From: a virus
Reading direction: 5' to 3' (one strand)
Virus record (IMG/VR): IMGVR_UViG_3300025759_000095
DNA: 61,958 bases
The translations under genes and the position numbers were made by a program. How positions within the stretch are numbered: position 1 is the first letter of the stretch; each line of letters opens with the position of its first letter. The notes under the pieces are model-generated. The model had not been told where the DNA came from, did not search any database, and saw nothing but the letters and a program-made list of their open reading frames with translations. Shown piece by piece: positions 1-61,958 of this stretch.

Positions 1-74
1 ACACGAGGGAAGGCCGAGAGCGTACAAAGTCGTAAACTTTGGGGAATCGTAGAACGTAACGAGGGGAAATCCTA
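1..74. repeat. Terminal direct repeat, left copy (identical to 61885..61958)
   Basis: The first 74 nt (acacgagggaaggccgagagcg...gaggggaaatccta) are repeated exactly as the last 74 nt of the window. Confidence 0.95.
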
Positions 75-274
75 GGGGGGAAGGTAAACCAACCAAGGCA
101 ACCCGTACCGCCTAGAAAAAACCTAAAAAATCCACAGAAAAAAAATTTTTAGAAAGCAAAACGCCTAAAAAAAAACGACTTTAAAAATGAGGTGTGTGTG
201 TTGTAATATATATATAACCCATTGCCTCTACATATCTAATATTTTTTTGTATCTTTACAATAAATAAATACGTT

Positions 275-457
275 ATGGACGGATTAACAATTAAGAACGG
301 TAGGTTAATAAATAACAGACCGGATGGTATGTCAGGAATAGAGCAAGCGTCTCTATATAGACAACAAATGAAAAAACAATATAAAATTGATACGATCGCA
401 GATGGCATCGAAAGAGCTAAAATGCGTGAAGAAGGCCGAAGATATTTCGGTATGTAA
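275..457 (+). CDS. Hypothetical protein (60 aa)
   Basis: ORF with ordinary polar composition. A near-consensus -7 box (tatcttta, 250..257) lies upstream and a hairpin plus T10 lies 34 nt downstream. The overlapping minus-strand ORF 181..408 looks like a hydrophobic shadow frame. Confidence 0.45.
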   Translation: MDGLTIKNGRLINNRPDGMSGIEQASLYRQQMKKQYKIDTIADGIERAKMREEGRRYFGM

Positions 458-490
458 AAACCTTTCCCAAGTTAGTTGAGTTTTGAAAAA

Positions 491-524
491 GAGTAGTGAA
501 AAAAGTAGCTGCTCTTTTTTTTTT
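491..524 (+). terminator. Candidate intrinsic terminator
   Basis: gagtag (491..496) pairs with ctgctc (509..514, one G-U pair) and is followed by a run of 10 T (515..524), just after the 275..457 ORF. The 12-nt loop is long for a terminator. Confidence 0.4.
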
Positions 525-563
525 GAGAAAACACGTGTATATTTTTTGCGTAACTACTACTGT

Positions 564-767
564 TTTGTGTCGACTTTTTAAGTTTGTGTCGACTTAGTGT
601 CAACTTTTTTTTACCTTGACATTGCTTAACTCTTTGATTATCAATTACTTATCTTAGAAAATGTCGGAATGTCAACTTTAACTTCAGTTTGAAATAAAAA
701 AAAATATATAGTAGTAGTAAAAAAAAATAAAAAGAAGAATAGGGGGGCAAACTTGACACTGTGACAT
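564..767. promoter_or_regulatory. Array of iteron-like GTGTC(G/A)ACTT repeats
   Basis: Direct copies: tttgtgtcgactt at 564..576 and 583..595 (19-nt spacing), gtgtcaactt at 597..606, atgtcgga/atgtcaactt at 661..678. Inverted copies: ttgacat at 616..622, aacttgacact at 749..759, gtgacat at 761..767. The array is flanked by a 9-bp inverted repeat (actactact 553..561, agtagtagt 710..718). Confidence 0.6.
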
Positions 768-790
768 TTTGTATTTCAAAACTAAATACA

Positions 791-798
791 TATATTTG
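791..798 (+). promoter_or_regulatory. Bacteroidota-type -7 promoter box (TATATTTG)
   Basis: Exact TAnnTTTG match 26 nt upstream of the chaperonin ATG (825), in non-coding DNA. Confidence 0.45.
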
Positions 799-824
799 TG
801 TAAATCAAATTAAATAAAATTGTT

Positions 825-2420
825 ATGGAACAAGGATACACCCCGAGGGAGTTACATTTTGACTCTGAGGGTAGAAACAAACTAATTAGCGGAATCGCTA
901 AAATTTCAAAAGCTGTCAAGTCTACATTGGGCCCAAGAGGTCAGACAGTATTAATAGAATCACGTACACACACGCACGGAATCACGGTTACTAAGGACGG
1001 AGTCACGGTTGCAAAATCCATTGACTTGTTGGATCCTGTGGAGAACCTTGCGGTGAAGATGATGAAGGAAGCTGCGGATCGTACAGCAACCTCTGCCGGG
1101 GACGGTACAACCACCGCCATAGTATTGACTGAGGCATTAGTTGAGGCGGGTGAGAAATACATAGATATGTCGGTAAATCCGACGGTTGTCATACGTGAAA
1201 TCAACAAACACACTTCACACGTAATTAAAAGGCTAGAGAAACAGTCTAAGAAATTGTCTAAGAAAAGACTGCTTGACGTAGCAACCATCTCATCAAACAA
1301 TGACAAAGAGATTGGGAAAATAATATACGATACCTATAATAAAGTAGGTCATGACGGACTTGTCACGGTTGAGAACTCACAAGGTCATAACACGTATAGT
1401 GAGGTGACAAAGGGGATCCGCGTTGAAAGGGGATATACATCGAACCTGTTTGTGAACAATCAAAAGAAGGACGAGTGTGTGCTTGAGAACGTGAAGGTAC
1501 TAGTAGTTGATCAAGAGATTAATAACATACTTAGTATTGAGAAAATATTGAAACCTATTATCAGTAACGGCGACAAACTTCTGATAGTTGGAAATTGCCA
1601 TAACAATGTCGTCAATACCCTAGCAGCAAATGTCGTTCGTAACGGTTTGAAAATTTGTAACATAATGCCTCCACAGTTTGGTTACAAGCAACACGAACTA
1701 ATGAGCGACATCGCGCTAGCGGTCGGTGCGAAATACTTCAGCGAGAAAACAGGAGATGACTTGTCGTTGATTAGTATGGAGGACTTGGGTCATGCTGCCA
1801 AAGTGATAGTAGGTAGAGACAATACCATCATTATAAGAAACAACAATGAGGTGGCGGAGATACCTCAAAGAGTTGAGGAGTTATGGGAGCAACACAAGCA
1901 TACGAAAATAAAGTCAGAAAAAGATTTTATCTTGCAACGTATAGCGAGTCTAAGCGGCGGGATTGGTGTAATCTATGTTGGAGGGAACTCTGATGTGGAG
2001 CAAAAAGAAAAATTTGACCGCGTTGATGACGCGGTATGTGCGGTGCGTTCCGCACTAGAAGAAGGGATAATAGCAGGAGCAGGAGTGCCACTACTTAGAT
2101 TATCCAAAGAATTAACAACTCAGGGTGAAAGCAAAGAGGAATCAGTAGGCGTTAAGATTTTGAAAGACGCTCTTTCGGTTCCGTGTAAACAAATCTTAAG
2201 AAACGCTGGGGAAAACGAAGATAATGTCATCAAGTTTATTTTAGATGCAAGAAATGGTTATGATGTAAAGAATCAAAAATTTGGTGATTTATATAGTATG
2301 GGTATTATAGACCCATTGAAAGTAACAAAGAATGCGCTCATTAATGCAGTATCTGTTGCAACTACGATATTAAGTACGAATGCAATAGTAACATTAGCGA
2401 GAACATACGATAATAAATAA
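825..2420 (+). CDS. groEL: GroEL-like group I chaperonin (Cpn60)
   Basis: 531 aa, colinear with GroEL hallmarks: LGPRGQTVLIE, VTKDGVTVAKSI, nucleotide-site motif SAGDGTTTAIVLTEAL, LSGGIGVIYVGG, DAVCAVRSALEEGIIAGAGVPL, IIDPLKVTKNAL. It lacks the C-terminal GGM repeat tail. Confidence 0.9.
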   Translation: MEQGYTPRELHFDSEGRNKLISGIAKISKAVKSTLGPRGQTVLIESRTHTHGITVTKDGVTVAKSIDLLDPVENLAVKMMKEAADRTATSAGDGTTTAIVLTEALVEAGEKYIDMSVNPTVVIREINKHTSHVIKRLEKQSKKLSKKRLLDVATISSNNDKEIGKIIYDTYNKVGHDGLVTVENSQGHNTYSEVTKGIRVERGYTSNLFVNNQKKDECVLENVKVLVVDQEINNILSIEKILKPIISNGDKLLIVGNCHNNVVNTLAANVVRNGLKICNIMPPQFGYKQHELMSDIALAVGAKYFSEKTGDDLSLISMEDLGHAAKVIVGRDNTIIIRNNNEVAEIPQRVEELWEQHKHTKIKSEKDFILQRIASLSGGIGVIYVGGNSDVEQKEKFDRVDDAVCAVRSALEEGIIAGAGVPLLRLSKELTTQGESKEESVGVKILKDALSVPCKQILRNAGENEDNVIKFILDARNGYDVKNQKFGDLYSMGIIDPLKVTKNALINAVSVATTILSTNAIVTLARTYDNK

Positions 2421-2427
2421 TAACAAG

Positions 2428-2559
2428 ATGCCAATATATAACGAAATATTCGAGTCATATCGAAGAAAACAAAACGAACTTAACAAAGCTATAGAGATGT
2501 TGGAGAAACATGGGTATATAGTTTACAACAAAGAAAGAATGCATGAAACCAGTAAATAA
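2428..2559 (+). CDS. Possible small ORF (43 aa) between the chaperonin genes
   Basis: My own translation: MPIYNEIFESYRRKQNELNKAIEMLEKHGYIVYNKERMHETSK. It fills the groEL-groES gap and overlaps the groES-like start by 17 nt. It is below the ORF-track length cut-off. Confidence 0.25.
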   Translation: MPIYNEIFESYRRKQNELNKAIEMLEKHGYIVYNKERMHETSK

Positions 2560-2800
2560 ATACATAGTAGTAAGAGAGATAGTAGAGGAATATAAAACAG
2601 ATTCCGGGTTATTACTATCCTCACAAGATGTAGATACCTATAGATACAAAAAAGGATTAGTATTAAAAGTAGGTAACAATGTAGAGGTCATTAATGAAGA
2701 TGACCTGATATACTATGATAAAGCTGCAGGACATAAAATATTACTACAAGACGAACCGCTTACGATTATTCAGGAGCGTGATGTTGTAGTTGTTTTGTAG
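2543..2800 (+). CDS. groES: GroES-like co-chaperonin (Cpn10)
   Basis: 85 aa. MKPVNKYIVVREIVEEYKTDSGLLLSS aligns by eye with GroES (I)RPLxDRVxVKRxExExKTxGGIxL. GLVLKVGNN matches GEVxAVGxG, and the C-terminal DLIYYDK..G..ILLQDEPLTIIQERDVVVVL matches GDxVxF..y.g.ev..dg.eyLix.e.DILAxV. It is shorter than bacterial GroES. Confidence 0.75.
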   Translation: MKPVNKYIVVREIVEEYKTDSGLLLSSQDVDTYRYKKGLVLKVGNNVEVINEDDLIYYDKAAGHKILLQDEPLTIIQERDVVVVL

Positions 2801-3239
2801 ATTCATTTATTTTTTTAATTGCATTACGATATACCTTGTCGGTGTAAGATACATTTTTGTTGAACAGAGGATTTCTTTCTGAAATCTCCTCTCCATTTAA
2901 CTTTTTATAAATAGTATCTATAATTCGTCTTGTCTTATAGGTAAGTTCATAGAGGGTAGCTTGATTGCCTTTTCTTTTTCTCCATACATGAATCCATCCG
3001 TCTCTCAGCATTCTATCAAAACGATTCACGTCCCAAGACATAAGCTCTTCGTATTCCTTAAAGTCTGTTTTATTAAATAGTTGTTCGCTATATAAGAACA
3101 ATAACATTTCAAGATCTGGAGTAGTCAGTCCGTATTTTGCTTTTACCCAATACCTAATTACTCTCCAGTATTTTAAATAATCATTAGTAGGTTCTTTTCT
3201 GTCGTAGTTGTTTCTGATTGTTGATTTAATAGTTGTCAA
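2766..3239 (-). CDS. Hypothetical protein (157 aa)
   Basis: Long ORF with natural composition, on the opposite strand to the surrounding arm. Its 3' end overlaps the groES-like 3' end by 35 nt. It is basic and W/Y/R/K-rich and could bind DNA; I recognised no motif. Confidence 0.6.
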   Translation of the reverse strand: MTTIKSTIRNNYDRKEPTNDYLKYWRVIRYWVKAKYGLTTPDLEMLLFLYSEQLFNKTDFKEYEELMSWDVNRFDRMLRDGWIHVWRKRKGNQATLYELTYKTRRIIDTIYKKLNGEEISERNPLFNKNVSYTDKVYRNAIKKINESTKQLQHHAPE

Positions 3240-3474
3240 GATTTATAGTAGATTTAAAATTTTTTAATACAGCGCACTTTTCAAACTCCTCCTTTTCCTC
3301 AAAATAATTTATCATGTGATTTATATCATCAATATCAATGTACTCATCGGTTGGATCGAAAGGCAAAATAACATTATCTAGGAAAATAGCAACCTCATCA
3401 AAAGAGTGCTTGCCAATTAACAAACTATAACCAACATCCATTCCGATGTCGTAAGTTTCCAAAAAATCATCCAT
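3226..3474 (-). CDS. Hypothetical acidic protein (82 aa)
   Basis: ORF overlapping the downstream 2766..3239 gene by 14 nt, consistent with translational coupling. Acidic composition. Confidence 0.5.
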   Translation of the reverse strand: MDDFLETYDIGMDVGYSLLIGKHSFDEVAIFLDNVILPFDPTDEYIDIDDINHMINYFEEKEEFEKCAVLKNFKSTINLDNY

Positions 3475-3485
3475 AAAATAATTGT

Positions 3486-3493
3486 TATCTTTG
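3486..3493 (+). promoter_or_regulatory. Bacteroidota-type -7 promoter box (TATCTTTG, extended TATCTTTGTAAA)
   Basis: Exact TAnnTTTG in the intergenic gap between divergent genes, 31 nt upstream of the ATG at 3525. The same extended 12-mer occurs at 12026 and 17096. Confidence 0.55.
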
Positions 3494-3524
3494 TAAAGAT
3501 ATTAATAATTTTAAAATCTTAAAA

Positions 3525-3746
3525 ATGAAACAAGGTTACAACGATAGACTTGACGAGTCAATAGGTGGAAGACACAAAGGTGCACATTCTCAATCTATGA
3601 AAGATAGAAGAGACGAAAGCAAAGCGATGTCTAAAAAAATGTATGGACACGCATACGGAGCAGACAAAGGAATGTCTTACAGACATGATCACCCTGCTCA
3701 TGTTCACAACGTAAAAGGACACATATCTTCTTTAATTAAGAAGTAA
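3525..3746 (+). CDS. Small His/Lys/Arg-rich protein (73 aa)
   Basis: ORF directly downstream of the promoter box. Basic and His-rich (HKGAHSQS, YRHDHPAHVHNVKGH). Confidence 0.5.
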   Translation: MKQGYNDRLDESIGGRHKGAHSQSMKDRRDESKAMSKKMYGHAYGADKGMSYRHDHPAHVHNVKGHISSLIKK

Positions 3747-3904
3747 TGGCTGGCGGATTTATACAAAAAGCATTTGCAAGAGCTAAGAAAAAAGGCACAA
3801 TAGGTAAATGCTCAGGTAAAAAACTAGGAAGCAAATCATGCCCTAAAGGATCAAAGGCGTATAATTTTGCTATGACATTAAAAAAACTTAGAAAAAAGAA
3901 ATAA
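3746..3904 (+). CDS. Small very basic protein (52 aa)
   Basis: My own translation: MAGGFIQKAFARAKKKGTIGKCSGKKLGSKSCPKGSKAYNFAMTLKKLRKKK. The start overlaps the previous stop (TAATG). Confidence 0.4.
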   Translation: MAGGFIQKAFARAKKKGTIGKCSGKKLGSKSCPKGSKAYNFAMTLKKLRKKK

Positions 3905-3906
3905 TT

Positions 3907-4044
3907 ATGGGTAAATTATTAGTTAAATTTGGAATATGGATTCAAAACGTTTGGTGCAAGGCACTTTGTTGTTGGAATGCATTACTAGCAAAGTTAACTG
4001 TTCGCGTTGACAATTGCCCAAATAAATTATGTAAGTGTAAATAA
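3907..4044 (+). CDS. Small Cys-rich protein (45 aa)
   Basis: My own translation: MGKLLVKFGIWIQNVWCKALCCWNALLAKLTVRVDNCPNKLCKCK. Tightly packed between neighbouring ORFs. Confidence 0.3.
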   Translation: MGKLLVKFGIWIQNVWCKALCCWNALLAKLTVRVDNCPNKLCKCK

Positions 4045-4046
4045 TA

Positions 4047-4211
4047 ATGAGATCAAGGGGATTAGGAGATACTATTTATAAGACGGCTAAAATGATAGGC
4101 GCAGACAAGGTAGCTAAAGCATACGAAAAGGTTACCGGCAAACCTTGTGGTTGTCAAGAAAGACGAGACACGTTGAATAGACTTCACCCTTATAAAAAAA
4201 TAAATAAATAA
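4047..4211 (+). CDS. Small conserved-looking phage protein (54 aa)
   Basis: My own translation: MRSRGLGDTIYKTAKMIGADKVAKAYEKVTGKPCGCQERRDTLNRLHPYKKINK. The GLGDTI...CGC..R...LN pattern resembles, from memory, small proteins common in marine phages. Confidence 0.4.
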   Translation: MRSRGLGDTIYKTAKMIGADKVAKAYEKVTGKPCGCQERRDTLNRLHPYKKINK

Positions 4212-4215
4212 AAAA

Positions 4216-4479
4216 ATGGCGTATCAAAAATTACAAGCGTATAGAGCAGCACAGGTAACACCAAGTGACACTGCAGATATTCCTGCAGTTTCAACTGCAA
4301 CCGGTAAAAACTTCGGTTGTTTATTGTATGTAGGAACAGCAGGCAATGTTAAAATCGAAACAGTTGGTGGCGATGAAGTTACTTTAGTGGGTATCAATAC
4401 AGGAGCATTCATTCCTGTTCAAGTAAAAAAAGTTTTTGCAACAGGAACTACTGCATCCAACATTTTAGCACTCTGGTAA
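4216..4479 (+). CDS. Hypothetical protein (87 aa), possibly structural
   Basis: ORF with beta-rich G/T/V composition, immediately upstream of the fibre array. The antisense ORF 4224..4412 is judged a shadow. Confidence 0.55.
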   Translation: MAYQKLQAYRAAQVTPSDTADIPAVSTATGKNFGCLLYVGTAGNVKIETVGGDEVTLVGINTGAFIPVQVKKVFATGTTASNILALW

Positions 4480-4480
4480 G

Positions 4481-4624
4481 ATGCCTATATTCATAGACAT
4501 AGGATTAAATATCGGAAGGAACGTGCAACCTGGATTCCCACCTCCAGGAAGTGATGAAATTATTTCACAACAATCCATACAGATGGTTGACGAAACAAGT
4601 AGTGACGATTTAATAACGGAATAA
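4481..4624 (+). CDS. Small acidic ORF (47 aa)
   Basis: My own translation: MPIFIDIGLNIGRNVQPGFPPPGSDEIISQQSIQMVDETSSDDLITE. It exactly fills the gap between 4479 and 4626. Confidence 0.3.
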   Translation: MPIFIDIGLNIGRNVQPGFPPPGSDEIISQQSIQMVDETSSDDLITE

Positions 4625-4625
4625 A

Positions 4626-6803
4626 ATGGCAATAAAGTTCTCTCAATTTGTAGTTCAGACTGATGCTTCTACACTTAGTCATGTTGTGGGCTATAATGGA
4701 GTGGATAATATTCAGATAACCCCAACTAACTTTTTAAATTCCCTTCTAACAGGCACAGCCGGACAAGTATTGTTCTACGATACTACGGGAGTTACTGGTG
4801 ATAGCGGCTTTTACTGGGACAATACTAATAAGCGATTAGGTATTGGAACTTCTTCACCTACAGTTAAATTAGATGTAAATTCAGGTACAACTAACAATGT
4901 AGCTAGATTTCAAAGTACAGACAGCGTGGCCCGCATAATATTAAAAGATAATACTGGTGAAGCACATTTAAGCGCTTCTGGAGACGATATGGTATTTGCC
5001 ACTAGCTCATCTGGGTCTGAACGTATGCGTATAACTGATGCAGGCAACGTAGGTATTGGAACGAGTACCCCTAGTGAAAAATTAGAGGTTGCAGGGGATA
5101 TAAAATTAGGAGACAATAAAATTTTAAGACTTGGTTCAACAAGTGGTGGTGATTTTAATTTAGGCTTTGATGGTAATAATGGATTTGCATCAAATTTAAA
5201 AGGAGATTTATATATACAAAATTTTGCAAATGACAAAGATATTATATTTAGGTCAGATGACGGATCTGGTGGAATAACAAACTATATACAAATTGATGGT
5301 TCTGCAGGTGAAACGATTTTTAGCAGGAACACACAACATTTAGATCAAGTATATGCACAGTTTGGTACAAGTAATGATTTAAAAATATATCACGATGGTA
5401 ATAATAGCAATTATATTACATCTACAACTAGCGACATATATTTAAGAAGCGAGGGTAATAATGACAGAATATATATTCAAGCTACAAATAGTGGTACTAT
5501 AGCAAACTACATAACTATTGATGGTAGTGCGGGACAAACTAAATTTTCTAGAGATACAAAACATATTGATAATGCAAAAGCTAAATTCGGAGATAGTAAT
5601 GATTTAGAAATATATCACGATAGTACAAAATCAATTATTAGAAATAATACAGGTAATTTACTTATTGATAATTTTGCTGATGATGCAGATATAATATTTA
5701 GATCAGATGATGGTTCTGGAGGTGTTGCTGAATATTTTAGATTAGACGGTGGTGCTACTAAAGTTATAGCAAGTAAAAACTTTGCATTTTTAGATAGTGT
5801 ACAAATTGAACTTGGAGATTCAGGAGATTTTAATATGTCCCACAATGGGACTGATGTTACTCTACAAAATTTTACAGGTGATTTTAATATAGTTAACAAA
5901 TCAAATGATGCTGATATTATATTCAAAAGTGATGATGGTTCTGGTGGAACAGCTACATATTTTTATTTAGATGGCGGTGGTGTTTTAACTAGGTTTGATA
6001 AAAGACTTAGAATGTCTGATGCAGTAAGTTTACAGTTAGGTTCAAGCGGTAATTTTGAAATGTATCATTTTAGTGGTGATACTACTATAGACAATTTTAC
6101 AGGAAATTTAACTATTAGAAACAGTGCAGATGATGCTGATATTATTTTTAGTTGTGATGATGGCTCTGGTGGGACAGGCGTATACTTTTTATTAGACGGA
6201 AGTCTTGCTGATGGAAGTAATAAATTTACTCGTTTTTTAGATAGAAGTAGAGTTTGTTTTGGAGACGCTGCTGATTTACAAATCTATCACAATGGTACAA
6301 ATTCACTTATTGAAAACAGTACTGGTGATTTTTACATTAGTAATAAACACGATGATGGTGATATTATATTTTTCTGTGATGATGGTTCTGGTGGTGTTAC
6401 TGAATATTTTAGGTTAGATGGTGGTGACGTAGAAACTGTATTTAGTAAAAGAGCAAAGTTTATAGATAATGTTAAACTAAATATAGGTAGTTCTAGAGAT
6501 TTACAAATATATCACGATGGTAGTAATTCCTTTATTGATGAAGCAGGAACAGGTATTTTGTATGTAAGAGCAGCTGCTAATATGTATTTTCAAACTTATG
6601 GTAGTGGTAAGAGATTTGCTTCTTTTTTTGAAAATGATGCTGTTGTTTTATATAATAATGACGTAGAAAAACTTAGGACAATTGGGTCAGGTATTAGAAT
6701 TTCAGGCGTATCAGAATATGCGGATAACACAGCGGCTTTAGCAGGAGGACTAGTAGTGGGAGATGTTTACAGAACAGGAGACGATTTAAAAATAGTACAT
6801 TAA
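4626..6803 (+). CDS. Tail fibre paralogue A1 (725 aa)
   Basis: The N-terminal ~75 aa (MAIKFSQFVVQT..LSHVVGYNG.DNIQITP.NF...GTAGQV...KRLGIGTSSP) are shared with A2 and A3. It has GNVGIGTSTPSEKLEV motifs, six ~75-aa solenoid repeats, and a C-terminal ADNTAALAGGLVVGDVYRTGDDLKIVH motif shared with A2. Confidence 0.75.
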   Translation: MAIKFSQFVVQTDASTLSHVVGYNGVDNIQITPTNFLNSLLTGTAGQVLFYDTTGVTGDSGFYWDNTNKRLGIGTSSPTVKLDVNSGTTNNVARFQSTDSVARIILKDNTGEAHLSASGDDMVFATSSSGSERMRITDAGNVGIGTSTPSEKLEVAGDIKLGDNKILRLGSTSGGDFNLGFDGNNGFASNLKGDLYIQNFANDKDIIFRSDDGSGGITNYIQIDGSAGETIFSRNTQHLDQVYAQFGTSNDLKIYHDGNNSNYITSTTSDIYLRSEGNNDRIYIQATNSGTIANYITIDGSAGQTKFSRDTKHIDNAKAKFGDSNDLEIYHDSTKSIIRNNTGNLLIDNFADDADIIFRSDDGSGGVAEYFRLDGGATKVIASKNFAFLDSVQIELGDSGDFNMSHNGTDVTLQNFTGDFNIVNKSNDADIIFKSDDGSGGTATYFYLDGGGVLTRFDKRLRMSDAVSLQLGSSGNFEMYHFSGDTTIDNFTGNLTIRNSADDADIIFSCDDGSGGTGVYFLLDGSLADGSNKFTRFLDRSRVCFGDAADLQIYHNGTNSLIENSTGDFYISNKHDDGDIIFFCDDGSGGVTEYFRLDGGDVETVFSKRAKFIDNVKLNIGSSRDLQIYHDGSNSFIDEAGTGILYVRAAANMYFQTYGSGKRFASFFENDAVVLYNNDVEKLRTIGSGIRISGVSEYADNTAALAGGLVVGDVYRTGDDLKIVH
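5211..6575 (+). repeat. Six tandem ~75-aa (~225-nt) coding repeats inside fibre A1
   Basis: The unit (D)ADIIF(R/K/S)(S/C)DDGSGG..(Y)F.LDG......F......D.......G.S.DL.IYH.G.NS.I.N.TG...I.N has its DIIF motif at residues 205, 355, 430, 505 and 579, with a degenerate copy (RIYIQ) near 281. Confidence 0.85.
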
Positions 6804-6806
6804 GAT

Positions 6807-9104
6807 ATGGCAATAAAATTTTCACAATTCGTAGTAGAAACTAGTGCATCAACGATGAGCCATATTGTTGGTTATGATGGGGCGGATAATATACAAATCA
6901 CACCTAATAATTTCTTTACAAGTTTTGTAACGGGTACAGCCGGACAAGTACCCTTTTTTGGTAGCACAACTTCATTACTTGGAGATGATGATTTTTCCTG
7001 GGACAACTCAAATAAAAGATTAGGTATTGGAACTACTAGTCCGCTTGGTAAATTACAAGTTAACAAATACACAGTCGGATCACAAGGAAATCAAACTGTT
7101 CACGGAGAGCTAAGTGTTTTCGCAAACAACGGTGATGAATCTTTGTTTTTAGGAATAAAAGACGCTGCGTACCCAAACAGAGGTTGGGCTTTTAACCCAG
7201 TGATAACTGGTGTAAATTCAGATTTACAAATTAAAGAACATGGTAGTTCAGGTGTAAGAATGACCATACAATCAGGTGGTAACGTTGGAATTGGAACTAG
7301 TAGTCCTGGGACAACTCTTGATGTTGTTGGAACACTAGCATCATCAGGCATCACACAGCTAGGAACAGGGGGGTCTAATGTATTACTTACTTCTGCCGGC
7401 GGGGGCAACGTTGGAATTGGAACTAGTAGTCCTAGCACTAAATTATATGTTGACAATGGACAATCTACTTTTAATAGAGGTAACACATCGGGCACTATTG
7501 CTACATTTAGAGGTTTAAATTCTGCGCAAGCTGTTATTGGAACTGCCACATCATATTTTAACAGCAATGTAGGTATTGGAAATACTAACCCACAAAACAC
7601 ACTTCATTTAGGAAATAATGCAGTAGCAGCGGCAGGTGCTTTAAGAATAGATAGTTTTGTTGCAAATCAATATTGGAAAATTGAGCCAGGAACTAATACT
7701 TTAGGTATAAAAGATTATGATGGAAATTCTTTAATGACTTTAAATGGCTCAGACAATTCAGCAACTTTTGCAGGTAGTATTGTTATGGGAGGAGCAACTC
7801 TTGCTAATGGTTATATGATAGAAATGATACCAACTGGGGGTAATATACTTAGAAGCACAAGAGGAAGCTCTGTATTTGGGTCTTATCAATCTACTGATGG
7901 CCCAGTGTATTTTGGTACTACATCAAGTGATGATTTTGTATTAATTACTAATGATACGGCTAGATTAACTTTAAATGCTGCTGGTAATGCAACTTTTGCA
8001 GGTAGTGCAACTATAAGAAAATCTAGTTTAGGTGGTTCAACACCTATGGCTGATGGAAGTTTAGTTTTGGGTGCAGGGTCAACTGATTATTATAGTTTCA
8101 GATTAGATTCTAATGCTGATTTATATTTAGATAAAACCTTTGGTGGTACTGCTGCTAATGTTTTTAGTATTGATAGAAGCACAACAAATGGAAATATAAC
8201 TTTTGCAGGTAGTACAACTTTTAATGACCACACTAAACACCCTGACCAAGTTAAAGCAAGGTTTGGAACAGATGCAGATGCAACTCTTGAACATAATGGA
8301 AGTCATTTCTTTATGGACAATATAAAAGGAACTACATATTTTAGAAATACAGGTGCAAATTCATCAGGAATTATAATTAGAAATGGAGATGTTGGAGATA
8401 TTGAAATTGATAATGAAGTTGCAGCAAATATAAAGTTCAATACGAGCAATGTAGAAAGAATGCGTATTAATAGTACAGGTGATGTAGGTATTGGGACTAC
8501 TAATCCTCAATCAGGAGGGGGAGCAGCTAGTTGGCTAAGTTTAAACGGAACAGCAGCCTACTCAGGTGGAGTTGTTTATACAATAGGTTCCGTAACAAAA
8601 GCATATTCATATTTTGAAAGTGATTATTTAAAACAGCAAGCTCAAACAGGTTTTGGTCAAAAGTTTATAGTTGATGGAACTAATACAGCTATGACTATTT
8701 TATCAAACGGAGACGTAGGTATTGGAACTAGTAGTCCTGATAGTAAATTACATATAGAAGATACTTTAGGTGCAAATATTATTTTAAATTCAAATACAGG
8801 GGCGGTAAATAACGGTATCTATATGACAGAAGGTACTTCATCGGTACCTATGCAAGTTGGGGCTTATCTGTACTACAATGGTTCAACTAATAAATTTAAT
8901 ATAGCAACAGGTGTTGGTGTTCCAACTGACAAGTTAACAATATTAAGGGATTCAGGCAACGTAGGTATTGGTACTACTAGTCCTACAGCTAAGTTAACAG
9001 TAGTAGGTTTAGCAGAACATGCAGATAACGCTGCGGCAATTAGTGCGGGATTAACGACTGGTGCTTTTTACAGAACCGGTGATTTATTAAAAGTAGTACA
9101 TTAA
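6807..9104 (+). CDS. Tail fibre paralogue A2 (765 aa)
   Basis: Shares the N-terminal module (MAIKFSQFVVETSASTMSHIVGYDGADNIQITPNNF) and the C-terminal ADNAAAISAGLTTGAFYRTGDLLKVVH motif. It has six copies of G(N/D)VGIGT(S/T)(S/N)P..(K/T)L. Confidence 0.75.
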   Translation: MAIKFSQFVVETSASTMSHIVGYDGADNIQITPNNFFTSFVTGTAGQVPFFGSTTSLLGDDDFSWDNSNKRLGIGTTSPLGKLQVNKYTVGSQGNQTVHGELSVFANNGDESLFLGIKDAAYPNRGWAFNPVITGVNSDLQIKEHGSSGVRMTIQSGGNVGIGTSSPGTTLDVVGTLASSGITQLGTGGSNVLLTSAGGGNVGIGTSSPSTKLYVDNGQSTFNRGNTSGTIATFRGLNSAQAVIGTATSYFNSNVGIGNTNPQNTLHLGNNAVAAAGALRIDSFVANQYWKIEPGTNTLGIKDYDGNSLMTLNGSDNSATFAGSIVMGGATLANGYMIEMIPTGGNILRSTRGSSVFGSYQSTDGPVYFGTTSSDDFVLITNDTARLTLNAAGNATFAGSATIRKSSLGGSTPMADGSLVLGAGSTDYYSFRLDSNADLYLDKTFGGTAANVFSIDRSTTNGNITFAGSTTFNDHTKHPDQVKARFGTDADATLEHNGSHFFMDNIKGTTYFRNTGANSSGIIIRNGDVGDIEIDNEVAANIKFNTSNVERMRINSTGDVGIGTTNPQSGGGAASWLSLNGTAAYSGGVVYTIGSVTKAYSYFESDYLKQQAQTGFGQKFIVDGTNTAMTILSNGDVGIGTSSPDSKLHIEDTLGANIILNSNTGAVNNGIYMTEGTSSVPMQVGAYLYYNGSTNKFNIATGVGVPTDKLTILRDSGNVGIGTTSPTAKLTVVGLAEHADNAAAISAGLTTGAFYRTGDLLKVVH

Positions 9105-9107
9105 GAT

Positions 9108-12023
9108 ATGGCAATAAAGTTCTCTCAATTTATAACACAAACCAGCGCTTCTTCCCTTAGCCACATAGTAGGCTACAATGGAGCCGACAATATTCAGATA
9201 ACTCCCGCAAACTTTTTCACAAGCTTTGCTGTGGGAAACACAGGTCAGGTTTCATATTTTGACTCAGCCTCTTCTTTGGAAGGAAGCAATGAATTTTTCT
9301 GGGATAGTAGTAATAATAGATTAGGTATAGGAACTAATACTCCTACAGCAAAGTTGCAAATTGCTACTGATTATTCTAGCTCACCTCAACCATTTATATT
9401 TTTATCTAATAATGGATCAAATAACCCTGGTGGAGGTAGTGAAATTATTTTTGCTTCATCTATCTCTGCAACTACATCACTTTATAATGCAAAAATACAA
9501 GGTATTAGAAGTGCTTTAGATAATGGATCATCGGATTTGTTTTTTCAAACAACTCACGTATCAACATCTACTGCGCCTAGTACAAAAATGACAATTAAAT
9601 CTGATGGTAACGTGGGTATTGGAACTACTAGTCCATCTTCTAAACTACAAGTATCAGGAACTTTAGACGCAACAGGTATATCACAACTTGGATCTAGTGG
9701 TTCTAATGTATATTTAACATCTTCTAGTGCGGGTAGCGTTGGAATAGGAACTTCATCGCCTGTTTATAAATTAGATGTGACTGGAGACAGTAGTTCCGGA
9801 GTTATTGCTGTAAGAAACTTAGCTAATGGGAGAGATACTTTTAGATCTGAAAATGCAGCTGGAACTAGAACATTTAATATTGGTAATGACGCTAATGGTC
9901 ACGGTTTAGTATTAGTAAGAGGATCAGGTGGAACAGTTACTAATTATATAACTGGTAATGGCTATTCTTATTTTAATGGTGGTAACGTAGGTATTGGTAT
10001 TAGTAGTCCTGTTGCAAAACTACATGTTTATCAAAATAACTCAGATGATGACACAACAGCTGGGGTTACTATAGAACAAGATGGTACTGGTGATGCTGCT
10101 TTATCTTTCTTACTTTCAACTGTAAGAAGATGGAGATTAGGAATAGATAATAATGATCTTGATAAATTTAAAATTTCATCTTCTACTAATTTATCTACAA
10201 ATAATAAACTGACAATAGACGTAAATGGTAATGTAGGTATTGGAACTAGTAGTCCTGGTCAAAAATTAGCTGTAACAGGAAATATTGGTTTATCGGGGTC
10301 TGTACTTTTTGAAGATAATCAAGGTATCAATTTTGGTAATAGTAATGCAAGAATATATGGTTCAAGTAGCGATGGCATAAAGTTTAACGCAAATGGTTCG
10401 GAAGCAATGCGTTTAAATCAATCAGGCAAAGTAGGTATCGGAACGGCTAATCCTACTACCTGGAAACTAAATGTAGATAGTGGTGATATATATGCAGCGT
10501 CATTTGACACATCAAATAACACAGGTGTAGCTATAAACGGAAACAATACTACAGCTGCTCAGCTTTTAGGTTATTCTAATTCAGCATCAACTTATAATGA
10601 CTTAGACATTAGAGCTAATTCTACTCCTGGTAGTGGTATTTATATTGATGGTAGTGGGTCACACGTAGGTGTTGGAACTACTTCGCCAACTGCAAGATTT
10701 GAAATTCAACACCCACAACAAACTACTCAATTTGATAGAGATTGTTTCTTAAGATTACATCCATCTGCACAGACAGATTCTGGAGGATTTACAAATATGT
10801 TTTTTGGAACTTCTACAACTAATAATTATGGAGTTGCTATTGGTGGTTTAAGAGCAGGTTCAACTGATTCACCATCATTTAGTATTAGAATGCTCGATGA
10901 TGCTATTACAGGAACTGAAGTTTTTAATATTAGTAGTTCTGGTAATGCAACTTTTGCAGGTAATGTAACGTTATCAAGCACTAATCCTTTGTTACTTCTC
11001 GCTAACACAACATCTACAACTGGTAAAACTTGGAGGTTTAGTTCAGCACCAAATGGTAAATTATACATAACTCAAGAGGGTGTTGTAGACGCGGTTACAC
11101 TTGACCACACAACTGGTAACGCAACTTTTGCAGGGAATGTGGGAATTACAAATATACTTCATATAGATGGAGCGGCAACTGGTAGCCCTTATATTGACTG
11201 GAGACAAAATGGAAGTCAAAAAGCTTATATACAATATGCGGATACTGGAGATGATTTCAATATGTCATCTGATGGTAAAATGACATTTAAAACCAGTGGG
11301 GAAAATACAGTTCTTACCCTAGATACTTCACAAAACGCGACTTTTGCAGGAGATGTAACAACAAATGGAGAAATTAAAATAATTGATTCTTCGGCCACGG
11401 GGAATCCTAAATTGTCTTTTTATCAAACAACAAATGAAAGAGCGTATATACAGTATGCAGATACAGGAGAAAAACTAATTATTGATTCTGATTCATCATT
11501 AGTACTTAACACAAATAACACAGCAAGGTTAACAATAGATAGTAATGGTGTAATACAAAATGCAGACATAGATAATACAACAAGTGCAGCATTAAAAATT
11601 TCTAATAACGCAGCTGGTGGTAATTTTACTTATGGAATATCAATAGAAGATGATTCAACAAATACAGGATTAATTCTTTTTTCTAATGCTGCTGGAACTT
11701 CAATTGGTAGCATAACTCGTAGTGGTTCATCTACAGTATATGCCACATCTTCTGATTATAGATTAAAAGAAGATTTACAAGATTTTGCAGGATTAGATAT
11801 GATTTCTAAAATACCTGTGTACGATTTTAAATGGAAAGCAGATAACTCTAGTTCTTATGGAGTTATGGCTCATGAGTTACAAGATGTATTGCCAGATGCA
11901 GTTTCAGGTGAAAAAGACGGAGAAGAAATGCAGGGTGTAGATTACAGTAAAGTAGTACCATTATTAATAAAATCAATACAAGAGCTTAAGGCAGAAGTAG
12001 AAGATTTAAAATCAAAAATATAA
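9108..12023 (+). CDS. Tail fibre paralogue A3 (971 aa) with C-terminal S74-type intramolecular chaperone domain
   Basis: Shares the N-terminal module (MAIKFSQFITQTSASSLSHIVGYNGADNIQITPANF). It has many GNVGIGTSSP..KL motifs and repeated GNATFAGNV motifs. The C-terminal 91 aa (from nt 11748), SSDYRLKEDLQDF.GLD.ISKIPVYDFKWK...YGVMAHELQDVLPDAV....VDYSKVVPLLIKSIQELKAEVEDLK, match the autocleaving chaperone of endosialidase-type fibres. Confidence 0.85.
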   Translation: MAIKFSQFITQTSASSLSHIVGYNGADNIQITPANFFTSFAVGNTGQVSYFDSASSLEGSNEFFWDSSNNRLGIGTNTPTAKLQIATDYSSSPQPFIFLSNNGSNNPGGGSEIIFASSISATTSLYNAKIQGIRSALDNGSSDLFFQTTHVSTSTAPSTKMTIKSDGNVGIGTTSPSSKLQVSGTLDATGISQLGSSGSNVYLTSSSAGSVGIGTSSPVYKLDVTGDSSSGVIAVRNLANGRDTFRSENAAGTRTFNIGNDANGHGLVLVRGSGGTVTNYITGNGYSYFNGGNVGIGISSPVAKLHVYQNNSDDDTTAGVTIEQDGTGDAALSFLLSTVRRWRLGIDNNDLDKFKISSSTNLSTNNKLTIDVNGNVGIGTSSPGQKLAVTGNIGLSGSVLFEDNQGINFGNSNARIYGSSSDGIKFNANGSEAMRLNQSGKVGIGTANPTTWKLNVDSGDIYAASFDTSNNTGVAINGNNTTAAQLLGYSNSASTYNDLDIRANSTPGSGIYIDGSGSHVGVGTTSPTARFEIQHPQQTTQFDRDCFLRLHPSAQTDSGGFTNMFFGTSTTNNYGVAIGGLRAGSTDSPSFSIRMLDDAITGTEVFNISSSGNATFAGNVTLSSTNPLLLLANTTSTTGKTWRFSSAPNGKLYITQEGVVDAVTLDHTTGNATFAGNVGITNILHIDGAATGSPYIDWRQNGSQKAYIQYADTGDDFNMSSDGKMTFKTSGENTVLTLDTSQNATFAGDVTTNGEIKIIDSSATGNPKLSFYQTTNERAYIQYADTGEKLIIDSDSSLVLNTNNTARLTIDSNGVIQNADIDNTTSAALKISNNAAGGNFTYGISIEDDSTNTGLILFSNAAGTSIGSITRSGSSTVYATSSDYRLKEDLQDFAGLDMISKIPVYDFKWKADNSSSYGVMAHELQDVLPDAVSGEKDGEEMQGVDYSKVVPLLIKSIQELKAEVEDLKSKI

Positions 12024-12025
12024 AT

Positions 12026-12033
12026 TATCTTTG
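12026..12033 (+). promoter_or_regulatory. Bacteroidota-type -7 promoter box (TATCTTTG, extended TATCTTTGTAAA)
   Basis: Exact match 3 nt after the fibre A3 stop. It precedes a 23-aa mini-ORF (12039..12110) and the 12123 gene. Confidence 0.5.
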
Positions 12034-12122
12034 TAAATATGAAATACACAACAACAACTACTTGGATTAATGACTTAGAGGTCGAATACAAATACGTAGA
12101 AAACAATAAATAATAATATCAA

Positions 12123-12536
12123 ATGAAATTCTACACTAAAAAAACAACTGAAGAAATCTTAGCTCAAATAGAAATTGACAAAATCAATGCTAAAAGCACA
12201 GCTAAAGAAATTGCATCGAAACATTTAGGAAAGCATGCAATTAATTATATAACTATACTCGTTGTAATAGGTGTAGTCAGTTCTCAGTTTTTAGAAGGTG
12301 GCGCATTAACAGCAGTTATTGGTTTGGTTTCTACCGCAGCAATGGCTTTGATAGGTATACTCCAACATATTGTTGGCGCTAAAGAAAAAGAGGAGAAGCC
12401 AGAACTAGAAATAATAAAAAGTTTAATTAAAGAACTTTCAGACAAGGAAGACGACCCTATGCAGGTAGATGTGACTGACACAGATGTTACAGTGACTAAA
12501 GGAGAAAGTAAGGTAACAGCAAGTAAAAAGAAATAA
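12123..12536 (+). CDS. Membrane protein (137 aa, two predicted TM segments)
   Basis: Hydrophobic stretches INYITILVVIGVVSSQF and ALTAVIGLVSTAAMALIGILQHIV are followed by an acidic tail. It is the first gene of the envelope/lysis block and could be a holin or antiholin. Confidence 0.55.
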   Translation: MKFYTKKTTEEILAQIEIDKINAKSTAKEIASKHLGKHAINYITILVVIGVVSSQFLEGGALTAVIGLVSTAAMALIGILQHIVGAKEKEEKPELEIIKSLIKELSDKEDDPMQVDVTDTDVTVTKGESKVTASKKK

Positions 12537-12537
12537 A

Positions 12538-12840
12538 ATGGCACAAAAAATAAGCGAGGAAACAGAGGTAAGATTAGATTTAAAAACAATAGGAATTATT
12601 GTTGGCGGCGTAATCTCTCTTACTAGCATGTACTTTGTTTTGAAGTCAGATATAGCATTGGCTATGGAAAGACCAGAGCCTGAAGTTTCTAAAATTGAGT
12701 GGTCTTATAAGGACGAGCTTGTGCGTTCAGAAATATCTAGCACTAATGAAAAGGTGCAAGGTTTAGAAAAATCAGTGGAAGAAATAAAACAACAACTAAA
12801 TAAAATTGACGAAAGACTATATGAAATTAGCAAAAAATGA
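12538..12840 (+). CDS. N-terminally anchored coiled-coil protein (100 aa), i-spanin-like architecture
   Basis: A single TM segment (IGIIVGGVISLTSMYFVL) is followed by a charged helical region (EKVQGLEKSVEEIKQQLNKIDERLYEISKK). The stop overlaps the next start. Confidence 0.5.
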   Translation: MAQKISEETEVRLDLKTIGIIVGGVISLTSMYFVLKSDIALAMERPEPEVSKIEWSYKDELVRSEISSTNEKVQGLEKSVEEIKQQLNKIDERLYEISKK

Positions 12841-13163
12841 TGAGATGTGCAATAATTGCCTTTTTCCTGACATGTGTCACTTTTGCTCAAACTGATATTG
12901 AAATAGTTCAGTTTAGCGCCTCTTTTGTTAAAGATAATGAGATTGAATTAAAAAGTTTTAGATATGACTCTGAAACTATCTATATGTCTGACTCCAAAGA
13001 CAAATTCAATAAATACAATATTAAATACATACCAACCATTATATTATTTTATAATGATGAAGAATATTATAGAGTAGAATCAGGTATAAGTTTAAAATTG
13101 CCTGACAACTCTATTGAATTAATAGAAAACAAAATAGAAGAAATTATAGAAAGTAAATTTTAA
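12837..13163 (+). CDS. Secreted (possibly lipoprotein) thioredoxin-fold-like protein lacking CxxC (108 aa)
   Basis: Signal-like N-terminus MMRCAIIAFFLTCVTFAQ. KYNIKYIPTIILFYNDEEYYRVESG resembles the thioredoxin ..KY.V...PTLxLFKNGE....xG segment, but no CxxC motif is present. Confidence 0.45.
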   Translation: MMRCAIIAFFLTCVTFAQTDIEIVQFSASFVKDNEIELKSFRYDSETIYMSDSKDKFNKYNIKYIPTIILFYNDEEYYRVESGISLKLPDNSIELIENKIEEIIESKF

Positions 13164-13165
13164 AT

Positions 13166-14395
13166 ATGAAACAATTAATAACATTAATAATTATACTATC
13201 TACATTAAATGTATCATCACAGGTTATAGATACAGATAAAAAGCTAGAAGATAAGATTGTAAAAAAATATAAAGCAAAAGATTTTTTTAAAAACATTTAT
13301 AAGGATATTTTTAAATACAGCACTGTTTATGTGGCTGGAAACGTAGATAACCCTAAAGAAAATCCTAAAGATTATTTTGTAAGAACCAACCCCGATGGTA
13401 ACTTATATGCCCCGCCTGTTGTAGTTGACGGTACCGACTATTACGACTTTGATTATCGTTATGGTTTTGGAATCCGTAAGTTAGCACGTTTTGACTACGA
13501 GATCAAAGGGAAACACTACTACGATGGCACAGAAAACAATATCGGACTATCAGCACCTAACTCACCCGTTGATGGCTTAGAGTACACAATACATTATGAA
13601 AAAGAAAGGTCTAGGGACGAAGTCTTTACAAATCATAGGTATTTTGTAAAGCATAGCGGCAAGTATCATGTAGCAAAAATAGAAAGCAGAAAACAAGGAA
13701 AAGTAGATTTTAATTACAAATCAGCAGAGTTAAGAGCAAAACTTCCAATAGGAAAAAAACTATCTATATCTGCCGGCGCAATATACCGCACTCATATTCG
13801 CCCTTATGGATATAATCCGGTAGAAATATGGCTTAACGAAACAGATGAAAATGGTTGGCCAATAAACCCATGGTATACTTTGGGTTTCGAATATGGTTAT
13901 GATGATATATATTACACACAAGAAGATCAGAATGGAAATGAAATATCAGATTGGTATTGGATAAATCCTCAAGGTGAAGTTGTAGCTCATACAGATTTAG
14001 AATTTAGGGATACAGTATTTGCAGATTTAATGAATCGATATAATGAAGAGATTTGGAGTGAGCTAGAGACATTTGGTGTTATCAGTCCAATTGTCGGATT
14101 TGATGTGTACCATTACAAAAGAAATTTTTGGCTACACGCGTATGGATCATATTTACTTCCGTATCACAAGTATGTACAGGGTGATGAATCTTTTAGTTAT
14201 TTAAATCGAAATAATTGGGGGCTCGGAGGATTAAGACAAGATGTAGACTTAGAACAATGGGAGGATTGGCAGGCAGGCATTTCATTTGGATGGAAGCTGT
14301 CAAAAAATATTGGAGTATTTGTTGAGGGTGAATATACAAGGTTTTGGGATTCTGAAATTTATCAATCTTCTGTAGGTATAAACTTTAGATTATGA
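13166..14395 (+). CDS. Secreted beta-rich protein, outer-membrane beta-barrel-like (409 aa)
   Basis: Signal peptide MKQLITLIIILSTLNVSSQ. The protein is Y/W/G/D/N-rich with alternating patterns throughout, and its C-terminus (GEYTRFWDSEIYQSSVGINFRL) resembles a terminal beta-strand. Confidence 0.4.
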   Translation: MKQLITLIIILSTLNVSSQVIDTDKKLEDKIVKKYKAKDFFKNIYKDIFKYSTVYVAGNVDNPKENPKDYFVRTNPDGNLYAPPVVVDGTDYYDFDYRYGFGIRKLARFDYEIKGKHYYDGTENNIGLSAPNSPVDGLEYTIHYEKERSRDEVFTNHRYFVKHSGKYHVAKIESRKQGKVDFNYKSAELRAKLPIGKKLSISAGAIYRTHIRPYGYNPVEIWLNETDENGWPINPWYTLGFEYGYDDIYYTQEDQNGNEISDWYWINPQGEVVAHTDLEFRDTVFADLMNRYNEEIWSELETFGVISPIVGFDVYHYKRNFWLHAYGSYLLPYHKYVQGDESFSYLNRNNWGLGGLRQDVDLEQWEDWQAGISFGWKLSKNIGVFVEGEYTRFWDSEIYQSSVGINFRL

Positions 14396-14625
14396 TGAAT
14401 AAAATACCTAACGATAAACTCCTTCATTTTTTTTGGGGAGGTATATCTGCTTTCCCCTTAATCTATTTATTCTCTATTTACGGATTTATTTTTTCCTTAA
14501 CTTTGTATGCAGCAAAAGAAATCATTTATGATTGGCGAATGGGTAAGGGTAATCCAGAGTTTTTAGATTTTGTTTACTCTAGTGTACCTGCGATATTTTA
14601 TTTAATATTAAAATTAAATTTATGA
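14392..14625 (+). CDS. Small multi-TM membrane protein (77 aa), holin candidate
   Basis: Hydrophobic segments LLHFFWGGISAFPLIYLFSIYGFIFSLTLYAA and VYSSVPAIFYLILKL. Overlapping stop/start junctions on both sides, directly upstream of the endolysin. Confidence 0.5.
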   Translation: MMNKIPNDKLLHFFWGGISAFPLIYLFSIYGFIFSLTLYAAKEIIYDWRMGKGNPEFLDFVYSSVPAIFYLILKLNL

Positions 14626-15083
14626 ATAGAATTAGTGATCACATAACGTATGCAGAAGCTATACATTCTAATACGGCTAAAAGAAAAAAGATAGACAACA
14701 CACCAAACCCCACTCAAATCGCATCAATGGCAACAGTTGCCGAAATGGTCTTTGAGCCTTTAAGGTCTTGGGTTGGTGGGCCGATAAAAGTAAATTCATT
14801 TTTCAGGTCACCATCTTTGAATGAAGCTATTGGCGGAGTTAGTTCCAGCCAGCATTGTAAGGGTCAAGCGATAGATTTGGATGATGTATATGGATACAAA
14901 TCTAATGCTGAAATGTTCATGTATATACGAGAGAATTTAGACTTTGATCAATTGATATGGGAGTTTGGTACAGACATGAACCCCAACTGGATTCACGTAT
15001 CATATGTATCAAAAGATGAAAATAGAAACAGATGTTTGAAGGCGTATAAAGAAGATGATAAAACTAAATATAAAGTAATATGA
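14622..15083 (+). CDS. Peptidase M15-family cell-wall hydrolase (endolysin)
   Basis: ISDHITYAEAIHSNTAKRKKIDNTP......MA.VAE.VFEPLR...GGPIKVNSFFRSP.LN.AIGG.SSSQHCKGQAIDL and a later NWIHVSY match the zinc-binding H..D..H arrangement of phage M15 D-Ala-D-Ala carboxypeptidase-like lysins. Confidence 0.85.
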   Translation: MNRISDHITYAEAIHSNTAKRKKIDNTPNPTQIASMATVAEMVFEPLRSWVGGPIKVNSFFRSPSLNEAIGGVSSSQHCKGQAIDLDDVYGYKSNAEMFMYIRENLDFDQLIWEFGTDMNPNWIHVSYVSKDENRNRCLKAYKEDDKTKYKVI

Positions 15084-15538
15084 GTTCTAAAAAACCTTTT
15101 AAAAATACAACGGTTGGGCAATTATTGTTTGGCGCAGCTTCTGTAATTAACCCTACATTAGGAAATATATTGCAAGGTGTTACCAGTCCACAAGAAGCAA
15201 TTGCTGAAATAACTAAATCGGACGTTCCGGCTGACGATAAAATTAAATTACAGCAATTAATATTTGAACAACAAAATAAAGAAATAGAAGCTATTACTTC
15301 TAGATGGAAAGCTGATTCTATGTCAGACTCATGGATGTCTAAAAACGTTCGTCCATTAGTACTAATATGGTGTATAGTAGTTTTTTCATTTGCTGGAATA
15401 TTAGACAGTATTGAAACCATACCTTTTACAATACATGATAATTGGAATTCAACATTTGAGAATGTGATGATGGCTACGGTTTTAGCCTATTTCGGAGGAA
15501 GGTCGAGCGAAAAAGCAATGAGTATATTTAAAAAATAA
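15080..15538 (+). CDS. Membrane protein, 3-TM-type holin candidate (152 aa)
   Basis: A soluble N-terminal half (QQLIFEQQNKEIEAITSRWKADSMSDSWMSKNVRP) is followed by hydrophobic segments (LVLIWCIVVFSFAGIL, VMMATVLAYFGG). The gene abuts the endolysin. Confidence 0.5.
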   Translation: MSSKKPFKNTTVGQLLFGAASVINPTLGNILQGVTSPQEAIAEITKSDVPADDKIKLQQLIFEQQNKEIEAITSRWKADSMSDSWMSKNVRPLVLIWCIVVFSFAGILDSIETIPFTIHDNWNSTFENVMMATVLAYFGGRSSEKAMSIFKK

Positions 15539-15672
15539 TGGCTAGAAGAGTAATAAATCCTATTGAGTACAAAAAGGTAAGAAAAAAAAGACCTGGCATA
15601 CACGCCAAGACTAAAACTAGTAAATTAAAAAGTAGTAAATTGTATAAAAAATTAAACATAGGTCAAGGGTAA
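15538..15672 (+). CDS. Tiny very basic protein (44 aa)
   Basis: My own translation: MARRVINPIEYKKVRKKRPGIHAKTKTSKLKSSKLYKKLNIGQG. The start overlaps the preceding stop (TAATG). Confidence 0.4.
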   Translation: MARRVINPIEYKKVRKKRPGIHAKTKTSKLKSSKLYKKLNIGQG

Positions 15673-15830
15673 TGGCAAAAAAAGGAAGAACAAAAGGAAA
15701 CAAAATATGTCCAGCTGGAATAGCTTGGGCAAAAAGGACTTTTGATAGATACCCATCAGCATATGCAAATATGGCCGCGAGTAAATATTGTAAAGATCCC
15801 AACTATGCTAAGAAAGCAAAAGGAAAATAA
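15672..15830 (+). CDS. Tiny basic Cys-containing protein (52 aa)
   Basis: My own translation: MAKKGRTKGNKICPAGIAWAKRTFDRYPSAYANMAASKYCKDPNYAKKAKGK. TAATG overlap with the previous ORF. The antisense ORF 15617..15802 is rejected. Confidence 0.4.
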   Translation: MAKKGRTKGNKICPAGIAWAKRTFDRYPSAYANMAASKYCKDPNYAKKAKGK

Positions 15831-15855
15831 TAAATAACAAGTAAAAAAATAAATC

Positions 15856-16224
15856 ATGAAAATGAAAAAAACTATGCTTAATGCTGTGCAAAAAGTAAAA
15901 ATGGCAATGGGTAAAAAAATGCCTAAGCTATCTATGGAATATCCAAAAATGAATAAAGGTTTCGATTCACTACCTTCTGATGTCCAAAATAAGATTATGA
16001 AAAAGAAACCTAAAGTGACAAAGAAAGTAGGTACTGGAGAAGGAAGAGCTAAACGAAAAGCTATACTAGATAAAGTTAGAAAAAAAGGTGAAGCAAAAGT
16101 AAGCCAAGATGTAGAAGATAGAAATAAGCGTATAGGTGGAAGAAGTACAATGAGAGACCCTTTACCGCCTAGGATGGTGATGGCTAAGAAGAAGCCTAAA
16201 ATGGCTATGAGAAAGAAAAAGTAA
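15856..16224 (+). CDS. Lys/Met-rich highly basic protein (122 aa)
   Basis: Low-complexity K/M/R-rich sequence (MKMKKTM...KKKPKVTKK...MAKKKPKMAMRKKK). Confidence 0.5.
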   Translation: MKMKKTMLNAVQKVKMAMGKKMPKLSMEYPKMNKGFDSLPSDVQNKIMKKKPKVTKKVGTGEGRAKRKAILDKVRKKGEAKVSQDVEDRNKRIGGRSTMRDPLPPRMVMAKKKPKMAMRKKK

Positions 16225-16589
16225 TGGCATTTAATTTAAAAAATATTTATGAGGTTTTCGGACACAATAAAGAATTCTCTAACGGAGATAGAATTGTTGT
16301 GGAAAAAAAAATGTCTAAAAAAGTTTTAGGTCAAATAAATCCCAATGGTGTTATTGAGATAAATAAAGATGCAACACCTGCAAATAAACGCAGGGCAGTA
16401 AAGCATGAGCAAGTTCATCTAGATCAAATTAGATTAGGCTTGTTGCATTTTGATCATAACAATTATCATTATAGAGAAAGCATAACTTCACCAATTCAGA
16501 CAATACCAAGTAGTAAGATTAACACACACGACAGAAGTTTGCCGTGGGAAATACAAGCACACAATGGGCGAATTAAAAAAATGGGTTAA
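16224..16589 (+). CDS. Small HExxH-motif protein (121 aa), possible minimal metallopeptidase
   Basis: Contains RRAVKHEQVHLDQIRLGLLHFDH (HEQVH = HExxH, with further His downstream). The start overlaps the previous stop. Confidence 0.4.
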   Translation: MAFNLKNIYEVFGHNKEFSNGDRIVVEKKMSKKVLGQINPNGVIEINKDATPANKRRAVKHEQVHLDQIRLGLLHFDHNNYHYRESITSPIQTIPSSKINTHDRSLPWEIQAHNGRIKKMG

Positions 16590-16803
16590 ACAAAAATGGG
16601 TTCGTATCGGCACCGATGGTAAAATCAAAGGCCCTTGTGGTACGTCTAAAAACAAAAAGAATCCGGATAGGTGTTTGCCATTAGCGAAAGCTAGAAGATT
16701 AAGTAAAAAACAATTAGCAGCAACAGCTAAGAAAAAAAAGAGACAAGGTGGATCTCGTCAATTTGTTTCTAATACTAGTGCTGCAAAAGTAAGAAACGCG
16801 TAA
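16564..16803 (+). CDS. Small basic protein (79 aa)
   Basis: MGELKKWVKQKWVRIGTDGKIKGPCGTSKNKKNPDRCLPLAKARRLSKKQ... I recall a KWV.IG..G....PCG.........C.P..KA..LS pattern in small proteins of marine phages and large DNA viruses, but have not verified it. Confidence 0.5.
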   Translation: MGELKKWVKQKWVRIGTDGKIKGPCGTSKNKKNPDRCLPLAKARRLSKKQLAATAKKKKRQGGSRQFVSNTSAAKVRNA

Positions 16804-16804
16804 T

Positions 16805-17095
16805 ATGGCAACTAAAAAAAACATGCCATGTAATAAAGTGAGGCCATCTACAAGACCAGGTAAAAAGAAAATGGTAAAAGCTTGTGAGGGTGGTAGAGAA
16901 AAATTAATTCACTTTGGAGCTAAGGGTTACGGGCATAATTATTCTGCAGCAGCAAGAAAAAGTTTTAGAGCAAGACATAAGTGCGGAACAGCCAAATCAA
17001 AACTAACAGCGAGATATTGGGCGTGTAAAAAATTATGGGCAGGTAAGGGTGGAAGCACCAAGTCTTCACCTAAAAATAGACAGGGAAAATATTAG
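16805..17095 (+). CDS. Small basic protein (96 aa)
   Basis: KLIHFGAKGYGHNYSAAARKSFRARHKC....SKLTARYWACKKLW. From memory this resembles a widespread small viral protein family (..FG......RR..Y..RH......TAGFW....LW). Confidence 0.5.
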   Translation: MATKKNMPCNKVRPSTRPGKKKMVKACEGGREKLIHFGAKGYGHNYSAAARKSFRARHKCGTAKSKLTARYWACKKLWAGKGGSTKSSPKNRQGKY

Positions 17096-17103
17096 TATCT
17101 TTG
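17096..17103 (+). promoter_or_regulatory. Bacteroidota-type -7 promoter box (TATCTTTG, extended TATCTTTGTAAA)
   Basis: Exact match directly after the stop at 17095 and 28 nt upstream of the fibre B1 ATG (17132). Confidence 0.55.
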
Positions 17104-17131
17104 TAAATATTTAATAATCTAAAAAATAATT

Positions 17132-18544
17132 ATGGCAATTATACCTAACGCACAACAATTTCACACTTTATCGTCTACGGTAGATACTACAGAGAGAGGA
17201 TCAGCATTAGCCAATGCAAGTAGAGAGGTTTACACAATGCAAGATATTAAGGAGTCAATATCGGCAATAGATGGGTCGGGGGTACAATATGCTGTGCCTG
17301 TATTTACAGATGCAAATACTTTAACTAACCTACCAATAGGAGCAGCTGGACAAGTATTAACTTCTGGTGGTGCAGGATCAAACCCTTCATTTATAGATGT
17401 AGGTGTAAAAACCGGCACACAAAATACAGGAATAGGATTTGAAGCTGCATCTACAGGAAGCGGAGGTCAATATAATACGGTCTTTGGACATCAAGCAGGA
17501 ATAGGAGTATTAGGCACTAACTACAATACAATTATTGGGGCTTCAGCATTTCCAAATATAACAGGTAATAGTGCTAATAACACTACTGTTGGTATGTTTG
17601 CTATGAATTCAGGTTCCGATAATATTGAAAAATGTGTGGCTGTTGGTAATTTTGCGTTAAGGTATATTAGTAGATCTGCTTTAGGTGGTGAAAATACTGG
17701 GATAGGGTATAAAGCAGGGGAGGATATAACAACAGGTAATGGTAACGTATTTGTGGGAAGTGAAGCAGGAAAAAATTGCGATACTGGAAACCTCAACACA
17801 GGAATAGGGAAGTTAGCTTTATATAGTTGTACTGGTACTAATAACAACGTAGGAATAGGAAGTTCATCTTTATATAACTTATTAGCTGCAAACGCAAATG
17901 TTGCTGTAGGAAATACATCTTTAAATACACTTCAAAGTGGAGAAAAAAATGTTGCTATGGGACATCAAGCTGGATACGGAATTACAGGTAACGAAAATAT
18001 AGCTGTTGGGTGGAGCTCAGCATTTAATTCTTTGTCAGGAGACAACAATGTGGTAATAGGAAACTTTGCTAATGCGAGCGGCGCGGCTGTTTCAAATGAA
18101 ATTACTTTAGGAAACTCAAGTATAACAACTCTTAGATGTCAAGTTACTTCTATAACTTCTTTATCTGATGAAAGAGATAAAACGGACATAGTTGATTTAG
18201 ACAAAGGACTAGAAACAATAATGGCGCTAAAACCTAGAAAATTTGTATGGAACAATAGACCTGAGCAAACAATTAAAACATGTATTCCAAAACAAGTTGA
18301 TGAGGAAGGCAATGTTATTGAAGAAGAAGTGATTGAATATGATGAAGTAGTAAGTTCAAAAAAAGGAAGTAAAGACGTTGGGTTTATTGCTCAAGAACTT
18401 CAAACAGTAGACGATGATTTTCTTCAATTAGTATATGATGTTAATCCGGAAAAATTAGAAGCAAGTTATGGTAGACTGATTCCAGTATTAGTAAAAGCGA
18501 TACAGGACTTATCAGCTAAAGTAACAGAATTAGAAAATAAATAA
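17132..18544 (+). CDS. Tail fibre paralogue B1 (470 aa) with S74-type chaperone domain
   Basis: N-terminal module MAIIPNAQQFHTLSSTVDTTERGSALANASREVYTMQDI is shared with B2 and B3. The centre consists of short Gly/Asn-rich repeats (N..(I/V)G..A). The conserved junction NEITLGNSSITTLRCQVTSITSLSDERDK precedes the chaperone domain (from nt 18164), which ends ...YGRLIPVLVKAIQDLSAKV. Confidence 0.85.
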   Translation: MAIIPNAQQFHTLSSTVDTTERGSALANASREVYTMQDIKESISAIDGSGVQYAVPVFTDANTLTNLPIGAAGQVLTSGGAGSNPSFIDVGVKTGTQNTGIGFEAASTGSGGQYNTVFGHQAGIGVLGTNYNTIIGASAFPNITGNSANNTTVGMFAMNSGSDNIEKCVAVGNFALRYISRSALGGENTGIGYKAGEDITTGNGNVFVGSEAGKNCDTGNLNTGIGKLALYSCTGTNNNVGIGSSSLYNLLAANANVAVGNTSLNTLQSGEKNVAMGHQAGYGITGNENIAVGWSSAFNSLSGDNNVVIGNFANASGAAVSNEITLGNSSITTLRCQVTSITSLSDERDKTDIVDLDKGLETIMALKPRKFVWNNRPEQTIKTCIPKQVDEEGNVIEEEVIEYDEVVSSKKGSKDVGFIAQELQTVDDDFLQLVYDVNPEKLEASYGRLIPVLVKAIQDLSAKVTELENK

Positions 18545-18552
18545 AATTAATC

Positions 18553-20073
18553 ATGGCAATAATACCTACAGGACAACAATTTCACACCCTTTCATCTACG
18601 GTAAGTACACTTGAAAGAGGTTCTGCTTATGCAAATGCAAGCAGAGAATCATTTACAATGCAAGATATAATAGACACTATATCAGCAACAGGAGGAGCAA
18701 TTGACGGATCTGGTACAGCTAGAACAATTCCTTTTTTTACAGATTCTAATACTATTGGAGATTCGCCCTTGATAGTAAGCACTTTTGTCCCCGGTGATGG
18801 CTTAGCGCAAATAAAATTTACGGATGGGTATAGATTTATTATAAACAGACCAGCAACTGTAACTAGTGGAGATCAAGAATACGCAATTACTCAAGATGAT
18901 GTTAATAAAGTTTCATTCGGTTGGGATGATGATGGAGGTGGTTTTGGATTTTTATATAACTGGGCTGGATTTGGTTGGAGAATTGGAGCAGCAGGTAATA
19001 ATCCTATGCTTGAAATTGTTACAACTGCAGGATCAGAAAGTGTAAATCTTCATAAACAAGTTGAATTTAAAGATTACGGAAGTGGTACTTATACAGGTAC
19101 AGCAGCTTATACTCTAGCAGTTGATGCTAGTGGTAATGTAATAGAAGAAGCTGCTGGGGGCGGAGGAGTTCCTTTTATTTTAGGGGGAACAAATTTTGCA
19201 AACTCTCTTAAAGTTGGAGATACTACTACCGGTACATTAAGCGCTGCAGAGTATAATGTAGGAGTTGGTGTTGCCTCTATGGATGCTATCACAAGCGCCG
19301 ACAGTTGTACGGCAGTAGGCTGGAGCAGTCTTGGCACTCTTACATCAGGAGGAGACAATACAGCCATGGGAAGTTTGGCAGGTAACGGTATAAGTTCAGG
19401 ACAGAACAATGTAAATATTGGAGCGAAATCATGTCAAAGTGGTAATACAAATTATAGCACTGGTGTGGGAGCCAGAACTTTGAGGTTTGGAGCAGCAGGA
19501 GCGGATAATAATGTAGCAGTAGGGTTTAGTGCAGGTATACAAACAGAAGGAGCTCAAAACACAATGTTAGGAGCTCAAGCTGGAGGTAATTTAACTACAG
19601 GGGCTAACAATACAATTGTAGGGTATGACGCAGAGCCATCATCCGCTACAGTATCCAATGAAATAACTTTAGGTAATTCAAGTGTTTCTGTCATAAGAGC
19701 GGCTGTAACAAGCATAACTTCATTATCTGATGAAAGAGATAAAAAAGACATAAAAGACATTACATACGGATTGGATTTTGTAAGTAAACTACAACCAAGG
19801 GAATTTGTATGGGACAATAGAGCAGAAAAAAGAGTTGTATTAGATGACGAGGGTAATGTAGAAAGTGAAACAGAACATTACAGTGATAATAAAAACAAAA
19901 AAGATTTTGGATTTATTGCACAAGAAGTTCAGGTTCACGACGATGATACCTTAAGATTAATATACGATGCAAACCCTGATAAATTAGAAATGAGCTATGG
20001 TAAACTAGTGCCAATACTCGTAAAAGCGATACAGGACTTATCAGCTGAATTAGATAAAAAACAAGATAAATAA
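18553..20073 (+). CDS. Tail fibre paralogue B2 (506 aa) with S74-type chaperone domain
   Basis: N-terminal module MAIIPTGQQFHTLSSTVSTLERGSAYANASRESFTMQDI. The central region is unique. NEITLGNSSVSVIRAAVTSITSLSDERDKKDI (chaperone domain from nt 19726) ends ...YGKLVPILVKAIQDLSAEL. Confidence 0.85.
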   Translation: MAIIPTGQQFHTLSSTVSTLERGSAYANASRESFTMQDIIDTISATGGAIDGSGTARTIPFFTDSNTIGDSPLIVSTFVPGDGLAQIKFTDGYRFIINRPATVTSGDQEYAITQDDVNKVSFGWDDDGGGFGFLYNWAGFGWRIGAAGNNPMLEIVTTAGSESVNLHKQVEFKDYGSGTYTGTAAYTLAVDASGNVIEEAAGGGGVPFILGGTNFANSLKVGDTTTGTLSAAEYNVGVGVASMDAITSADSCTAVGWSSLGTLTSGGDNTAMGSLAGNGISSGQNNVNIGAKSCQSGNTNYSTGVGARTLRFGAAGADNNVAVGFSAGIQTEGAQNTMLGAQAGGNLTTGANNTIVGYDAEPSSATVSNEITLGNSSVSVIRAAVTSITSLSDERDKKDIKDITYGLDFVSKLQPREFVWDNRAEKRVVLDDEGNVESETEHYSDNKNKKDFGFIAQEVQVHDDDTLRLIYDANPDKLEMSYGKLVPILVKAIQDLSAELDKKQDK

Positions 20074-20079
20074 TATGCT

Positions 20080-21495
20080 ATGGCAATAATCCCCACAGGG
20101 CAGCAATTTCACACTTTATCATCTACGGTAAGTACACTTGAAAGAGGTTCTGCTTATGCAAATGCAAGCAGAGAATCATACACAATGCAAGATATACTAG
20201 ATACTGTGTCAGCAGGCGGAGGAGGATTTCCATTTTTAATAGACACACAATCTTTATACGCTGGCTATGTTCCGCAGTTTTTATCAGGAAACCCACAAGG
20301 AAATACGTTTTTAGGAATTGACACTGGTCAATACCACACTACAGGTGTATCTAATACTGCTATAGGTTACAAAGCAATGGTTGGAGGATTTGATGGAGAG
20401 GGTGATGAATGTGTGTTTATTGGTTATGAAGCAGGGCTAGGTAACAATACTGAAGATAGAAACGTCGGTATTGGATACCGAGCAGCACTTTCCCCCTCTG
20501 GTAATGACAACGTAGCTGTAGGCCATAACGCTCAATCAGGAAATTCTAAAAATGTTTCAATAGGTTCTCAAGCAGGAGCTAATTTAAGTAGTGGTGCTGA
20601 AAATGTATTTATGGGAGCAAATGCTGGAGATGCTTTAACATCTGGAGATAGAAACATAGCAATTGGTACTGATGCATTAGGAGCAGCTACTGCATGTAGT
20701 GAAAACGTAGCAATAGGAGACGATGCTTTAGCTTCAAATAATGTATCTGGTAATTGGAATGTAGGTATAGGGAAAAGTGCTTTAAAAGTATTAACTAGCG
20801 GACAAAGAAACGTTGCTATGGGTGGATACTTTGCCGGAGACGCTTTAACAACGGGGTCGAATAATACAACAATAGGCTTTTGGAGTTTAAGCGCAGAGCA
20901 AACAGGAAGTGGAAACGTTGCGTTAGGTGAAAGCGCATTAAAAGGTCAAAACGCATCAACAACTACCTCTAATGCAAATATAGGTATAGGATATAGCGCT
21001 GGTAGTTCTTTATCAACCGGGACCAATAATATTGTTATAGGTACTAACGCTCAAGCTTCAAGCGCTACTGTAACAAATGAAATAACTTTAGGTAATTCTA
21101 GCATTACAGTAATAAGGGCAGCTGTAACAAGTATAACTTCTTTATCTGATGAAAGAGATAAAAAAGATATAGAAGATTTAGACACGGGATTAAATTTCGT
21201 GAATGCATTAAAACCTCGTAAATTTGTATGGGACAACAGAAGTGAAACAATAACAGAGCAGCAGATTGATGAAAATGGTGACATTACTGATATAGAAAAA
21301 GAATTAATAAATTCTAATAAAGGTAAAAAAGACTTTGGATTTATAGCTCAAGAAGTTAAATCATTAGATAATGACACTTTAAGATTAATATACGACGAAA
21401 ATCCTGACAAACTAGAAATGAGCTATGGTAAACTAGTGCCAATACTAGTAAAAGCAATACAAGAATTATCAGCTGAATTAGATTTGTTAAAGTAA
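20080..21495 (+). CDS. Tail fibre paralogue B3 (471 aa) with S74-type chaperone domain
   Basis: N-terminal module MAIIPTGQQFHTLSSTVSTLERGSAYANASRESYTMQDI. The central region is unique. NEITLGNSSITVIRAAVTSITSLSDERDKKDI (chaperone domain from nt 21145) ends ...YGKLVPILVKAIQELSAEL. Confidence 0.85.
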   Translation: MAIIPTGQQFHTLSSTVSTLERGSAYANASRESYTMQDILDTVSAGGGGFPFLIDTQSLYAGYVPQFLSGNPQGNTFLGIDTGQYHTTGVSNTAIGYKAMVGGFDGEGDECVFIGYEAGLGNNTEDRNVGIGYRAALSPSGNDNVAVGHNAQSGNSKNVSIGSQAGANLSSGAENVFMGANAGDALTSGDRNIAIGTDALGAATACSENVAIGDDALASNNVSGNWNVGIGKSALKVLTSGQRNVAMGGYFAGDALTTGSNNTTIGFWSLSAEQTGSGNVALGESALKGQNASTTTSNANIGIGYSAGSSLSTGTNNIVIGTNAQASSATVTNEITLGNSSITVIRAAVTSITSLSDERDKKDIEDLDTGLNFVNALKPRKFVWDNRSETITEQQIDENGDITDIEKELINSNKGKKDFGFIAQEVKSLDNDTLRLIYDENPDKLEMSYGKLVPILVKAIQELSAELDLLK

Positions 21496-21506
21496 ATAAT
21501 AATACA

Positions 21507-21514
21507 TAAATTTG
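21507..21514 (+). promoter_or_regulatory. Candidate -7 promoter box (TAAATTTG)
   Basis: Exact TAnnTTTG in the 47-nt gap after fibre B3, 28 nt upstream of the ATG at 21543. Confidence 0.35.
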
Positions 21515-21542
21515 AAAAACATTAATATTAAAATTAAATAAA

Positions 21543-21800
21543 ATGAGTGAACAAGTAAAAAAAGTAAGTGAAGAACATTTAAGTAAACTTCAAGAATTAA
21601 ACCAACAATTCACCACCATGCATCAACAAGTTGCTGAGCTAGAGGTAAGAAAATTCCAGGTAGTTGCTGGTATTGAAACTTTAAGAGCTGAGTTTAAAAC
21701 TTTTGAAGGCGAGTTAATTAAAGAATACGGAGACAACGTAGTTATTAATTTACAAACTGGTGAAATAAAAGACAAACCAGAAGATGGCGAAAATAAGTAA
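21543..21800 (+). CDS. Small coiled-coil protein (85 aa)
   Basis: Heptad-like charged sequence (LSKLQELNQQFTTMHQQVAELEVRKFQVVAGIETLRAEFKTFEGEL). Confidence 0.5.
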   Translation: MSEQVKKVSEEHLSKLQELNQQFTTMHQQVAELEVRKFQVVAGIETLRAEFKTFEGELIKEYGDNVVINLQTGEIKDKPEDGENK

Positions 21801-22332
21801 TATAACAGCATACCCTACAATTAGTAATTTAGAAGGAAGCGATTATTTAATTATAACAGATGCGAATAATTCCTTAGCAACTAAAACTGTAACTCTTTCA
21901 CAAGTTCAAAGTTTTTTAGGTTTAGCTTCGGATTCTCCTGTAATAGCAAATGTTTCTGTAAGTAGCGCAACCTTATTAACATTAGCTACTACGCCAGCAA
22001 CTTTAGTTGCAGCACCAGGAGCAGGAAAAGTTCTTGATATAATAAGCATAATGTGTTATATGGACGCAGGGGCAACTCCTTATGATTTCACACCTAGTTT
22101 GCCAGTTAAAATAGGTTCTGAAACGATAGGATCGGTTTCAAATGGCGGAACAGCTATGAATACAGCTGTGGACGCAGTTTTTAAACCTGAGACTCCTAAC
22201 TCCTCTACAGAAATTATAGCGCAAAACACTGCGTTAACTTTACACGCTGGTGGAAGTAATCCTACACAGGGCACAGGAGTTTTATATGTAAATGTATACT
22301 ACAGGGTGTTAACTGTCGGTTCAAGCTTCTAA
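21784..22332 (+). CDS. Tail-fibre-like / tail-associated protein (182 aa)
   Basis: The N-terminus MAKISNITAYPTISNLEGSDYLIITDANNSLATKTVTLSQVQSFLG follows the I(S/T).(L/I)......L...D.L.I.D......TK..T...(L/V) attachment motif I associate with podophage fibre N-termini. It is loosely similar to the A-family N-termini. Confidence 0.5.
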   Translation: MAKISNITAYPTISNLEGSDYLIITDANNSLATKTVTLSQVQSFLGLASDSPVIANVSVSSATLLTLATTPATLVAAPGAGKVLDIISIMCYMDAGATPYDFTPSLPVKIGSETIGSVSNGGTAMNTAVDAVFKPETPNSSTEIIAQNTALTLHAGGSNPTQGTGVLYVNVYYRVLTVGSSF

Positions 22333-22337
22333 TCAAA

Positions 22338-22562
22338 ATGGATATTAGGAAGATTTCAATAGGCTCGGACTATAAGTCTAGTGCTATGCACTATCTTGTA
22401 GGTCAATCAATTTTAGGCGGCTCATATACTATTCATTTAATTCAATACGAAAGCAGCAGTGATTCAATAAAAATATGGATAGAAAGGCAAAATGAAATAT
22501 TACTATGGAAAGAGTTTAATTCTAACATGCCTATATCTATAGAATATAATATTAATTTTTAA
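22338..22562 (+). CDS. Hypothetical protein (74 aa)
   Basis: ORF tightly packed between neighbours. No motif recognised. Confidence 0.45.
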   Translation: MDIRKISIGSDYKSSAMHYLVGQSILGGSYTIHLIQYESSSDSIKIWIERQNEILLWKEFNSNMPISIEYNINF

Positions 22563-23125
22563 TGAAATCCCCACACTATTTTATCGTAAAACCTTTGAAG
22601 GGTAGAAGGTATGATAATATAAAAAAAATAGGTGGAATAGATTTTTATACTAGCGTATCACAGGAAGATCACACGGCTACAAACCGATTTGCAGAAGTTG
22701 TAAGCACCCCTTTAAATTACAAAGGTGATATAGACAAGGGGGATATTCTGTTAGTTCATCATAATGTATTTAAGATATATTATGACATGAAGGGTAGGGA
22801 AAAAAGTGGTAGAAGTTTTTTCAAAGAGGATTTGTTTTTTATAGACTATGATCAGTTTTATATGTATTGCAAAAATAATAAATGGAAAACTCATTCAAAG
22901 TATTGTTTCATAAAACCTGTTTCAGTTCGTGAATCCATAATCATGAAGCCAGTTGAAGAAGAGCCATTAGTGGGTATTGTTAAATACACTAATCCTATAT
23001 TGACAAAACTAGGCGTAAAAGAAAATGATGAAGTGGTGTTTGAGCCAGAATGCGAATATCCATTTTACATAAATGGAGAGAAACTCTACAGGATGTTTTG
23101 GAATAATATAACTATGGTATTATGA
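22562..23125 (+). CDS. Hypothetical protein (187 aa) with possible Cpn10/GroES-like beta-barrel segments
   Basis: YFIVKPLKGRRYDNIKKIGGIDFYTS...FAEVVSTP....IDKGDILLVHHNVF, and a second segment LVGIVKYTNP...LGVKENDEVVFEPECEYPFYINGEKLYRM, loosely follow the GroES pattern (KPL.DRV.V......T.GGI.L....G.V.AVG....VK.GD.V.F). The resemblance is weak and by eye only. Confidence 0.3.
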   Translation: MKSPHYFIVKPLKGRRYDNIKKIGGIDFYTSVSQEDHTATNRFAEVVSTPLNYKGDIDKGDILLVHHNVFKIYYDMKGREKSGRSFFKEDLFFIDYDQFYMYCKNNKWKTHSKYCFIKPVSVRESIIMKPVEEEPLVGIVKYTNPILTKLGVKENDEVVFEPECEYPFYINGEKLYRMFWNNITMVL

Positions 23126-23400
23126 AGTCATCAGAAGATTTAAAGTTAGATATAATTAGCGCAGGAAGAGAGGCTGTAGCTCAGCTTATTAAAGTTGCTA
23201 AAGAAGATATAATTAAGTACGATAAAGATGATGAGTTGGCGGCAGATAGATTAAAAAATGCAGCGGCTACAAAAAAGCTAGCTATATTCGATGCGTTTGA
23301 AATATTAACTAGAATTGAATTAGAAAAAGATTTGTTGAACGGAGTAGAAAAAGAAGAGGAAAAATCAAGACAGGGGTTTGCAGAAAGAAGGTCAAAATAA
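23122..23400 (+). CDS. Small helical protein (92 aa), small terminase subunit candidate by position
   Basis: Lies immediately upstream of, and overlaps by 23 nt, the large terminase gene. Charged helical composition. No motif evidence. Confidence 0.3.
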   Translation: MKSSEDLKLDIISAGREAVAQLIKVAKEDIIKYDKDDELAADRLKNAAATKKLAIFDAFEILTRIELEKDLLNGVEKEEEKSRQGFAERRSK

Positions 23401-25624
23401 ATTATACAAAGTAGTTGATAATCATATATCTAAGCAGTCTATGCTTAAGATGAATCAAAATAAATCTTGGCAATATGGATACAATCCCAAGCACGATTTA
23501 GTTGTGATTAGTAAAGACGGAACTATAGGTGAAATTTATAATATAAATGGTTTACTAATAGGATTGCCTAAAGCACCTAAAAACATATATAAAAATTCAA
23601 AAAAATCAGTCGATCAATATTGGCTTGCCTTTGAATACCCCAAATCATTATCACGAATCAATTCAATATTTCAATGGCATGAAATGAGTAGTGAATTTAA
23701 AAATGAATGGGTAAACTATATAGAGTCTGAGTTTGATAGAAGAGAGGAAGGGTTTTGGTTTTACAACAAGGGCGTGCCTACATATATAACAGGTACACAC
23801 TACATGTATTTACAGTGGACTAAAATAGATATAGGAAAGCCAGAGTTTAGAGAGGCTAATAGAATATTTTATATATTTTGGGAAGCTTGTAAAGCGGACA
23901 AAAGAAGCTTTGGAATGTGTTATCTTAAAATTAGACGTTCAGGTTTTTCGTTTATGGGGTCTTGTGAAGCTGTTAATACAGCTACAATTAGCAAGGATGC
24001 AAGAGTAGGTATACTATCTAAAACAGGATCCGATGCAAAAAAAATGTTTACTGACAAAGTAGTACCTATATCTAATAACTATCCTTTCTTTTTTAAACCT
24101 ATACAAGATGGTATGGATAGACCCAAGACAGAATTGGCTTACAGGGTGCCAGCTTCTAAGATAACAAAAAAGAATATGTTTGAAACAGAAGATGAAGAAC
24201 TGGAGGGATTAGATACAACCATCGACTGGAAAAATACTGCAGATAATAGTTATGATGGTGAGAAACTAAAACTACTAATTCATGATGAATCAGGTAAATG
24301 GCTTAAGCCAGACAATATTATAAATAACTGGAATGTTACTAAAACCTGTTTAAGATTAGGTAGTAAAGTTATAGGAAAATGTATGATGGGTTCTACTTCA
24401 AATGCATTGGATAAGGGAGGTGAAAATTTTAAAAAATTATTCTACAATTCTGATGTAACTAAAAGAAATCAAAACGGTCAAACCAAAAGTGGATTATATA
24501 ATTTGTTTATACCTATGGAATGGAACTTTGAAGGCTACATAGATAAGTATGGTATGCCGGTATTTAACACACCTGATACAGGGATAGAGGGTTCGGATGG
24601 TGAATTAATATATCAAGGCGCATTAAATTATTGGGAAAATGAAGTGGAGTCATTGAAGAAGGATCCAGACGTATTAAATGAATTTTACAGGCAGTTTCCA
24701 AGAACAGATTCTCATGCCTTTAGAGATGAGAGTAAACAATCTTTGTTTAACCTAACTAAAATTTATCAGCAAATTGATTACAATGATTCTTTAATTAAAG
24801 AGCATTATTTAACAAGAGGTAGATTTAGTTGGAAAGATGGAATAAAAGATACTAAGGTGGTTTGGTCACCTGACAACAGGGGTAGATTTTTAGTATCATG
24901 GATACCAGAAAAAAACTTACAAAACTGTAGGGTAAATCAAAATGGAAAGTATCTTCCAGGTAACGAACACTTAGGTAGTTTTGGTTGTGATTCCTATGAC
25001 ATATCCGGAACAGTTGGCGGTGGAGGATCAAACGGCGCTTTACATGGATTAACTAAATTTAACATGGATAACGCTCCTAGTAATGAATTCTTTTTAGAAT
25101 ACGTAGCTAGGCCTCAAACAGCAGAATTGTTTTTTGAAGATGTTTTAATGGCTTGTGTTTTTTATGGAATGCCTATATTAGTAGAAAATAATAAACCGAG
25201 ATTGCTGTACCATTTTAAAAATAGGGGGTATAGAAAATACTGCATGAATCGACCAGATAAAATATTTAATAAACTTTCTAAATCTGAAAAAGAAATAGGA
25301 GGAATACCTAATTCTTCTGAAGAAGTAAAACAAGCTCACGCAAGTGCGATTGAAAGTTATATAGAGAAACATGTAGGAATGGATATGGATGGTATGTTTA
25401 GGGAAAAATTAGATATGGGCTCTATGTATTTTAACCGAACTTTAGAGGATTGGGCAAGGTTCAATATTAATAACCGAACTAAGTTTGATGCGACTATTAG
25501 TTCTGGGTTGGCTATTATGGCTAATCAAAAGCACTTATATACACCACAAAAAAAAGAGTCAAAAATAAAGATTAACTTTGCAAGGTATAATAATAAAGGA
25601 TTATATAGCGAAATACGCAATTAA
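23378..25624 (+). CDS. terL: Terminase large subunit
   Basis: 748 aa. Degenerate Walker A-like KIRRSGFS, Walker B/catalytic LLIHDESGKW, coupling-type GSTSN, and a downstream acidic nuclease-like CDSYD. It abuts a portal-sized gene with a TAATG overlap. Confidence 0.7.
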   Translation: MQKEGQNKLYKVVDNHISKQSMLKMNQNKSWQYGYNPKHDLVVISKDGTIGEIYNINGLLIGLPKAPKNIYKNSKKSVDQYWLAFEYPKSLSRINSIFQWHEMSSEFKNEWVNYIESEFDRREEGFWFYNKGVPTYITGTHYMYLQWTKIDIGKPEFREANRIFYIFWEACKADKRSFGMCYLKIRRSGFSFMGSCEAVNTATISKDARVGILSKTGSDAKKMFTDKVVPISNNYPFFFKPIQDGMDRPKTELAYRVPASKITKKNMFETEDEELEGLDTTIDWKNTADNSYDGEKLKLLIHDESGKWLKPDNIINNWNVTKTCLRLGSKVIGKCMMGSTSNALDKGGENFKKLFYNSDVTKRNQNGQTKSGLYNLFIPMEWNFEGYIDKYGMPVFNTPDTGIEGSDGELIYQGALNYWENEVESLKKDPDVLNEFYRQFPRTDSHAFRDESKQSLFNLTKIYQQIDYNDSLIKEHYLTRGRFSWKDGIKDTKVVWSPDNRGRFLVSWIPEKNLQNCRVNQNGKYLPGNEHLGSFGCDSYDISGTVGGGGSNGALHGLTKFNMDNAPSNEFFLEYVARPQTAELFFEDVLMACVFYGMPILVENNKPRLLYHFKNRGYRKYCMNRPDKIFNKLSKSEKEIGGIPNSSEEVKQAHASAIESYIEKHVGMDMDGMFREKLDMGSMYFNRTLEDWARFNINNRTKFDATISSGLAIMANQKHLYTPQKKESKIKINFARYNNKGLYSEIRN

Positions 25625-28059
25625 TGGTAGATGTTAAAATTGATATAAACCCAGTTGGGTTTCCGGATTTATTTGTTTCTGATAGTGAAAAAGATACAGT
25701 AGAGTATGGATTGCAAATTGGACAGGCAATTCAGTACGAATGGTTTCGTAAAGATAGTAGCACTTGTAGGTTTTATTCTCAATGGAGAGATTACCATAGA
25801 CTACGACTTTATGCTAGAGGCGAACAGTCAGTTCAGAAATATAAAAATGAATTAGCAATTGATGGAGATTTAAGTTACTTAAACTTAGATTGGACTCCAG
25901 TTCCTATTATTCCCAAGTTTGTAGACATTGTTGTAAATGGCATGTCAGACAGATTATTTAAAGTTCAAGCGTATGCTCAAGATGCTTTGTCTGCAGAAAA
26001 AAGATCTTCCTTCCAAGACATGATCGAATCAGATATGGTTGCCAAACCTATACTTTCCCAAATACAAAAAGGCTTTGGAGTAAATCCTTTTGCTACTGAT
26101 CCCGATGAGCTTCCCAATAATGATGAAGAGCTGGCGTTGTATATGCAATTAAATTACAAGCCGGGGATAGAGATAGCTGAAGAAGAAGCTATAAATACTT
26201 TGTTTGAAGAAAATCATTATTCACATACTAGAAGACGTGTTGATTATGATATTACAGTATTAGGCGTTGGAATCACTAAACAATATTTTTTACCAGGTGA
26301 GGGTGTAAAAATAGATTATGTAGATCCTGCAAATGTAGTGTATAGTTATACTGAAGATCCTTATTTCAAAGATTGTTTTTATTGGGGTGAAATAAAAACT
26401 GTTCCAATGACTGAGCTTCCTAAAATAGACCCTACATTAACAAATGAAGATTTAGAGGAGATAGCAAAATACAGTCAAGCTTGGTATGATTATTACAATG
26501 TAGCTCAGTTTTATGAAAACAGTGTATTTTATAGAGACACAGCAACGCTGTTGTACTTTAACTATAAAACTACAAATTCAATAGTATACAAAAAGAAAAA
26601 ATTAGACGGGGGCGGCGCTAGGGTTATTGAGAAAAACGATGAGTTTAACCCTCCAGAAGAGATGATGGAAGAAGGTAACTTTGAAAAAGTTGAAAAGAAA
26701 ATTGATGTCTGGTATGAGGGCGTTATGGTAATGGGTACAAATATTGTCCTTCAGTGGAAAAAAATGGAAAATATGGTTAGGCCTCAATCCGCTTCTCAAC
26801 ACGCTATGCCTAATTACGTTGCTTGTGCTCCAAGAATGTATAAAGGAATTATAGAATCTTTAGTGAGACGTATGATCACATTTGCTGATTTAATACAAAT
26901 GACTCACTTAAAACTACAACAAGTAATTGCGAGGACAGTGCCAGATGGTGTATTCATTGACGCAGATGGGTTGAATGAAGTTGATTTAGGAACAGGAAAT
27001 GCTTATAATCCACAAGACGCATTAAGATTGTATTTTCAAACAGGTTCTGTAATAGGAAGAAGCTATACTCAAGATGGCGAGTTTAATAACGCCAGGGTGC
27101 CAATACAGCAATTAACAGCTAGTAGTGGTCAAGGAAAAATAAATAGTTTAGTGGGTACTTACAACCATTATATGGATATGTTAAGGGGCGTTACTGGATT
27201 AAATGAAGCTAGGGATGGAACTAAGCCAGATCCTTATGCGTTAGTAGGTGTTCAAAAATTAGCAGCATTAAATTCAAATACAGCAACTAGACATATTTTA
27301 CAAGGTAGTTTATACATTACTCAAACATTAGCCGAAGCTCTATCTATTAGAGTTGCCGATATTCTACAATATGCAGAATTCAAGGAAGAGTTTAAAATGC
27401 AGATAGGTAAATATAATGTTGGAATCCTGGAGGAGATAAATGATTTATATATATATGACTTCGGTATATTTATAGAAGTTGCTCCTGATGAAGAAGAGAA
27501 AGCTCAGTTAGAGCAAAACATTCAGATGGCATTATCTAAAAACGATATTAACTTAGAAGACGCAATAGATATAAGAGAACTTAAAAACATAAAGTTAGCT
27601 AACCAATTACTAAAAGTAAAAAGACAAAAGAAACAAGAAAAAGATCAGCAGTTTGCCATGACTCAAAAACAAATGGATGCGCAGACAAAAATGCAGGTTC
27701 AACAAATGCAGGCCGAACAAGAAATGAGAAAGATACAGATGGAAGGTCAAATGCAAATGCAAGCTAAGCAGGCTGAAGTAGCTTTTGATATAGAGAAGTT
27801 GAAAAACGAAGCAATGTTAAAACGTGAGTTGATGCAAGTAGAGTTTGATTTCAATATGCAGTTAAAGGGTAGAGAAGAGCAGGCTATAGATAAAAGAGAA
27901 CAAGAAAGGGAGAAAGCCAAAAACAAACGAATTAGTCAAGCTAACACTGAGCAATCACAATTAATTCAGCAAAGAAAAAACAATCTACCTCCCATTAGCT
28001 TTGAATCAAATGAAGATACGCTAGATGGATTTGACTTAGCAGAATTCGAGCCTAGATAA
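25624..28059 (+). CDS. Portal protein (by position and size)
   Basis: 811 aa, directly after terL and before the scaffold/capsid genes. The C-terminal ~150 aa are a Q/E/K/M-rich coiled coil (QKKQEKDQQFAMTQKQMDAQTKMQVQQMQAEQEMRKIQMEGQMQMQ). No motif-level proof. Confidence 0.6.
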   Translation: MVDVKIDINPVGFPDLFVSDSEKDTVEYGLQIGQAIQYEWFRKDSSTCRFYSQWRDYHRLRLYARGEQSVQKYKNELAIDGDLSYLNLDWTPVPIIPKFVDIVVNGMSDRLFKVQAYAQDALSAEKRSSFQDMIESDMVAKPILSQIQKGFGVNPFATDPDELPNNDEELALYMQLNYKPGIEIAEEEAINTLFEENHYSHTRRRVDYDITVLGVGITKQYFLPGEGVKIDYVDPANVVYSYTEDPYFKDCFYWGEIKTVPMTELPKIDPTLTNEDLEEIAKYSQAWYDYYNVAQFYENSVFYRDTATLLYFNYKTTNSIVYKKKKLDGGGARVIEKNDEFNPPEEMMEEGNFEKVEKKIDVWYEGVMVMGTNIVLQWKKMENMVRPQSASQHAMPNYVACAPRMYKGIIESLVRRMITFADLIQMTHLKLQQVIARTVPDGVFIDADGLNEVDLGTGNAYNPQDALRLYFQTGSVIGRSYTQDGEFNNARVPIQQLTASSGQGKINSLVGTYNHYMDMLRGVTGLNEARDGTKPDPYALVGVQKLAALNSNTATRHILQGSLYITQTLAEALSIRVADILQYAEFKEEFKMQIGKYNVGILEEINDLYIYDFGIFIEVAPDEEEKAQLEQNIQMALSKNDINLEDAIDIRELKNIKLANQLLKVKRQKKQEKDQQFAMTQKQMDAQTKMQVQQMQAEQEMRKIQMEGQMQMQAKQAEVAFDIEKLKNEAMLKRELMQVEFDFNMQLKGREEQAIDKREQEREKAKNKRISQANTEQSQLIQQRKNNLPPISFESNEDTLDGFDLAEFEPR

Positions 28060-28604
28060 TGTTTGATAATTTTAATATTGAAAGATACAAGCAAATTAGC
28101 TTCCCTAAAAACAACTCCTTAAGAACATTGGGTGAAATAAAAAAATTAAAACTAATGCCATTAAATAAAGTTTTGCCGCCTAAATATGATGATATAGGTA
28201 ATGTGTTTCAAAATATTTTTTCACACCGAGCAGAATCTTTTCCATACAGGGTAGTACAAAAATTAATAGAAGAATCTGAGCCTGTAATTAAAAAAATAAA
28301 AGACTATCATAATAGACCAAGGCCTAATGTAAATGCAAAAAAATTTAAGATTGATTTAGACTATTTAAAAATGAAAAGCGCACAAACGCCATCATTTCCG
28401 TCAGGTCACTCGGCGCAATCAAAATTAGTAGCATTAGCATTAACAGATATTTACCCTCATTTGAAAAGGGAATTTGATAAAGCGGCTGAAAATATATCTA
28501 ATAGTAGAATAGTTGCAAGAGTGCATTATGAATCGGATAAAACAGTGGGGGAAAAATTAGGAGCAGATCTTTATAACCATATAAAGGATCTTAAATATAT
28601 TTAG
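28059..28604 (+). CDS. PAP2-superfamily (type 2 phosphatidic acid phosphatase / class A acid phosphatase-like) enzyme
   Basis: All three PAP2 signature motifs occur in order: KIKDYHNRP / KDYHNRPRP (Kx6RP, residues 79-89), PSGHS (114-118) and SRIVARVHYESD (SRx5Hx3D, 149-160). The protein is 181 aa with no obvious TM segments. Confidence 0.8.
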   Translation: MFDNFNIERYKQISFPKNNSLRTLGEIKKLKLMPLNKVLPPKYDDIGNVFQNIFSHRAESFPYRVVQKLIEESEPVIKKIKDYHNRPRPNVNAKKFKIDLDYLKMKSAQTPSFPSGHSAQSKLVALALTDIYPHLKREFDKAAENISNSRIVARVHYESDKTVGEKLGADLYNHIKDLKYI

Positions 28605-28614
28605 AATTATTGTT

Positions 28615-28622
28615 TAACTTTG
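28615..28622 (+). promoter_or_regulatory. Candidate -7 promoter box (TAACTTTG, extended TAACTTTGTAAA)
   Basis: Exact TAnnTTTG in the 33-nt gap, 15 nt upstream of the scaffold ATG (28638). Confidence 0.4.
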
Positions 28623-28637
28623 TAAAAATTAAATCAA

Positions 28638-29819
28638 ATGGAAATAAAAGTAAGAGATTTAGGTGAAATAGAATCTAAGTCAACACAAGAAATCGAAAAA
28701 CAACTATTGGAAAAACACGAAGCTCAACAAGCATCGATGGATAACCCAAAGCCACAAGACGAGGTTCAACGAGTAAACCTACAAGAGACTCCAAAGGAAA
28801 CTCCAAAGGAAACTCCAAAGGAAGAGAAGGTGGTTGAAGAAAAAATTGAAGAATCTGTTGTAGAGGCACCTAGTGAATCTACACCAGAGATGTCTGAAAA
28901 TGACGTTCTTTCATATATTGCAAACAAGTATGGCGAAGAAGTAAGTTCGCTAGACGACTTCATTGTAAAGCGAAGTTCATCTGAAGAATTACCGGAGGAT
29001 GTAAAAGCTTACTTTGATTATAAAAAAGAAACAGGAAGAGGAATAGATGATTTTGTTAGATTACAACAAGATTATGATTCAATGAATCCTGATTCTTTAA
29101 TTGCTAATTATTATTCTGCAACAGAAGAAGGATTAGATTCAGAGGATATTAAATATCTAATGGATGATAAATTTGGATTTGATGATGAATTAGATGATGA
29201 AAAAGAAAAAAAGAAAAAACAATTAGCAAAAAAAAGAGAGCTATCTAAAGCTAAGAAATACTTTAAAGAGCAAAAAGAAAAATACAAACTACCTCTTGAG
29301 TCAAGAGAAGTTGTTTCTGAAAGCAATAAAAAGGAAGTCGAAGCTTATAGAAAGTACATAGAGGAAAATGCTGCGTATGAAAAAGATGCAGCGCAGAAGC
29401 TACAGTGGTTCAAAGAAGAAACTAATAAAGTCTTTAATAAAGATTTCAAAGGTTTTGAGTTTGTTATTAACGAAAAGAAAATTTCTTATTTACCTGGATC
29501 TGTAGAGGATGTAAAAAATAGTCAGTCAAGTATCGAAAATTTTATTGGAAGATATGTTGATGATAAAGGATTGGTTAAAAACACCTCGCAGTATCATAGG
29601 GCTTTATCTATGGCAATGAATCCGGACAAGTATGCCAAGTTCTTTTACGAGCAAGGCAAGGCGGATGCAGTGGACAGTATATCTAAAAAAACAAAAAATA
29701 TAAATATGGATGTAAGGTCTGCTCCACAAGTCACATCAAAATCAGGGTTCAAAGTAAGGTCGTTAAACCAAGACTCAGGTCGAGGTTTGAAGATCAGGAG
29801 TATAAAAAAAAGTAATTAA
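28638..29819 (+). CDS. Scaffolding protein (by position and composition)
   Basis: 393 aa, highly charged and helical (E/K/D-rich), with an ETPKETPKETPKE repeat. It lies between the portal and capsid genes. Confidence 0.55.
   Translation: MEIKVRDLGEIESKSTQEIEKQLLEKHEAQQASMDNPKPQDEVQRVNLQETPKETPKETPKEEKVVEEKIEESVVEAPSESTPEMSENDVLSYIANKYGEEVSSLDDFIVKRSSSEELPEDVKAYFDYKKETGRGIDDFVRLQQDYDSMNPDSLIANYYSATEEGLDSEDIKYLMDDKFGFDDELDDEKEKKKKQLAKKRELSKAKKYFKEQKEKYKLPLESREVVSESNKKEVEAYRKYIEENAAYEKDAAQKLQWFKEETNKVFNKDFKGFEFVINEKKISYLPGSVEDVKNSQSSIENFIGRYVDDKGLVKNTSQYHRALSMAMNPDKYAKFFYEQGKADAVDSISKKTKNINMDVRSAPQVTSKSGFKVRSLNQDSGRGLKIRSIKKSN
28788..28823 (+). repeat. Perfect 3 x 12-nt tandem repeat (actccaaaggaa) encoding TPKE x3
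   Basis: Read directly: actccaaaggaa at 28788, 28800 and 28812. Confidence 0.95.
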
Positions 29820-29842
29820 TAACAATTTAAAAATTAAAAATT

Positions 29843-31273
29843 ATGGCTGGTTCAGTTAGCGCTACTCCTACATTTGCACTACAACCTAGTGCAGAAAGAG
29901 TAGCCGTACAATCAAACTACATAACTAACTTTAACTTCTTAAATCAGTATCTACCGGATACTTATGAAAAGGAGTTTGAGAGATACGGGAATAGAACAGT
30001 GGCATCATTCTTAAGAATGGTAGGCGCTGAAATGCCTTCTAACTCTGACCTTATTAAATGGGCGGAGCAAGGAAGATTACACACTAAGTACACAAATGTA
30101 ACTTCAGCTGCAGCAGCAGCTCAAGATACAGCTACACTAACAATCAATGACACTCTTGTACCAGGTACAGGTGGGATTGCAATTAGAGTAGGTCAAACAT
30201 TTATGTTGTCTGACAGTTCAATTGGTTCTACTAACAGTAACAAAGGTATCGTTACTGCAGTAAACTATGGTGCAGGTACAATTGATGTTGCGTACTATGA
30301 AGCAGGTGGTCAAACAATGGCTGCAGCTGTACAGTGTTCATTATTTATCTATGGATCTGAATTCCAAAAAGGTTCAGTTGCTATGGCTAATTCATTAGAA
30401 GCTGATGACGTGATCTTCAGCAATAGTCCAATTATCATTAAAGATCTTTACGAAGTATCTGGTTCTGATATGGCGCAAATCGGATGGATTGAAGTAACTA
30501 CTGAAAATGGAGCTACAGGATACCTATGGTATTTAAAATCAGAGCATGAAACAAGACTAAGATTCGAGGATTACCTAGAGACAGCAATGGTGGAAGCAGT
30601 TCCAGCAGAAGCAGGCTCTGGTGTGGCAGCTATCGCAGCTGGTGTAGCATCAGGTACAGGTAATAAAGGATCTGAAGGATTATTTTATGTATTAGGTCAA
30701 AGAGGAAATGTATGGGGCGGTGGAATTCCAGCGGCTTTAGCAGACTTTGACGCTGTTATTCAGAGATTAGATAAGCAAGGTGCTATCGAAGAAAATGTAT
30801 TATTCGTGAACAGAGAGTTTTCTTTTGACATTGATGATATGTTAGCTGCACAGAATTCATATGGTGCAGGTGGTAGTTCTTACGGATTATTTGATAATGA
30901 CGAAGAAATGGCATTGAATTTAGGATTCTCTGGATTCAGAAGAGGTTATGACTTCTACAAAACAGATTGGAAATACCTTAACGATCCTACTATGAGAGGA
31001 GATATTGTTGGAGGAAAAATCAACGGTGTACTTGTACCTGCTGGTTCTACTTCAGTATACGATCAAATCTTAGGTAAGAACGCTAAGAGACCATTCTTAC
31101 ACGTAAGATATAGAGCTTCTGAAACTGAAGATAGAAGATACAAAACATGGATTACTGGTTCTGCTGGTGGCGCTGCTACTTCAGGAACTGACGTAATGCA
31201 GGTTAACTTCTTATCAGAAAGAGCGCTTTGTACTTTAGGTGCAAACAACTTCTTCTTATTCCAAAATGCATAA
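29843..31273 (+). CDS. Major capsid protein (by position)
   Basis: 476 aa, following the scaffold-like gene and terminated by the strongest hairpin terminator in the window. Composition is typical of capsid proteins (A/G/T/V-rich, few Cys). No fold evidence is available. Confidence 0.65.
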   Translation: MAGSVSATPTFALQPSAERVAVQSNYITNFNFLNQYLPDTYEKEFERYGNRTVASFLRMVGAEMPSNSDLIKWAEQGRLHTKYTNVTSAAAAAQDTATLTINDTLVPGTGGIAIRVGQTFMLSDSSIGSTNSNKGIVTAVNYGAGTIDVAYYEAGGQTMAAAVQCSLFIYGSEFQKGSVAMANSLEADDVIFSNSPIIIKDLYEVSGSDMAQIGWIEVTTENGATGYLWYLKSEHETRLRFEDYLETAMVEAVPAEAGSGVAAIAAGVASGTGNKGSEGLFYVLGQRGNVWGGGIPAALADFDAVIQRLDKQGAIEENVLFVNREFSFDIDDMLAAQNSYGAGGSSYGLFDNDEEMALNLGFSGFRRGYDFYKTDWKYLNDPTMRGDIVGGKINGVLVPAGSTSVYDQILGKNAKRPFLHVRYRASETEDRRYKTWITGSAGGAATSGTDVMQVNFLSERALCTLGANNFFLFQNA

Positions 31274-31292
31274 TAAGTAGTTTAATAATATC

Positions 31293-31322
31293 AGGGGGTG
31301 ATTTTCACCCCCTAGATATTTT
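31293..31322 (+). terminator. Intrinsic terminator after the capsid gene
   Basis: The perfect stem agggggtga (31293..31301) / tcaccccct (31305..31313) has a ttt loop, and a T-rich stretch (atatttt) follows closely. It lies 20 nt after the stop codon. Confidence 0.8.
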
Positions 31323-31345
31323 ACATAAATTTTAAATTAAATCAA

Positions 31346-32098
31346 ATGAAAAAAATAAAAAAGGTATACGAAGATAAAGTATACAGACTTAAAAGAGATG
31401 CAGCACCTCTTTCCTACATGCTGTCAACCAAACACACTAAAAGAAAAGCCTTATTATATTTTGACGAAGAAACAGGAGTCAATAGAGCTTTGCGATACGC
31501 TAGAAATCAGAAATCTATTTTTGAAGATGAGCAAGATGGCAATGCTATATTAGAGCCTATAATTTTTGAAGAAGGAATGCTTAGGGTCGCAAGACAAAAC
31601 CAAATACTTCAAGAGTTTCTTTCGCTACATCCAGGTAATGGTAATATTTTTTACGAAGTGAATAATGAAAAAGACGCTAATGCTGATATGGAAACTATGA
31701 ACTTTGAATTAGAAGCTCAGGTCGCTGCACGCGATTTAAGCCTCTCTAAGCTTGAAAGTATCTCTAGGGTTATACTAGGGGTAAGAGCTGATAAAATGAC
31801 GACAGCGGAGCTTAAAAGAGATATTATGATATTTGCCAGAAGGGATCCTCAAGAATTTTTAGATCTTATAAATGATCCTATGGTTGAACTACAGGATGAA
31901 GTGGTTAGATTTTTTAGCGCCACTTTGCTTCAAATGAGAAATAAAAATAGAGATGTGTATTTTAATTTAAAGAAAAATAAAACTAAAATGCTTACTGTTC
32001 CTCATGGGGAAGAGCCATCTTATATTGTAGCGTCATATTTTCAAACAGACGAAGGAGTAGAATCTTACAAGTTGTTAAAGAAAATGTTAGACAAATAA
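31346..32098 (+). CDS. Hypothetical virion-module protein (250 aa)
   Basis: ORF following the capsid terminator. Charged helical composition. No motif recognised. Confidence 0.55.
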   Translation: MKKIKKVYEDKVYRLKRDAAPLSYMLSTKHTKRKALLYFDEETGVNRALRYARNQKSIFEDEQDGNAILEPIIFEEGMLRVARQNQILQEFLSLHPGNGNIFYEVNNEKDANADMETMNFELEAQVAARDLSLSKLESISRVILGVRADKMTTAELKRDIMIFARRDPQEFLDLINDPMVELQDEVVRFFSATLLQMRNKNRDVYFNLKKNKTKMLTVPHGEEPSYIVASYFQTDEGVESYKLLKKMLDK

Positions 32099-32140
32099 AG
32101 GAGTATATCCTCGAATAAATCAAATCGTCTTTTTTTTATG

Positions 32141-32148
32141 TATCTTTG
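32141..32148 (+). promoter_or_regulatory. Bacteroidota-type -7 promoter box (TATCTTTG)
   Basis: Exact match in a 67-nt gap, preceded by a T8 run and 17 nt upstream of the ATG at 32166. Confidence 0.5.
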
Positions 32149-32165
32149 TATAAACACGTGATACG

Positions 32166-33119
32166 ATGATAAACGAAGTACGAAATGCAGTCATGGCTGT
32201 AATAAATAAAAACAACTACGGATATATTTCTCCCAGTGATTTTAATTTATTTGCAGAGCAAGCTCAACTTGATATATTCGAGGATTATTTCTATTTATAT
32301 AACAATCAACTAAATGCTGAGGTGATGCGTAAATCCGGAACGGGATATGCAAATATCACTAAAGGTATTATTGAAGTTATAGATAGTTTTTCTGTCAACA
32401 CATTTTTAACTCAAGCTAACGCCAACACCTACACATTACCGAGTGATTACTATTTAGTAGATAAAATATTTTACTATTCAAACGTATTGACTTCAGGAAC
32501 TTCAGATACACCTGGTGCTACATTTGTGCTTGTAGATAATAGTCAAACTTTTTTAAGCACAGTTCAAGTTGGAAACCTAGTCGTTAACACAACAGATAGC
32601 ACCCAGGCTTTTGTGACGGCAGTTGGTAGTAATAAAGAACTTGTTATAAGTGAAAATATTTTTAGCGTTGCAGGAAAAAATTATGTTATTTACTCAAACA
32701 CTCACATAAGAGAAGTAGAAAGAGTTACACAAAATAAAATATTTTATCTAACCAATTCTAATATTGCTGCTCCTACTACTATGTTCCCAGCATATGTATT
32801 AGATAGTGCAACTGGAACGGCATTAGGGAATACAGTTACCGTTTACCCTACGACTATCACTGGAGCAGCGGATATACATGCGCAATATGTCAGGTATCCT
32901 CTAGCGCCTAAATGGACGTTTACTACTTTATCGGGAGGCGAACCGGTGTTTAATGCGTCTGCAGCAGACTACCAGGATTTTGAGTTACCCACTTCTGACA
33001 TGAATGGTTTAGTAAATAAAATATTACAATACGCAGGCGTATCAATAAGAGAGGCAGATGTTGCTAAGTTTGGGCAATCATTAGAGTCAGAAGATAGATT
33101 AACAGAAACCACACAATAA
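32166..33119 (+). CDS. Hypothetical structural protein (317 aa), head-tail adaptor/tail candidate
   Basis: Assigned by position between the capsid and large tail genes. No motif recognised. Confidence 0.5.
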   Translation: MINEVRNAVMAVINKNNYGYISPSDFNLFAEQAQLDIFEDYFYLYNNQLNAEVMRKSGTGYANITKGIIEVIDSFSVNTFLTQANANTYTLPSDYYLVDKIFYYSNVLTSGTSDTPGATFVLVDNSQTFLSTVQVGNLVVNTTDSTQAFVTAVGSNKELVISENIFSVAGKNYVIYSNTHIREVERVTQNKIFYLTNSNIAAPTTMFPAYVLDSATGTALGNTVTVYPTTITGAADIHAQYVRYPLAPKWTFTTLSGGEPVFNASAADYQDFELPTSDMNGLVNKILQYAGVSIREADVAKFGQSLESEDRLTETTQ

Positions 33120-33123
33120 GATT

Positions 33124-34044
33124 ATGGCATACTTAACAGGTTATCAATATTATGAAAATTCAGGAACCGCTCCCACTAATCAAAACTGGGGAAGCTATCA
33201 ATATGTTTCATTGGAAGATGTTGTAAATAACTTTATGCTTATATACAATGACAATCTTCAGCTTATTAATAATGTCACGAGGTATCAGGTTTTGTTTTTT
33301 GCAAAACGAGCGATTCAAGAATTGAATTACGATGCATTTAAAGAAGTAAAGGTTTTAGAGCTAGACGTTAGCGATCAATTACGTTTTGTTTTACCGCCAG
33401 ATTTTGTAAACTACGTAAGAATATCAATGTTTAAAGATGGAATGCTTTACCCATTGAGTGAGAACATACAAATTAATTCAGCCACAAGTTATCTGCAGGA
33501 TAACAATTGCGATATTTTATTTGATGTAAATGGAAATATCTTGCAAGCTGAGTTTTCTACAGTAGATAGAGAAAGAATTGCTGGTACAAAAAAATCAATC
33601 TACTTAGGTCATGGCCCTTACAATGGAAGAGAAGGGTTCTGTGTAGATGGATGTTGGTATTTTAACTACAGAATTGGAGCTAGATTTGGATTGAATACTG
33701 AAACAGCAAACATAAATCCAACATATAGAATAGATAAAAAAGCAGGTGTAATTAACTTTAGTTCAGGTATGGCTAATCAATTATGTGTACTAGAGTATGT
33801 ATCTGATGGAATGGAAAACGGAGACGATAGTGCCGTGAGCGTTAACAAATTATTTGAAGATTATATATATGCATATATTAAATACGCTATATTAAATTCA
33901 AAGCTAGGAGTACAAGAATATATAGTTAATAGAGTGAGAAAAGATAAATCAGCTCTTCTAAGAAATGCAAAAATTCGCCTAAGCGACATACATCCAGGTA
34001 GGCTTTTAATGAATCTTAGAGGTCAATCAAAGTGGATTAAATGA
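33124..34044 (+). CDS. Hypothetical structural protein (306 aa), tail tubular A-like by position
   Basis: Precedes and overlaps (ATGA) the 1652-aa gene, an order analogous to T7 gp11-gp12. No motif-level support. Confidence 0.45.
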   Translation: MAYLTGYQYYENSGTAPTNQNWGSYQYVSLEDVVNNFMLIYNDNLQLINNVTRYQVLFFAKRAIQELNYDAFKEVKVLELDVSDQLRFVLPPDFVNYVRISMFKDGMLYPLSENIQINSATSYLQDNNCDILFDVNGNILQAEFSTVDRERIAGTKKSIYLGHGPYNGREGFCVDGCWYFNYRIGARFGLNTETANINPTYRIDKKAGVINFSSGMANQLCVLEYVSDGMENGDDSAVSVNKLFEDYIYAYIKYAILNSKLGVQEYIVNRVRKDKSALLRNAKIRLSDIHPGRLLMNLRGQSKWIK

Positions 34045-37000
34045 CAGTAATACAAACTAATTTTATTAAAGGCCGAATGAATAAGTCGGTCGATGAAAGA
34101 TTACTTCCGCCGGGAGAATATGTAGATGCTCAAAATGTAAGACTTGGATCTACTGAAGACACAGAGATAGGTTCTGTAGAAAATTCAAAGGGTAATTCTC
34201 TTTTAGCGGAGCTTGTTTATGACGGGGTGGTTTTAGATCCAGCCACTACAAAATGTATTGGGACTCTGGAAGATGGTGTGAATAACACTATTTATTGGTT
34301 TGTTCATGATTCTAACAACGCTCAATCTGCTACAGGTATAGTTGATATGATTGTTTCTTACAATGTAATAAACAACAACTTAATATACCACGTAATATCT
34401 ACAAGTGTTTTAAATTTTAATCCTTCGTATTTAATTAACGCAGTAAATAAAATTGACAACCTATTGTTTTTTACAGACAATATAAATCCTCCTAGATGCA
34501 TTAATGTAGAAAGAGCTTATTTACCACCAACTGCATTAGATGTAGATCAAATTACAGCAGCAGAACTTAATGTTATTAAAGCGCCACCAATGAGCGCTCC
34601 TACTGTAAATCTTTTACAGTCAGGACAGGAAGAAAATTTTCTTAAAAAAAACATAATTAGCTTTGCTTACAGGTATCAATACTTAGATAACGAATACTCC
34701 GCAATATCTCAATTTAGCGACATTGCTTTTGTGCCTGACTTTTTTAGTTTAAATACCAGTGATTTGTCTAATTCAGGAATGGAGAATGTGTACAATACCG
34801 CAGAGATTTCATTCAACACTGGAAGTAAATTAGTTAAAGAAATAGATTTGCTATTTAAATATGCAAACCAACCAGGTGTATATGTTATTGAAAAATTTAA
34901 CAAAGGTATTTTAGGATGGTCTAATAATATAACTAGAACACAAAGCTTTAGGCACAACCAAATATATACTGCATTAGGCGACAACCAACTGACAAGACTA
35001 TTTGATAATGTCCCTAGAACAGCTAAGTCACAAACGATTATGGCTAACAGATTAATGTACGGTAATTATGTTGATGGATACAATGTAAATAGTCAGTTGA
35101 ATTACACCGTTGCATTAAACAGGGAATTAATTAATCTAAATGAATTTACAGGTGTATTATCAAATGGCGCTTACACTATAGACATCAGTAAAACAATAAC
35201 TAATTCTGTTGCCACATTTGATTACACAGATATTGATAGTCCAGATTCATTAAAAAAAGATTCACAAATCGGTTTTCAATTTAATTTTAGATCAGCTGAT
35301 TTTGATGCACCGGGCGGAGGGGCTCCCCCAGGTACACCAAATCAAGTTTTAACTGAAATCGCTTTTACAATTACCCTTAATCAAGACTACAATAGTATTT
35401 ATGATTTCTTTAATGGAACTTTTGTGGCTCAACAAGTGAGCTCAGGGGTTGCAGGCCCATTTATGACTAACAATCCCTGTAATGAAACTACCTTTACAGA
35501 TATTTTAAATTGCGCTATTGCAGATCAATCTACATTCTTACACTCATATTCTGGAATAGATAATAGAGATGAGGGTATAAAAATTACAACCAGTCCGGGT
35601 AGCTCATCAGTTAGTTTACAATTAGTTGCAGCTGAATTTGACGATTCTACCTCTGGTGCCGCAACCACCGACATGTATGGGTACTATCAATTTACAGCTG
35701 CACAATCAGATTACTCTTCAAGAGGAAATAGAAAAAGTCTACATAGTAATAGAAATTATGATGTGGGAATAGTATACATGGATGAATATTTAAGAAGTAC
35801 TACAGCTTTAACTTCTCCAAATAATACAATTTATGTGCAGCCCTCAAGTTCGATAACAGCAAACAGTTTAAAGGTTACAATACCTACTACAATGAATCCG
35901 CCAAGTTGGGCAAGCAAATATAAATTTGTGGTAAAAAGAGCGGAAGATACTTATGAAACAATATATTCAGTAATTGCATTTGATGACGACTCTACTAATT
36001 CAGTGTGGATTAGGCTTGAGGGTGATAATCAAGTTAAAACAAAAAAAGGAGATACACTAGTTGTAAAGGCAGATGTTAGTGGCCCTCTAAACACAATAGT
36101 AACTACCAAAGTTTTGGCGATAGAATCTAAAGCAAACAACTTTTTGACACCCGAAGCATCACAAGGTATTGGTAGCAACGCACCATTTATTTCAGAACCT
36201 GCGGGATTATACATGAACCTTAAACCTCAAGGCTTTACAATAACCGATGATGTAAATGGATTTTTTGATAGCGGCCAGATAGGTGGTAGGAGTGGTAAAA
36301 GAGGAGGGCCAGCAGCAAAAGCAGGGGTTCCTTGCTTCAAAGAAACTATAGATGCCTCTGGTAATACACAAGTTGAAAACATAGATATACCTGAAGGATC
36401 ATTAGTAAACTTTGCATTAAGATTTAATAGAAATGCAAGTGACGGTGGATTTTTAGTGGGTAGTTCAGAACAAAAAACATATGACTACAACAGAACAGTT
36501 GTTGCCTCTCAAGACTACAATTCAATGTTTGAATTTGTTAACGGTGAAGGTATTGATTTCACAGAAGGTGTAGCGTCAGGAACTGGAACACAGCCGACTA
36601 ATGTATACACTAACACTGTTGGTAATTTAGCCAGTGAATTTGACAATGTTGTTTTTCAACCTAGCAGTCCTGCAGAAAATAAATATAGATTTTATACAGT
36701 TGGTGCAGCTACACCTGCTACAGGGCCGCAAACACCTGGGGCGGGTGGAACAAAACTTACCCTTGGGCTTGTAAGTGGAAACGGAGGAGATAGTGGTCAA
36801 AGAACCAGAATAGAAGGTCAGATAACAATTAATATAGGTACAGCTTCACTGATATTAGAAACACAGCCCTTGAACGCTGACTTAGATATATACTATGAAA
36901 ACGACGAAGTGTTTGAAATTACAGGAGGGTTTCATCAGTCTGGAAGTAAAACAGGAGATCAAAACCAAACCGGTGCACAAGCAGGTATTGTAAACCTAGG

Positions 37001-38999
37001 ATTCTTTGATTGTTTTTCATTTGGTAATGGAGTTGAAAGCTATAAATATTTAGACGATCTTGATGGCTCAAGCTTTAATCTTGGTCAAAGAACTACTTCT
37101 GTTTCTGAAGAAGATTACAAGGAGGCAAATAGATATGCAGGGGTAACATATAGTGGATTGTATAATGCAAACACAAACATTAATAGGTTTAATGAATTTA
37201 ATTTAAGCGACGGAAACTTTAAAGATTTAGAAAAATCATTTGGAGATATTGAGGTTCTTCATTCATTTGAAACAAACCTATTAGTATTACAAGAAGATAA
37301 GATCTCAAATGTATTACTTAGTAAACAAGCTCTGCAAGCAGCTGAAGGATCAGGAATTGTAGCTACATCTACAGCAGTATTAGGAACTCAAGTAGCTAGA
37401 ATAGAAGAATACGGAATTAGTAATAACCCAGAGAGTTTTGCTGCATATGGAGATAGTAGATATTTTACAGATACCAAGCGTGGAGCAGTTATACAGCTTA
37501 AAGGAACAGGTGGTGTAAGTGATAGATTAACTTTAATATCAGAACTTGGAATGAGAAGTTACTTTAGAGATAACTTTATTGCCTATCCTGATACACAAAA
37601 AATTGGAGGGTTTGATCCTTACATGAATGAGTATGTATTAAGTTCTAATACAGTTGGATTACCTAATGCTTATCAAGCAACTACAGAAATACCTGTTAGT
37701 TGTGGTGCTGTTTTTGGGCCTGCTGAATATAGCGACCCTATTATATACAATGTTGATTTAGGGGAAGCGCAAGGTAATGTTGTGGTTGATTATAAAATCA
37801 CAGGAACTGTAACAATTGCATATGAGTGGAGTTCAGTTACAGGAAGTATTCCAGGAGCAACAGGTGTAGGTAGTTTTAATTTTAACAAGACCACGTCTAC
37901 ACCAACTAATTTAAAAATTACAATAACCCCAACAGGATCCTACACAGCAAGAATACAAGTGGCTTGTCCAACTGTTAGTGAATTAACTATCGTGAATGTA
38001 GCACTAGGATCAGTATCAGATGATGGGTTGTTTATACACGATGAATTTTATTGGAGTGATGGAACAACTGTAAGTCCAGTAGAAAGCACTCAAACCTCAT
38101 TTAGCTTTTCACCTTTTAGCACAAACAGACTAGCAAGGTATACAAGTATTACGGGATTAGAATCTGAAGGTATATTCCCTCCTAGTGGAGCAGCCGTGCG
38201 CATGGCTTCAAACAAAATAGATTTTGATACTTTAAACTTCACACCCTCTGCAGGATACTCTGGTTCTATTCCAGCAGCAGCAGATTATTTTTCATTCTTA
38301 GTATCCAATACATTATACACGTCTTCTCAAACAGACATCAATGCATTAGTGGCCGCAGCCACAGCCGCTGGCAATGACATTGACACTGTAACCAATCCCT
38401 CAACAGGATACTATGAGGCTAGTTTTACATACAGCAACCCAAGTAATCAAACGTATTTATACTTAATATACAATTACGCAGGAGTAGCTTCAACTACTTT
38501 AACGTTTGGCGCAACATCATTGATTGCTTGTTGTACAGGTGCTAGCGGAACATACTATTTAAACAGCGCAAGTTTTACAACTGCAACTTCAATATACACT
38601 GACTCAGGGTTAACAGCTTTAGCCACCGATGGTTTCTACAAAAGCGGATCAACTGTTAGAGAGTTATCAAGTGGAGTTCTTGGAACTGCGGCTACTTGCT
38701 CAACTTGTAATTATATTTATATTTCTGCGGTGAGATCAAGCACCACTGATTTATGTACTAATAATTACGTTATGACGGTACAAGCACAAACTGTAAGTAA
38801 CAATGCATTTGCTAGTGTAACAGCGGGAGACGTATTAACTGTTCTGCCTGCGGGATTACCAGGGTTTATAGCGTATAGTGCTGTGAGTGGTGAAGACACA
38901 GCAACAGGTACTACATATAGAATTGCTCAGGTAAATGCCAGTGGAGAAATAATAACATTATATTATGGAGGAACAGGGGTTTGTGGTAATCCATTATAA
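34041..38999 (+). CDS. Large tail structural protein (1652 aa), nozzle/tubular B-like by position
   Basis: One uninterrupted ORF with a beta-rich N/T/S/G composition. The Cys-containing C-terminal region (LIACCTGASGTYYLNSASFTTATSIYTDSGLT.LATDGFYKSG) suggests an added distal domain. Confidence 0.55.
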   Translation: MTVIQTNFIKGRMNKSVDERLLPPGEYVDAQNVRLGSTEDTEIGSVENSKGNSLLAELVYDGVVLDPATTKCIGTLEDGVNNTIYWFVHDSNNAQSATGIVDMIVSYNVINNNLIYHVISTSVLNFNPSYLINAVNKIDNLLFFTDNINPPRCINVERAYLPPTALDVDQITAAELNVIKAPPMSAPTVNLLQSGQEENFLKKNIISFAYRYQYLDNEYSAISQFSDIAFVPDFFSLNTSDLSNSGMENVYNTAEISFNTGSKLVKEIDLLFKYANQPGVYVIEKFNKGILGWSNNITRTQSFRHNQIYTALGDNQLTRLFDNVPRTAKSQTIMANRLMYGNYVDGYNVNSQLNYTVALNRELINLNEFTGVLSNGAYTIDISKTITNSVATFDYTDIDSPDSLKKDSQIGFQFNFRSADFDAPGGGAPPGTPNQVLTEIAFTITLNQDYNSIYDFFNGTFVAQQVSSGVAGPFMTNNPCNETTFTDILNCAIADQSTFLHSYSGIDNRDEGIKITTSPGSSSVSLQLVAAEFDDSTSGAATTDMYGYYQFTAAQSDYSSRGNRKSLHSNRNYDVGIVYMDEYLRSTTALTSPNNTIYVQPSSSITANSLKVTIPTTMNPPSWASKYKFVVKRAEDTYETIYSVIAFDDDSTNSVWIRLEGDNQVKTKKGDTLVVKADVSGPLNTIVTTKVLAIESKANNFLTPEASQGIGSNAPFISEPAGLYMNLKPQGFTITDDVNGFFDSGQIGGRSGKRGGPAAKAGVPCFKETIDASGNTQVENIDIPEGSLVNFALRFNRNASDGGFLVGSSEQKTYDYNRTVVASQDYNSMFEFVNGEGIDFTEGVASGTGTQPTNVYTNTVGNLASEFDNVVFQPSSPAENKYRFYTVGAATPATGPQTPGAGGTKLTLGLVSGNGGDSGQRTRIEGQITINIGTASLILETQPLNADLDIYYENDEVFEITGGFHQSGSKTGDQNQTGAQAGIVNLGFFDCFSFGNGVESYKYLDDLDGSSFNLGQRTTSVSEEDYKEANRYAGVTYSGLYNANTNINRFNEFNLSDGNFKDLEKSFGDIEVLHSFETNLLVLQEDKISNVLLSKQALQAAEGSGIVATSTAVLGTQVARIEEYGISNNPESFAAYGDSRYFTDTKRGAVIQLKGTGGVSDRLTLISELGMRSYFRDNFIAYPDTQKIGGFDPYMNEYVLSSNTVGLPNAYQATTEIPVSCGAVFGPAEYSDPIIYNVDLGEAQGNVVVDYKITGTVTIAYEWSSVTGSIPGATGVGSFNFNKTTSTPTNLKITITPTGSYTARIQVACPTVSELTIVNVALGSVSDDGLFIHDEFYWSDGTTVSPVESTQTSFSFSPFSTNRLARYTSITGLESEGIFPPSGAAVRMASNKIDFDTLNFTPSAGYSGSIPAAADYFSFLVSNTLYTSSQTDINALVAAATAAGNDIDTVTNPSTGYYEASFTYSNPSNQTYLYLIYNYAGVASTTLTFGATSLIACCTGASGTYYLNSASFTTATSIYTDSGLTALATDGFYKSGSTVRELSSGVLGTAATCSTCNYIYISAVRSSTTDLCTNNYVMTVQAQTVSNNAFASVTAGDVLTVLPAGLPGFIAYSAVSGEDTATGTTYRIAQVNASGEIITLYYGGTGVCGNPL

Positions 39000-39008
39000 A
39001 ATAAAGAT

Positions 39009-39755
39009 ATGGCAGCAGTAACATTAACATATAGCGAAACTTCAAAAGGATGGCCATCCTTTTATTCATTCATTCCTGAAAAAACAATTGGAATGAACAA
39101 CTACCTTTATTCATTTAAAGGAGGAAAGTTGTATAGACACAATACTAATGCCCTTAGAAATAATTATTATGGGGTTCAATATAATTCAAGCATCTCTAGT
39201 ATCTTTAATACAAAACCTTTAGAAGTCAAATTATTTAAAACTATATCATTAGAGTCGGATAGCGCGTGGGCGGCAACATACAGTTCTGATATGCATAATC
39301 CAGGTGGAGATTTATTAGCTTCTTACTTTGTACAAAAAGAAACTGATTGGTTTTCGTTTATTAGATCAGCTACTCATACAGTTAATTTTAATTTAAGATC
39401 TGCAAATGGATTAGGCGATGTGAGTAGTATCGATTCAAGTGTTCCCGCAGCTGTTGTTCTTACATTTACATTTAACATAGGGTCTATTATTTCTATCGGA
39501 GACAAAGCATATCACGGAAACACACCTACGTTTGCAGGAAAAGTAGTTGCAACAACAACTAACACGATAACAATTGATACCACAATAGGTGGATCGGTTC
39601 CTCCAGGTGGAGCATTTATTTGCTACATAAAAGATAGTGTAGCGGAATCACATGGGGTACGAGGTCATTACTTAGAGTTTACCCTTACAAATACAGATAC
39701 AGCTGCAAGAGAACTATTTGCTGTCAAAAGCAGCATGTTTAAAAGTTACCCTTAA
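39009..39755 (+). CDS. Hypothetical structural protein (248 aa)
   Basis: ORF in the tail block. No motif recognised. Confidence 0.5.
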   Translation: MAAVTLTYSETSKGWPSFYSFIPEKTIGMNNYLYSFKGGKLYRHNTNALRNNYYGVQYNSSISSIFNTKPLEVKLFKTISLESDSAWAATYSSDMHNPGGDLLASYFVQKETDWFSFIRSATHTVNFNLRSANGLGDVSSIDSSVPAAVVLTFTFNIGSIISIGDKAYHGNTPTFAGKVVATTTNTITIDTTIGGSVPPGGAFICYIKDSVAESHGVRGHYLEFTLTNTDTAARELFAVKSSMFKSYP

Positions 39756-39761
39756 AATTTG

Positions 39762-39769
39762 TATCTTTG
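39762..39769 (+). promoter_or_regulatory. Bacteroidota-type -7 promoter box (TATCTTTG)
   Basis: Exact match in a 39-nt gap, 25 nt upstream of the ATG at 39795. Confidence 0.5.
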
Positions 39770-39794
39770 TTGTTAATATTTTAAATTTACCAAT

Positions 39795-40607
39795 ATGGCA
39801 GGATTAGCAGCAGGATTAGCAGGTGCCTCATCAGCTTTAGGCGTTATAGGCGCTGCATTTGGATTGGCAGGTAGTATTTCTCAATTTACTACAGCTAACA
39901 GGGCTTTAGAAAGAGCAAATAAAGAAGCGGCTTTAGCTGTTGCTCAAGCTAGAGATAAGATTAGTAAAATCCCTATGCTAGAAAAGGGTATACCTGCAAT
40001 AGCCACAGAACAAATACAAAAAGATGCGTTAAGACAAAGAAAACAATTGCTTGATGCAGTTAGAGGTTCAGGTCAAAGAAGTGTGCTAGGGGCAGCTCCA
40101 ACAATCGGAGAGCAAATATTAAAAGAAAAAGAAACGCAAAGAGGGGCTATTGAAAAACAATTACAGGCTCGTGAAGATGAAATAGTTAAAGCTAAGCAAA
40201 CTCAACAAGATACAGAGCTTGAGATGTTAACTGCAGCAGGCACAGCGGCTCAACAAAGAGCGGCGGCCGCAGCAAATCAAAAAGCAGCGGCAGTTGGTTC
40301 TGCTATTTCTTCAGCAGGTTCATTAGCTGGATCTATAATGGAAGGTTCAGAATTATTTGGTGGAGAAAATAGAAGGCAAGATAACGCCCTTAAAGGTATA
40401 ATTGCAGACGCAGACACTGATGTAAACTTAGATGAATTTAGAGATTATGTAACTAACCTAACTGATTCAGAAGGGGTAACTTTGTCTCAAGAAGCTTTAA
40501 CGAATACCATAAATGATCCTAATAACACATTGCTTGAGGATTTTATAGCATTGCAAGGTAAGGGTACAGATATAGATACGGGTGTAACAACAGGACAACC
40601 AAGTTAA
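39795..40607 (+). CDS. Internal virion / ejection protein candidate (270 aa)
   Basis: Gly/Ala-rich hydrophobic N-terminus (MAGLAAGLAGASSALGVIGAAFGLAGS) followed by an A/Q-rich helical region. Its position is analogous to T7 gp13/gp14. Confidence 0.45.
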   Translation: MAGLAAGLAGASSALGVIGAAFGLAGSISQFTTANRALERANKEAALAVAQARDKISKIPMLEKGIPAIATEQIQKDALRQRKQLLDAVRGSGQRSVLGAAPTIGEQILKEKETQRGAIEKQLQAREDEIVKAKQTQQDTELEMLTAAGTAAQQRAAAAANQKAAAVGSAISSAGSLAGSIMEGSELFGGENRRQDNALKGIIADADTDVNLDEFRDYVTNLTDSEGVTLSQEALTNTINDPNNTLLEDFIALQGKGTDIDTGVTTGQPS

Positions 40608-40608
40608 T

Positions 40609-42327
40609 ATGGCAAGCAATAAAACTTATTACAACCGAGGTGGCAATAGATTTACCGGTATGTTTGATTCCGGTGAGCAATTTGTTCCAGTAGACTGGGC
40701 GCAGATTACAGGTGATATTGTAGATGAACTACAAACTATTCAGTCTGAGAAACAAAAAAAACGAGACGACATCCAAACAAAAACGGATGAGCTACTTACA
40801 GATCTTAGAGATTACCAAGCAGGAGGAAACAATACGTTTAACGGATATGTATTAGATGGATCAAAGCAGGTTAAAGATTACATGCTGATGCAAAACAAAC
40901 TGTTAAAGCAAGGTAAGTTAGATCCAAACTCTTATACAAGAAGCCAGCAATTACTTCAAGATGACTGGAATTCTTTTCAAGCTGCGGCTGAAACTTTCAA
41001 TACAGATTATGCAGAGGCTATGAAAGCAGCGAATGCAGGTGATACTTCAAAGCTAGGCATGCTTAGTTTTGATAAACTACAAAGCGCTACAGATATTCAG
41101 AAAAGTAGATTAGTAATCAACACAGATGGTAGATTATATTCACAAACTGGTGAGGGTCAATTGATTGGCTTTACCAATATGAATGCTAGGCAAAAAGATA
41201 TTCCTAAAAACTATAATATAATAGAAGGCGCTAAAAGTTTTTCATCTACATTAGGAACATATAAAAAAGCTTATCCGAATATGACGATAGAAGATATAGC
41301 TAGGCAGCCAGAATTTTCAAAAGCCAGAGATACATTTATAGAAGGTGTTCTTAATCAAGGAACAGGTAGAGATTTTTTAAGTATACTTACTCAGAACGGA
41401 TACGAATTAACAGAAAATCCTGATGAAGCAAACGAGAATACAATATTAGTAAAAGCAGATTCTAATGGGATGCTTCAGCCTGATAAAGATTCTTTAAACA
41501 AACACCGAGATACTGCTAAGGGTATATTAGAAAAAGCTATTAATGTGCAACTGGACTATAAAGAAACTCCAGGTGGTACTGAAACATCTGCCGATAAAGC
41601 AAGTAAATCAAAAATAGATAAAATAGGAAATGTATATGGTTATTTAGGAGATGTATTATCTAATGATAAAGTAAAACGAAATAGAGCAAAACAATTTTTA
41701 TTTCAAAACTATCCTGAAATAACTGCATTCGAATCGGATGCTGACGGAATTAGAATTAAATTAGCAGGAAGCCCAACTCAAAAGATAACTTGGCAAGATG
41801 AAGATTCAATCAAATCTCCTGAACAAATTATAGATAGATTACTTCCTATTATCACAGGTCAATTAGACGCAGATGAATTAGCTAAGGTAAAATCAAAATA
41901 CACAAACACACTTGATGAAACCGCAAGAGCCAACTTCAAAAGACAACTTGGAAGAAGTGATGATTATGATATTAACGAGCAAAGAACTTCAGATGATTTT
42001 GCATTTTCCGATGAAGTGCTAACTACTGTTAGCGAAAGCTTAACTAAGTTAGGTAAGATAGAGCCAGGTGCTAGAGAAGGAAGTGTACAGAATGCGGTAG
42101 CGAGATCGATAAATGACGCTCTTATTAGAGAGGGTGGATTTAGTGTAGAGGTTTCAGGTGAAAATTTAATATTAAAATTACCTAATAACACAACTGTAGA
42201 TTTAGGTGATCCAGTGCAGGCGGGTGGCGCAGGACTTCTAAAAGCAATTCAAGATGAAATTAAAAGGTCAAAAACTGCTAAGCCAGTGGCAAGTGGCGCA
42301 GGTGGTGGCGACAACCCATTCGGATAA
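40609..42327 (+). CDS. Internal virion / ejection protein candidate (572 aa)
   Basis: Position analogous to T7 gp15. No motif recognised. Confidence 0.4.
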   Translation: MASNKTYYNRGGNRFTGMFDSGEQFVPVDWAQITGDIVDELQTIQSEKQKKRDDIQTKTDELLTDLRDYQAGGNNTFNGYVLDGSKQVKDYMLMQNKLLKQGKLDPNSYTRSQQLLQDDWNSFQAAAETFNTDYAEAMKAANAGDTSKLGMLSFDKLQSATDIQKSRLVINTDGRLYSQTGEGQLIGFTNMNARQKDIPKNYNIIEGAKSFSSTLGTYKKAYPNMTIEDIARQPEFSKARDTFIEGVLNQGTGRDFLSILTQNGYELTENPDEANENTILVKADSNGMLQPDKDSLNKHRDTAKGILEKAINVQLDYKETPGGTETSADKASKSKIDKIGNVYGYLGDVLSNDKVKRNRAKQFLFQNYPEITAFESDADGIRIKLAGSPTQKITWQDEDSIKSPEQIIDRLLPIITGQLDADELAKVKSKYTNTLDETARANFKRQLGRSDDYDINEQRTSDDFAFSDEVLTTVSESLTKLGKIEPGAREGSVQNAVARSINDALIREGGFSVEVSGENLILKLPNNTTVDLGDPVQAGGAGLLKAIQDEIKRSKTAKPVASGAGGGDNPFG

Positions 42328-45300
42328 TGAACGAAGAAAGATTAAAAAATATATGGAATAACTTAACTCAAGCTGGGTTAACTACAAATGATTTTGAAAC
42401 TTGGAACACTAATTTTCAATCCGATGAAAACGTGCAATCAAATATTCACGAATATTTAGTAAATCAAGATTTAACAACTAGTGATTTTTCTACTTGGTCA
42501 AATAACTTAGGTTTAAAAAAAAAAGACGAATCCGATTTTATTTCAGAAGAGGAAGTTACGGAGTCATCTACACAGGAAGATCGAATCGCCGCTGGGCAAT
42601 CGGCATCTTCAGTTCTACCCACACCAGAGGTTGAACAAATTACAGCTCTCAATGTAACTGAAAATATTGTTCCGCTTTCAGATGATGAAGCATCTAAAGG
42701 TGTGCTTTCCAATCAATCCTCTAATCAAACCAACCCATTATATCAGCAAGGCTACTACAATTTAAGTGATAATCAAAAAAATAGTTTTGCCACGGCAGTT
42801 TTAAATGGAAGTACAAATCCATTAAACGATATGACTGATCCTCAGTTTCAGGGCTTGGACGTTTCAAACATAGCTGTAGGCAAAACCGCTGTAGAACTTA
42901 TTGAAGAAAATTTTACAGAAGATGGTGTAACTTTAAACGGAGTGTTTCATGCTCCCGGCACAAAAACATATCAACTAGCAGAAAGCTTAATAGAAGACAA
43001 AGATATATCTATAGGTAAGCAAATAGATATAAATTCAGCTACATTAAATTATGTAACCGCACCAAACTTAGATGCTTCTGAAGAAAGTATTAATGAATTA
43101 ATAACTCAGTATGGTGCAGATATAGATGACAGCACCCTAAAAAGAATGGGTGTAGATAAAAAAGAATACATTGACTTTGTAAGAAAGAATTATAGAAAAG
43201 AAACAGGTGGATATAGATTTTTAAGAGCGATAGATAACTTTGGTCTTGGTAGATTTTTTGGTGAGGAAAATCAAATTAAAGCCAATGAGGTTCAAAGAAA
43301 AGCGAAAAGAGAAGAGGAGCAGTATCAAAGAGCAATGATGTTTAAAAAAAACAAACTTGAATCGCTTCTTAAAGATAAATCTTATTTAGAAGCACAATTA
43401 AAAAGAACAGAGGATCCTGCAGAATACAAAACACTTCAAGCTGAAATAGATAAATATGATTCAATCATTAACACCAACCTTGGTCAAATGATGAATTTAG
43501 ATGAATACTTTCCTAACTACAAAGAACATCTTTCAGCTGAGGGTACAGCACAAATTTTAAAAAAGAAAAAAGTTTACGATGCTGCTAGAGGAAATTTAGT
43601 TGATGAGGCCGGATCACAGATTAGTGAAGTGTTAAAAGAAAGTATATATGGGATAGGAAACTTAGGCAATGGGATTATAAACTACATACCTGAATTAGCT
43701 GATGAATTTTTTTCAGTATTAGGGGGAGATAATAAAGGTATTTGGGCAGGACTAAGTCAAAATATTAGAGATAATATGGAGGACTACAAAAGAGGGGAAC
43801 AAGGCCAAGTAGAAAGAAAGTTGGTTCTCCAAGGAAAACCTGTTGAATATAAAGGGGAATTATATTTTGTAGATGAAAACAGCGTAGTGTATGATCAAAA
43901 AACCGGGGTAGAGATGACGGGTATTATTTCTCCTGACGACATGAATAATATACGAAAATATGCTTCAAATATTCCGGAGTCAGATATTGAAACTGAAACA
44001 GTAGGGAGAGCTGCATTGCCAAAAGTAGCTGGAACTGTTGCTTATATGTATGGATTAATTAGAAGCGGGCGAATATTTAGCAACAAGCTAATGAACTTAG
44101 GCATGAAAGGAAAGAAAGCTGGATATGCTGGCATGGGACTAGCCTCATACACTGCCTCTATGACTAACAATGTACAAAGCATCAAAGATGATTTGATGAA
44201 AAAAGGTTTTACTGAAGAAGACGCTTTAGAAAGAGCTATGGTGTTTGGTCATACTATATCTACATTCGATGGATTATTTGCAGGGCTAGCAGGTAGCAAC
44301 CAAAAACTATTAACAGGTTTAGGTGGGGTAAGAAAACAATTATACAACCTCGTTATAAAAGATCCTAAAAAATTCAACAGCGCGGAATTAAAAAGAAAGG
44401 CAAACGACCTGCTTAAAGAAAATTTAAAAGAAGTTTTTATCGAGGAAATTCCTGTATATCTTTCTGAAAAAGGAGTTAATTATTTAATGAATGAGTACGT
44501 AGGTTCTGAGGTAAGAGACGCTAAAGTTAAACGTGGAGAGATAGAAGAGGTTATGTTGTTAACTGTAGGTGCCACCACAGGTTTAGGTGGTAAACAATTA
44601 ATTAGCAGTAAAGACCGAGCTCAAACTATAGATTACATATCACAAAACTTTACACAGGAAGATATAAAGAAGCGTTTAGAATCTTTGAGAAAAGAAGGAT
44701 TGCTTGAAGAGAGTCAAGCAGAAAATGTTTTTAATGAAATTTATAATATGAATGCTGCCAACAATCAAACACAAGGCACTGTTCAAATGGCTGAAAATAA
44801 AGAGCCAATGGCTGATTTATTAAACAGAAGAAGAAAATTAATGGAGCAAAGAAAAGGACTAGAAGGCCCATTAAAAGAAGATATAGATAAAAAGATTAAC
44901 GCGGTTGATAGTCAGATAGAATTATTAGCTACAAAAGATAAAGAAGAAGTAGAACAACAATATAAAAACCAAGAAAATGCCAGTACGAAGCCGAGCGCAG
45001 TGGCGCAAACTAGCCCAGACCAATCCACAACTACTGAGGAAGTGGTTGAAGGAGTATCCAGTGAGGTTCAGCAACCTACCGGAGAGAGTGAAACCGAAGC
45101 TGACAGTGACCTCGACACGACGACGCAGGAGGAAGTAAGAACAGATTTTAGAATTAATGATGTAGCTGGGAGGCCAACTTCTATATCTTACAACCAAGGA
45201 GGAAGAGTTGTAAATGAAGAGGTTGCAGATAAGAAGGCTGCAAGAAAACGAATCAATCAATTAAAGTTTGAAGACCAAGGGTTTACCGGAGTGCTTCAAT

Positions 45301-48300
45301 CATCTAATCCTAATGTAGAATTAGAGTTGGTAGAAGGTGAAGTTATTGCAACCAATAAAAAAACAGGTAATAAAAAAACAGCAACGCCAAAATTTTTCAA
45401 TGAATACATGGATGCTATGCAATTCACAGGAGTAGATTCTAATGTGGAGACTATGGTTAATGAAGGAGAAATAGAAGGAGATCAAGCTGTTGATTTTATT
45501 ATAGAAAATAGCCAGAACCCTGTTGAAATAGCCAATCAACTTCAACAAACAGATAAAACAATAAAAGGAGATACAGAACTTGAAGCTCCATGGGAAGCTG
45601 ATTTTAGATCAAGATCAATAAAAGAAACTGATTTTGATAGATTTGGAGATCCAAACTTTAAGACACCTGTAATAAAACGTAGGTGGTTTAAAGCAGACGC
45701 TGCCGGGCTTGATGTAATAGCTCAAGAGCTTAGTCAAGATTATAATCAGGAAATCACAGAAGATATGCTGATTGAATTTATTAAAAGTAATCCTAGTAGA
45801 AAAGCACCAGCAAGAACTAGAACACAAACAAATGAGCAGAGAGTTGCGTTAGAACAAAAGTTTCAAGAGCTTACCGGATTAAAACCTACAGCCAGAAACA
45901 TTAAAGGGGTTGCAGGTAAAGATATGATTACTCAACCCAAGTCAGAAACTGAAAGACAAGCAAGAGAAATAGAAGAAATGGAAGCTGTAGAAAGAGGTGA
46001 GGTGGATACAGAACAAGAAGTTCAAGCAGAACAGCAGCTTGAAGAAGATTTAGATCCCGAAGCCCAATCAGATTCAGAATCAAGCATGGCTCCAAGTTCA
46101 AGTCAAACTATTACAAATTATATAACAAATAAAGGTCAGGCTCTTTTAGATTTCTTTGATAAAATTGGCGTGTCTAAAGACAAACTTCTAACTAAACTTT
46201 ATGATAAGTATAGACCAATAAGAAACTTACAGAAAGCTATTGAGAAAAAACTGGGTAGAAAAATGCCGGTTGATAAAAACTTTGATGTAGCAGAAGATTT
46301 AGTCTATGGTAAAATAAGAAATAAGATTGACAACTTTAATACAGAGATGTTTAATTTCTTTGATAAGATTAGTAAAAAAAATATAGACAGAGAAACACTT
46401 GATGAATATTTATATGCAAAACATGCAGTAGAAAGAAATGAGCATATTCGTAAAGCAACTGACGGAGAAAATGATGCGGGCTCTGGTATGACCGATGCTG
46501 AGGCTCAACAAATTTTAGACAAGTTTGAAAGCGAAGGGTTGACACAAGACCTGGAGCAAGCTGCCGACTTTATATATGTAAAAACTAGGGAGACATTGGA
46601 TATATTAAAGAACGAAGATTTATTATCTCAAACCGAATATGATAATTTATTAAATAATGAGTATCAAAACTACGTACCATTAACAGGCTTTGATCAGCTA
46701 GACGTAGATAGATCAAAACAAACCAACATGGGTGAGGGTGGAAGAACGCTCCCAGTTAGAGGGAAGGAAGTAAAAACAGCTACAGGTAGAAAAACAAAAG
46801 CCGCTAGTCCTCTTGCGAATATAATGAAAGCAAGAGAGCGAGCTATTATAAGGGGTGGCAAAAATAATGTACTGGTTAACCTGCTAGATATGTTGATTGA
46901 AAATCCAGATAATGATTTATATAATGTATACACCGAGGACAAACCTGATACCTATAAATCTATAAATAAAGATGGAAAGGTGGTAGACAGGGCTGTGTCA
47001 GAAAAAGACATGAAAGAAAATTTAAATTATATAAGAGTTGTTAAAGGTGGTAAGGATTATTTTATAAAATTTACTCATGATGCAATGCAGCAAGCTATAA
47101 ATGTAGGGATGCCAAACAATATACAGCAAATATCTACTTTTGCAGCAATTAATAGGGGGATACTGAACACTATGAGAAAAGTATATACAACGCTGTCTCC
47201 TGCGTTTATTGCTGTAAATTACATGAGGGATTTTCAAACCGGACTACTTAACGCTATGGCTGAATTAGACGCTCCTTTGTTTAGTAAGGATATGGGTAGG
47301 GCAGTAGGTAAAATAGCTAAAGTATCATTACAAATGCCTAAAACTATCTACGCATACAATCAAGGCAAGATGACTGACGAAAAAGGAAATTTACTTTCTG
47401 ATCAAGAACTTAAAGACAAAGGATATAATCCAGAGTATGCAAAATATTACAGAGAGTTTTTAGATAATGGAGGTCAGACAGGGTATGGTTATTCTAAAAG
47501 CATAGACCAATTAAAAGCAGATATTGATGCGGTTTCAAAACCAACTACTTTCAAAAGATTTTCAAGAGGCTTATCTTCAATTATTAATGCAGCAAATATA
47601 GCTGCAGAGAATTCTACAAGAATGGCAGCGTTTATAGAAGCAAGGCAGAGAGGGATGAGTAGCGCTGAAGCTGCTCAACTTGCAAAAAACTTAACAGTAA
47701 ACTTCAACAAAAGCGGTAGCAAAGAATTACCAAGAGCTTTGTATTTATTTTTTAATGCCAGTGTGGGCGGTACAGTTAGGTTTGCACAGGCAGTAACAAA
47801 ACTTACAAAAACCCAACCAGGTAAGGGCAGTAAGGTATTAGAATGGGCTGGTCAGAAAGATAGAGATTTCAATCCCGCTCAAAAACTAGCATTTATGCTA
47901 ACAAATTTTTCTATGATGGTAGCAATGCTAAATGGATATAACGACGAAGAAGATGAAGATGGTGTTAGCTATTATGAAAAAATACCAGACTACGTAAAAA
48001 CCCGAAACATGATTATTATGCTGCCAAATCAAAAAGGTAAGTATGTAAAAATACCTTTACCTTACGGATATAATGTGTTTCATAATATAGGAACTGCGAT
48101 TGGAGATGGAGTAACCGGCAAAAGAACAGTGGGTGAAGGCGCTAGCAATGTGGGAGTGGGAATGCTAGAAGCTTTCTCGCCTATTAGTTTTAATAAAATG
48201 TCAGATTTGAAAGGTGTGATTGCCAATTTAGCACCATCTTCTGTACGCCCTTTATATGAATTAAGTATAAATCAAAACTTTTTTGGCGGTAAAATATATA

Positions 48301-49004
48301 ATGAAGCTTATCCAGGACAGCAAATATCTAACGCGTATTTAGGTAAATACAAACCTGGGATGGTTAACGAAATTACCAAATTTTTAGCTCAAGCAGCAAA
48401 CGAAGCAACAGGTGGAAGCAAAAGAAGGTCAGGGAAAATTGATTTAAATCCTGATGCTGTTGATTATTTGATGAAACAATACCTTGGAGTTATATATGAC
48501 ATGACCACTTCTACATTAGATAGTGGGGCGCAAGCTTATGAAACCTTTATTGAAAAGAAACCTAAAAAAGAATTTGATTGGAAAGACATTCCAATCGCTG
48601 GTCAATTGGGTAAAAGATTTGTTGGTGAAAATTCTAGGTACGCAGACATATCTACTTACTATGAAAGGAAAGAATACCTAACAGCCCTTAATGAAGAATA
48701 TAAAGATATACAAAAGGGTGAGGGCGATTTTCATTTTCCTGCAAGAGTATACGGGAAAGCTGAAACTTTACTAAATATTGTAAGAGACAATGATAAAGAA
48801 TTAAAAAATTTCAGAAACTTAAAAAAAATACTTAGAGAAAAAATAGATAAAGAGGGAGGAACTCCAGAACAGTTTGAAACTATTAAAAGAATTGAAGCAG
48901 CAGAGGATAAAATAGTGGATAGCTTTAATGAAGCCTTCTTAAAACTATTTAAAAGATATTCTACAAAAAATAATCCGGTTGAGGTTAGTGAAAATAATGA
49001 GTAA
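42327..49004 (+). CDS. Giant internal virion / DNA-ejection (polyvalent-like) protein (2225 aa)
   Basis: A single 6.7-kb ORF and the last gene of the late arm, in a position analogous to T7 gp16. It contains acidic low-complexity linkers (EVQAEQQLEEDLDPEAQSDSESS) and a conserved-looking block (ENSTRMAAFIEARQRGMSSAEAAQLAKNLTVNFNKSGS). No catalytic motif recognised. Confidence 0.5.
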   Translation: MNEERLKNIWNNLTQAGLTTNDFETWNTNFQSDENVQSNIHEYLVNQDLTTSDFSTWSNNLGLKKKDESDFISEEEVTESSTQEDRIAAGQSASSVLPTPEVEQITALNVTENIVPLSDDEASKGVLSNQSSNQTNPLYQQGYYNLSDNQKNSFATAVLNGSTNPLNDMTDPQFQGLDVSNIAVGKTAVELIEENFTEDGVTLNGVFHAPGTKTYQLAESLIEDKDISIGKQIDINSATLNYVTAPNLDASEESINELITQYGADIDDSTLKRMGVDKKEYIDFVRKNYRKETGGYRFLRAIDNFGLGRFFGEENQIKANEVQRKAKREEEQYQRAMMFKKNKLESLLKDKSYLEAQLKRTEDPAEYKTLQAEIDKYDSIINTNLGQMMNLDEYFPNYKEHLSAEGTAQILKKKKVYDAARGNLVDEAGSQISEVLKESIYGIGNLGNGIINYIPELADEFFSVLGGDNKGIWAGLSQNIRDNMEDYKRGEQGQVERKLVLQGKPVEYKGELYFVDENSVVYDQKTGVEMTGIISPDDMNNIRKYASNIPESDIETETVGRAALPKVAGTVAYMYGLIRSGRIFSNKLMNLGMKGKKAGYAGMGLASYTASMTNNVQSIKDDLMKKGFTEEDALERAMVFGHTISTFDGLFAGLAGSNQKLLTGLGGVRKQLYNLVIKDPKKFNSAELKRKANDLLKENLKEVFIEEIPVYLSEKGVNYLMNEYVGSEVRDAKVKRGEIEEVMLLTVGATTGLGGKQLISSKDRAQTIDYISQNFTQEDIKKRLESLRKEGLLEESQAENVFNEIYNMNAANNQTQGTVQMAENKEPMADLLNRRRKLMEQRKGLEGPLKEDIDKKINAVDSQIELLATKDKEEVEQQYKNQENASTKPSAVAQTSPDQSTTTEEVVEGVSSEVQQPTGESETEADSDLDTTTQEEVRTDFRINDVAGRPTSISYNQGGRVVNEEVADKKAARKRINQLKFEDQGFTGVLQSSNPNVELELVEGEVIATNKKTGNKKTATPKFFNEYMDAMQFTGVDSNVETMVNEGEIEGDQAVDFIIENSQNPVEIANQLQQTDKTIKGDTELEAPWEADFRSRSIKETDFDRFGDPNFKTPVIKRRWFKADAAGLDVIAQELSQDYNQEITEDMLIEFIKSNPSRKAPARTRTQTNEQRVALEQKFQELTGLKPTARNIKGVAGKDMITQPKSETERQAREIEEMEAVERGEVDTEQEVQAEQQLEEDLDPEAQSDSESSMAPSSSQTITNYITNKGQALLDFFDKIGVSKDKLLTKLYDKYRPIRNLQKAIEKKLGRKMPVDKNFDVAEDLVYGKIRNKIDNFNTEMFNFFDKISKKNIDRETLDEYLYAKHAVERNEHIRKATDGENDAGSGMTDAEAQQILDKFESEGLTQDLEQAADFIYVKTRETLDILKNEDLLSQTEYDNLLNNEYQNYVPLTGFDQLDVDRSKQTNMGEGGRTLPVRGKEVKTATGRKTKAASPLANIMKARERAIIRGGKNNVLVNLLDMLIENPDNDLYNVYTEDKPDTYKSINKDGKVVDRAVSEKDMKENLNYIRVVKGGKDYFIKFTHDAMQQAINVGMPNNIQQISTFAAINRGILNTMRKVYTTLSPAFIAVNYMRDFQTGLLNAMAELDAPLFSKDMGRAVGKIAKVSLQMPKTIYAYNQGKMTDEKGNLLSDQELKDKGYNPEYAKYYREFLDNGGQTGYGYSKSIDQLKADIDAVSKPTTFKRFSRGLSSIINAANIAAENSTRMAAFIEARQRGMSSAEAAQLAKNLTVNFNKSGSKELPRALYLFFNASVGGTVRFAQAVTKLTKTQPGKGSKVLEWAGQKDRDFNPAQKLAFMLTNFSMMVAMLNGYNDEEDEDGVSYYEKIPDYVKTRNMIIMLPNQKGKYVKIPLPYGYNVFHNIGTAIGDGVTGKRTVGEGASNVGVGMLEAFSPISFNKMSDLKGVIANLAPSSVRPLYELSINQNFFGGKIYNEAYPGQQISNAYLGKYKPGMVNEITKFLAQAANEATGGSKRRSGKIDLNPDAVDYLMKQYLGVIYDMTTSTLDSGAQAYETFIEKKPKKEFDWKDIPIAGQLGKRFVGENSRYADISTYYERKEYLTALNEEYKDIQKGEGDFHFPARVYGKAETLLNIVRDNDKELKNFRNLKKILREKIDKEGGTPEQFETIKRIEAAEDKIVDSFNEAFLKLFKRYSTKNNPVEVSENNE

Positions 49005-50103
49005 GTCTAGCTACTTGTCCGTGCTCTAGGTGGTGAACGAATCCTTCAACAGCCTTGGGAGATCCAGTATATCCTTTTCTACTATGCCAGCTATCTGCAG
49101 ACGAAGGACTTCTTAAATACTCTACAGTTACACCTACAAAATCTTTTCCGTCTAACCATTTGTGTTTTACTTTGTGGTGCAAATGATGTAAATACCAGTA
49201 TCTTCTTTTAGCTTGTGCCCACATCATAGGTTTTTCTTGAGCCATTAATAAAGGTAGATCAGAAAGTTTAGCGCCATCGCCATGCTCTAATCCAATCAAA
49301 GAATTACCATACTGATAATACTTTCTATGGTTTACTGTTATATCAAACTTAATATCCTTAGCCTTTCTAAACCATGCTTGTAATGTATGAGCTAAATGAA
49401 AACCGGATTGATAATCATGATTACTCATACTATGCACCACGTCGACAGGCGCAATAGCTCTAAGCATTTCAATACACTTCACATATAACTTCAAAGCTAT
49501 TTCATAATGCTCCCACCACTTGCCATCCGTGTCTTGCCTTGTACCTTTGGTTGTGGTGTTATATACATTATCTACATGAAGCACGTCATTACCAATACAG
49601 AATAATATTTTATCTATGTCAAATCCAATTGATTTAGCAAGCAATCCTTTTATACCATCAATAACTCTTTCACACGCAACATCAGTATTATATTCTTCAC
49701 CAGTCTCAACTTCTTGTGCATACTTACCAATGTGTATATCAGCTGGATTTATAACTAATAAATGAGGATCCTTGCTTTTAGATCTTCTAATACTTTTATA
49801 TGTAGGCGCATGATCATGAATAAATTTATTTACATTCTTCATCATCTGACCCTCATCTAAACCATAGTCATCCTTTGTAACTATAGAAAATCTATACTCA
49901 CCTGATGCGCTCTGCCAGTGTTTTACGCTTACTACTGACTCTGGATCTATACCCCTTTCATGAAGATGTTTAGATAACTCAGAGTTTTCGTTTTCATTTA
50001 CATTTATAAATGCGTTTGATCGATATTCAAGTATCAGTTCTTCTTCTTGTGGTGAAAGACGTAGCCTTCTACCATAGGTTTTTTTATCAGATTTAGATTT
50101 CAT
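48985..50103 (-). CDS. Calcineurin-like metallophosphoesterase (372 aa) with N-terminal extension
   Basis: Ordered motifs: NPADIHIG (DxH), CIGNDVLHVDN (G(D/N)D), SMSNHDYQ (GNHD-like), GLEHGDG, YLHHLHHKV (HxH). A ~110-aa N-terminal region precedes the catalytic core. Confidence 0.7.
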   Translation of the reverse strand: MKSKSDKKTYGRRLRLSPQEEELILEYRSNAFINVNENENSELSKHLHERGIDPESVVSVKHWQSASGEYRFSIVTKDDYGLDEGQMMKNVNKFIHDHAPTYKSIRRSKSKDPHLLVINPADIHIGKYAQEVETGEEYNTDVACERVIDGIKGLLAKSIGFDIDKILFCIGNDVLHVDNVYNTTTKGTRQDTDGKWWEHYEIALKLYVKCIEMLRAIAPVDVVHSMSNHDYQSGFHLAHTLQAWFRKAKDIKFDITVNHRKYYQYGNSLIGLEHGDGAKLSDLPLLMAQEKPMMWAQAKRRYWYLHHLHHKVKHKWLDGKDFVGVTVEYLRSPSSADSWHSRKGYTGSPKAVEGFVHHLEHGQVARLTHYFH

Positions 50104-50281
50104 CCTGGTAGTTTAATTGGGTTTGTTTGAGTAGTTGAATCAAGGAGGTAATGTTGTGATCCAAGGTTATATAATCTTGATCAGCAAGTGATTCGTAAAT
50201 TTCGTCAGAGTGGTCGTGAATTTCCTCCATCAACTTATTGATGTAAGTAAAGTTAACTTTTGAAGGATTATTAAAGGTCAT
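50093..50281 (-). CDS. Hypothetical protein (62 aa)
   Basis: ORF overlapping the downstream gene start by 11 nt. Acidic helical composition. Confidence 0.45.
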   Translation of the reverse strand: MTFNNPSKVNFTYINKLMEEIHDHSDEIYESLADQDYITLDHNITSLIQLLKQTQLNYQDEI

Positions 50282-50356
50282 TTAATCTACGTCCATAATG
50301 AAACAATAGTAATTTCCCGATTTAATATGTGTTTTGCTAAGTGTTAGATATGTAAG

Positions 50357-50725
50357 TTAATAAAATAATGTGATTAAAACACAAAAAATAGAAGAATATT
50401 TTGCAAATTCTTTGATGCCGAGGTTGGTTGTAATGTAAAACTTCTCTAATTGTGTTAAATCATCGTCAGTAAAAACTGTTTTTTGTTTTATTTTAATTGT
50501 TTTTTCCGAACCATTGTCTGAAAAAAGATAAAAGGTATTATCATCACTAAGACTTGAAGACATACATATATCATAATAAGCTACGTTTTGTGTGTGATAG
50601 TCACCTATGACTCCTTTAACATAATACTCAGAGCTATTTGTTAAGGCGCATATATTTTGTATAGGCATTTTAGGATCCTCTTTATATAAATCTAATATCT
50701 TAAAACGTTTGGTTGCTTTTCTCAT
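50357..50725 (-). CDS. Hypothetical protein (122 aa)
   Basis: ORF with a possible N-terminal helix-turn-helix-like stretch (IQNICALTNSSEYYVKGVI). Not verified. Confidence 0.45.
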   Translation of the reverse strand: MRKATKRFKILDLYKEDPKMPIQNICALTNSSEYYVKGVIGDYHTQNVAYYDICMSSSLSDDNTFYLFSDNGSEKTIKIKQKTVFTDDDLTQLEKFYITTNLGIKEFAKYSSIFCVLITLFY

Positions 50726-51035
50726 AATGTAAATAGTATCCGGCGTTTATATAGTCTAAGTAATCATTTACGTCTATCTCACGGATGTTTATTAAAATTA
50801 GTGAATTTGGTAGATATTTCAAAAATTCTATCTCAAAATATAATATTTCTGATTTAATTTTTAAAGCGCCTGCAATAATTTGTTCTTGATCATCCACCTC
50901 AACTTGATTGATCATGTCTTCTAGGTATCTGGAAATAGGGATGGCTCTTTTGATTCCAAAATTTCTTATGTTTTCAATAAATAAATCTTCTACCTCAACG
51001 TTTTTCTCCTCTATATACCTCGACTGTAAACCCAT
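50700..51035 (-). CDS. Hypothetical protein (111 aa)
   Basis: ORF overlapping both neighbours, so its start is uncertain. No motif recognised. Confidence 0.45.
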   Translation of the reverse strand: MGLQSRYIEEKNVEVEDLFIENIRNFGIKRAIPISRYLEDMINQVEVDDQEQIIAGALKIKSEILYFEIEFLKYLPNSLILINIREIDVNDYLDYINAGYYLHYEKSNQTF

Positions 51036-51243
51036 AATCCTCTAATTCTTTTAGTCTATATTCTTGTAGCTTTGATATTTTGCCATTGGGTTTTTTTATT
51101 TCAGAAAAAATAACATCCGCACCATGTGGTATAGCTATCACATCGGGAATACCATTCTTATTTGTTTTAATTAATTTAATTACGTAGTAACCAGCTGACT
51201 CTAACTGCTTAATTCTCTTGGCTTGAATTTGCTGTTCAGTCAT
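50995..51243 (-). CDS. VRR-NUC domain nuclease (82 aa)
   Basis: I trimmed the track ORF to the internal start MTEQQIQAKR (ATG at 51243, 1 nt after the helicase stop). GIPDVIAIPHGADVIFSEIKKPNGKISKLQEYRLKELEDYG fits the VRR-NUC D...ExK...Q pattern, and pairing with an SNF2 helicase is typical. Confidence 0.7.
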   Translation of the reverse strand: MTEQQIQAKRIKQLESAGYYVIKLIKTNKNGIPDVIAIPHGADVIFSEIKKPNGKISKLQEYRLKELEDYGFTVEVYRGEKR

Positions 51244-51244
51244 A

Positions 51245-52480
51245 TTATAAAGATAATAAATCTCTTTTGAAATGTTGAAGTGTATAGTCTTTCTTTTTGG
51301 ATACAGCTTTGTAAATCTGATCCTCAATACCACCCTCACTAAAAACCCAGTAGATGTCGTTTTTTAATCTATCCTTGGTTGTCATCCTATCTCTTGACTG
51401 CCAATAAGATGTGGCGCTGAAGTCAATATTATAATACACTAAGCAATCAGCTTGCTTCAAACTAATACCTTCTCTTCCACTCACAATTTGTAGAGCAATA
51501 TTTTTATTTGTATTTTCAAAATCTTTGAGTTCTGTGCACAGACTATCGCCAAATTCTTCCTTTAATGCTTTTAATTCTGCAGTAAATTTATAGAAGATTC
51601 CAATCTTTTTATCCTTAAATCTTTTCTTGATAAACTTAGCTTTACTTGAATCAATTACCATAGACTTACCGCTTTCAAATTTTACTGTACCTGAATACAT
51701 TTGATGCAACTTGCTCATTAGCTTTACACCAGTGTCAGCTAAAATAACTTCATCCTTTCCTTGTATAACTAAATCTTTTTTCAATCTTTTACATAACTTG
51801 TAGGTTGATTTAAGAAGTGGTACGGTTAAAACATTCTCCTTGGTTTGTACTTTGTAACCGGCTTGCTTTTGCGTATATGATATAGTGTATGGTTTCATAG
51901 CATCTAATATAGATGTTTTACCAAATGAATAATCGTTAGTTGTGTAGCCGTGTAGATACTTAACTCTTAAGTTTACATAAATTTTGGCAAACTTATAAAA
52001 GTTAGTAAAGTTACAGAAAGGATTACTTGGATGTCCGTATACCTGATGGTACATTTGAGAATAGGATTCAGGTGTTGGTGTGCCAGATAATAAAATGTAA
52101 TAGGGTGAATTAATTTGTAATAATTCCTTTACTTGCTTTGCTCTTTTGCTGGGTTTAGGAAATGCTCCCATGCTGTGAGCTTCATCAGATATAATAACAT
52201 CCCAACCTCTTTTTTTAATTTTATGTAAACTCTCGTAATTAATAACCTGTAAGTAAAAATCAGGTGATAATAAATCGTAATCATTTTCAATAGAAGATAT
52301 GGCTTTCTTTTTAGTAATAAACAAAACGTTATTTACAGGCAGATTGTCACATATACCTAAAGACGTAAGGGTTTTACCTGTTCTCACCTCCATGGCTAAG
52401 TATAATAATTTATTTTTATACAATATATCAGTAGCTTTAGCTATAATTTCTGCTTGATATGTTCTAAATTTTATCGCCAT
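51245..52480 (-). CDS. SNF2/DEAD-like superfamily 2 helicase (411 aa)
   Basis: Motif I EVRTGKTL, motif II IISDEAHSMG (DEAH), motif III LLSGTP, plus a C-terminal helicase lobe (VSGREGISLKQADCLVYYN, QSRDRM). Confidence 0.8.
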   Translation of the reverse strand: MAIKFRTYQAEIIAKATDILYKNKLLYLAMEVRTGKTLTSLGICDNLPVNNVLFITKKKAISSIENDYDLLSPDFYLQVINYESLHKIKKRGWDVIISDEAHSMGAFPKPSKRAKQVKELLQINSPYYILLSGTPTPESYSQMYHQVYGHPSNPFCNFTNFYKFAKIYVNLRVKYLHGYTTNDYSFGKTSILDAMKPYTISYTQKQAGYKVQTKENVLTVPLLKSTYKLCKRLKKDLVIQGKDEVILADTGVKLMSKLHQMYSGTVKFESGKSMVIDSSKAKFIKKRFKDKKIGIFYKFTAELKALKEEFGDSLCTELKDFENTNKNIALQIVSGREGISLKQADCLVYYNIDFSATSYWQSRDRMTTKDRLKNDIYWVFSEGGIEDQIYKAVSKKKDYTLQHFKRDLLSL

Positions 52481-52835
52481 ATTTAGTTCTTAATTGCTTA
52501 TATACATTTTTTAAATTGAGCATTGCTTCTTTCTGAGTCTTATATAATTTTGATCCAACAATCTCGCTACTATAATATTCTGTACCATAAACATCTCTTC
52601 TAAAATCCTTACCATGAGCTGTAATACCGCCCTTACGTATGGCAATCCTGTGATCTTTATATGTCCCAGGTATTATGTATACCTGCCAATCATTATCCAC
52701 ACACCAATTAAAATCAGAAATCCAACTGGGATCTTGCCTCATCAGTAATTTGTTTTGTTTCGTCATTAAATAATATCCATCTACTTTTACTATCTCTACC
52801 TTCCTCTGGGTTAACGCCTGTGGCATACATACCAT
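52464..52835 (-). CDS. Hypothetical protein (up to 123 aa; start uncertain)
   Basis: The ORF overlaps the primase-helicase 3' end by 122 nt if the first ATG is used. Internal starts at 52766 or 52745 reduce the overlap. The 3' end overlaps the helicase start by 17 nt. Confidence 0.45.
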   Translation of the reverse strand: MVCMPQALTQRKVEIVKVDGYYLMTKQNKLLMRQDPSWISDFNWCVDNDWQVYIIPGTYKDHRIAIRKGGITAHGKDFRRDVYGTEYYSSEIVGSKLYKTQKEAMLNLKNVYKQLRTKYGDKI

Positions 52836-55143
52836 ACGAAACCAACCATTGATAAAACTTTACTCGTGATACAGTCATCTTTGCCTTGGGGGCAAAGTCA
52901 GGATTGTCTTGTATGAAATCTATATATAACTCATGCTTGTAAAGCTTTTCATTAAACCTTAATTTGTCAGAACCTGGTGTGCCTGTTAGCAAACCACACC
53001 ACTCAATAAACTCATGACAGGTTTCCGCAGATAACTTTCTAATCTTAAGGTTTACAAATTCACTTTTAATCAACCCGTTTTTTAAATATAGTTGTAAGGA
53101 TTCAATCATGTAGTTGTCAAATGCACACCATTCATTCTCATTCCAATCACCAAAAAATAATTTTCCAAACTCCATGTAAGGAGTATTGGTGGTTGTGTAA
53201 TGTTGTTTAAATTCCAACTCCCACTTTCTCCTTTCAAAACTTTGACCAGCTCCTTTCACAGCATAGTTAGTTGTAAGAATAAGTTTTGGAGATTTTTCAA
53301 ATGGTATTTTAATAGCGTCTTTGTTTTTCTTTTCTAATGTAATACCTTCTGTAACAACACTAAACAATCTTTCAAATTCAAAATGTTTTTTTATATCATC
53401 AAAGCATAAAAGCTGAGTGTCAGCAGAGACTAACTGATATGCAAAGGATCTTTCAAAGGCAAAAGCCTTACCATCTATTATAACTAATTTTTTCATTTGA
53501 CCTAAAGCGTTGACTAACAACGACTTACCCGTACCGCCATTGGGTTGATCTGAAATCACCTCATCATTTAGAATGACAGCTGGTGAATACGATAGGTTTT
53601 TATGACCATGTAGTAAATAGCCCAGGGTACTTTCCATAGATTTTATTCTCACTGCATCTGTACTACATACATTAGAAATAAAAGTTTTAAAATCGCAATG
53701 CGTATCCTCACACTCCTTATAAGTCCTGTGTATGACATGATCCTTCCAAACAAATCCTTCAAGATCTAAGTAATCAATTATAGTTGTTGTTTCTTTATCA
53801 ATTTTAACTGCACAATTTTGAAAATATAAATATGCTGTATCCTTGGTGTCTGCTATAAAGTAGACATCAACTGATTTTAACATTGACAAGAAGTCGTCTT
53901 TGAAATACCTGGTCTTGTCAGCAAAAAAATTATACACTGATTTATCTTCTAATGAATCTAAGTATTGTAAAACAAAATCTTTAATCTCATCCTCACTTGT
54001 ATGGTCAATCAAATTGTTTTCAACTCTTACAAATATAGAGCTCTTGCTACCTTCAGGCGTATATTTATAAAAACCGTTAAGGTGTAGAAAGTCTCTAAAT
54101 AAATTATGTATGATAGTTATCTTACCTTTTTCACTTTTGTGCCAAAAAATTTTATTAGAACTTTTAGTATCAAAATCATATATGATTTGATCAATAGCTT
54201 CAGTGCTTACGTTCTGTGATTTTAAGAATTGTCTTACTTGTTGCTTAGACTCTCCGCTTTTTAATTTTTTTTTTACGTTATTTATTTTTGATTCATCTTC
54301 GTAAAACTTAGTTCCAAAGTTTGATACGTTTCGATAAGCCGAGTCAATGGTGGTTTGTATTTCAACAGCAGAAAATGAAGAGCTTTCAAAATCTTTCATA
54401 ATATATTCTGCTAAATTTTTATTAACTCCAAAGTCATTAAAGGCGGCGGCCAGTATATATACATTATTATTTCTTTCACCTTCAATCAATCCATACTTTT
54501 TTACCCACCACTTCATTAGTATTTCCACAATTTTATTTTCATTCTTAATTGGAAACACCGGAACACTTGTATAGGTATTTTTTTCTTCAAAGTCTTCCTC
54601 TATTATCTCATCAAATACTTTGCTATCTTCATTTATATATATAAAAGGGTCATATGATTCGTAACATACTCTACTTATATTTTTACTAGTTGAATCAAAA
54701 TATTCATTATTAAATTGTTTCGATAATGCTTTGAAATAATTTGTGTGATTGTCAGGGTCTATTGGAACTTTAATTAAAACTTTTAATCCGTAACCACTAG
54801 GAGAATGAAATGCACTGTGCACAAATTCATTGTCCATTAAAGATATTTTATAATCTTCTAAATCTTTTTTTGTTTTAAATCCATCAAAGTCTAAGCATAT
54901 TATACCGCTATACTCAACCAATGAATCGTCATTTCTTTTTTGAAACTTACCAGAAAAACATATTGCTGGTAGTTCTTGCTTTAATAAATTTCTTTTTGTT
55001 TTATCTTTTTCTTTACGAATTCTTTGAATCAAATCTTTTGACTTACCTAACTCAATCCTTTGAAGAATGAAAGAGAGTGGTCGGTAAAAAGGAGTAGAAG
55101 TATCCTTTATGTTTTTAAATATTGTTATTTCTATTTGATTCAA
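52714..55143 (-). CDS. Primase-helicase (BT4734/VirE-like N-terminal primase-type region + P-loop D5/P4-type helicase), 809 aa
   Basis: The N-terminus (FKNIKDTSTPFYRP..FILQRI..GKSKDLI..IR......KRN.LK.ELPAICFSGKF..R.D.SL.EYSGIICLDFD) resembles Bacteroidota VirE/BT4734-type primase N-domains. Walker A PNGGTGKSLL and Walker B-like LLCFDDI lie in the C-terminal half. Confidence 0.75.
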   Translation of the reverse strand: MNQIEITIFKNIKDTSTPFYRPLSFILQRIELGKSKDLIQRIRKEKDKTKRNLLKQELPAICFSGKFQKRNDDSLVEYSGIICLDFDGFKTKKDLEDYKISLMDNEFVHSAFHSPSGYGLKVLIKVPIDPDNHTNYFKALSKQFNNEYFDSTSKNISRVCYESYDPFIYINEDSKVFDEIIEEDFEEKNTYTSVPVFPIKNENKIVEILMKWWVKKYGLIEGERNNNVYILAAAFNDFGVNKNLAEYIMKDFESSSFSAVEIQTTIDSAYRNVSNFGTKFYEDESKINNVKKKLKSGESKQQVRQFLKSQNVSTEAIDQIIYDFDTKSSNKIFWHKSEKGKITIIHNLFRDFLHLNGFYKYTPEGSKSSIFVRVENNLIDHTSEDEIKDFVLQYLDSLEDKSVYNFFADKTRYFKDDFLSMLKSVDVYFIADTKDTAYLYFQNCAVKIDKETTTIIDYLDLEGFVWKDHVIHRTYKECEDTHCDFKTFISNVCSTDAVRIKSMESTLGYLLHGHKNLSYSPAVILNDEVISDQPNGGTGKSLLVNALGQMKKLVIIDGKAFAFERSFAYQLVSADTQLLCFDDIKKHFEFERLFSVVTEGITLEKKNKDAIKIPFEKSPKLILTTNYAVKGAGQSFERRKWELEFKQHYTTTNTPYMEFGKLFFGDWNENEWCAFDNYMIESLQLYLKNGLIKSEFVNLKIRKLSAETCHEFIEWCGLLTGTPGSDKLRFNEKLYKHELYIDFIQDNPDFAPKAKMTVSRVKFYQWLVSYGMYATGVNPEEGRDSKSRWILFNDETKQITDEARSQLDF

Positions 55144-55238
55144 TTGTTATGATTTAATAAAAGGGATGCAAGTTAGTGTAACTTAATTGTGATGCATCAC
55201 AGTTTCCTATTTCTTACATCCCTAATGATTAACTAAAT

Positions 55239-55499
55239 TTAGAAGTCGATTGATAAATCATCTTCTGGTGTGCCCACACTCGGTACCGTTTGTTCTTCTT
55301 TTGGTTTTGGCTTTTCAAAGTTCATACTTAAATAACTTTTTTTCCCATCTTTCGATTTATTAACCCAGGCAGAAATTCTCCAATCTACACCATTGGGATC
55401 TTTGCATGACCCAGTATAATGCGGTTGATTGTTTTCATCAGTTCTGTATGAATTTACTATCAAACTACCTTTACCTTCTTTGTGTACGTATTCACTCAT
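55239..55499 (-). CDS. Small OB-fold-like protein with SSB-type acidic C-terminal tip (86 aa), putative ssDNA-binding protein
   Basis: KGSLIVNSYRTDENNQPHYTGSCKDPNGVDWRISAWVNKSKDGKKSYLSMNFEKP follows the G.L..N.......P.Y.G......G......AW.K....G..YLS pattern. The C-terminus PEDDLSIDF resembles the bacterial SSB tip DDDIPF. The gene is adjacent to the annealase/exonuclease genes. Confidence 0.4.
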   Translation of the reverse strand: MSEYVHKEGKGSLIVNSYRTDENNQPHYTGSCKDPNGVDWRISAWVNKSKDGKKSYLSMNFEKPKPKEEQTVPSVGTPEDDLSIDF

Positions 55500-55582
55500 G
55501 GTTTTATTTTTATGTTACGTTCCAATACATCCATTAAGGTTAAGATAATATCTGTCTTATCCTCTTTTGATTTGCAGGTCAT
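55496..55582 (-). CDS. Possible leader mini-ORF (28 aa)
   Basis: My own translation: MTCKSKEDKTDIILTLMDVLERNIKIKP. The stop overlaps the next ATG (ATGA), and a TAAATTTG box lies 20 nt upstream. Confidence 0.2.
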   Translation of the reverse strand: MTCKSKEDKTDIILTLMDVLERNIKIKP

Positions 55583-55602
55583 TGGAACTTTAACCCACAA
55601 TT

Positions 55603-55610
55603 CAAATTTA
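55603..55610 (-). promoter_or_regulatory. Candidate -7 promoter box (TAAATTTG on minus strand)
   Basis: Plus-strand caaattta is TAAATTTG on the minus strand. It sits in the 129-nt intergenic gap upstream of the SSB-like gene. Confidence 0.3.
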
Positions 55611-55628
55611 TTTTTCTGGTAGAACCAA

Positions 55629-56360
55629 TTATAAATCTTGTTCCACATAGAATGTTTCGTTTCCGATTACATATTTATTATAATAATCTATTGCCTGTAA
55701 TACTTTGTCTTCTCCATGCTGTCTTGCCCAGTCAGATGAAACCTGAAACTTGCCAAGTATTTTATTTTTTTTACACACAACAAAGAATAACATTGGTTTG
55801 CCAAACATTTTTTCATACAACCACGCCTGACATGAGTAATAGTAGTCTGTAAAACTATACTTAAACCTATGTATGTTACTGGTTGTCTTTAAATCTATGA
55901 TATGATGAGGAGAAATTACATCGGCTTTTCCTTTCCAAATTGTATTCTGAATTTTAATCAGCCCTGGCTTTTCATACTCATTTTGATCGTCATATATATA
56001 TGGTGCAAACTCATCATTGCTTTGCATTATGTTTGCCAACTCCATTGCCAACTCACTTTCTTCGATAGTTAAAATCTTTTTATTAGATTTCCATGCCTCT
56101 TCAAATTTTTTAGTCCGTCTTGATTTCACATCAATAAAATCGTATAGCTTTGCTTTGTATGGCTCTAGCATCAACGCATGAAAATAAATTCCAAACTCAA
56201 AATTAGCAATAGACAAATGATCATGATCTACTTTCTTATAAAATTCGTAGGGAGCGTTAAGTATCGTACCTATTTTAGATTGAGATAGGTACTGACTTCC
56301 GAACTCACCATAGTAGTCCTCATCATTCTCAAGTCTTTTAAGAATTTCTTCTTCTGTCAT
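55629..56360 (-). CDS. PD-(D/E)XK family exonuclease (RecB/Cas4/YqaJ-like), 243 aa
   Basis: Core motifs GKADVISPHHIIDLKTTS (D...(D/E)xK) and a downstream YYYSCQAWLYEKMFG (QxxxY). The gene lies directly upstream of the annealase gene. Confidence 0.7.
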   Translation of the reverse strand: MTEEEILKRLENDEDYYGEFGSQYLSQSKIGTILNAPYEFYKKVDHDHLSIANFEFGIYFHALMLEPYKAKLYDFIDVKSRRTKKFEEAWKSNKKILTIEESELAMELANIMQSNDEFAPYIYDDQNEYEKPGLIKIQNTIWKGKADVISPHHIIDLKTTSNIHRFKYSFTDYYYSCQAWLYEKMFGKPMLFFVVCKKNKILGKFQVSSDWARQHGEDKVLQAIDYYNKYVIGNETFYVEQDL

Positions 56361-56419
56361 GACTTTCTAATATTAGATTTATGTTTGATTTCATTATCCA
56401 ATCTGTCTTTTGCTCTATT

Positions 56420-57073
56420 TTATTTAACAGATTTTGTATTTCCTTTAACTTTTTCTTGTTCATTTTTAATTTTGTTGAGTTCTTGTTTTAATTTTTTTAA
56501 TGTAGCTACATCAGGATTATGTCTTTTCTTTACCTGTGCCATAACTGATTCAATACTATGCTCCATGTTTTGCTTATATACTTTTAAAGTATTTGAAAAC
56601 TTTTCTGAGCCATACATATATGCATCACCAATCTTTTCAACCTTGACAGGTTTTACTGCAATTACTTTATCGCTAACATCAACCAGATCTTCCCCCGCCC
56701 ACAATGACAATCCTAATCCATGCATTGCAATTGCTTTTACCGTACTTCTTTGTATGGTTTTATTGACATGAAACGAACTAACTCTATCAATTGTAAGTGA
56801 GTTGTTTCTATTATCCATGACAGGAAGATAATCAATATGCTCTATGTCATTGATCGTAACACCTACTTTAACGTAAGCTGTTTTTCCGTCAGTAAAATAA
56901 TTTAAACCTGTGTGTTCACTTTCGTAAACCTTTCTTGTGCTATCAGGATATTTATCTTTAACTATTGCCCAAGCATATGCCCAAGACAAATAACTAAATC
57001 CCCCTTTGCTTTTTAACTTATCGTCTATACTTATAGCCGTAAGCTCTTTAAACGTTGATTTCATTTTTCCCAT
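56420..57073 (-). CDS. Rad52-family single-strand annealing protein (Sak-like), 217 aa
   Basis: The N-terminal GGFSYLSWAYAWAIVKDKYPD matches the (Y)LSWA.AW motif I associate with Sak/DUF1071 annealases. Gene context (exonuclease plus SSB-like protein) supports the call. Confidence 0.6.
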   Translation of the reverse strand: MGKMKSTFKELTAISIDDKLKSKGGFSYLSWAYAWAIVKDKYPDSTRKVYESEHTGLNYFTDGKTAYVKVGVTINDIEHIDYLPVMDNRNNSLTIDRVSSFHVNKTIQRSTVKAIAMHGLGLSLWAGEDLVDVSDKVIAVKPVKVEKIGDAYMYGSEKFSNTLKVYKQNMEHSIESVMAQVKKRHNPDVATLKKLKQELNKIKNEQEKVKGNTKSVK

Positions 57074-57473
57074 TATTAATTAATTTTTCTTTATGATTTT
57101 TTGCGTGAAGAAATTTTTGTAACACCTTACTCCTCATTTCTTTTAATGCGTTGAAATGTCTTGCGTTATTTCTTATGTTAATTTCTAGTTGAATTTTGTT
57201 TGTTATTCTTTGTAAGCTATTTTGAAGGTTGTCGGTCATGACATTGTAAACTCCATACTCAAAGCCGTAGGCTTCAAACATTTCATATTGATCTTCAGTT
57301 ATTTCCTGATAGAAATCTCCTTTCATCTTAGTATTAAATATTCTGTACAACCCATCACACTTCATAATCTTTATACCTTTATATATATATGAGTCGCATT
57401 CTCTATCCATTACAGATGCAATGCCGTGTTGCTTACTTGCCTGTTCCCAAACCTCTTTCCTAGTCATTCGCAA
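57048..57473 (-). CDS. Hypothetical protein (141 aa)
   Basis: ORF overlapping both neighbours by 14-26 nt. No motif recognised. Confidence 0.5.
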   Translation of the reverse strand: MRMTRKEVWEQASKQHGIASVMDRECDSYIYKGIKIMKCDGLYRIFNTKMKGDFYQEITEDQYEMFEAYGFEYGVYNVMTDNLQNSLQRITNKIQLEINIRNNARHFNALKEMRSKVLQKFLHAKNHKEKLINNGKNEINV

Positions 57474-57753
57474 TATTATTTATTAATTCTTTCCAATCAG
57501 GATCCGAATTAATTAACTCCTCCATTTTTGCTTTACCTCTAGTGATTTGGCTATCATCTAAGTCTAGTCCGTATTCTCTACATCTATCTAAGATGAAATT
57601 GCCTCGCATATTTCTTTGCGAACACAGGTAAAATAATAAATCTCTTGCCTCAACATTCTCTCTTTTTCTTGTTTTAGTGAAAATGTCATCTTTAGAAATT
57701 TCAAGTGCGTCTTCCACTACTTCAACGTACTTGTCAAATATTTTTCTTTTCAT
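57460..57753 (-). CDS. DnaA domain IV-like helix-turn-helix DNA-binding protein (97 aa)
   Basis: IFTKTRKRENVEARDLLFYLCSQRNM....I parallels the DnaA C-terminal pattern (S..R...(I/V)..R(Q)IAMYL.RE.T..S...IG). Confidence 0.4.
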   Translation of the reverse strand: MKRKIFDKYVEVVEDALEISKDDIFTKTRKRENVEARDLLFYLCSQRNMRGNFILDRCREYGLDLDDSQITRGKAKMEELINSDPDWKELINNIAND

Positions 57754-57810
57754 TTAATTAAATTTAATTCAAGCAAAATACAATTATTTTGCAACAAGAC
57801 AAAATTTATA

Positions 57811-57954
57811 TTACATTAAATCTGCCTCAAAACATGCATCAGAACAATAACCTTTGCGGTCTATTGGTTTTTCGCAATGCATACAGGTATGTTCTGGCTC
57901 ATTCCAACCTCTGTGGTCATGTTCTTGCCAGACTAACCAATTATCGTAATCCAT
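57811..57954 (-). CDS. Small zinc-ribbon-like protein (47 aa from internal start)
   Basis: MDYDNWLVWQEHDHRGWNEPEHTCMHCEKPIDRKGYCSDACFEADLM contains CxxC...CxxxC. The longer track ORF (to 58014) would overlap the upstream gene heavily. Confidence 0.4.
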   Translation of the reverse strand: MDYDNWLVWQEHDHRGWNEPEHTCMHCEKPIDRKGYCSDACFEADLM

Positions 57955-58160
57955 AGTTGATATATAAAATAAATTAATACAATACTTATACTGCCTAGAA
58001 TACTTATTGCACAACCTGTCGTATCTTTCCCTCTTTCTATCTTTCTTTCCGTTCGGATTCGTATAGTTTTAAGATCACGAATAATCTGTTGCATCTTTTT
58101 TCTATCCCTTGTATCAATTAAGTCTAATGATTGTTGAAGGGTTTGGATTATTTTTTTCAT
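57933..58160 (-). CDS. Hypothetical protein with C-terminal TM segment (75 aa)
   Basis: A charged helical N-terminus is followed by the hydrophobic tail CAISILGSISIVLIYFIYQLWITIIG. Confidence 0.4.
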   Translation of the reverse strand: MKKIIQTLQQSLDLIDTRDRKKMQQIIRDLKTIRIRTERKIERGKDTTGCAISILGSISIVLIYFIYQLWITIIG

Positions 58161-58369
58161 AGCTCATCATCATTGTCAAAGTTTTCTTCATATTCCTCAT
58201 CTCCGTCAGCATAACCGCATGCCTCTGCATCAACATTTCTATTTACTTGAGCTACATATTGTCCGTAAGTCCTGAACCAATCTAATTCGCTAGATAGTTT
58301 TTCGTTTTCCTCTTGCAATGCTTTAATCATTTGCATGTATTGTTGTATTAAGTCTTCAGTTCCTGTCAT
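58157..58369 (-). CDS. Small acidic protein (70 aa)
   Basis: The ORF ends in an acidic tail (DGDEEYEENFDNDDEL). Its stop overlaps the next start (ATGA). Confidence 0.5.
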   Translation of the reverse strand: MTGTEDLIQQYMQMIKALQEENEKLSSELDWFRTYGQYVAQVNRNVDAEACGYADGDEEYEENFDNDDEL

Positions 58370-58384
58370 GGTTTCTAATTTTAT

Positions 58385-58597
58385 TTATAATCTATCTTTT
58401 AATCTTGAGTAAACAATGTTTGCTAACTTTTCAGCTTGATCAATATGTAGGTCATGACCAAAGTCATCATATATTCTCTGCATCATTACTTGTTCAGAAA
58501 TATAGTCTACAATTCCATCAGCACATTCTTCTATTTTTTGTCTGATGTTATTTACTTCTCGTGTTTTTAATTCGCACGTTAATAATTTTACTTTCAT
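58385..58597 (-). CDS. Hypothetical protein (70 aa)
   Basis: ORF in the early arm. No motif recognised. Confidence 0.45.
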   Translation of the reverse strand: MKVKLLTCELKTREVNNIRQKIEECADGIVDYISEQVMMQRIYDDFGHDLHIDQAEKLANIVYSRLKDRL

Positions 58598-58629
58598 TTT
58601 TTATTGGTGTTACGTTAGCTTTAAGATAC

Positions 58630-58683
58630 TCCCCCTCTACAATTATGATGAAAATTAACTATTTATTATGAAAAAGAGGGGGA
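58630..58683. repeat. 9-bp perfect inverted repeat (tccccctct / agaggggga) with 36-nt spacer
   Basis: tccccctct (58630..58638) and agaggggga (58675..58683) are G/C-rich arms in a very AT-rich intergenic gap. The spacer contains two related units (ttatgatgaaaat / ttattatgaaaaa). Confidence 0.8.
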
Positions 58684-58735
58684 AATATCAACTAACAATT
58701 AAACTAAACATATCATGAAAATCACAATAATTCTT

Positions 58736-59098
58736 TTATAATTCTGCTGAGTAATAAAGAGTATCTAAGTCGGTATGCTTATCAAACCATTCTTTCATCT
58801 TTAACCCTAATCTATAATCAGCGTATTGTTTTAAGTCTGTGTCTGATACATTATATTCTTCCATGGTCTCATGATTATAAGAATTATGATCATCAAACAT
58901 TTTATTTACTTTATCAACAGAGCCTGTTTTTAATATACTTTCTAATTCTTTTTCTATTTTATCATACTGCTCTCTATTGACAGAGTATTCAATAAAATAA
59001 GATTCTTGTTCAGTGGCTCCAAATCTTTCTCCAGCATCACTTGGCTGGACAGCAAACATAAACTTTCCGTTTATATCGCCTGAATAATATCTTCCCAT
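58736..59098 (-). CDS. Hypothetical protein (120 aa)
   Basis: ORF with natural composition. No motif recognised. Confidence 0.55.
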   Translation of the reverse strand: MGRYYSGDINGKFMFAVQPSDAGERFGATEQESYFIEYSVNREQYDKIEKELESILKTGSVDKVNKMFDDHNSYNHETMEEYNVSDTDLKQYADYRLGLKMKEWFDKHTDLDTLYYSAEL

Positions 59099-59184
59099 AG
59101 TTATTTTTTTAATTGAGTTATAAATGTAATGTATTTGTAACTTGTTTGCAAGTTTTTTTTAATAAATTTTATTTTTATTGGTTA

Positions 59185-59319
59185 TTATCTTTCCAATTCA
59201 CTTTCTTCAGCATATTCAATCCAATCTTGATCTTCCCAATCTTCCCAATTTGGAAAATCAAAAATGAACATTCCATTGTTTAAGTAGTATTCTTTTATTT
59301 CTTCTACTGATAAATTCAT
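59185..59319 (-). CDS. Small acidic ORF (44 aa)
   Basis: My own translation: MNLSVEEIKEYYLNNGMFIFDFPNWEDWEDQDWIEYAEESELER. It shares the TAACTATGAA start context with neighbouring genes. Confidence 0.35.
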   Translation of the reverse strand: MNLSVEEIKEYYLNNGMFIFDFPNWEDWEDQDWIEYAEESELER

Positions 59320-59321
59320 AG

Positions 59322-59531
59322 TTATTTATTTAATTTATTATTTCTTTCTTCTTTTGTTTTATACCATTCAACATGGATAATGTCATGGTCAAACATATGG
59401 TCGGTGTTTAAATCCTCAACAGGAATATCAAAATAATATATTCCATACAACAAACCATTGTTATTGTCTTCTTTATCAATTCTTTGTTGATGATAATGAA
59501 CGCCCATTGCTACTAATTGTGTTTCTTTCAT
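59322..59531 (-). CDS. Hypothetical protein (69 aa)
   Basis: ORF with the conserved junction start context. Confidence 0.5.
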   Translation of the reverse strand: MKETQLVAMGVHYHQQRIDKEDNNNGLLYGIYYFDIPVEDLNTDHMFDHDIIHVEWYKTKEERNNKLNK

Positions 59532-59537
59532 AGTTAT

Positions 59538-59798
59538 TTATTTTATTGCTTGACTTATTACTTCCATAGCTTTATATTTTCTTATATATTCTACTTCAGT
59601 TTGATTATTTAGCCAATAATTGACACTGCCTTTTATTGCATCATTCCATGACCATTCCAAATAATTAGAAGCTTCTTTTTCTTTATGTTTTTTCAAATAG
59701 TTATAAAGCTTTTTAAATTCTTGAATTGATTTTTTATCTAAATTGTAATAAGTATATCTATTTGCTTTTAGTTTTGGTAAATAATGTTTTACTTTCAT
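59538..59798 (-). CDS. Hypothetical protein (86 aa)
   Basis: ORF with the conserved junction start context. Confidence 0.5.
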   Translation of the reverse strand: MKVKHYLPKLKANRYTYYNLDKKSIQEFKKLYNYLKKHKEKEASNYLEWSWNDAIKGSVNYWLNNQTEVEYIRKYKAMEVISQAIK

Positions 59799-59804
59799 AG
59801 TTAT

Positions 59805-59975
59805 TTAATTTTTAGTTATTGATAATCTTATTTCGTTTTGAGTTTGGTTTATTGCTACACAATCAATATAAAATTCGTATAAATCCTCATAAGCTGTCAT
59901 ATCAAAAACTTCAACACATACAATATCATTGTTATTGTATTGTTTTAATTGCTTTATTAATTCTTTTACTTTCAT
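59805..59975 (-). CDS. Small ORF (56 aa)
   Basis: My own translation: MKVKELIKQLKQYNNNDIVCVEVFDMTAYEDLYEFYIDCVAINQTQNEIRLSITKN. It fills the gap exactly and has the conserved junction context at both ends. Confidence 0.4.
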   Translation of the reverse strand: MKVKELIKQLKQYNNNDIVCVEVFDMTAYEDLYEFYIDCVAINQTQNEIRLSITKN

Positions 59976-59980
59976 AGTTA

Positions 59981-60199
59981 TTAATTATTTAAATTATTAT
60001 CATGAAATTCTTTCATGACTTCTTCTTTTGTTTCGTGCCACAATCCGACATAATCATTCTTTATTCCTTGCAATTGATAAAGTGATTTATTATTATAATG
60101 GTCAAATCCTTGAAATATTTTATATCCCTCTAGAAATAAATAATCATCAAATAATGTTCTATATTTTTTCTTTTGTTCTACTCCTAAAAATCTTTTCAT
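59981..60199 (-). CDS. Hypothetical protein (72 aa)
   Basis: ORF in the early arm. No motif recognised. Confidence 0.5.
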   Translation of the reverse strand: MKRFLGVEQKKKYRTLFDDYLFLEGYKIFQGFDHYNNKSLYQLQGIKNDYVGLWHETKEEVMKEFHDNNLNN

Positions 60200-60208
60200 A
60201 ATATTAAT

Positions 60209-60442
60209 TTAAATTGAGTTTATTAATTTGAAATATGTTTCCTTACTATCAATAAAGTATTGTTTGTCATTTACATTATATATATATCCGTAAATTTCAC
60301 CTGATTTTTTTAAATCAATAAAAGCATATTTATATTGATAGTTGTTTTTTATTTCTTTAATGTTAGTTCCCATATATAATTCTTTTAATGTCTTCTGATT
60401 TATAATTTCTTTGTTTAGGGTAATTGATATATCTGGTTTCAA
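60209..60442 (-). CDS. Hypothetical protein (77 aa; start may be the internal ATG at 60373)
   Basis: Overlaps the upstream ORF by 80 nt with the first ATG, but only 11 nt with the internal start (MGTNIKEIK...). Confidence 0.4.
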   Translation of the reverse strand: MKPDISITLNKEIINQKTLKELYMGTNIKEIKNNYQYKYAFIDLKKSGEIYGYIYNVNDKQYFIDSKETYFKLINSI

Positions 60443-60578
60443 TGTCCCTAGCTTTTAATATTTCCTCATTCCATAACCTTTGATCTATTTTATAATAAGT
60501 ATAAAACACACCGGAAAAGAAACAGAATCCGCCCAACAAGGCACAACATATTAAACGCTCTAATGTTTTAGTTTTCAT
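60363..60578 (-). CDS. Small membrane-anchored protein (71 aa)
   Basis: N-terminal hydrophobic segment LICCALLGGFCFFSGVFYTYY, with the conserved TAACTATGAA start context. Confidence 0.4.
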   Translation of the reverse strand: MKTKTLERLICCALLGGFCFFSGVFYTYYKIDQRLWNEEILKARDIETRYINYPKQRNYKSEDIKRIIYGN

Positions 60579-60580
60579 AG

Positions 60581-60814
60581 TTAGTAATCTCCTTTTTTAA
60601 TTTGTTCCGCTTTATATTGTGCCTCAAACAAAAGGTCAACCAATTCGTCGAGGGCTTCAGTTTTAGATATATAACAACTTCCTTTGTCGCTATATTCCCA
60701 ACCCTGCCATTTATCGGTTTGGTTGTCTGCTTGTTCCTCTCTATCGTAAATCTCATCTTTGATTTTTTCAATGTAATTTTCCAATTGAGTTATAATTTTG
60801 GTTAATTGTGCCAT
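60581..60814 (-). CDS. Small acidic helical protein (77 aa from MAQLTKII)
   Basis: I trimmed the track ORF 60581..60871 to the ATG at 60814, because the upstream extension runs through the structured hairpin. I prefer it over the overlapping same-strand ORF 60568..60771 on composition. Confidence 0.5.
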   Translation of the reverse strand: MAQLTKIITQLENYIEKIKDEIYDREEQADNQTDKWQGWEYSDKGSCYISKTEALDELVDLLFEAQYKAEQIKKGDY

Positions 60815-60837
60815 AATGTTAATTTTAATTGTTAGAT

Positions 60838-60877
60838 GATAAAGGGGGAATCGAACCCCCTCGAGAACCATTTTATC
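60838..60877 (-). terminator. tRNA T-arm-like hairpin, possible terminator or structured element
   Basis: The minus strand reads gataaa-atggttctcga-GGGGG-TTCGATT-CCCCC-tttatc. The inner G5/C5 stem carries the canonical T-loop sequence, a 6-bp outer stem encloses it, and the element ends in TTTAT. It lies between the 37-aa ORF and the 60814 gene. Confidence 0.4.
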
Positions 60878-60879
60878 TT

Positions 60880-60993
60880 TTAAATTACCCTTATTAAGTG
60901 GCTAACTATTAGCAATAGACCGCACACAAACAGCGAGGCTAAACCCATTAATAAGCCGTTAATAATTCCGTTAAGTAAAGTTTTATTTTTCAT
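60880..60993 (-). CDS. Possible small hydrophobic protein (37 aa)
   Basis: My own translation: MKNKTLLNGIINGLLMGLASLFVCGLLLIVSHLIRVI. A single TM-like segment, below the ORF-track cut-off. Confidence 0.3.
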   Translation of the reverse strand: MKNKTLLNGIINGLLMGLASLFVCGLLLIVSHLIRVI

Positions 60994-61006
60994 GATCATT
61001 TTTATT

Positions 61007-61303
61007 TTAGTTCGTATAATGTTTCAAATATCCGTTTGAGCGAGGAATAAAATATTCTTCCTCTCTCACAATTCCGCCAATATCATGAGCGTAAGTAATT
61101 GACATATCTATATCTTCAATTTTTGCATCAGGATTTAAATTTTTAAAGTTCTCTAAACCGATAAAGCATTTTGCGATTTCTTCACTCATTTTAAAGTATA
61201 TAAAATCATACATTGCAACCTCTGAAATATAACCCGCTTTAACTAAATATTTGTTTAGTAAATGTTTTACTATTATTCTGTTTTTGTTTCTTGTGTTTCC
61301 CAT
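61007..61303 (-). CDS. Hypothetical protein (98 aa)
   Basis: ORF starting 1 nt after the upstream stop. No motif recognised. Confidence 0.5.
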   Translation of the reverse strand: MGNTRNKNRIIVKHLLNKYLVKAGYISEVAMYDFIYFKMSEEIAKCFIGLENFKNLNPDAKIEDIDMSITYAHDIGGIVREEEYFIPRSNGYLKHYTN

Positions 61304-61304
61304 T

Positions 61305-61736
61305 TTATTTTACGTTAAGTTTATATATTATTTCGTGTTTAGTTTCTGTGATGAATTCTAAACCGAACCCGATTTTATTTAAAATTCTTTCCATTGAAGA
61401 AAAACCGCAAGCCCCATCAATTGAGGTGCTTGTGTGTTTTGATGCTCTTCTTTGAGATTTATTCGTTTTGTTGTTGTAATGTCTTAAGCCGTAGAATTTA
61501 GATGAATCTAAACGCTTCAATTCATTGCCAAAATAATGAGCAATTAACCGACCGAACGCCGTTCCTTGCTTGTCGTATCCGTAACCGCCCGCCCCGAATT
61601 GGGTTTTATCGTTTCGCTTGTCGTAAATCCTAACGGGTCGCATTCCCGACTTACCCCAACGAAAAATGAGCGTTTCTAGTTTCCAATTGTCAGACAAAAA
61701 CTCTTGCCTTGTTTGTTTGTTTAATAAGTATTTCAT
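61305..61736 (-). CDS. Hypothetical protein (143 aa), first gene of the leftward arm
   Basis: ORF with natural composition, preceded by a TAGTTTTG box. No motif recognised. Confidence 0.55.
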   Translation of the reverse strand: MKYLLNKQTRQEFLSDNWKLETLIFRWGKSGMRPVRIYDKRNDKTQFGAGGYGYDKQGTAFGRLIAHYFGNELKRLDSSKFYGLRHYNNKTNKSQRRASKHTSTSIDGACGFSSMERILNKIGFGLEFITETKHEIIYKLNVK

Positions 61737-61761
61737 AATAATAAAATTAATTGTTCGTCAA

Positions 61762-61769
61762 CAAAACTA
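61762..61769 (-). promoter_or_regulatory. Candidate leftward early promoter -7 box (TAGTTTTG on minus strand)
   Basis: Plus-strand caaaacta is TAGTTTTG on the minus strand, 25 nt upstream of the ATG at 61736. It lies in the divergent control region. Confidence 0.45.
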
Positions 61770-61786
61770 AGTTATATTTATTTAGT

Positions 61787-61816
61787 ATGCAAATAAAATG
61801 CAAATAAAATGCATTT
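61787..61816. repeat. 11-bp tandem repeat (atgcaaataaa x2 plus a partial copy) ending in the palindrome aaatgcattt
   Basis: Read directly: atgcaaataaa at 61787 and 61798, then atgcattt at 61809. The sequence aaatgcattt is its own reverse complement. Confidence 0.9.
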
Positions 61817-61884
61817 AACAGATTACAAAAAGTTTATATTGACCCCTTGTTTTGTTTAGGTTTGCTTTTTTGGTGGGGGGTATA

Positions 61885-61958
61885 ACACGAGGGAAGGCCG
61901 AGAGCGTACAAAGTCGTAAACTTTGGGGAATCGTAGAACGTAACGAGGGGAAATCCTA
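61885..61958. repeat. Terminal direct repeat, right copy (identical to 1..74)
   Basis: The last 74 nt are identical to the first 74 nt. Confidence 0.95.

What the first reader, a model, noticed from the sequence alone, without database searches (positions are those of the whole stretch)
4626..12023. Fibre array A: three tandem paralogues with a shared N-terminal anchor and swapped distal modules
Three consecutive genes of 725, 765 and 971 aa begin with the same ~75-aa module (MAIKFSQF....S.LSH(I/V)VGY.G.DNIQITP.NF...GTAGQV....N(K/N)RLGIGT). This module is conserved at protein level but diverged at synonymous sites. After it the three proteins differ completely.

A1 and A2 end in the same 27-aa motif (ADN.AA...GL..G..YRTGD.LK.VH). 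A3 instead ends in an S74-type autocleaving chaperone. The A1/A2 and A2/A3 junctions share an identical 25-nt string, tagtacattaagatatggcaataaa (6793..6817 and 9094..9118). This looks like a cassette boundary that could drive duplication or exchange. The arrangement implies three alternative or co-mounted receptor-binding proteins docking to the same site on the virion.
Basis: partly seen in the sequence, partly recalled or inferred. Interest (0 to 1): 0.65.

Follow-up and report, generated by a model that had tools for sequence, protein, structure and literature searches.

The report
Three tandem mosaic phage fibre genes
An uncultured ~60-kb phage, probably of marine Flavobacteria, carries three back-to-back fibre genes that share one attachment peptide and are built from interchangeable shaft pieces; this is a clear but not surprising example of how phages diversify host recognition.

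Summary
Three same-frame ORFs (4626-6803, 6807-9104, 9108-12023) share a homologous N-terminus (tblastn E about 1e-36). The module is under purifying selection (dN/dS about 0.11) with saturated synonymous sites. A1 and A2 share a C-terminal motif. A3 ends in a Peptidase_S74 chaperone. The 25-nt string occurs exactly twice.

Two claims need correcting. First, the proteins do not "differ completely" after residue 75. A2 and A3 stay 43% identical for about 310 aa, and A1 and A2 44% for about 220 aa. Only residues 1-42 are the lineage-specific anchor. Residues 43-85 are a generic fibre-start unit.

Second, the 25-mer is not a cassette boundary. It lies inside conserved islands of 277-406 nt (C-motif, stop, 3 nt, N-module). 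Exchange boundaries with relatives fall on a ~30-nt sequence encoding GNVGIGTxSP (13 copies), on the N-module and at the S74 start.

Relatives with 82-95% identical flanks carry one, two or three genes here. Shaft pieces recur at other positions, slots and lineages.

I read this as parallel mounting of three trimeric tail fibres on equivalent hub sites. That step is inferred, not shown. It is a new member of a known kind.

The parts
4216..4479 (+). 87-aa conserved small virion-type protein upstream of the array.
   Evidence: It matches phrog_12296 'tail fiber protein' at E 8e-14. It is 58% identical to Elemovirus gp41, which sits at the syntenic position.
4481..4624 (+). 47-aa ORF ending ..DDLITE, one nucleotide before the A1 start codon.
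   Evidence: The ORF is listed. Its ..(D/E)(L/I)ITE-coding end is conserved at nucleotide level upstream of most N-module genes, including distant lineages. It has no family match. Its role is unknown.
4626..6803 (+). A1, 725 aa. Layout: anchor (aa 1-42), fibre-start unit (43-85), one shaft motif (aa 140), six ~75-aa beta repeats (aa 203-650, nt 5232-6575), C-motif (aa 690-725, nt 6693-6800).
   Evidence: (family D1) define the layout. AF2 gives an all-beta body with pLDDT about 80 for aa 155-690. More than 3200 homologues were found in metagenomes.
6793..6817 (+). First copy of the 25-nt string. It consists of (A)TA GTA CAT TAA (..I/V V H stop), then GAT, then ATG GCA ATA AA.
   Evidence: It lies inside a conserved island. 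The segment 6688-7055 is 90.6% identical to L001.
6807..9104 (+). A2, 765 aa. Layout: anchor, fibre-start unit, five shaft motifs (aa 158, 200, 558, 635, 717), a unique interior (aa 200-557), C-motif (aa 730-765, nt 8994-9101).
   Evidence: Relatives keep a near-identical N2-type head and C-motif but have reshuffled interiors.
9094..9118 (+). Second copy of the 25-nt string, at the A2/A3 junction.
   Evidence: It lies inside segments 8931-9335 (91.9% to L003) and 8954-9230 (95.7% to L010).
9108..12023 (+). A3, 971 aa. Layout: anchor, fibre-start unit, five shaft motifs (aa 167, 209, 292, 374, 440), three NATFAG units (aa 613, 671, 743), S74 chaperone from aa 881 (nt 11748-12020).
   Evidence: SSDYRLK (aa 881-887) aligns with SASDERLK and SSDRRIK in solved fibre chains 8jov and 6f45.
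4853..11744 (+). Hypervariable interior of the locus, relative to the closest syntenic relative L001.
   Evidence: The flanks are 95.2% (1204-4853) and 93.3% (11744-14493) identical. Between them, matches are at most 65-91% identical, partly out of order, and partly absent.
5043..10454 (+). 13 copies of the ~30-nt shaft-motif DNA GGYAAYGTWGGWATTGGAACTAGTAGTCCT, which encodes GNVGIGTxSP. Starts: 5043, 7014, 7278, 7404, 7563, 8478, 8709, 8955, 9315, 9606, 9981, 10227, 10425. One more copy is at 9732.
   Evidence: See (families D2 and D3). Exchange boundaries are enriched on these copies. The L046 breakpoint at 8978 lies inside the copy at 8955-8984.

Best explanation
The locus is a tandem array of three paralogous fibre genes, most likely trimeric tail fibres. 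It lies in a ~60-kb podophage related to Elemovirus and to Cellulophaga, Tenacibaculum and Maribacter phages, so the host is probably a marine member of the Flavobacteriia.

Each protein has four parts:
- a ~42-residue N-terminal anchor peptide;
- a generic fibre-start unit;
- a shaft assembled from cassettes separated by the motif GNVGIGTxSP;
- a C-terminal cap. In A1 and A2 the cap is a small uncharacterised 36-aa motif ending ..YRTGDxLKxVH. In A3 it is an S74 self-cleaving chaperone.

How it is expressed (inferred). The genes are packed stop, 3 nt, start. No terminator-like site lies at either gene junction or in the 100 nt after A3, and promoter- and terminator-like sites in the region are not significantly above shuffled sequence. 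They are therefore probably co-transcribed and translationally coupled.

How it evolves (shown by comparison with relatives). Homologous recombination acts on conserved DNA islands. These islands are the N-module, the C-motif plus junction, the ~30-nt shaft-motif DNA and the S74 start. Recombination there changes gene number between one and three, and moves shaft cassettes between positions, paralogue slots and phage lineages.

How it works on the virion (inferred). All three anchors are kept by strong purifying selection. The phage also has a crAss-type muzzle tail. In crAss001, 12 hubs each hold the first 26 residues of a fibre trimer. The most likely arrangement is therefore that A1, A2 and A3 trimers mount in parallel on equivalent hub sites. 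This would give one virion several binding specificities.
For: Fibre identity:
- PHROG tail-fibre families match all three proteins.
- A3 matches Peptidase_S74.
- The shaft matches solved Bdellovibrio trimeric fibre proteins, 8ond at E 1.4e-10.

Phage context:
- The large terminase subunit is 45% identical to Elemovirus and also matches Cellulophaga, Tenacibaculum and Maribacter phages.
- Muzzle protein Pfam families match.
- The only genome-collection hits are in Bacteroidetes MAGs.

Anchor:
- dN/dS is about 0.11 with saturated dS.
- The profile finds 428 protein clusters among 1.84 billion representatives. In every one of the 150 best that are listed, the match begins within the first five residues.
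- In the loci examined, the module heads proteins of 256-2508 aa with many different ends.

Copy number:
- Relatives carry one gene (L013), two (L002, L004, L037, L131) or three (window, L001), with 82-95% identical flanks.

Cassette exchange:
- The same cassettes occur at 89-98% aa identity at different positions, in other slots and in the MANIKFS lineage.
- Boundaries are enriched on motif DNA, p 2.7e-5.
- Contig L046 is 99.94% identical for 5.1 kb and then diverges inside a motif copy.

Hub analogy:
- PMC10172136 describes the 12 hubs and the fibre N-terminal residues 1-26.
- AF2 leaves residues 1-35 unstructured in a monomer. That fits a peptide ordered only on binding, but this is weak evidence.
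Against: - There are no virion data for this phage or for any phage carrying this N-module. No cultured phage record has the module.
- No hub-protein homologue was recognised in the window.
- Homologue names are annotation guesses.
- The recombinant contigs L046 and L131 come from metagenome assemblies and could be chimeras. Against that, the shared motif is only about 30 nt.
- Boundaries of BLAST segments tend to end in or next to conserved sequence, which inflates the enrichment test.
- Parallel mounting is not distinguished here from serial or branched assembly.
Confidence: 0.6

Rival explanations
1. Serial or branched assembly. The C-motif cap of A1 would be the socket for the N-module of A2, and the cap of A2 for A3. 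The three products would then form one long segmented or branched fibre, as in the T4 long tail fibre, whose parts are encoded in order.
For: In the MAIKFSQF and MANIKFS lineages, every gene ending in the C-motif whose downstream sequence is held is followed within 3 nt by another gene with the same N-module. The last gene in an array never has the C-motif. In other lineages, small 87-88-aa C-motif proteins sit next to giant fibres with a matching N-terminus. In crAss001 the hub-bound fibre binds further fibre proteins.
Against: The C-motif is nearly invariant (..YRTGDxLKIVH) in phages whose neighbouring fibres have unrelated N-termini. It also ends proteins that have no fibre downstream, as in L038 and L068. 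A specific socket for this N-module is therefore unlikely. No other window protein carries a C-motif that could receive A1 itself. Common descent of the junction explains the gene order equally well.
Confidence: 0.15
2. Alternative rather than joint use. The three fibres compete for a limited set of identical sites. Individual virions would then carry different mixtures, or mostly one type, giving a population-level spread of host range.
For: The anchor is the same in all three, and expression is tightly coupled. Gene number is variable among close relatives, which suggests no single paralogue is indispensable.
Against: Nothing here separates this from joint mounting. Each slot has its own N-variant. 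N1, N2 and N3 are 62-69% identical to each other, but each is almost invariant among orthologues. That could equally mean three distinct sites.
Confidence: 0.15
3. Head fibres. The N-module would plug into capsid hexon pockets, as the first 38 or 58 residues of crAss001 gp21 and gp29 do, and would not bind the tail.
For: The phage has crAss-like virion parts. Crassvirus head fibres also anchor by a short N-terminal peptide. A second fibre array (B, 17132-21495) with a different N-module could be the true tail set.
Against: The proteins are 725-971 aa long, against about 100 aa for the crAss001 head fibres. They have long shafts and an S74 chaperone. All family matches are to tail fibres.
Confidence: 0.07
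4. The 25-nt string is a dedicated recombination or cassette-boundary site, or the in-frame stops are read through to make fusion proteins.
For: The 25-mer is exact against a background of saturated synonymous change. All three ORFs share one frame and are separated only by TAA plus one codon.
Against: No exchange boundary falls on the string. Eleven of its bases, ATGGCAATAAA, are shared by almost every N-module gene, even distant ones, and the rest codes the conserved ..VH stop. Its length differs between relatives: 37 nt in L001, and two changes in L131. The MANIKFS lineage also uses a TAATG overlap, which breaks the common frame. TAA is the main stop codon of this genome. No fused form with an internal N-module or C-motif was found. 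There are no flanking inverted repeats.
Confidence: 0.03

Closest known systems
Modular receptor-binding proteins with an N-terminal anchor and an exchangeable specificity module, as modelled for Klebsiella phages (PMC6872550, PMC8262889)
   Same: The N-terminus is conserved and the remainder is exchangeable. One phage carries several such proteins. Exchange between phages is by recombination.
   Different: Here all paralogues keep the same anchor, rather than a second protein docking on the first. In A1 and A2 the C-terminal cap is conserved as well, so the variable part is the middle. No enzymatic domain was detected. The anchor family itself is absent from cultured phage records.
Bdellovibrio bacteriovorus MAT fibre proteins (PMC10769870; PDB 8ond, 8oml, 8ol4, 8ojn)
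   Same: The shaft repeats are similar in sequence, E 1.4e-10 to 5.7e-10. Many paralogues share an invariant N-terminal domain. The tips are either S74-capped or non-S74. The authors also propose tip swapping.
   Different: Those are surface fibres of a bacterial predator, not virion proteins. Their genes are dispersed, not in tandem. Homology of their N-terminal domain to this N-module was not shown.
crAss001 tail-fibre docking (PMC10172136)
   Same: The window encodes crAss-type muzzle proteins. In crAss001 a short fibre N-terminus (residues 1-26) inserts into one of 12 hubs, and further fibre proteins attach.
   Different: This genome is about 60 kb and is not a crassvirus. No hub-protein homologue was recognised. 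Similarity between the anchor peptides was not tested.
Mosaic tail-fibre evolution through conserved linker motifs, for example the glycine-rich motifs of T-even gp38 adhesins and the shared segments of P2, Mu and P1 fibres (from my own knowledge, not checked here)
   Same: Short conserved motifs separate variable segments and serve as recombination joints. Segments move between unrelated phages.
   Different: The motif here is GNVGIGTxSP on ~30 nt of DNA. The cassettes are whole shaft units. Exchange also happens between tandem paralogues in one genome.
Invertible or shufflon-type fibre switching (Mu Gin, P1 Cin, p15B Min; from my own knowledge)
   Same: A constant N-terminal part is combined with alternative distal parts.
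   Different: There are no inverted repeats beyond chance-level 18-21-nt pairs. All genes are complete and lie on one strand. Diversity is fixed in the genome, not switched.

Membership tests
Peptidase_S74 intramolecular chaperone (A3 C-terminus) | Match to the Pfam model above the curated cut-off. | tested here: met
   PF13884 matches residues 882-932 at E 1.7e-12, 47.8 bits against a cut-off of 22.
Peptidase_S74 intramolecular chaperone (A3 C-terminus) | Ser and Lys of the S-D-x-R-x-K cleavage motif at the domain start. | tested here: met
   SSDYRLK at aa 881-887 aligns with SASDERLK (8jov) and SSDRRIK (6f45). That these are the catalytic residues is from my own knowledge of endosialidase chaperones.
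Peptidase_S74 intramolecular chaperone (A3 C-terminus) | Self-cleavage after trimer folding. | not testable with these tools
   This needs expression and a Ser-to-Ala control.
Phage receptor-binding protein with N-terminal anchor | An N-terminal module conserved among proteins whose remainder differs. | tested here: met
   The profile finds 428 clusters. Matches in the 150 best listed begin within the first five residues. In the loci examined the proteins are 256-2508 aa long.
Phage receptor-binding protein with N-terminal anchor | Physical attachment of the module to a tail component. | not testable with these tools
   There are no virion data, and the monomer model of residues 1-35 has low confidence.
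Phage receptor-binding protein with N-terminal anchor | Binding to a host receptor. | not testable with these tools
   The host is unknown. No recognisable binding or enzymatic domain was found.
Trimeric beta-helical fibre shaft of the Bdellovibrio MAT type | Sequence similarity of the shaft repeats to solved chains. | tested here: met
   8ond_A matches at E 5.7e-10 (A1), 4.3e-5 (A2) and 1.4e-10 (A3).
Trimeric beta-helical fibre shaft of the Bdellovibrio MAT type | Trimeric assembly. | not testable with these tools
   Only monomer prediction was available. The shaft regions of the monomer models have low confidence.
crAss-type hub-docked tail fibre | Tail hub proteins (THA/THB) encoded in the genome. 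| tested here: inconclusive
   Muzzle families match. None of the other ten ORFs scanned from around the head and muzzle genes matched a hub family.
Invertase- or shufflon-switched fibre genes | Inverted repeats flanking alternative segments. | tested here: not met
   Only four imperfect 18-21-nt pairs were found, none in a flanking arrangement.
Diversity-generating retroelement target | A template/variable repeat pair and a reverse transcriptase. | tested here: inconclusive
   All direct repeats in 4500-12100 are paralogous coding repeats at 60-90% identity, and no near-identical ~100-nt pair exists. The window was not scanned specifically for a reverse transcriptase.

The most novel reading that the evidence does not exclude
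The conserved 36-aa C-motif (..ADNxAAxxxGLxxGxxYRTGDxLKIVH) may be an undescribed, autonomous C-terminal folding or capping element for phage fibres. It would be a chaperone-free counterpart of the S74 domain or of the T4 foldon.

Together with the GNVGIGTxSP joints and a short plug-in anchor peptide, it would form a standardised kit. Marine phages would use that kit to assemble fibres of any length, from 76-aa stubs to proteins of more than 1000 aa. The window's array would be one instance.
Probability: 0.25. Interest if true: 0.6.

Novelty: new member of a known kind. Interest (0 to 1): 0.38.

Why it matters
Host recognition by the abundant uncultured phages of marine Flavobacteriia is almost unstudied. 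This locus shows which parts of their fibres are fixed: the anchor peptide, the fibre-start unit and the two kinds of C-terminal cap. It also shows which part is free to vary, namely the shaft cassettes, and where DNA exchange happens.

That gives a practical rule for reading fibre genes in marine viromes. It also gives a way to spot hypervariable host-range islands. In addition, it flags two widespread modules, the MAIKFSQF anchor and the YRTGDxLKIVH cap, that matched no Pfam or PHROG family when searched here.

The general principle is already well established in other phages: a conserved anchor, exchangeable specificity parts and several fibres per virion.

Tried and rejected
**Searches that found nothing**
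- Megablast of 4000-12500 against cultured phages gave no match.
- tblastn of the N-module against cultured phages gave no match.
- tblastn of the C-motif against cultured phages gave one weak hit, EBPR podovirus 1 gp23.
- Pfam found nothing in A1 or A2.
- PHROGs found nothing for the small C-motif proteins.

**Structure**
- The AF2 monomer of A1 gave a confident all-beta body. Foldseek returned only local beta-propeller-like matches with TM at most 0.10, which I treat as no match.
- The AF2 monomer of the N-module left residues 1-35 unstructured.

**Signals**
- Promoter-like sites (35 found, 40.5 expected) and terminator-like sites (6 found, 3.9 expected) are not significantly above shuffled sequence.
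- There are no meaningful inverted repeats.

**Ideas dropped**
- One split fibre or read-through fusion. No internal N-module or C-motif exists in the long single proteins. TAA is the usual stop. A sister lineage has an out-of-frame TAATG junction.
- A hub protein carrying a C-motif. None is present in the window.
- The upstream 87-aa protein as a partner specific to this N-module. It is also present in Elemovirus, which lacks the module.

**Technical**
- A first BLAST screen for shared cassettes failed because long low-identity alignments swallowed the short identical pieces.
- One script call returned nothing.
- Cutting the proteins at the motif and comparing pieces worked.

**Literature**
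- Searches for Elemovirus fibres and for tandem fibre paralogues gave nothing directly relevant.
Full report
**1. What is in the sequence**

Three ORFs on the + strand occupy 4626-6803 (A1, 725 aa), 6807-9104 (A2, 765 aa) and 9108-12023 (A3, 971 aa). They share one reading frame. Each pair is separated by TAA plus GAT.

The N-termini align with one single-residue gap. There are 32 invariant columns in the first 59 and 45 in the first 100. tblastn of A2 residues 1-85 against the window finds only the three gene starts, at E 2e-55, 5e-37 and 6e-36. The similarity is therefore homology, not composition.

The codons have drifted apart. Third-position identity is 36-48%. dS is above 2 or not computable, dN is 0.22-0.31 and dN/dS is about 0.11.

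A1 and A2 both end in ADN.AA...GL..G..YRTGD.LK.VH. Their last 36 residues are 53% identical, E 2e-8. A3 residues 882-932 match Pfam Peptidase_S74 at E 1.7e-12. Its SSDYRLK at residues 881-887 aligns with the equivalent motif in two solved fibre chains, 8jov and 6f45.

The 25-mer TAGTACATTAAGATATGGCAATAAA occurs at 6793 and 9094 only. No shuffle gave a match.

**2. Where the description needs correcting**

The proteins do not differ completely after the N-module. A2 and A3 are 43% identical over about 310 residues. A1 and A2 are 44% identical over about 220.

All three reuse a shaft motif, G(N/D/S/K)VGIGTxxP, once in A1 and five times each in A2 and A3. At DNA level this is a ~30-nt near-identical sequence with 13 copies between 5043 and 10454 (family D3). 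A2 and A3 also share a shorter NATFAG unit (D8 and D10). A1 contains six ~75-aa beta repeats at residues 203-650 (D1).

The "75-aa module" has two parts. Residues 1-42 (MAIKFSQF...VGY.G.DNIQITP.NF) are specific to this lineage. Residues 43-85 (..GQV..F......WDNTNKRLGIGT..P) also occur after quite different N-termini. They amount to the first shaft unit.

**3. What kind of phage this is**

The window encodes:
- a large terminase subunit, portal and capsid-type proteins;
- GroEL and GroES;
- an M15 endolysin and a holin just downstream of the array;
- a 1652-aa protein and a 248-aa protein matching the Pfam crassvirus muzzle families;
- replication genes on the other strand.

The terminase is 71% identical to an uncultured 60.8-kb record. 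It is 45% identical to Flavobacterium Elemovirus phages. It also matches Cellulophaga, Tenacibaculum and Maribacter phages. Contigs with the identical A1 reach 65 kb, and relatives are 58-60 kb. The window is therefore close to a whole genome.

Two contigs in Bacteroidetes MAGs are the only hits for the N-module in the genome collection. A marine Flavobacteriia host is likely but not shown.

A second array lies at 17132-21495. It has three S74-ending paralogues of 470, 506 and 471 aa with their own shared ~70-aa N-terminus.

**4. That these are fibres**

- PHROG tail-fibre families match all three proteins.
- The shaft regions match solved Bdellovibrio MAT fibre proteins by sequence (8ond, E 1.4e-10 for A3). 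These are trimeric beta-helical fibres with an invariant N-terminal domain and tips that are either S74 or non-S74 (PMC10769870).
- An AF2 monomer model of A1 gives an all-beta body with pLDDT about 80 for residues 155-690. The N-terminal 154 residues and the C-motif have low confidence.
- Foldseek against the PDB gave only local matches with TM at most 0.10. The repeat body therefore has no usable structural relative.

**5. Distribution of the modules**

*N-module.* The profile finds 428 clusters among 1.84 billion representative proteins at E up to 0.001. In all 150 best hits listed, the match begins within the first five residues. In 36 IMG/VR loci the module heads ORFs of 256-2508 aa with many different C-termini. 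No cultured phage record has it. The syntenic gene of Elemovirus has a different N-terminus.

*A1-type body.* It has more than 3200 relatives in metagenomes. These sit behind at least six different N-termini and in front of several different C-termini.

*C-motif.* It occurs in 163 IMG/VR places. In all 59 ORFs I could parse it is at the very C-terminus. Those proteins range from 76 to more than 1000 aa and have unrelated N-termini. They include 87-88-aa proteins that are little more than an N-terminal peptide plus the motif. The motif-bearing proteins searched matched no Pfam or PHROG family at this element.

**6. How the locus evolves**

*Flanks against interior.* Against its closest syntenic relative (L001), the window is 95.2% identical up to 4853. 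That position is codon 76 of A1, on the first ..LGIGT.. motif. It is 93.3% identical again from 11744, which is the start of the S74 domain. In between, matches are 65-91%, patchy and partly out of order. For example, window 7986-8209 in A2 is 94% identical to a piece of L001's third gene.

*Gene number.* Relatives with 82-95% identical flanks carry:
- one gene (L013);
- two (L002, L004, L131, and L037 in the MANIKFS sister lineage);
- three (window, L001).

L131 has an A1-type gene followed by a single gene with the A2-type head and an S74 tail. After that come 5.5 kb that are 95% identical to the window. The same contig lacks one copy of array B, and the deletion endpoints lie in the B N-module.

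*Cassettes.* Proteins with an almost unchanged A2-type or A3-type head have completely reshuffled interiors. When proteins are cut at the shaft motif, individual cassettes of A3 recur elsewhere:
- residues 292-373 recur at 180-261, 346-427 or 195-276 of other proteins, at 89-98% identity;
- residues 374-439 recur at 154-219 or 204-269, at 97%;
- some of these proteins are from the MANIKFS lineage.

*A recent recombinant.* Of 14 contigs with an identical A1, every one long enough to hold the whole array shows the 725/765/971 layout. L046 departs from it. It is 99.94% identical over 5115 nt and then diverges at 8978, inside the motif copy at 8955-8984. From there it continues as a longer open frame.

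*Boundary test.* Of 21 distinct internal boundaries of segments at least 88% identical, 10 fall on motif DNA against 10.9% expected (p 2.7e-5). None falls on the 25-mer, and three segments run straight through the junctions. This test is biased towards conserved sequence, so it is supportive rather than decisive.

**7. The 25-mer explained**

It consists of the last codons of the C-motif (..V H stop), a 3-nt spacer, and ATGGCAATAAA. Those eleven bases begin 50 of the 52 N-module genes listed, including distant ones. This points to a constraint on the first codons, perhaps for translation start.

The identical stretch is not fixed in length. In L001 the two junctions share 37 nt. In L131 the junction differs at two bases.

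The first eight codons of the third gene exist in two synonymous versions. One equals the A1 version (window, L010). The other equals the A2 version (L001, L003). That is what short gene-conversion tracts between paralogues would leave.

The string is therefore the core of a conserved island 277-406 nt long, not a boundary.

**8. Expression**

Promoter- and terminator-like sites in 3400-12700 are not significantly above shuffled sequence. None of the terminator-like sites lies at a gene junction or after A3. Bacteroidetes promoters are not covered by that scan.

The stop, 3 nt, start packing suggests translational coupling, as does the TAATG overlap in some MANIKFS arrays. Read-through fusion is unlikely for three reasons:
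- TAA is the usual stop codon here;
- the overlap variant breaks the frame;
- no fused protein with an internal N-module or C-motif was found.

**9. How it probably works**

*Shown:* three intact, selectively maintained paralogues with one anchor, and recombination-driven diversity.

*Inferred:* all three are made and mounted. In crAss001, 12 tail hubs each hold residues 1-26 of a trimeric fibre, and further fibre proteins attach to it (PMC10172136). With a crAss-type muzzle in this phage, parallel docking of A1, A2 and A3 trimers on equivalent hubs is the simplest model.

*Main rival:* end-to-end or branched assembly through the C-motif. This fits the rule that, in these two lineages, every C-motif gene is followed by another N-module gene. 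It is weakened by three observations:
- the motif is nearly invariant next to fibres with unrelated N-termini;
- there are C-motif genes with no fibre after them, as in L038 and L068;
- no C-motif exists elsewhere in the window to receive A1.

Head-fibre placement cannot be excluded.

*What the C-motif does.* I think the C-motif is most likely an autonomous terminal cap or trimerisation element, standing in for the S74 chaperone. This rests only on its position, its invariance and its presence in minimal proteins.

**10. Novelty**

The principle is well known: a conserved anchor, exchangeable specificity parts, several fibres per virion and mosaic evolution at linker motifs (PMC6872550, PMC8262889, PMC10769870). 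The T-even, P2, Mu and P1 parallels are from my own knowledge.

What is new is the instance:
- an anchor family absent from cultured phages;
- a C-terminal cap that matched no Pfam or PHROG family when searched here;
- a clear map of joints in an uncultured marine phage group.

I rate it a new member of a known kind, with moderate interest.

Noticed in passing
window 17132-21495: There is a second tandem array (B) of three paralogues of 470, 506 and 471 aa. They share their own ~70-aa N-terminus (64-69% identity), and each has a Peptidase_S74 domain. Relative L131 lacks one copy, with the deletion endpoints inside the B N-module.
   Followed up: partly
L073, L074, L078, L098, L101 and L105 (about 5840-6120 in each locus); L076 and L085-L092 (5716-6111): The C-motif ..YRTGDxLKIVH ends very small proteins in other viral contigs. 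One class is 87-88 aa and starts MxKISxYP. Another is 131 aa and starts MRTAAICPTC. Most of those listed here lie next to fibre genes of 758-2000 aa. The 87-88-aa class often shares its N-terminus with that neighbour. No family match was found.
   Followed up: partly
window 4481-4624: A 47-aa ORF ends ..DDLITE one base before A1. The ..ITE-coding end is conserved at nucleotide level upstream of N-module genes in several distant lineages. Its first residues (MPIFIDIGLNIG) loosely resemble the start of Elemovirus gp40 (MFISIANAIGVN), the gene at the syntenic position.
   Followed up: no
window 34041-38999 and 39009-39755: Crassvirus muzzle protein families (crAss_MUZ and crAss_MUZ_C) match in a ~60-kb phage that is not a crassvirus. 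The 2225-aa protein at 42327-49004 carries an LPD38 domain and matches PHROGs of 2800-3900-aa proteins of unknown function.
   Followed up: partly
window 825-2420 and 2543-2800: The phage encodes GroEL and GroES just upstream of the fibre region. The same pair is present in the related lineages L037 and L038 and in Elemovirus.
   Followed up: no
window 28059-28604: A PAP2-superfamily (phosphatase-type) protein is encoded between the portal gene and the capsid-type genes.
   Followed up: no
window 13166-14395: A 409-aa protein has a signal-peptide-like start (MKQLITLIIILSTLNVSSQ) and an aromatic-rich end (..SVGINFRL), reminiscent of an outer-membrane beta-barrel. It sits between the fibre array and the endolysin and holin genes. 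It has no family match.
   Followed up: no
L046 (JGI 3300025810 Ga0208543_1001598), locus 5115 onwards: This contig is 99.94% identical to window 3864-8978. Its second fibre gene loses the C-motif and continues as an open frame of at least 1117 aa made of other shaft cassettes. It is either a very recent recombinant or an assembly chimera.
   Followed up: partly

Follow-up and report, generated by a model that had tools for sequence, protein, structure and literature searches.

The window, a stretch of 61,958 nucleotides from an uncultivated marine podovirus related to the Flavobacteriaceae podoviruses, carries what we read, with a probability of about 0.75, as a hypervariable cassette array in which three paralogous fibre or spike genes (B1, B2, and B3) are shuffled by way of conserved modules at their ends. 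Recombination among these paralogues is real, and it has left traces both within the array and in closely related genomes. The locus would represent a known kind of system, that of the modular, recombining receptor-binding proteins (RBPs), which is a known route of host-range change in phages.

Organization of the array

The three genes lie in tandem on the plus strand, separated by 8 and 6 nt (Table 1), and the ORFs were exactly those claimed in the preliminary description of this sequence, whose patterns for the N-terminal module and for the junction also matched all three proteins. The elements common to B1, B2, and B3 are a 45-aa N-terminal module (N-module), the invariant junction NEITLGNSS…SL/SDERDK (the slash indicating the predicted cleavage site), and a Pfam Peptidase_S74 domain, the middles being unrelated in sequence. 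Nucleotide identity among the three genes was 70 to 89% in the N-module (75 to 92% at the amino acid level over 48 residues) and 67 to 75% in the junction plus C terminus. The central regions showed ∼45 to 51% identity and were essentially unalignable, in agreement with the differences previously noted for them. These data support the view that B1, B2, and B3 are paralogues, fibre or spike proteins that share an S74 chaperone and an N-terminal module but differ in their bodies.

TABLE 1 Features of the fibre array and of related genes in the window
Feature	Position(s)	Strand	Description
B1 gene	17132..18544	+	470 aa: class-I N-module, collar, solenoid body, junction, S74 chaperone
B2 gene	18553..20073	+	506 aa: class-II N-module, extra ∼150-aa domain, solenoid, junction, S74 chaperone
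B3 gene	20080..21495	+	471 aa: class-II N-module, solenoid, junction, S74 chaperone
N-module, 45 codons	B1 17132..17266; B2 18553-18687; B3 20080-20214	+	Pattern match
61-nt tract, B2 copy	18592..18652	+	Identical to B3 copy; 5' homology arm/conversion tract
61-nt tract, B3 copy	20119..20179	+	Identical to B2 copy
Junction NEITLGNSS…SL/SDERDK	B1 18095..18181; B2 19657-19743; B3 21076-21162	+	Pattern match
Predicted scissile bonds	L344/S345 (B1); L391/S392 (B2); L355/S356 (B3)		S-x4-K dyad as in T5 pb1
S74 intramolecular chaperone domain	B1 18164..18541 (aa 345-470); B2 19726-20070; B3 21145-21492	+	PF13884
27-mer coding for VKAIQDLSA	B1 18491..18517 and B2 20020-20046, identical; B3 variant 21448-21474	+	3' crossover zone
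85-aa protein	21543..21800	+	Predicted helical, coiled-coil-like; inherited together with the array
182-aa protein	21784..22332	+	Other (type-A') fibre N terminus; in the relatives' canonical single-fibre slot
ExoVIII-like exonuclease	55629-56360	-	Candidate recombination machinery, with the Sak-like protein
Sak-like single-strand annealing protein	56420..57073	-	Candidate recombination machinery

The PHROG matches of B1 were to virion structural protein and tail spike, and the AlphaFold2 model of B3 (pLDDT 75) displayed a confident solenoid between aa 70 and 340. The B proteins are probably virion components, and a receptor-binding role, perhaps a multi-receptor one, may be ascribed to them, with the cassette-specific solenoid body as the putative determinant of receptor specificity. 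The bodies are not confined to this arrangement: the extra domain of B2 is also present in type-A' fibres of other contigs (L014, L015, and L054), and the B3 body was found on two other N-terminal anchors. In independent samples, k=141 assemblies included, at least 18 contigs had the same gene order, and an assembly chimera was therefore ruled out.

Junction and C-terminal chaperone

The C-terminal S74 chaperone attributed to the three proteins was recovered with PF13884 scores of 40.2, 41.1, and 37.7 bits for B1, B2, and B3, respectively (Pfam cutoff, 22). In each case the first residue of the domain is the Ser of SDERDK (S345, S392, and S356), a motif invariant in the three proteins, with a Lys five residues after the Ser (S-x4-K). 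Four positions of the SDxRxK motif (S, D, R, and K) are invariant across 11 family members. The reference chemistry for the S-x4-K arrangement is that of the catalytic pair Ser1264/Lys1269 of T5 pb1 (PMC4690869).

A profile search gave matches to the tail-fibre chains 8jov and 6f45. When the B3 model, whose chaperone domain had pLDDT values of 51 to 85, was used as the query in Foldseek, the best PDB match was the MyRF ICA (7dc3), with a probability of 1.00 but an E value of 0.1, followed by the endoNF IMC (3gw6; E about 2). The structural search of the viral library rendered 98 matches at an E value of ≤0.001, and the named top matches were mostly S74/ICA, FhaB-like, or YadA-like proteins.

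The B proteins thus resemble the S74 fibres and spikes, such as the K1F endosialidase, the T5 pb1 L-shaped fibre, and phi29 gp12, in having a PF13884 domain at the C terminus, with a conserved Ser at its start and a Lys five residues downstream, and a conserved junction upstream of the cleavage site. By homology to these proteins, they are predicted to undergo chaperone-assisted trimerization and then to cleave themselves before the conserved Ser. They differ from them in their bodies, narrow solenoids with a ∼17-residue repeat (YadA/FhaB-like) instead of an endosialidase or the pb1 "bullet," and in the presence of three paralogues in tandem.

Identity tracts between paralogues

Identity tracts were analyzed by a GENECONV-like permutation of polymorphic sites, which assumes that the sites are exchangeable. 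They exceeded the expectation from overall divergence for the B2-B3 and B1-B3 pairs, but not for B1-B2. The longest claimed tract, said to be shared by B2 and B3 over 60 nt, was present and significant, its actual length being 61 nt; it comprises 19 consecutive concordant polymorphic sites and yielded a P value of 0.0001 with all alignable modules and of 0.0004 with the N-module alone. Two further tracts are weaker, one of B2-B3 at the C terminus (34 nt; P = 0.007) and one of B1-B3 (32 nt; P = 0.007 to 0.013). The sequence that B1 and B2 had been reported to share near their 3' ends was also found, as a 27-mer, but it was not significant by itself in the permutation test, with only 3 informative sites (P = 0.63 to 0.73).

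Cassette shuffling in sister genomes

Recombination between paralogues is backed far better by the comparison with sister genomes than by the two tracts alone. Genomes with flanks 93 to 96% identical differ by loss or gain of whole cassettes, by permuted gene order, and by clean body swaps. While the core proteins of the relatives are 91 to 99% identical, their B proteins show ∼40 to 50% identity unless they bear the same cassette. Thus, L006, with flanks 94 to 96% identical, lacks the B1 gene, and its second gene carries the N- and C-terminal ends of B3 around another body, with breakpoints at positions 20205 and 21073 of the window, the body-swap breakpoint falling at the NEITLG junction. 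In L004, a B3-like gene precedes a B2-like gene, so that the orthologue of B3 (L004 g2) occupies another array position. Orthologues of B2 were found as the first gene of L006 (97% amino acid identity) and as the third genes of L004 and L005, and one of B1 was found in L015 (73%); the first gene of L035 has the same length as B1 (470 aa) and an S74 domain.

The last ∼10 codons of each B gene track the next array element and not the gene's own body, and exactly at the VKAIQ 27-mer similarity ceases to follow body type and begins to follow array position. From this sister-genome comparison the 27-mer is assigned as the 3' crossover point of a cassette-shuffling locus, in which the 61-nt tract is the crossover zone on the 5' side. 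Segment-wise incongruence and mosaic breakpoints were therefore found among related genomes as loss, permutation, swaps, position-specific tails, and genome-specific paralogue states. The recombination between paralogues deduced in the preliminary description stands on these changes together with the 61-nt tract. Exchange was observed not only between paralogues but also between genomes, in metagenomic contigs that represent a population consensus, from which the direction and timing of events, and whether a given one took place within or between genomes, cannot be read.

Two other readings of the shared ends were considered. The array might derive from an old tandem triplication, without ongoing recombination, whose ends have stayed alike through purifying selection on docking and chaperone functions. 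The shared modules are indeed functionally constrained at the protein level, and the AT-rich codon bias lowers synonymous variation; however, B2 and B3 show zero synonymous changes across the 61-nt tract, where B1 differs at 19 sites, and paralogues have genome-specific shared states, since within the tract B2 and B3 of the window have ACA and TAT where the L004 paralogue pair has ACC and TTT. The permutations, cassette losses, and body swaps between near-identical genomes and the position-specific 3' tails also stand against the triplication, and the swaps, tails, and genome-specific states largely refute it, leaving it very improbable. Nor is the 61-nt region specially conserved in the family as a whole; with identities of 0.54 to 0.72, it ranks with the less conserved segments of the N-module across 608 non-orthologous pairs. 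This result counts equally against the idea that the identity is kept, not by conversion, but by a function at the nucleotide level, for instance, in packaging, regulation, or translation or through an RNA hairpin. The tract does contain a hairpin (TCTGCTT…AAGCAGA), and the 61-mer folds at -13.7 kcal/mol (z = -1.9), a value equaled by 7 of 200 shuffles. Nevertheless, this z-score is weak, the effect is gone in a 141-nt context (z = -1.45 and +0.40), and the counterpart region of B1 has no hairpin, so that a nucleotide-level function has very little chance of being the explanation.

In the preferred reading, that of a shuffled cassette array, each gene would consist of five parts, namely, the 45-aa N-module, a Gly-rich linker or collar, the solenoid body, the junction, and the S74 chaperone, which would drive trimerization and then cleave itself off before the conserved Ser. 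The conserved 5' and 3' modules would serve as homology arms. Crossovers at the N-module (61-nt tract) and at either the VKAIQ 27-mer or the NEITLG junction would relocate whole bodies, both from one position of the array to another and from one co-infecting genome to another, and the same crossovers would homogenize the ends of the paralogues. The phage's own Sak-like annealing protein and ExoVIII-like exonuclease are a plausible pair of catalysts for this exchange, judging by their presence in the genome. The outcome would be near-identical phages bearing differing sets of one to three fibres on one common anchor.

The N-terminal anchor and its proposed docking

The N-module is a previously undescribed, strictly N-terminal anchor. 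Its family comprises 380 protein clusters, all of them aquatic and largely marine, from viral contigs and metagenomes; it begins at residue 1 in 145 of 150 cluster representatives and is joined to at least 66 body clusters (159 proteins), in arrays of one to three genes. None of 50,697 deposited phage genomes or 185,579 bacterial and archaeal genomes contained it; it has no known homologue and was modelled with low confidence (pLDDT < 55).

The module has the traits of a lineage docking peptide, being short, located at the extreme N terminus, conserved in the lineage, and carried on diverse bodies, and it probably docks the protein on the virion. The docked secondary RBPs of the K1-5/SP6, G7C (gp63.1), and Klebsiella KP32/KP34 groups, attached via a conserved N-terminal peptide (Latka et al. 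2019, PMC6872550), are similar in that a short N terminus is conserved in the lineage while the rest varies freely, in the several RBPs per virion (here deduced from the genes), and in the break of synteny at the RBP locus. In contrast, the 45-aa module does not resemble those peptides in sequence, no T4gp10-like adaptor was detected, and up to three paralogues share one module here, compared to one secondary RBP per docking site.

The preliminary description had likened the adsorption apparatus to the branched ones of CBA120 and G7C, in which T4gp10-like domains act as docks for a hierarchical complex (TSP1-4 and gp63.1/gp66, respectively). Its count of seven proteins with fibre-type N termini was correct by reading, at least two anchor types occur among them, clustered RBP genes make multiple specificities plausible as in those phages, secondary RBPs of the K1-5, G7C, and KP32 systems attach through short, conserved docking sequences at the N terminus (PMC6872550), and an adaptor role is conceivable for the co-inherited 85-aa protein. 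However, neither a T4gp10-like nor another branching domain was found with Pfam at E ≤ 10 in B1 to B3, A1, A2, or the 85- and 182-aa proteins or at E ≤ 0.01 in A3, when A1 to A3, B3, and the 182-aa protein were searched against PDB sequences, or when the B3 model was searched with Foldseek, array A being covered at sequence-level sensitivity only. The B bodies are not recognizable depolymerase tailspikes, and the N termini of B1 to B3 are the same, not hierarchical, whereas those of the CBA120 tailspikes are distinct. That all three B proteins bear one anchor points to a common docking site, not to a hierarchical branch, and the comparison with CBA120 and G7C was not upheld; we regard a branched complex as distinctly improbable. 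A better-placed competitor, although still unlikely, holds the B proteins to be not receptor-binding fibres of the tail tip but other virion appendages, for example, of the neck or collar or on the head, with a part in reversible adhesion like that of phi29 gp12. In six contigs (L022 to L025, L027, and L028), the sole N-module gene lies not in the fibre slot upstream of TerL but directly upstream of ∼383- and ∼484-aa ORFs, whose sizes match those of the window genes putatively encoding the scaffold (393 aa) and the capsid (476 aa). Fibres of the wider group canonically have an anchor of type A/A', not B, and phi29 appendages also have an autocleaving C-terminal chaperone (PMC4690869). The hypervariability of the B genes, comparable to that of host-recognition islands (PMC3909814), favours a role in specificity, yet it is compatible with neck appendages.

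The only lead to a docking partner for the N-module is the 85-aa helical protein, on the basis of co-occurrence, which makes it a candidate adaptor or assembly factor. A more speculative proposal, to which we give limited credence, is that both form a new docking system unlike T4gp10 branching, with the homology arms kept as substrates of the Sak-like protein and the exonuclease in a dedicated host-range generator. If true, the docking system would accept up to three interchangeable fibres, and the locus would be a "plug-and-play" generator and not a passive product of recombination.

Relation to other variable fibre loci

Metaviromic islands and the mosaic tail fibres of marine phages (Mizuno et al. 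2014, PMC3909814) share with this array a hypervariable host-recognition locus within a conserved genome, a conserved N terminus with a variable distal part, and YadA-like plus S74 domains. What distinguishes the array is that both its units of exchange and its zones of crossover can be located with nucleotide precision and that it is a tandem array with position-specific 3' tails. The claim that array B is unrelated to array A was true only in part: an array-A protein of the window (9108-12023) also carries an S74 domain, and an array-A protein of L020 has a B-type junction plus S74 module. The chimeric MAT fibres of Bdellovibrio (PDB 8ond, 8oml, and 8ojn; PMC10769870) form a comparable family of trimers in which the proximal part is conserved and the distal parts are exchanged, but they are bacterial and not viral, and the sequence similarity to them lies not in the B proteins but in array A, whose shafts match MAT chains by PDB sequence search.

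Structure of the B1-B3 fibre genes

Three consecutive fibre genes of 470, 506 and 471 aa had been claimed in the preliminary description, and tightly packed ORFs of these sizes were found, with gaps of 8 nt between B1 and B2 and of 6 nt between B2 and B3. The coordinates of these and other features are listed in the table. Alignment of the three proteins bore out the common N-terminal element (N-module, residues 1 to about 45) and the invariant junction NEITLGNSS(I/V)x(T/V)(L/I)RxxVTSITSLSDERDK, and also showed a conserved C terminus. A chaperone domain had been assigned to the latter, and Peptidase_S74 (PF13884) matched all three proteins with 37.7-41.1 bits, above the Pfam cut-off of 22 bits, the match starting exactly at the Ser of SDERDK. 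Nucleotide identity among the genes was 70-89% in the N-module and 67-75% in the junction plus C terminus. The central regions differ, as had been stated, and are essentially unalignable given their nucleotide identity of 45-51%.

Features of the fibre region and its genomic context
Feature	Position (nt)	Strand	Remarks
GroEL	825-2420		
GroES	2543-2800		
Array-A fibre, first	4626-6803		
Array-A fibre, second	6807-9104		
Array-A fibre, third	9108-12023		only array-A protein with an S74 domain
Four small, very basic proteins	15856-17095		122, 121, 79 and 96 aa; directly upstream of B1
B1	17132-18544	+	470 aa
B2	18553-20073	+	506 aa
B3	20080-21495	+	471 aa
85-aa protein	21543-21800		predicted helical (coiled-coil-like); 17-nt overlap with the start of gene 21784
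Longer GroES-like protein	22562-23125		just upstream of TerL
TerL	23378-25624		
ExoVIII-like exonuclease	55629-56360	-	
Sak-like single-strand annealing protein	56420-57073	-	

By homology with T5 pb1 (PMC4690869), the S74 chaperone would drive trimer formation and then cut the bond before the Ser, with predicted cleavage between L344 and S345 in B1, L391 and S392 in B2, and L355 and S356 in B3. The Lys five residues downstream would activate the cleavage Ser, and a chaperone fragment of about 115-126 residues would be set free. Because the last ~24 residues of the predicted mature proteins are nearly identical, specificity probably lies along the solenoid body, the cassette-specific central part. 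AlphaFold2 confidently modelled this body in B3 (aa 70-340) with one short strand per ~17 residues and a pLDDT of 80-94, and it resembles viral S74, FhaB-like and YadA-like proteins. A single-sequence search of the PDB with B3 gave no match, a family profile being needed for matches, and a DNA-level search against deposited phages yielded only short matches in the S74 region. B2 carries an extra N-proximal domain (aa 50-175), not present in B1 or B3, that is 55% identical to a domain of the 634-694-aa fibres with a type-A' N terminus (that of gene 21784) in the related loci L014, L015 and L054; the region was poorly modelled (pLDDT <50 for aa 43-216).

Identical tracts between paralogues

The B2/B3 identity, previously given as 60 nt, was found again as a tract of 61 nt (18592-18652 = 20119-20179). 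In a GENECONV-style permutation of polymorphic sites on the three-gene codon alignment, it comprised 19 consecutive concordant sites (P = 0.0001 for all alignable modules, P = 0.0004 for the N-module alone). Inside it, 19 positions distinguish B1 from B2 and B3, and the sites are therefore free to vary. Weaker tracts were detected between B1 and B3 (32 nt, P 0.007-0.013) and in the C-terminal module of B2 and B3 (34 nt, P 0.007). Of the two tracts proposed, the B2/B3 tract had statistical support; the B1/B2 27-mer was confirmed (at 18491 and 20020) and, with only three informative sites, had none when taken alone (P 0.63-0.73).

Among close relatives, every class II module, the class of B2 and B3, has a nearly unchanged 61-nt tract (0-5 differences), and the 89 nt around it show 16-32 differing positions between paralogues. 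At two of its sites both B2 and B3 read ACA and TAT, and the corresponding paralogue pair of the related locus L004 reads ACC and TTT. States that are the same within a genome and different between genomes are the signature of concerted evolution.

A general constraint on the module would offer another reading of the perfect identity. Conservation in the wider family, measured over 608 non-orthologous pairs, peaks at QQFHT, TMQDI, SDERDK and VKAIQ; the 61-nt region, at 0.54-0.72 identity, ranks with the less conserved stretches of the module, so such a constraint does not account for the perfect identity. RNA structure was also considered as a reason for the identity. The tract contains an imperfect palindrome, TCTGCTT-ATGCAAATGCA-AGCAGA (18618-18645 and 20145-20172), which folds as a hairpin, but its z score was -1.9, the signal was gone in longer context and it was absent from B1, so this candidate was rejected. 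Finally, an assembly chimera was ruled out, since at least 18 contigs assembled from independent samples, k=141 assemblies included, have exactly the gene order of the window.

Exchange of cassettes among relatives

Relatives with flanks 93-96% identical to the window were compared. L006 lacks B1, and its second gene carries the N-module and C terminus of B3 around an unrelated body, with breakpoints at window position 20205, where the N-module ends, and at 21073, where NEITLG begins. The array of L004 consists of a 409-aa gene followed by a B3-like and then a B2-like gene, so the B2/B3 order is permuted. L005 has 409-aa, 356-aa and B2-like genes, and an orthologue of B1 is present in L015. 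Across L003-L021, protein identity is 88-99% for TerL and portal, and only about 40-50% for the B proteins except where these have the same cassette. Recombination between paralogues, as proposed from the mosaic identity, is upheld by the within-genome states of the 61-nt tract, by the body swaps and by the permuted order.

The 3' ends of the array genes were aligned on the VKAIQ motif encoded by the 27-mer. B3 and the second gene of L004, which have a body in common, are near-identical upstream of it and lose all similarity some 25 nt beyond it. Where the bodies are different, the genes differ upstream and are 100% identical from the motif through the stop codon, both for B1 against the second genes of L004, L005 and L003 and for B2 against the first genes of the same loci. 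Since similarity switches at this point, the 27-mer is the 3' crossover zone. Identity of B2 with the first genes of L005 and L003 continues almost unbroken across the intergenic spacer into the next ATG. In all arrays compared (window and L003-L006), the last gene ends in …ELDLLK, followed by the common downstream flank.

The ExoVIII-like exonuclease and the Sak-like protein constitute a Red-like recombination pair, and the short homology arms that the fibre cassettes offer could be used by it. Two proteins appear to have arisen by deletion or recombination, or through chimeric assembly: P0002 (3 ENA contigs), a 47-aa "collapsed cassette" in which the N-module is joined straight to the terminal …QLKAELDLLK, and P0005, in which the first 33 N-module residues are fused to a GroES C terminus.

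The N-module as a portable, strictly N-terminal putative anchor

A profile of the three N-modules matched 29 viral contigs and 69 from metagenomes, the latter including several TARA contigs. Among 185,579 genomes of bacteria and archaea it matched none, and it therefore gave no direct host clue; similarly, a tblastn search of 50,697 deposited phage genomes was negative for the N-module. When 1.84 billion representative proteins were searched exhaustively by HMM, 380 clusters were obtained (consensus, MA.IP..Q(K/Q)FHT….V.T..rGSa.an..Re.yTMQDI), and the module was located at residue 1 in 145 of the 150 best clusters. The giant proteins P0127 and P0144 were discarded as spurious repeat matches.

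N-module proteins range from <100 to 685 aa, and of the proteins with ≥300 aa only about one in four carries the B-type S74 C terminus. The 159 complete proteins from all fetched loci fell into 66 distinct body clusters. The B3 body was also found, at 79-88% identity, on another N-domain of ~100 aa (P0010 and P0011), and related bodies occur on type-A anchors ("MANKKFSQF…"), the kind seen in array A. L020 encodes a 971-aa array-A-type protein (1624-4539) with the B-type junction and S74 domain (NQITLGNTS…ISDERDK), so modules are transferred between the two arrays as well.

Among all fetched loci, 15, 7 and 10 unique complete arrays had one, two and three N-module genes, respectively, with consecutive genes mostly spaced by 2-22 nt, and none of these 32 fully contained arrays had more than three. 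This ceiling could be a structural limit on docking sites or an effect of sample size.

Proposed docking and possible attachment site

Secondary receptor-binding proteins (RBPs) dock through short conserved N-terminal peptides on T4gp10-like domains, which belong to a primary RBP or an adaptor (PMC6872550), and the B N-module fits this idea of a conserved docking sequence. We infer that it docks all the paralogues to one kind of site. In the AlphaFold2 models of B3 and B2 it was poorly modelled as a monomer, as would be expected for a segment ordered only in a complex. A branched apparatus of the CBA120/G7C type, which had been suggested, is not borne out, because such systems have distinct hierarchical N termini whereas B1-B3 share one anchor.

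In the more distant loci L022-L025, L027 and L028, a single N-module gene immediately precedes ORFs of about 383 and 484 aa, which correspond in size to the window's putative genes for scaffold (393 aa) and capsid (476 aa). This location, rather than the fibre slot upstream of TerL, raises the possibility of neck or head attachment, and the B proteins could be attached at the neck rather than at the tail tip.

The gene for the 85-aa protein directly follows the B-type array in L003-L021 and L026, and lies elsewhere on the contig, away from the N-module gene, in L023, L024 and L029. Neither of the two B-less relatives examined has the protein, and it had no tblastn match in 50,697 deposited phage records. 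It is a candidate partner of the N-module, co-occurrence within one clade not being proof of interaction.

Significance and genomic context

S74 chaperones and the modular exchange of RBPs through recombination are already well known, and the B array reveals no new principle. In marine phages, hypervariable host-recognition islands are established, with fibres combining conserved N termini and YadA-like and S74 domains (PMC3909814). What is new is the unannotated N-terminal anchor family, none of whose 380 clusters comes from an isolated phage, the tandem same-anchor array of no more than three genes, and the precise mapping of the exchange units. With exchange units, crossover zones, array sizes of 1-3 genes and at least 66 alternative bodies all defined, the diversification of host-recognition proteins can be viewed at nucleotide resolution in an abundant uncultivated marine phage lineage whose relatives infect Flavobacteriaceae, and the natural module boundaries could guide RBP engineering.

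The TerL of the window is 71% identical to that of MW202828.1, a circular uncultivated podovirus genome of 60.8 kb, and about 45% identical to that of the Flavobacterium "elemo" podoviruses; matches to Cellulophaga, Tenacibaculum and Maribacter phages were below 60%. PHROG annotation identified portal, capsid, large virion proteins, GroEL, GroES, holin and an M15 peptidase. MW202828.1 and elemoE have one fibre gene between the lysis genes and TerL, with an N terminus (MPKINTYT… or MARIKTYT…) that differs from that of the B proteins and resembles that of gene 21784 and, more loosely, array A. Since this single-fibre slot carries another N terminus, the B N-module is the distinctive element here. 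The genes for GroEL, GroES and the longer GroES-like protein also occur in both genomes.

A scan for sigma-70 promoters and terminators, a method not applicable to Bacteroidota-type promoters, showed no enrichment. The 96-aa basic protein encoded upstream of B1 is conserved in B-less relatives too (75% and 50%). The array-A fibres share the N terminus MAIKFSQF…VGY.G.DNIQITP.NF, and in a sequence search their shaft repeats (GNVGIGT.SP..KL.V) matched the Bdellovibrio MAT "chimeric fibre" structures 8ond, 8oml and 8ojn, with E values down to 1e-10.

Follow-up and report, generated by a model that had tools for sequence, protein, structure and literature searches.

We analyzed the gene that lies directly behind the portal gene in a 61,958-nucleotide stretch of DNA from a marine phage (the window). 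Its product, a PAP2-family protein of 181 aa, is best explained as a soluble and presumably active histidine phosphatase that descends from the class A non-specific acid phosphatases, and we give somewhat better than even odds (a probability of about 0.55) to it being a cargo phosphatase of the capsid interior that would be delivered at infection. Relatives of this protein that, in other phages, are fused to capsid-interior proteins argue that the phage head probably carries it and brings it into the host cell. An earlier note on this DNA had placed the ORF between the portal and scaffold genes, with a TAATG start/stop overlap; the ORF listing, the raw sequence and the PHROG assignments of the flanking genes confirm this arrangement (Table 1).

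Table 1 Features of the window in and around the PAP2 gene (positions in the window; residue numbers of the PAP2 protein)
Feature	Coordinates	Strand	Description and basis
Terminase large subunit gene	23378..25624	+	phrog_6681, E = 3e-183; upstream, in a co-directional block with the portal gene
Portal protein gene	25624..28059	+	811 aa; phrog_6547 portal, E = 5e-137
TAATG	28057..28061	+	Portal stop TAA (28057-28059) and PAP2 ATG (28059-28061) with one base in common; raw sequence
PAP2 gene	28059..28604	+	ORF with ATG start, 181 aa; predicted soluble phosphatase, class A acid phosphatase-like, without signal peptide
Motif 1, K81-x6-R88-P89	28299..28325	+	Phosphate-binding Lys and Arg; regex; aligns to KxxxxxxRP of 7f18
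Motif 2, P114-S-G-H117	28398..28409	+	Putative general-acid His; regex
Motif 3, S149-R150-x5-H156-x3-D160	28503..28538	+	Putative nucleophilic His and charge-relay Asp; regex
TAnnTTTG box, TAACTTTG	28615..28622	+	Similar to the -7 element of Bacteroidetes promoters; precedes the scaffold ATG by 15 nt
Scaffold-like/structural protein gene	28638..29819	+	393 aa, acidic; phrog_16786
Major-capsid-like virion structural protein gene	29843..31273	+	phrog_13704, E = 7e-100
Terminator-like hairpin	31293..31313	+	GC-rich with T-rich tail; found by terminator scan, 6 GC pairs in a 9-bp stem; after the capsid gene, at the end of the scaffold/capsid unit

Enzyme family, fold and active site

The Pfam PAP2 model (PF01569) matched residues 79-165 of the protein with 38.4 bits (gathering cut-off 27.2; E = 1.3e-9), and the AlphaFold2 model (mean pLDDT 95.8) is all-helical, with nine helices forming a single bundle. 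Foldseek matched this model to PAP2 structures of the PDB with a probability of 1.00; the class A acid phosphatases were best (TM 0.65-0.75; E = 2e-6 for an acid phosphatase) and made up all but one of the top 28 matches. The top sequence matches in the PDB were PhoN, 7f18 and 1iw8 (E about 4e-6), and a search of PHROGs found no family matching the protein. The PAP2 membership and fold proposed in the earlier note are thus upheld, as is the solubility it had supposed: the Kyte-Doolittle mean over 19 residues peaks at 0.48, so that no transmembrane segment is expected, and the hydrophobic N-terminus that we sought is absent.

Class A acid phosphatases are periplasmic enzymes. With the bacterial members of this class (Salmonella PhoN, PhoC, the Escherichia blattae NSAP and the P. 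aeruginosa enzyme; 2a96, 1d2t, 7f17) the window protein has in common the three motifs, the catalytic residues and a soluble all-helical bundle. In contrast to them, it has no signal peptide, is about 30 residues shorter than the mature forms, shares no more than 17-23% of its residues with them when Foldseek aligns it to the PDB, and belongs to a phage-encoded family whose members are often domains of portal, protease-scaffold or giant multidomain proteins. The absence of an export signal extends to the family, 148 of the 150 best representatives having no signal-peptide-like N-terminus. Judged from sequence and predicted fold, the protein is nearest to the bacterial class A non-specific acid phosphatases, and not to a lipid phosphatase, with the export signal missing.

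All three motifs listed in the earlier note are present in the right order. PSGH at residues 114-117 and SRx5Hx3D at 149-160 stand as given there, whereas the range 79-89 for Kx6RP merges two overlapping registers of the regex, 79-87 and 81-89. The latter is the true motif 1, since K81, R88 and P89 are invariant in the family alignment while P87 is variable, and since HMMER aligned K81-x6-R88-P89 to the acid phosphatase 7f18. In the alignment of 36 close homologues, K81, R88, P89, PSGH, R150, H156 and D160 are invariant; the catalytic residues, R150, H156 and D160 among them, are also invariant in 51 fused homologues, as are P, S and H of motif 2, with G nearly so. Misplaced catalytic His and Arg residues, which the earlier note had raised as an objection to its own assignment, are not what we found: they occupy equivalent positions in these alignments. 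The class A signature around motif 2 is G-S-Y-P-S-G-H-T, and the window protein (T-P-S-F-P-S-G-H-S) and its homologues (T-P-S-Y-P-S-G-H-(A/S/T)) match it in part. The family alignment also contains an N-terminal P...S...E/D element, which we take to be similar to the N-terminal element of the class A enzymes.

By analogy with the solved class A enzymes, H156, polarised by D160, would attack the phosphorus to give a phospho-histidine, H117 would protonate the leaving group, and K81, R88, S115, G116 and R150 would hold the phosphate. Phosphatase activity of the window protein through a phospho-histidine intermediate is predicted from these conserved residues.

Lipid phosphates had been named as substrates in the earlier note, and an enzyme delivered to, or released at, the envelope might ease entry or exit of the phage by dephosphorylating lipid A, undecaprenyl pyrophosphate or the head groups of phospholipids. 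Such a role would fit with LpxE and PgpB being among the weaker structural matches (6ebu, E = 8e-3; 5jki, E = 4e-5), with the M23/SLT enzymes that adjoin some large homologues and the TM-like segments that these contain, and with the established periplasmic action of the class A relatives. The membrane lipid-phosphate phosphatases (PgpB, LpxE/LpxF, BcrC and B. subtilis PgpB 5jki) do share the superfamily and the active-site motifs with the window protein. However, all of these are polytopic proteins of the membrane with lipid phosphates as their substrates, and the window protein, a weaker match to them, has no hydrophobic or membrane segment at all, unlike every characterised lipid-phosphate PAP2. 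Its top sequence and fold matches are soluble enzymes for soluble phosphoesters, and fusion partners such as ArdC-N suggest the cytoplasm or DNA. With soluble class A enzymes as the closest relatives, we consider an envelope-lipid enzyme improbable; that the protein acts directly on C55-PP or lipid A is speculative and would be possible only if it were delivered to the envelope.

The active site common to PAP2 enzymes and vanadate-dependent haloperoxidases raises the further idea of a haloperoxidase working in halide-rich, vanadate-containing sea water, which we regard as the least probable of all the readings considered. It would account for the faint Pfam VCPO_2nd matches on family members and for the presence of the Zobellia vanadium iodoperoxidase 4cit, a distant match with the same active-site architecture, among the fold matches (E = 1.7e-3). 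The similarity is nonetheless far weaker than that to the acid phosphatases (E = 2e-6). Vanadium haloperoxidases have two helical bundles, and the matched chains exceed 400 residues, two to three times the length of the 181-aa single bundle (TM normalised to 4cit, 0.32). The aspartate of the phosphatase-type HxxxD, which the window protein keeps, is invariant.

Genomic position, distribution and selection

A survey of related genomes for the same insertion point, as suggested in the earlier note, covered 86 related phage loci from metagenomes. In 85 of them the PAP2 gene immediately follows the portal gene (portal identities 63-100%), and 52 of these keep the spacing of 3 nt from the last portal codon to the PAP2 ATG, that is, the stop/start overlap. 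The gene is under purifying selection, with a dN/dS of 0.05-0.10 as against 0.05 for the capsid gene, and the low dN/dS together with the same-site conservation rules out a one-off passenger gene.

The gene is wholly absent from cultured relatives having portals up to 71% identical and the same head genes; the window portal is 45-71% identical to the annotated portals of Elemovirus, Panino and MW202828. A tblastn search of the GenBank phage collection found no cultured phage with the PAP2 gene, its three weak matches being enterobacterial-type PhoN in short or contaminated records, none of them relevant, and a scan of representative genomes from 185,579 bacterial and archaeal species found no close relative. 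The absence from relatives that the earlier note had linked to a passenger gene thus applies to the cultured phages, but not to a large uncultured marine clade, which conserves the gene at the same site under purifying selection.

Outside this clade the position changes. In a sister clade with portals about 50% identical, 58 of 58 loci have the gene order portal, scaffold, capsid without PAP2, and in PAP2-bearing genomes of sister clade(s) the gene adjoins GroEL or comes after a giant protein. Adjacency to the portal is therefore not required, and the post-portal position is specific to the subclade of the window. PAP2 relatives in another phage type adjoin RusA. PHROG and Pfam annotation of the neighbours in the clades of the 215-aa form and of the "giant protein" yielded almost nothing.

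These distributions also bear on a function in head assembly or at the genome ends, by which a portal-associated phosphatase would target the ends of the packaged DNA or some assembly intermediate, and not the host. The tight linkage to the portal, the fusions to the portal and to the protease-scaffold described below, the basic pI of 9.7 and the Lys-rich tails of some homologues would suit such a function. Phages with 71% identical portals and the same head genes nevertheless lack PAP2 entirely, and in sister clades its gene lies far away from those of the head, so that PAP2 is dispensable for assembly. An essential head-assembly factor is ruled out by the close relatives without the gene, and we hold a function of this kind to be very improbable.

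With regard to expression, the TAATG overlap suggests translational coupling of the portal and PAP2 genes. In 39 of 40 distinct relatives the TAnnTTTG box lies 23-34 nt 5' of the scaffold ATG, and it is kept also in PAP2-less relatives, where homologues of the scaffold-like gene lie directly 3' of the portal gene. Intergenic gaps, which make up 3.8% of the region, hold 7 of the 42 matches to this sequence, an enrichment with a binomial p = 0.0009; it is barely enriched genome-wide (116 against 95 expected), and we place weight on its intergenic position and conservation, not on its genome-wide frequency. A sigma-70 promoter scan was uninformative (42 sites; 39.7 expected). The box may act as a promoter and would then mark the start of a separate scaffold/capsid unit; lying upstream of it, the PAP2 gene probably belongs to the terminase-portal unit. 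The co-expression with head genes expected in the earlier note would accordingly extend to the portal gene, to which PAP2 appears coupled, and not to the scaffold/capsid unit, from which the box separates it.

Fused homologues and the capsid-cargo reading

In unrelated phages, the PAP2 domain occurs in three fused forms: (i) at the C-terminus of the portal, (ii) within a prohead protease-scaffold polyprotein, and (iii) in large multidomain proteins of 500-1500 aa. Two proteins, P0226 and P0231, are Phage_portal + PAP2 fusions, and their loci are genuine head modules with terminase, S78-type protease and capsid gene; in a sister phage (L207) the portal is without PAP2 and the next gene encodes a 902-aa polyprotein of PAP2, prohead protease and scaffold. 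Proteins of 300-1526 aa constitute 51 of the 150 best PAP2 representatives. Among the large carriers, P0245 contains ArdC-N, another is encoded right behind an M23 + SLT cell-wall-degrading protein, and several have TM-like segments. The domain search found mostly no known domain in the partner regions of these large proteins, and no MuF domain was found. ParB-like (DGNHR) and HNH-like motifs were suspected in two large homologues, P0119 and P0184; Pfam and PDB sequence searches left them unconfirmed and they are not claimed here.

By the published criterion, domains that are fused to portal or MuF proteins are predicted to be packaged, injected effectors (PMC5512222), and this criterion applies to the PAP2 homologues, not to the window protein, which is a stand-alone protein of 181 aa. 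The fusions to the portal and to the prohead protease-scaffold polyprotein give independent comparative support to the guess, made in the earlier note, that the protein is possibly packaged. Crassvirus capsids possess a cargo zone beside the portal and a portal-bound cargo domain (PMC10172136), and the window phage encodes crAss-type muzzle proteins as well as a 2225-aa protein with an LPD38 polyvalent-protein domain.

In the mechanism that we propose, PAP2 would close the terminase-portal unit as its last cistron and, through re-initiation at TAATG, would be translated at a low level similar to that of the portal. The protein would be incorporated inside the procapsid close to the portal vertex and, on infection, would exit the capsid together with the DNA or before it. 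Once in the host envelope or cytoplasm, it would take the terminal phosphate off a low-abundance host molecule, for which a (pyro)phosphorylated nucleotide-type signal or an envelope phosphate group are candidates. Going further, one may ask whether the family represents a new class of capsid-delivered phage effector, namely a portal-tethered or portal-adjacent phosphatase that is injected and erases a phosphorylated host molecule before phage gene expression; we put this forward tentatively, as possible but doubtful. Its candidate targets would be an alarmone or a nucleotide-type immune signal with a terminal phosphate or pyrophosphate and, possibly, lipid A or undecaprenyl pyrophosphate on the periplasmic side.

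Several points speak against a packaged cargo: (i) the window protein has no recognisable capsid-targeting signal, (ii) a single other lineage supplied the fusions to the portal and the protease, and what holds there may not hold for that of the window, (iii) the post-portal site is subclade-specific, the gene elsewhere adjoining GroEL or RusA or following a giant protein, and (iv) few enzyme copies per virion would limit the effect on abundant metabolites. The strongest competing explanation, although in our view an unlikely one, is a late-expressed enzyme that stays unpackaged in the infected cell, where it would dephosphorylate nucleotides or other phosphoesters, reshaping pools or liberating phosphate as an auxiliary metabolic gene, and whose place at the end of the portal operon would be due to chance. 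A small, stand-alone, soluble protein without a capsid-targeting signal is what this explanation predicts. It is likewise consistent with the placement of the gene off the portal in related phages (by GroEL, after the giant protein, by RusA), with the assembly of the same head by cultured relatives that lack PAP2, and with the GC content of the gene (29.9% versus 34.1% for the genome), as expected of an accessory gene. However, it leaves unexplained the PAP2 fusions to the portal C-terminus and to the prohead protease-scaffold polyprotein, as well as the large multidomain carriers beside virion-type cell-wall-degrading proteins, and a broad-specificity cytoplasmic phosphatase active during phage DNA synthesis would counter nucleotide supply. 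Phosphate scavenging, also raised in the earlier note, found no specific support.

Relation to known injected proteins and significance

The capsid-cargo reading places the PAP2 protein next to two groups of known proteins. The first comprises the portal- and MuF-linked effectors and the polyvalent proteins (PMC5512222), in which an enzymatic domain is likewise encoded beside the portal gene or fused to the portal. PAP2 homologues also occur, as do polyvalent domains, in large multidomain proteins, one of them with ArdC-N, and the window phage has its LPD38 giant; PAP2 is, however, absent from the effector domains described in that work. The second group is formed by T4 Alt and IPI, the P22 ejection proteins and the PhiCrAss001 cargo with the portal-bound gp45 (PMC10172136), with which the proposed likeness consists of a location in the capsid near the portal, a low copy number and release at infection. 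In contrast to this proposed likeness in packaging, the PAP2 protein has no sequence similarity to any of them, and none of T4 Alt, IPI, the P22 ejection proteins and gp45 is described as a phosphatase in PMC5512222 or PMC10172136. Literature searches combining PAP2 with phage, portal, virion or polyvalent proteins returned nothing pertinent, the one match being a giant-virus contig, and a capsid-delivered use of this enzyme family was not found described in the literature searched.

Should the packaging inference hold, an everyday periplasmic type of enzyme would have been repeatedly recruited by marine phages as pre-made cargo, coupled to the portal, the protease-scaffold polyprotein or giant multidomain proteins, with the virion replacing the lost signal peptide as the route of delivery. 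A phosphatase would then join the known injected phage effectors, and would point to a phosphate-bearing host molecule that is important during the initial seconds after a marine Flavobacteriia-type host is infected. The compact, well-modelled 21-kDa protein would, moreover, serve for studying how podovirus capsids take up folded enzymes and expel them. Such biology would be ecologically widespread, since the family is abundant: it has 203 representatives at E <= 1e-30 in the collection searched, PAP2 relatives are encoded in at least 593 IMG/VR stretches, and one 90%-identity cluster is present on >100 contigs, Tara Oceans samples included.

The PAP2 protein and its enzyme family

The neighbouring genes encode the large terminase and portal, together with a scaffold-like and a major-capsid-like protein, and these assignments agree with the gene's placement between portal and scaffold in the earlier note. 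In the raw sequence, the portal stop TAA (28057-28059) shares its final base with the PAP2 ATG (28059-28061), so that the TAATG overlap described there is real. The three PAP2 motifs named in that note were also recovered: regular-expression searches place PSGH at residues 114-117 and SRx5Hx3D at 149-160, and the protein scores 38.4 bits against the Pfam PAP2 gathering threshold of 27.2. Kx6RP is present as claimed, but the range 79-89 merges two overlapping registers, 79-87 and 81-89; since K81, R88 and P89 are invariant among 36 aligned homologues while P87 is variable, and since HMMER aligns K81...R88-P89 onto the KxxxxxxRP of the Pseudomonas acid phosphatase 7f18, the true motif is 81-89. 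Neither a hydrophobic segment nor a signal peptide was found in the protein (maximum 19-residue hydropathy, 0.48), as expected from its description as a soluble protein of 181 aa; its pI is 9.7.

The closest solved relatives by sequence are the class A non-specific acid phosphatases PhoN and the E. blattae and P. aeruginosa enzymes (E ~4e-6). A highly confident, all-helical AlphaFold2 model built from the family alignment (pLDDT 95.8, pTM 0.92) leads back to the same group: the best PDB structures in a Foldseek comparison are these class A enzymes (query-normalised TM 0.65-0.75), in support of the PAP2 fold that the earlier note had proposed to check. By sequence and predicted fold, this is a real PAP2-family enzyme, in which the conserved residues, by analogy with the solved class A enzymes, suggest H156 as nucleophile, D160 as charge relay, H117 as general acid, and K81, R88, S115, G116 and R150 as phosphate-binding residues. 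LpxE, a membrane enzyme, and a vanadium haloperoxidase are much weaker sequence matches than the class A enzymes; we regard a vanadate-dependent haloperoxidase as the least credible reading of all and an envelope-lipid phosphatase as improbable. Class A acid phosphatases are exported to the periplasm, whereas the window protein has no export signal; a signal-peptide-like N-terminus was likewise not found in 148 of the 150 best family representatives. On this secretion criterion we do not file the protein as an ordinary class A enzyme: it is a new, phage-specific and signal-less offshoot of that class.

Features of the window discussed in the text
Feature	Position	Strand	Remarks
GroEL-type chaperonin	825-2420		phrog_5725, E = 7e-133
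Sparse regions	2420-4626, 57753-61958		few ORFs of at least 90 aa
Tail-fibre/tail-spike-like blocks	4626-12023, 17132-21495
Three-ORF cluster	12538-14395		100, 108 and 409 aa
Further ORF with homologues near PAP2	14622-15083
HExxH ORF	16224-16589		121 aa; HEQVH; no Pfam match
GroES-like co-chaperonin	22562-23125		phrog_13932
PAP2 gene	28059..28604	+	ATG start, 181 aa
TAnnTTTG box, TAACTTTG	28615-28622		15 nt before scaffold ATG
Intergenic TAnnTTTG boxes	12026, 14498, 17096, 21507, 28615, 32141, 39762	+
Strong hairpin and T-rich tail	31293-31313		downstream of capsid gene
Virion structural protein	33124-34044		306 aa
Crassvirus muzzle homologues	34041-38999, 39009-39755		crAss_MUZ, crAss_MUZ_C
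2225-aa protein	42327-49004	+	last gene of structural block; Pfam LPD38 (large polyvalent protein associated domain 38) at residues 1883-2090

Distribution and expression of the PAP2 gene

The window appears to be a podophage genome of ~60 kb, related to the Flavobacterium Elemoviruses, Maribacter phage Panino and a spring-water metagenomic phage. The PAP2 gene was not found in these relatives, where the scaffold-like gene follows the portal gene by 41-70 nt, and tblastn against the GenBank phage collection in full detected no true homologue. Relatives of 177-184 aa, some close and others moderately distant, are numerous in metagenomes, on ~60-kb contigs and in Tara Oceans data. Our survey of the insertion point, suggested by the earlier note, covered 87 IMG/VR loci of this clade, 86 of them with upstream sequence: (i) in 85 of the 86, PAP2 comes immediately after portal, (ii) 52 of those 85 keep the stop/start overlap, (iii) seven clade loci have an extra ORF of ~100 aa between the two genes, and (iv) identities are 63-100% for the portal and 47-98% for PAP2. 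Pairwise dN/dS is 0.05-0.10 for PAP2, much as for the capsid gene (0.05) and above the portal gene (0.01). The gene is conserved and under selection in this uncultured marine clade. The earlier note held that absence from all relatives would speak against its reading; the cultured and reference relatives do lack PAP2, but the uncultured clade keeps it at the same site. Insertions recur at the portal-PAP2 junction: in L031, L032, L050, L052, L055, L062 and L075 the gap measures 290-341 nt, with a called 103-aa ORF in the first two (in L031 at 7687-7998, without Pfam match).

Portal adjacency is clearly not obligatory. In a large sister clade (portal ~50% identical), all 58 loci have portal, scaffold and capsid with no PAP2 between them; there, PAP2 follows a giant 2504-aa protein in a single contig sampled as L113 and L154, stands just upstream of a GroEL homologue in L102, L114 and L116, and elsewhere lies near homologues of the window's three-ORF cluster. 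In a different phage type, a PAP2 branch of 215-221 aa adjoins RusA. At each of these positions the gene runs in the same direction as the neighbouring ORFs, several of which are virion, chaperonin or giant-protein genes. As portal adjacency can be dispensed with and the cultured relatives manage without the gene, PAP2 provides an accessory function and is no assembly factor, and we consider an assembly or DNA-end role very unlikely in spite of its place among head genes. Homologues of the three-ORF cluster and of the ORF at 14622 cluster with PAP2 in L109-L113, L115, L117 and L126, usually after a giant protein of 2240-2850 aa. Two loci of the RusA type with a 221-aa PAP2, L023 (1-2204) and L024, encode an 889-aa RelA_SpoT (alarmone synthetase) protein and a 1113-aa protein ~6 kb upstream.

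The TAnnTTTG box matches the Bacteroidetes -7 promoter consensus; of 40 distinct relatives, 39 have it 23-34 nt ahead of the scaffold start, and three relatives without PAP2 keep it too. The motif is not rare genome-wide (116 observed, 95 expected); on the plus strand of the structural block, 7 of 42 matches are intergenic, intergenic sequence amounting to 3.8% (p = 0.0009). These intergenic boxes are candidate Bacteroidetes-type promoters that would split the block into units. With its predicted promoter and terminator, scaffold plus capsid would form a highly expressed unit of their own, and PAP2 was probably inserted upstream of that promoter, where it would close the terminase-portal unit as a translationally coupled cistron, a position that would favour portal-like, low expression. 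The co-expression with head genes anticipated by the earlier note would thus hold for the terminase-portal unit and not for scaffold and capsid, from which the conserved box separates the gene.

Fusions to capsid-interior proteins and a possible cargo role

A search of the family profile against 1.84 billion representative proteins gave 203 at E <= 1e-30; among the best 150 of these, 51 are multidomain proteins of 300-1526 aa with a complete PAP2 domain, and all 51 keep the catalytic residues. Two of these representatives, P0226 (843 aa) and P0231 (829 aa), are true portal proteins that join Phage_portal (PF04860) to a C-terminal PAP2 through an acidic linker, and both genes lie within normal head modules. 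At one such locus, L035, a GpA-type terminase is followed in turn by portal-PAP2, an S78-type prohead protease protein and the major head protein. A sister phage, L207, whose portal is 61% identical over the matched region, has no PAP2 at the end of its portal protein; the next protein, of 902 aa, consists of PAP2 with intact motifs, a protease region, an acidic linker and a scaffold-like tail, and the region right after PAP2 shares 47% identity with the L035 protease. The portal protein of L208, a further relative, is a plain one of 501 aa. This comparison implies that the domain moved between portal C-terminus and protease-scaffold polyprotein within one lineage. In tailed-phage head assembly, portal and protease-scaffold proteins are both expected inside the procapsid. 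The extra C-terminal module of P0226 recurs within protease-scaffold proteins of other phages. This ~110-aa module (...YPxIWxxGGNIKGNDQY...REAWxARH...; P0226 residues 728-842) occupies residues 180-285 of the protein after the portal in L212 and L221, and appears typical of capsid-interior proteins, lying in many other phages inside the prohead protease-scaffold protein.

Other carriers combine PAP2 with ArdC-N, the ssDNA-binding domain of transferred anti-restriction proteins (P0245), directly follow an M23 + PG-binding + SLT protein resembling internal virion lysins (P0148, 1526 aa), or lie two genes downstream of a 2220-aa protein (P0119, 820 aa). TM-like segments occur in several carriers. 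P0108 carries an N-terminal HExxH module; the 121-aa HExxH ORF of the window is homologous to it (31% over 62 aa, pairwise E = 6e-9) and may be a small zincin-like peptidase functionally tied to the phosphatase. Fused and stand-alone domains interleave by similarity, the fused P0121 domain being 90% identical to stand-alone P0127. Since no likeness between the window phage and the fusion-bearing phages was detectable outside PAP2, the domain is best seen as a mobile module. The 172-aa metagenomic protein P0164 begins with the C-terminal half of a PAP2 domain, and its C-terminal tail is 43% identical to the last 61 aa of the window's 306-aa structural protein; this could reflect a true chimera or an artefact of assembly or gene calling.

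Head-packaged effectors co-injected with DNA, among them RNases, 2H phosphoesterases, RelA/SpoT and an inorganic pyrophosphatase domain, were predicted from portal/MuF fusions and from large "polyvalent" proteins encoded with virion genes (Iyer et al., PMC5512222). The PAP2 homologues resemble them in the same kind of fusion and polyvalent evidence, and PAP2 is not among the contents of that paper. Recurrent attachment to capsid-interior proteins places PAP2 within this theme of portal-linked packaged effectors; we found no description of a PAP2 catalytic domain in such a role in the searchable literature. The comparisons give a clean signal, and members of the family abound in the ocean. Inside the capsid of the crassvirus PhiCrAss001, cargo proteins fill the zone beside the portal, to which a cargo domain is bound (PMC10172136). 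Muzzle homologues link the window's phage group architecturally to Crassvirales. This muzzle-bearing phage is marine and ~60 kb, with cultured relatives that infect Flavobacteriia. Its 2225-aa protein matches giant-protein PHROGs 14770, 616 and 10691 in the C-terminal half and could be a cargo protein that is injected, of polyvalent or RNA-polymerase type. The muzzle proteins, the LPD38 giant protein and the PhiCrAss001 portal-zone cargo make cargo plausible in this lineage.

We lean, at a probability of roughly 0.55, towards a cargo phosphatase: built into the procapsid close to the portal, the enzyme would be ejected at infection and would then hydrolyse a terminal phosphate of some molecule of the host. 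A late enzyme that stays inside the cell and is not packaged would also suit a signal-less, stand-alone protein; with the fusions to capsid-interior proteins in view, we hold it to be possible but clearly the weaker reading. For the cargo phosphatase, a low-abundance target is more plausible, because few enzyme copies per virion cannot shift millimolar metabolite pools: conceivably an alarmone or signalling nucleotide that carries a phosphate or pyrophosphate at its end, a macromolecule with a phosphorylated terminus, or a phosphate group of the envelope, encountered in the periplasm. Action in periplasm or cytoplasm would be equally compatible with the data.

No tRNA genes, nor Rfam families at gathering threshold, were found across the whole window. 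The two tail-fibre/tail-spike-like blocks, which encode proteins of 725, 765 and 971 aa and three paralogues of ~470-506 aa with phrog_23837 and phrog_4636, suggest a multi-receptor adsorption apparatus.
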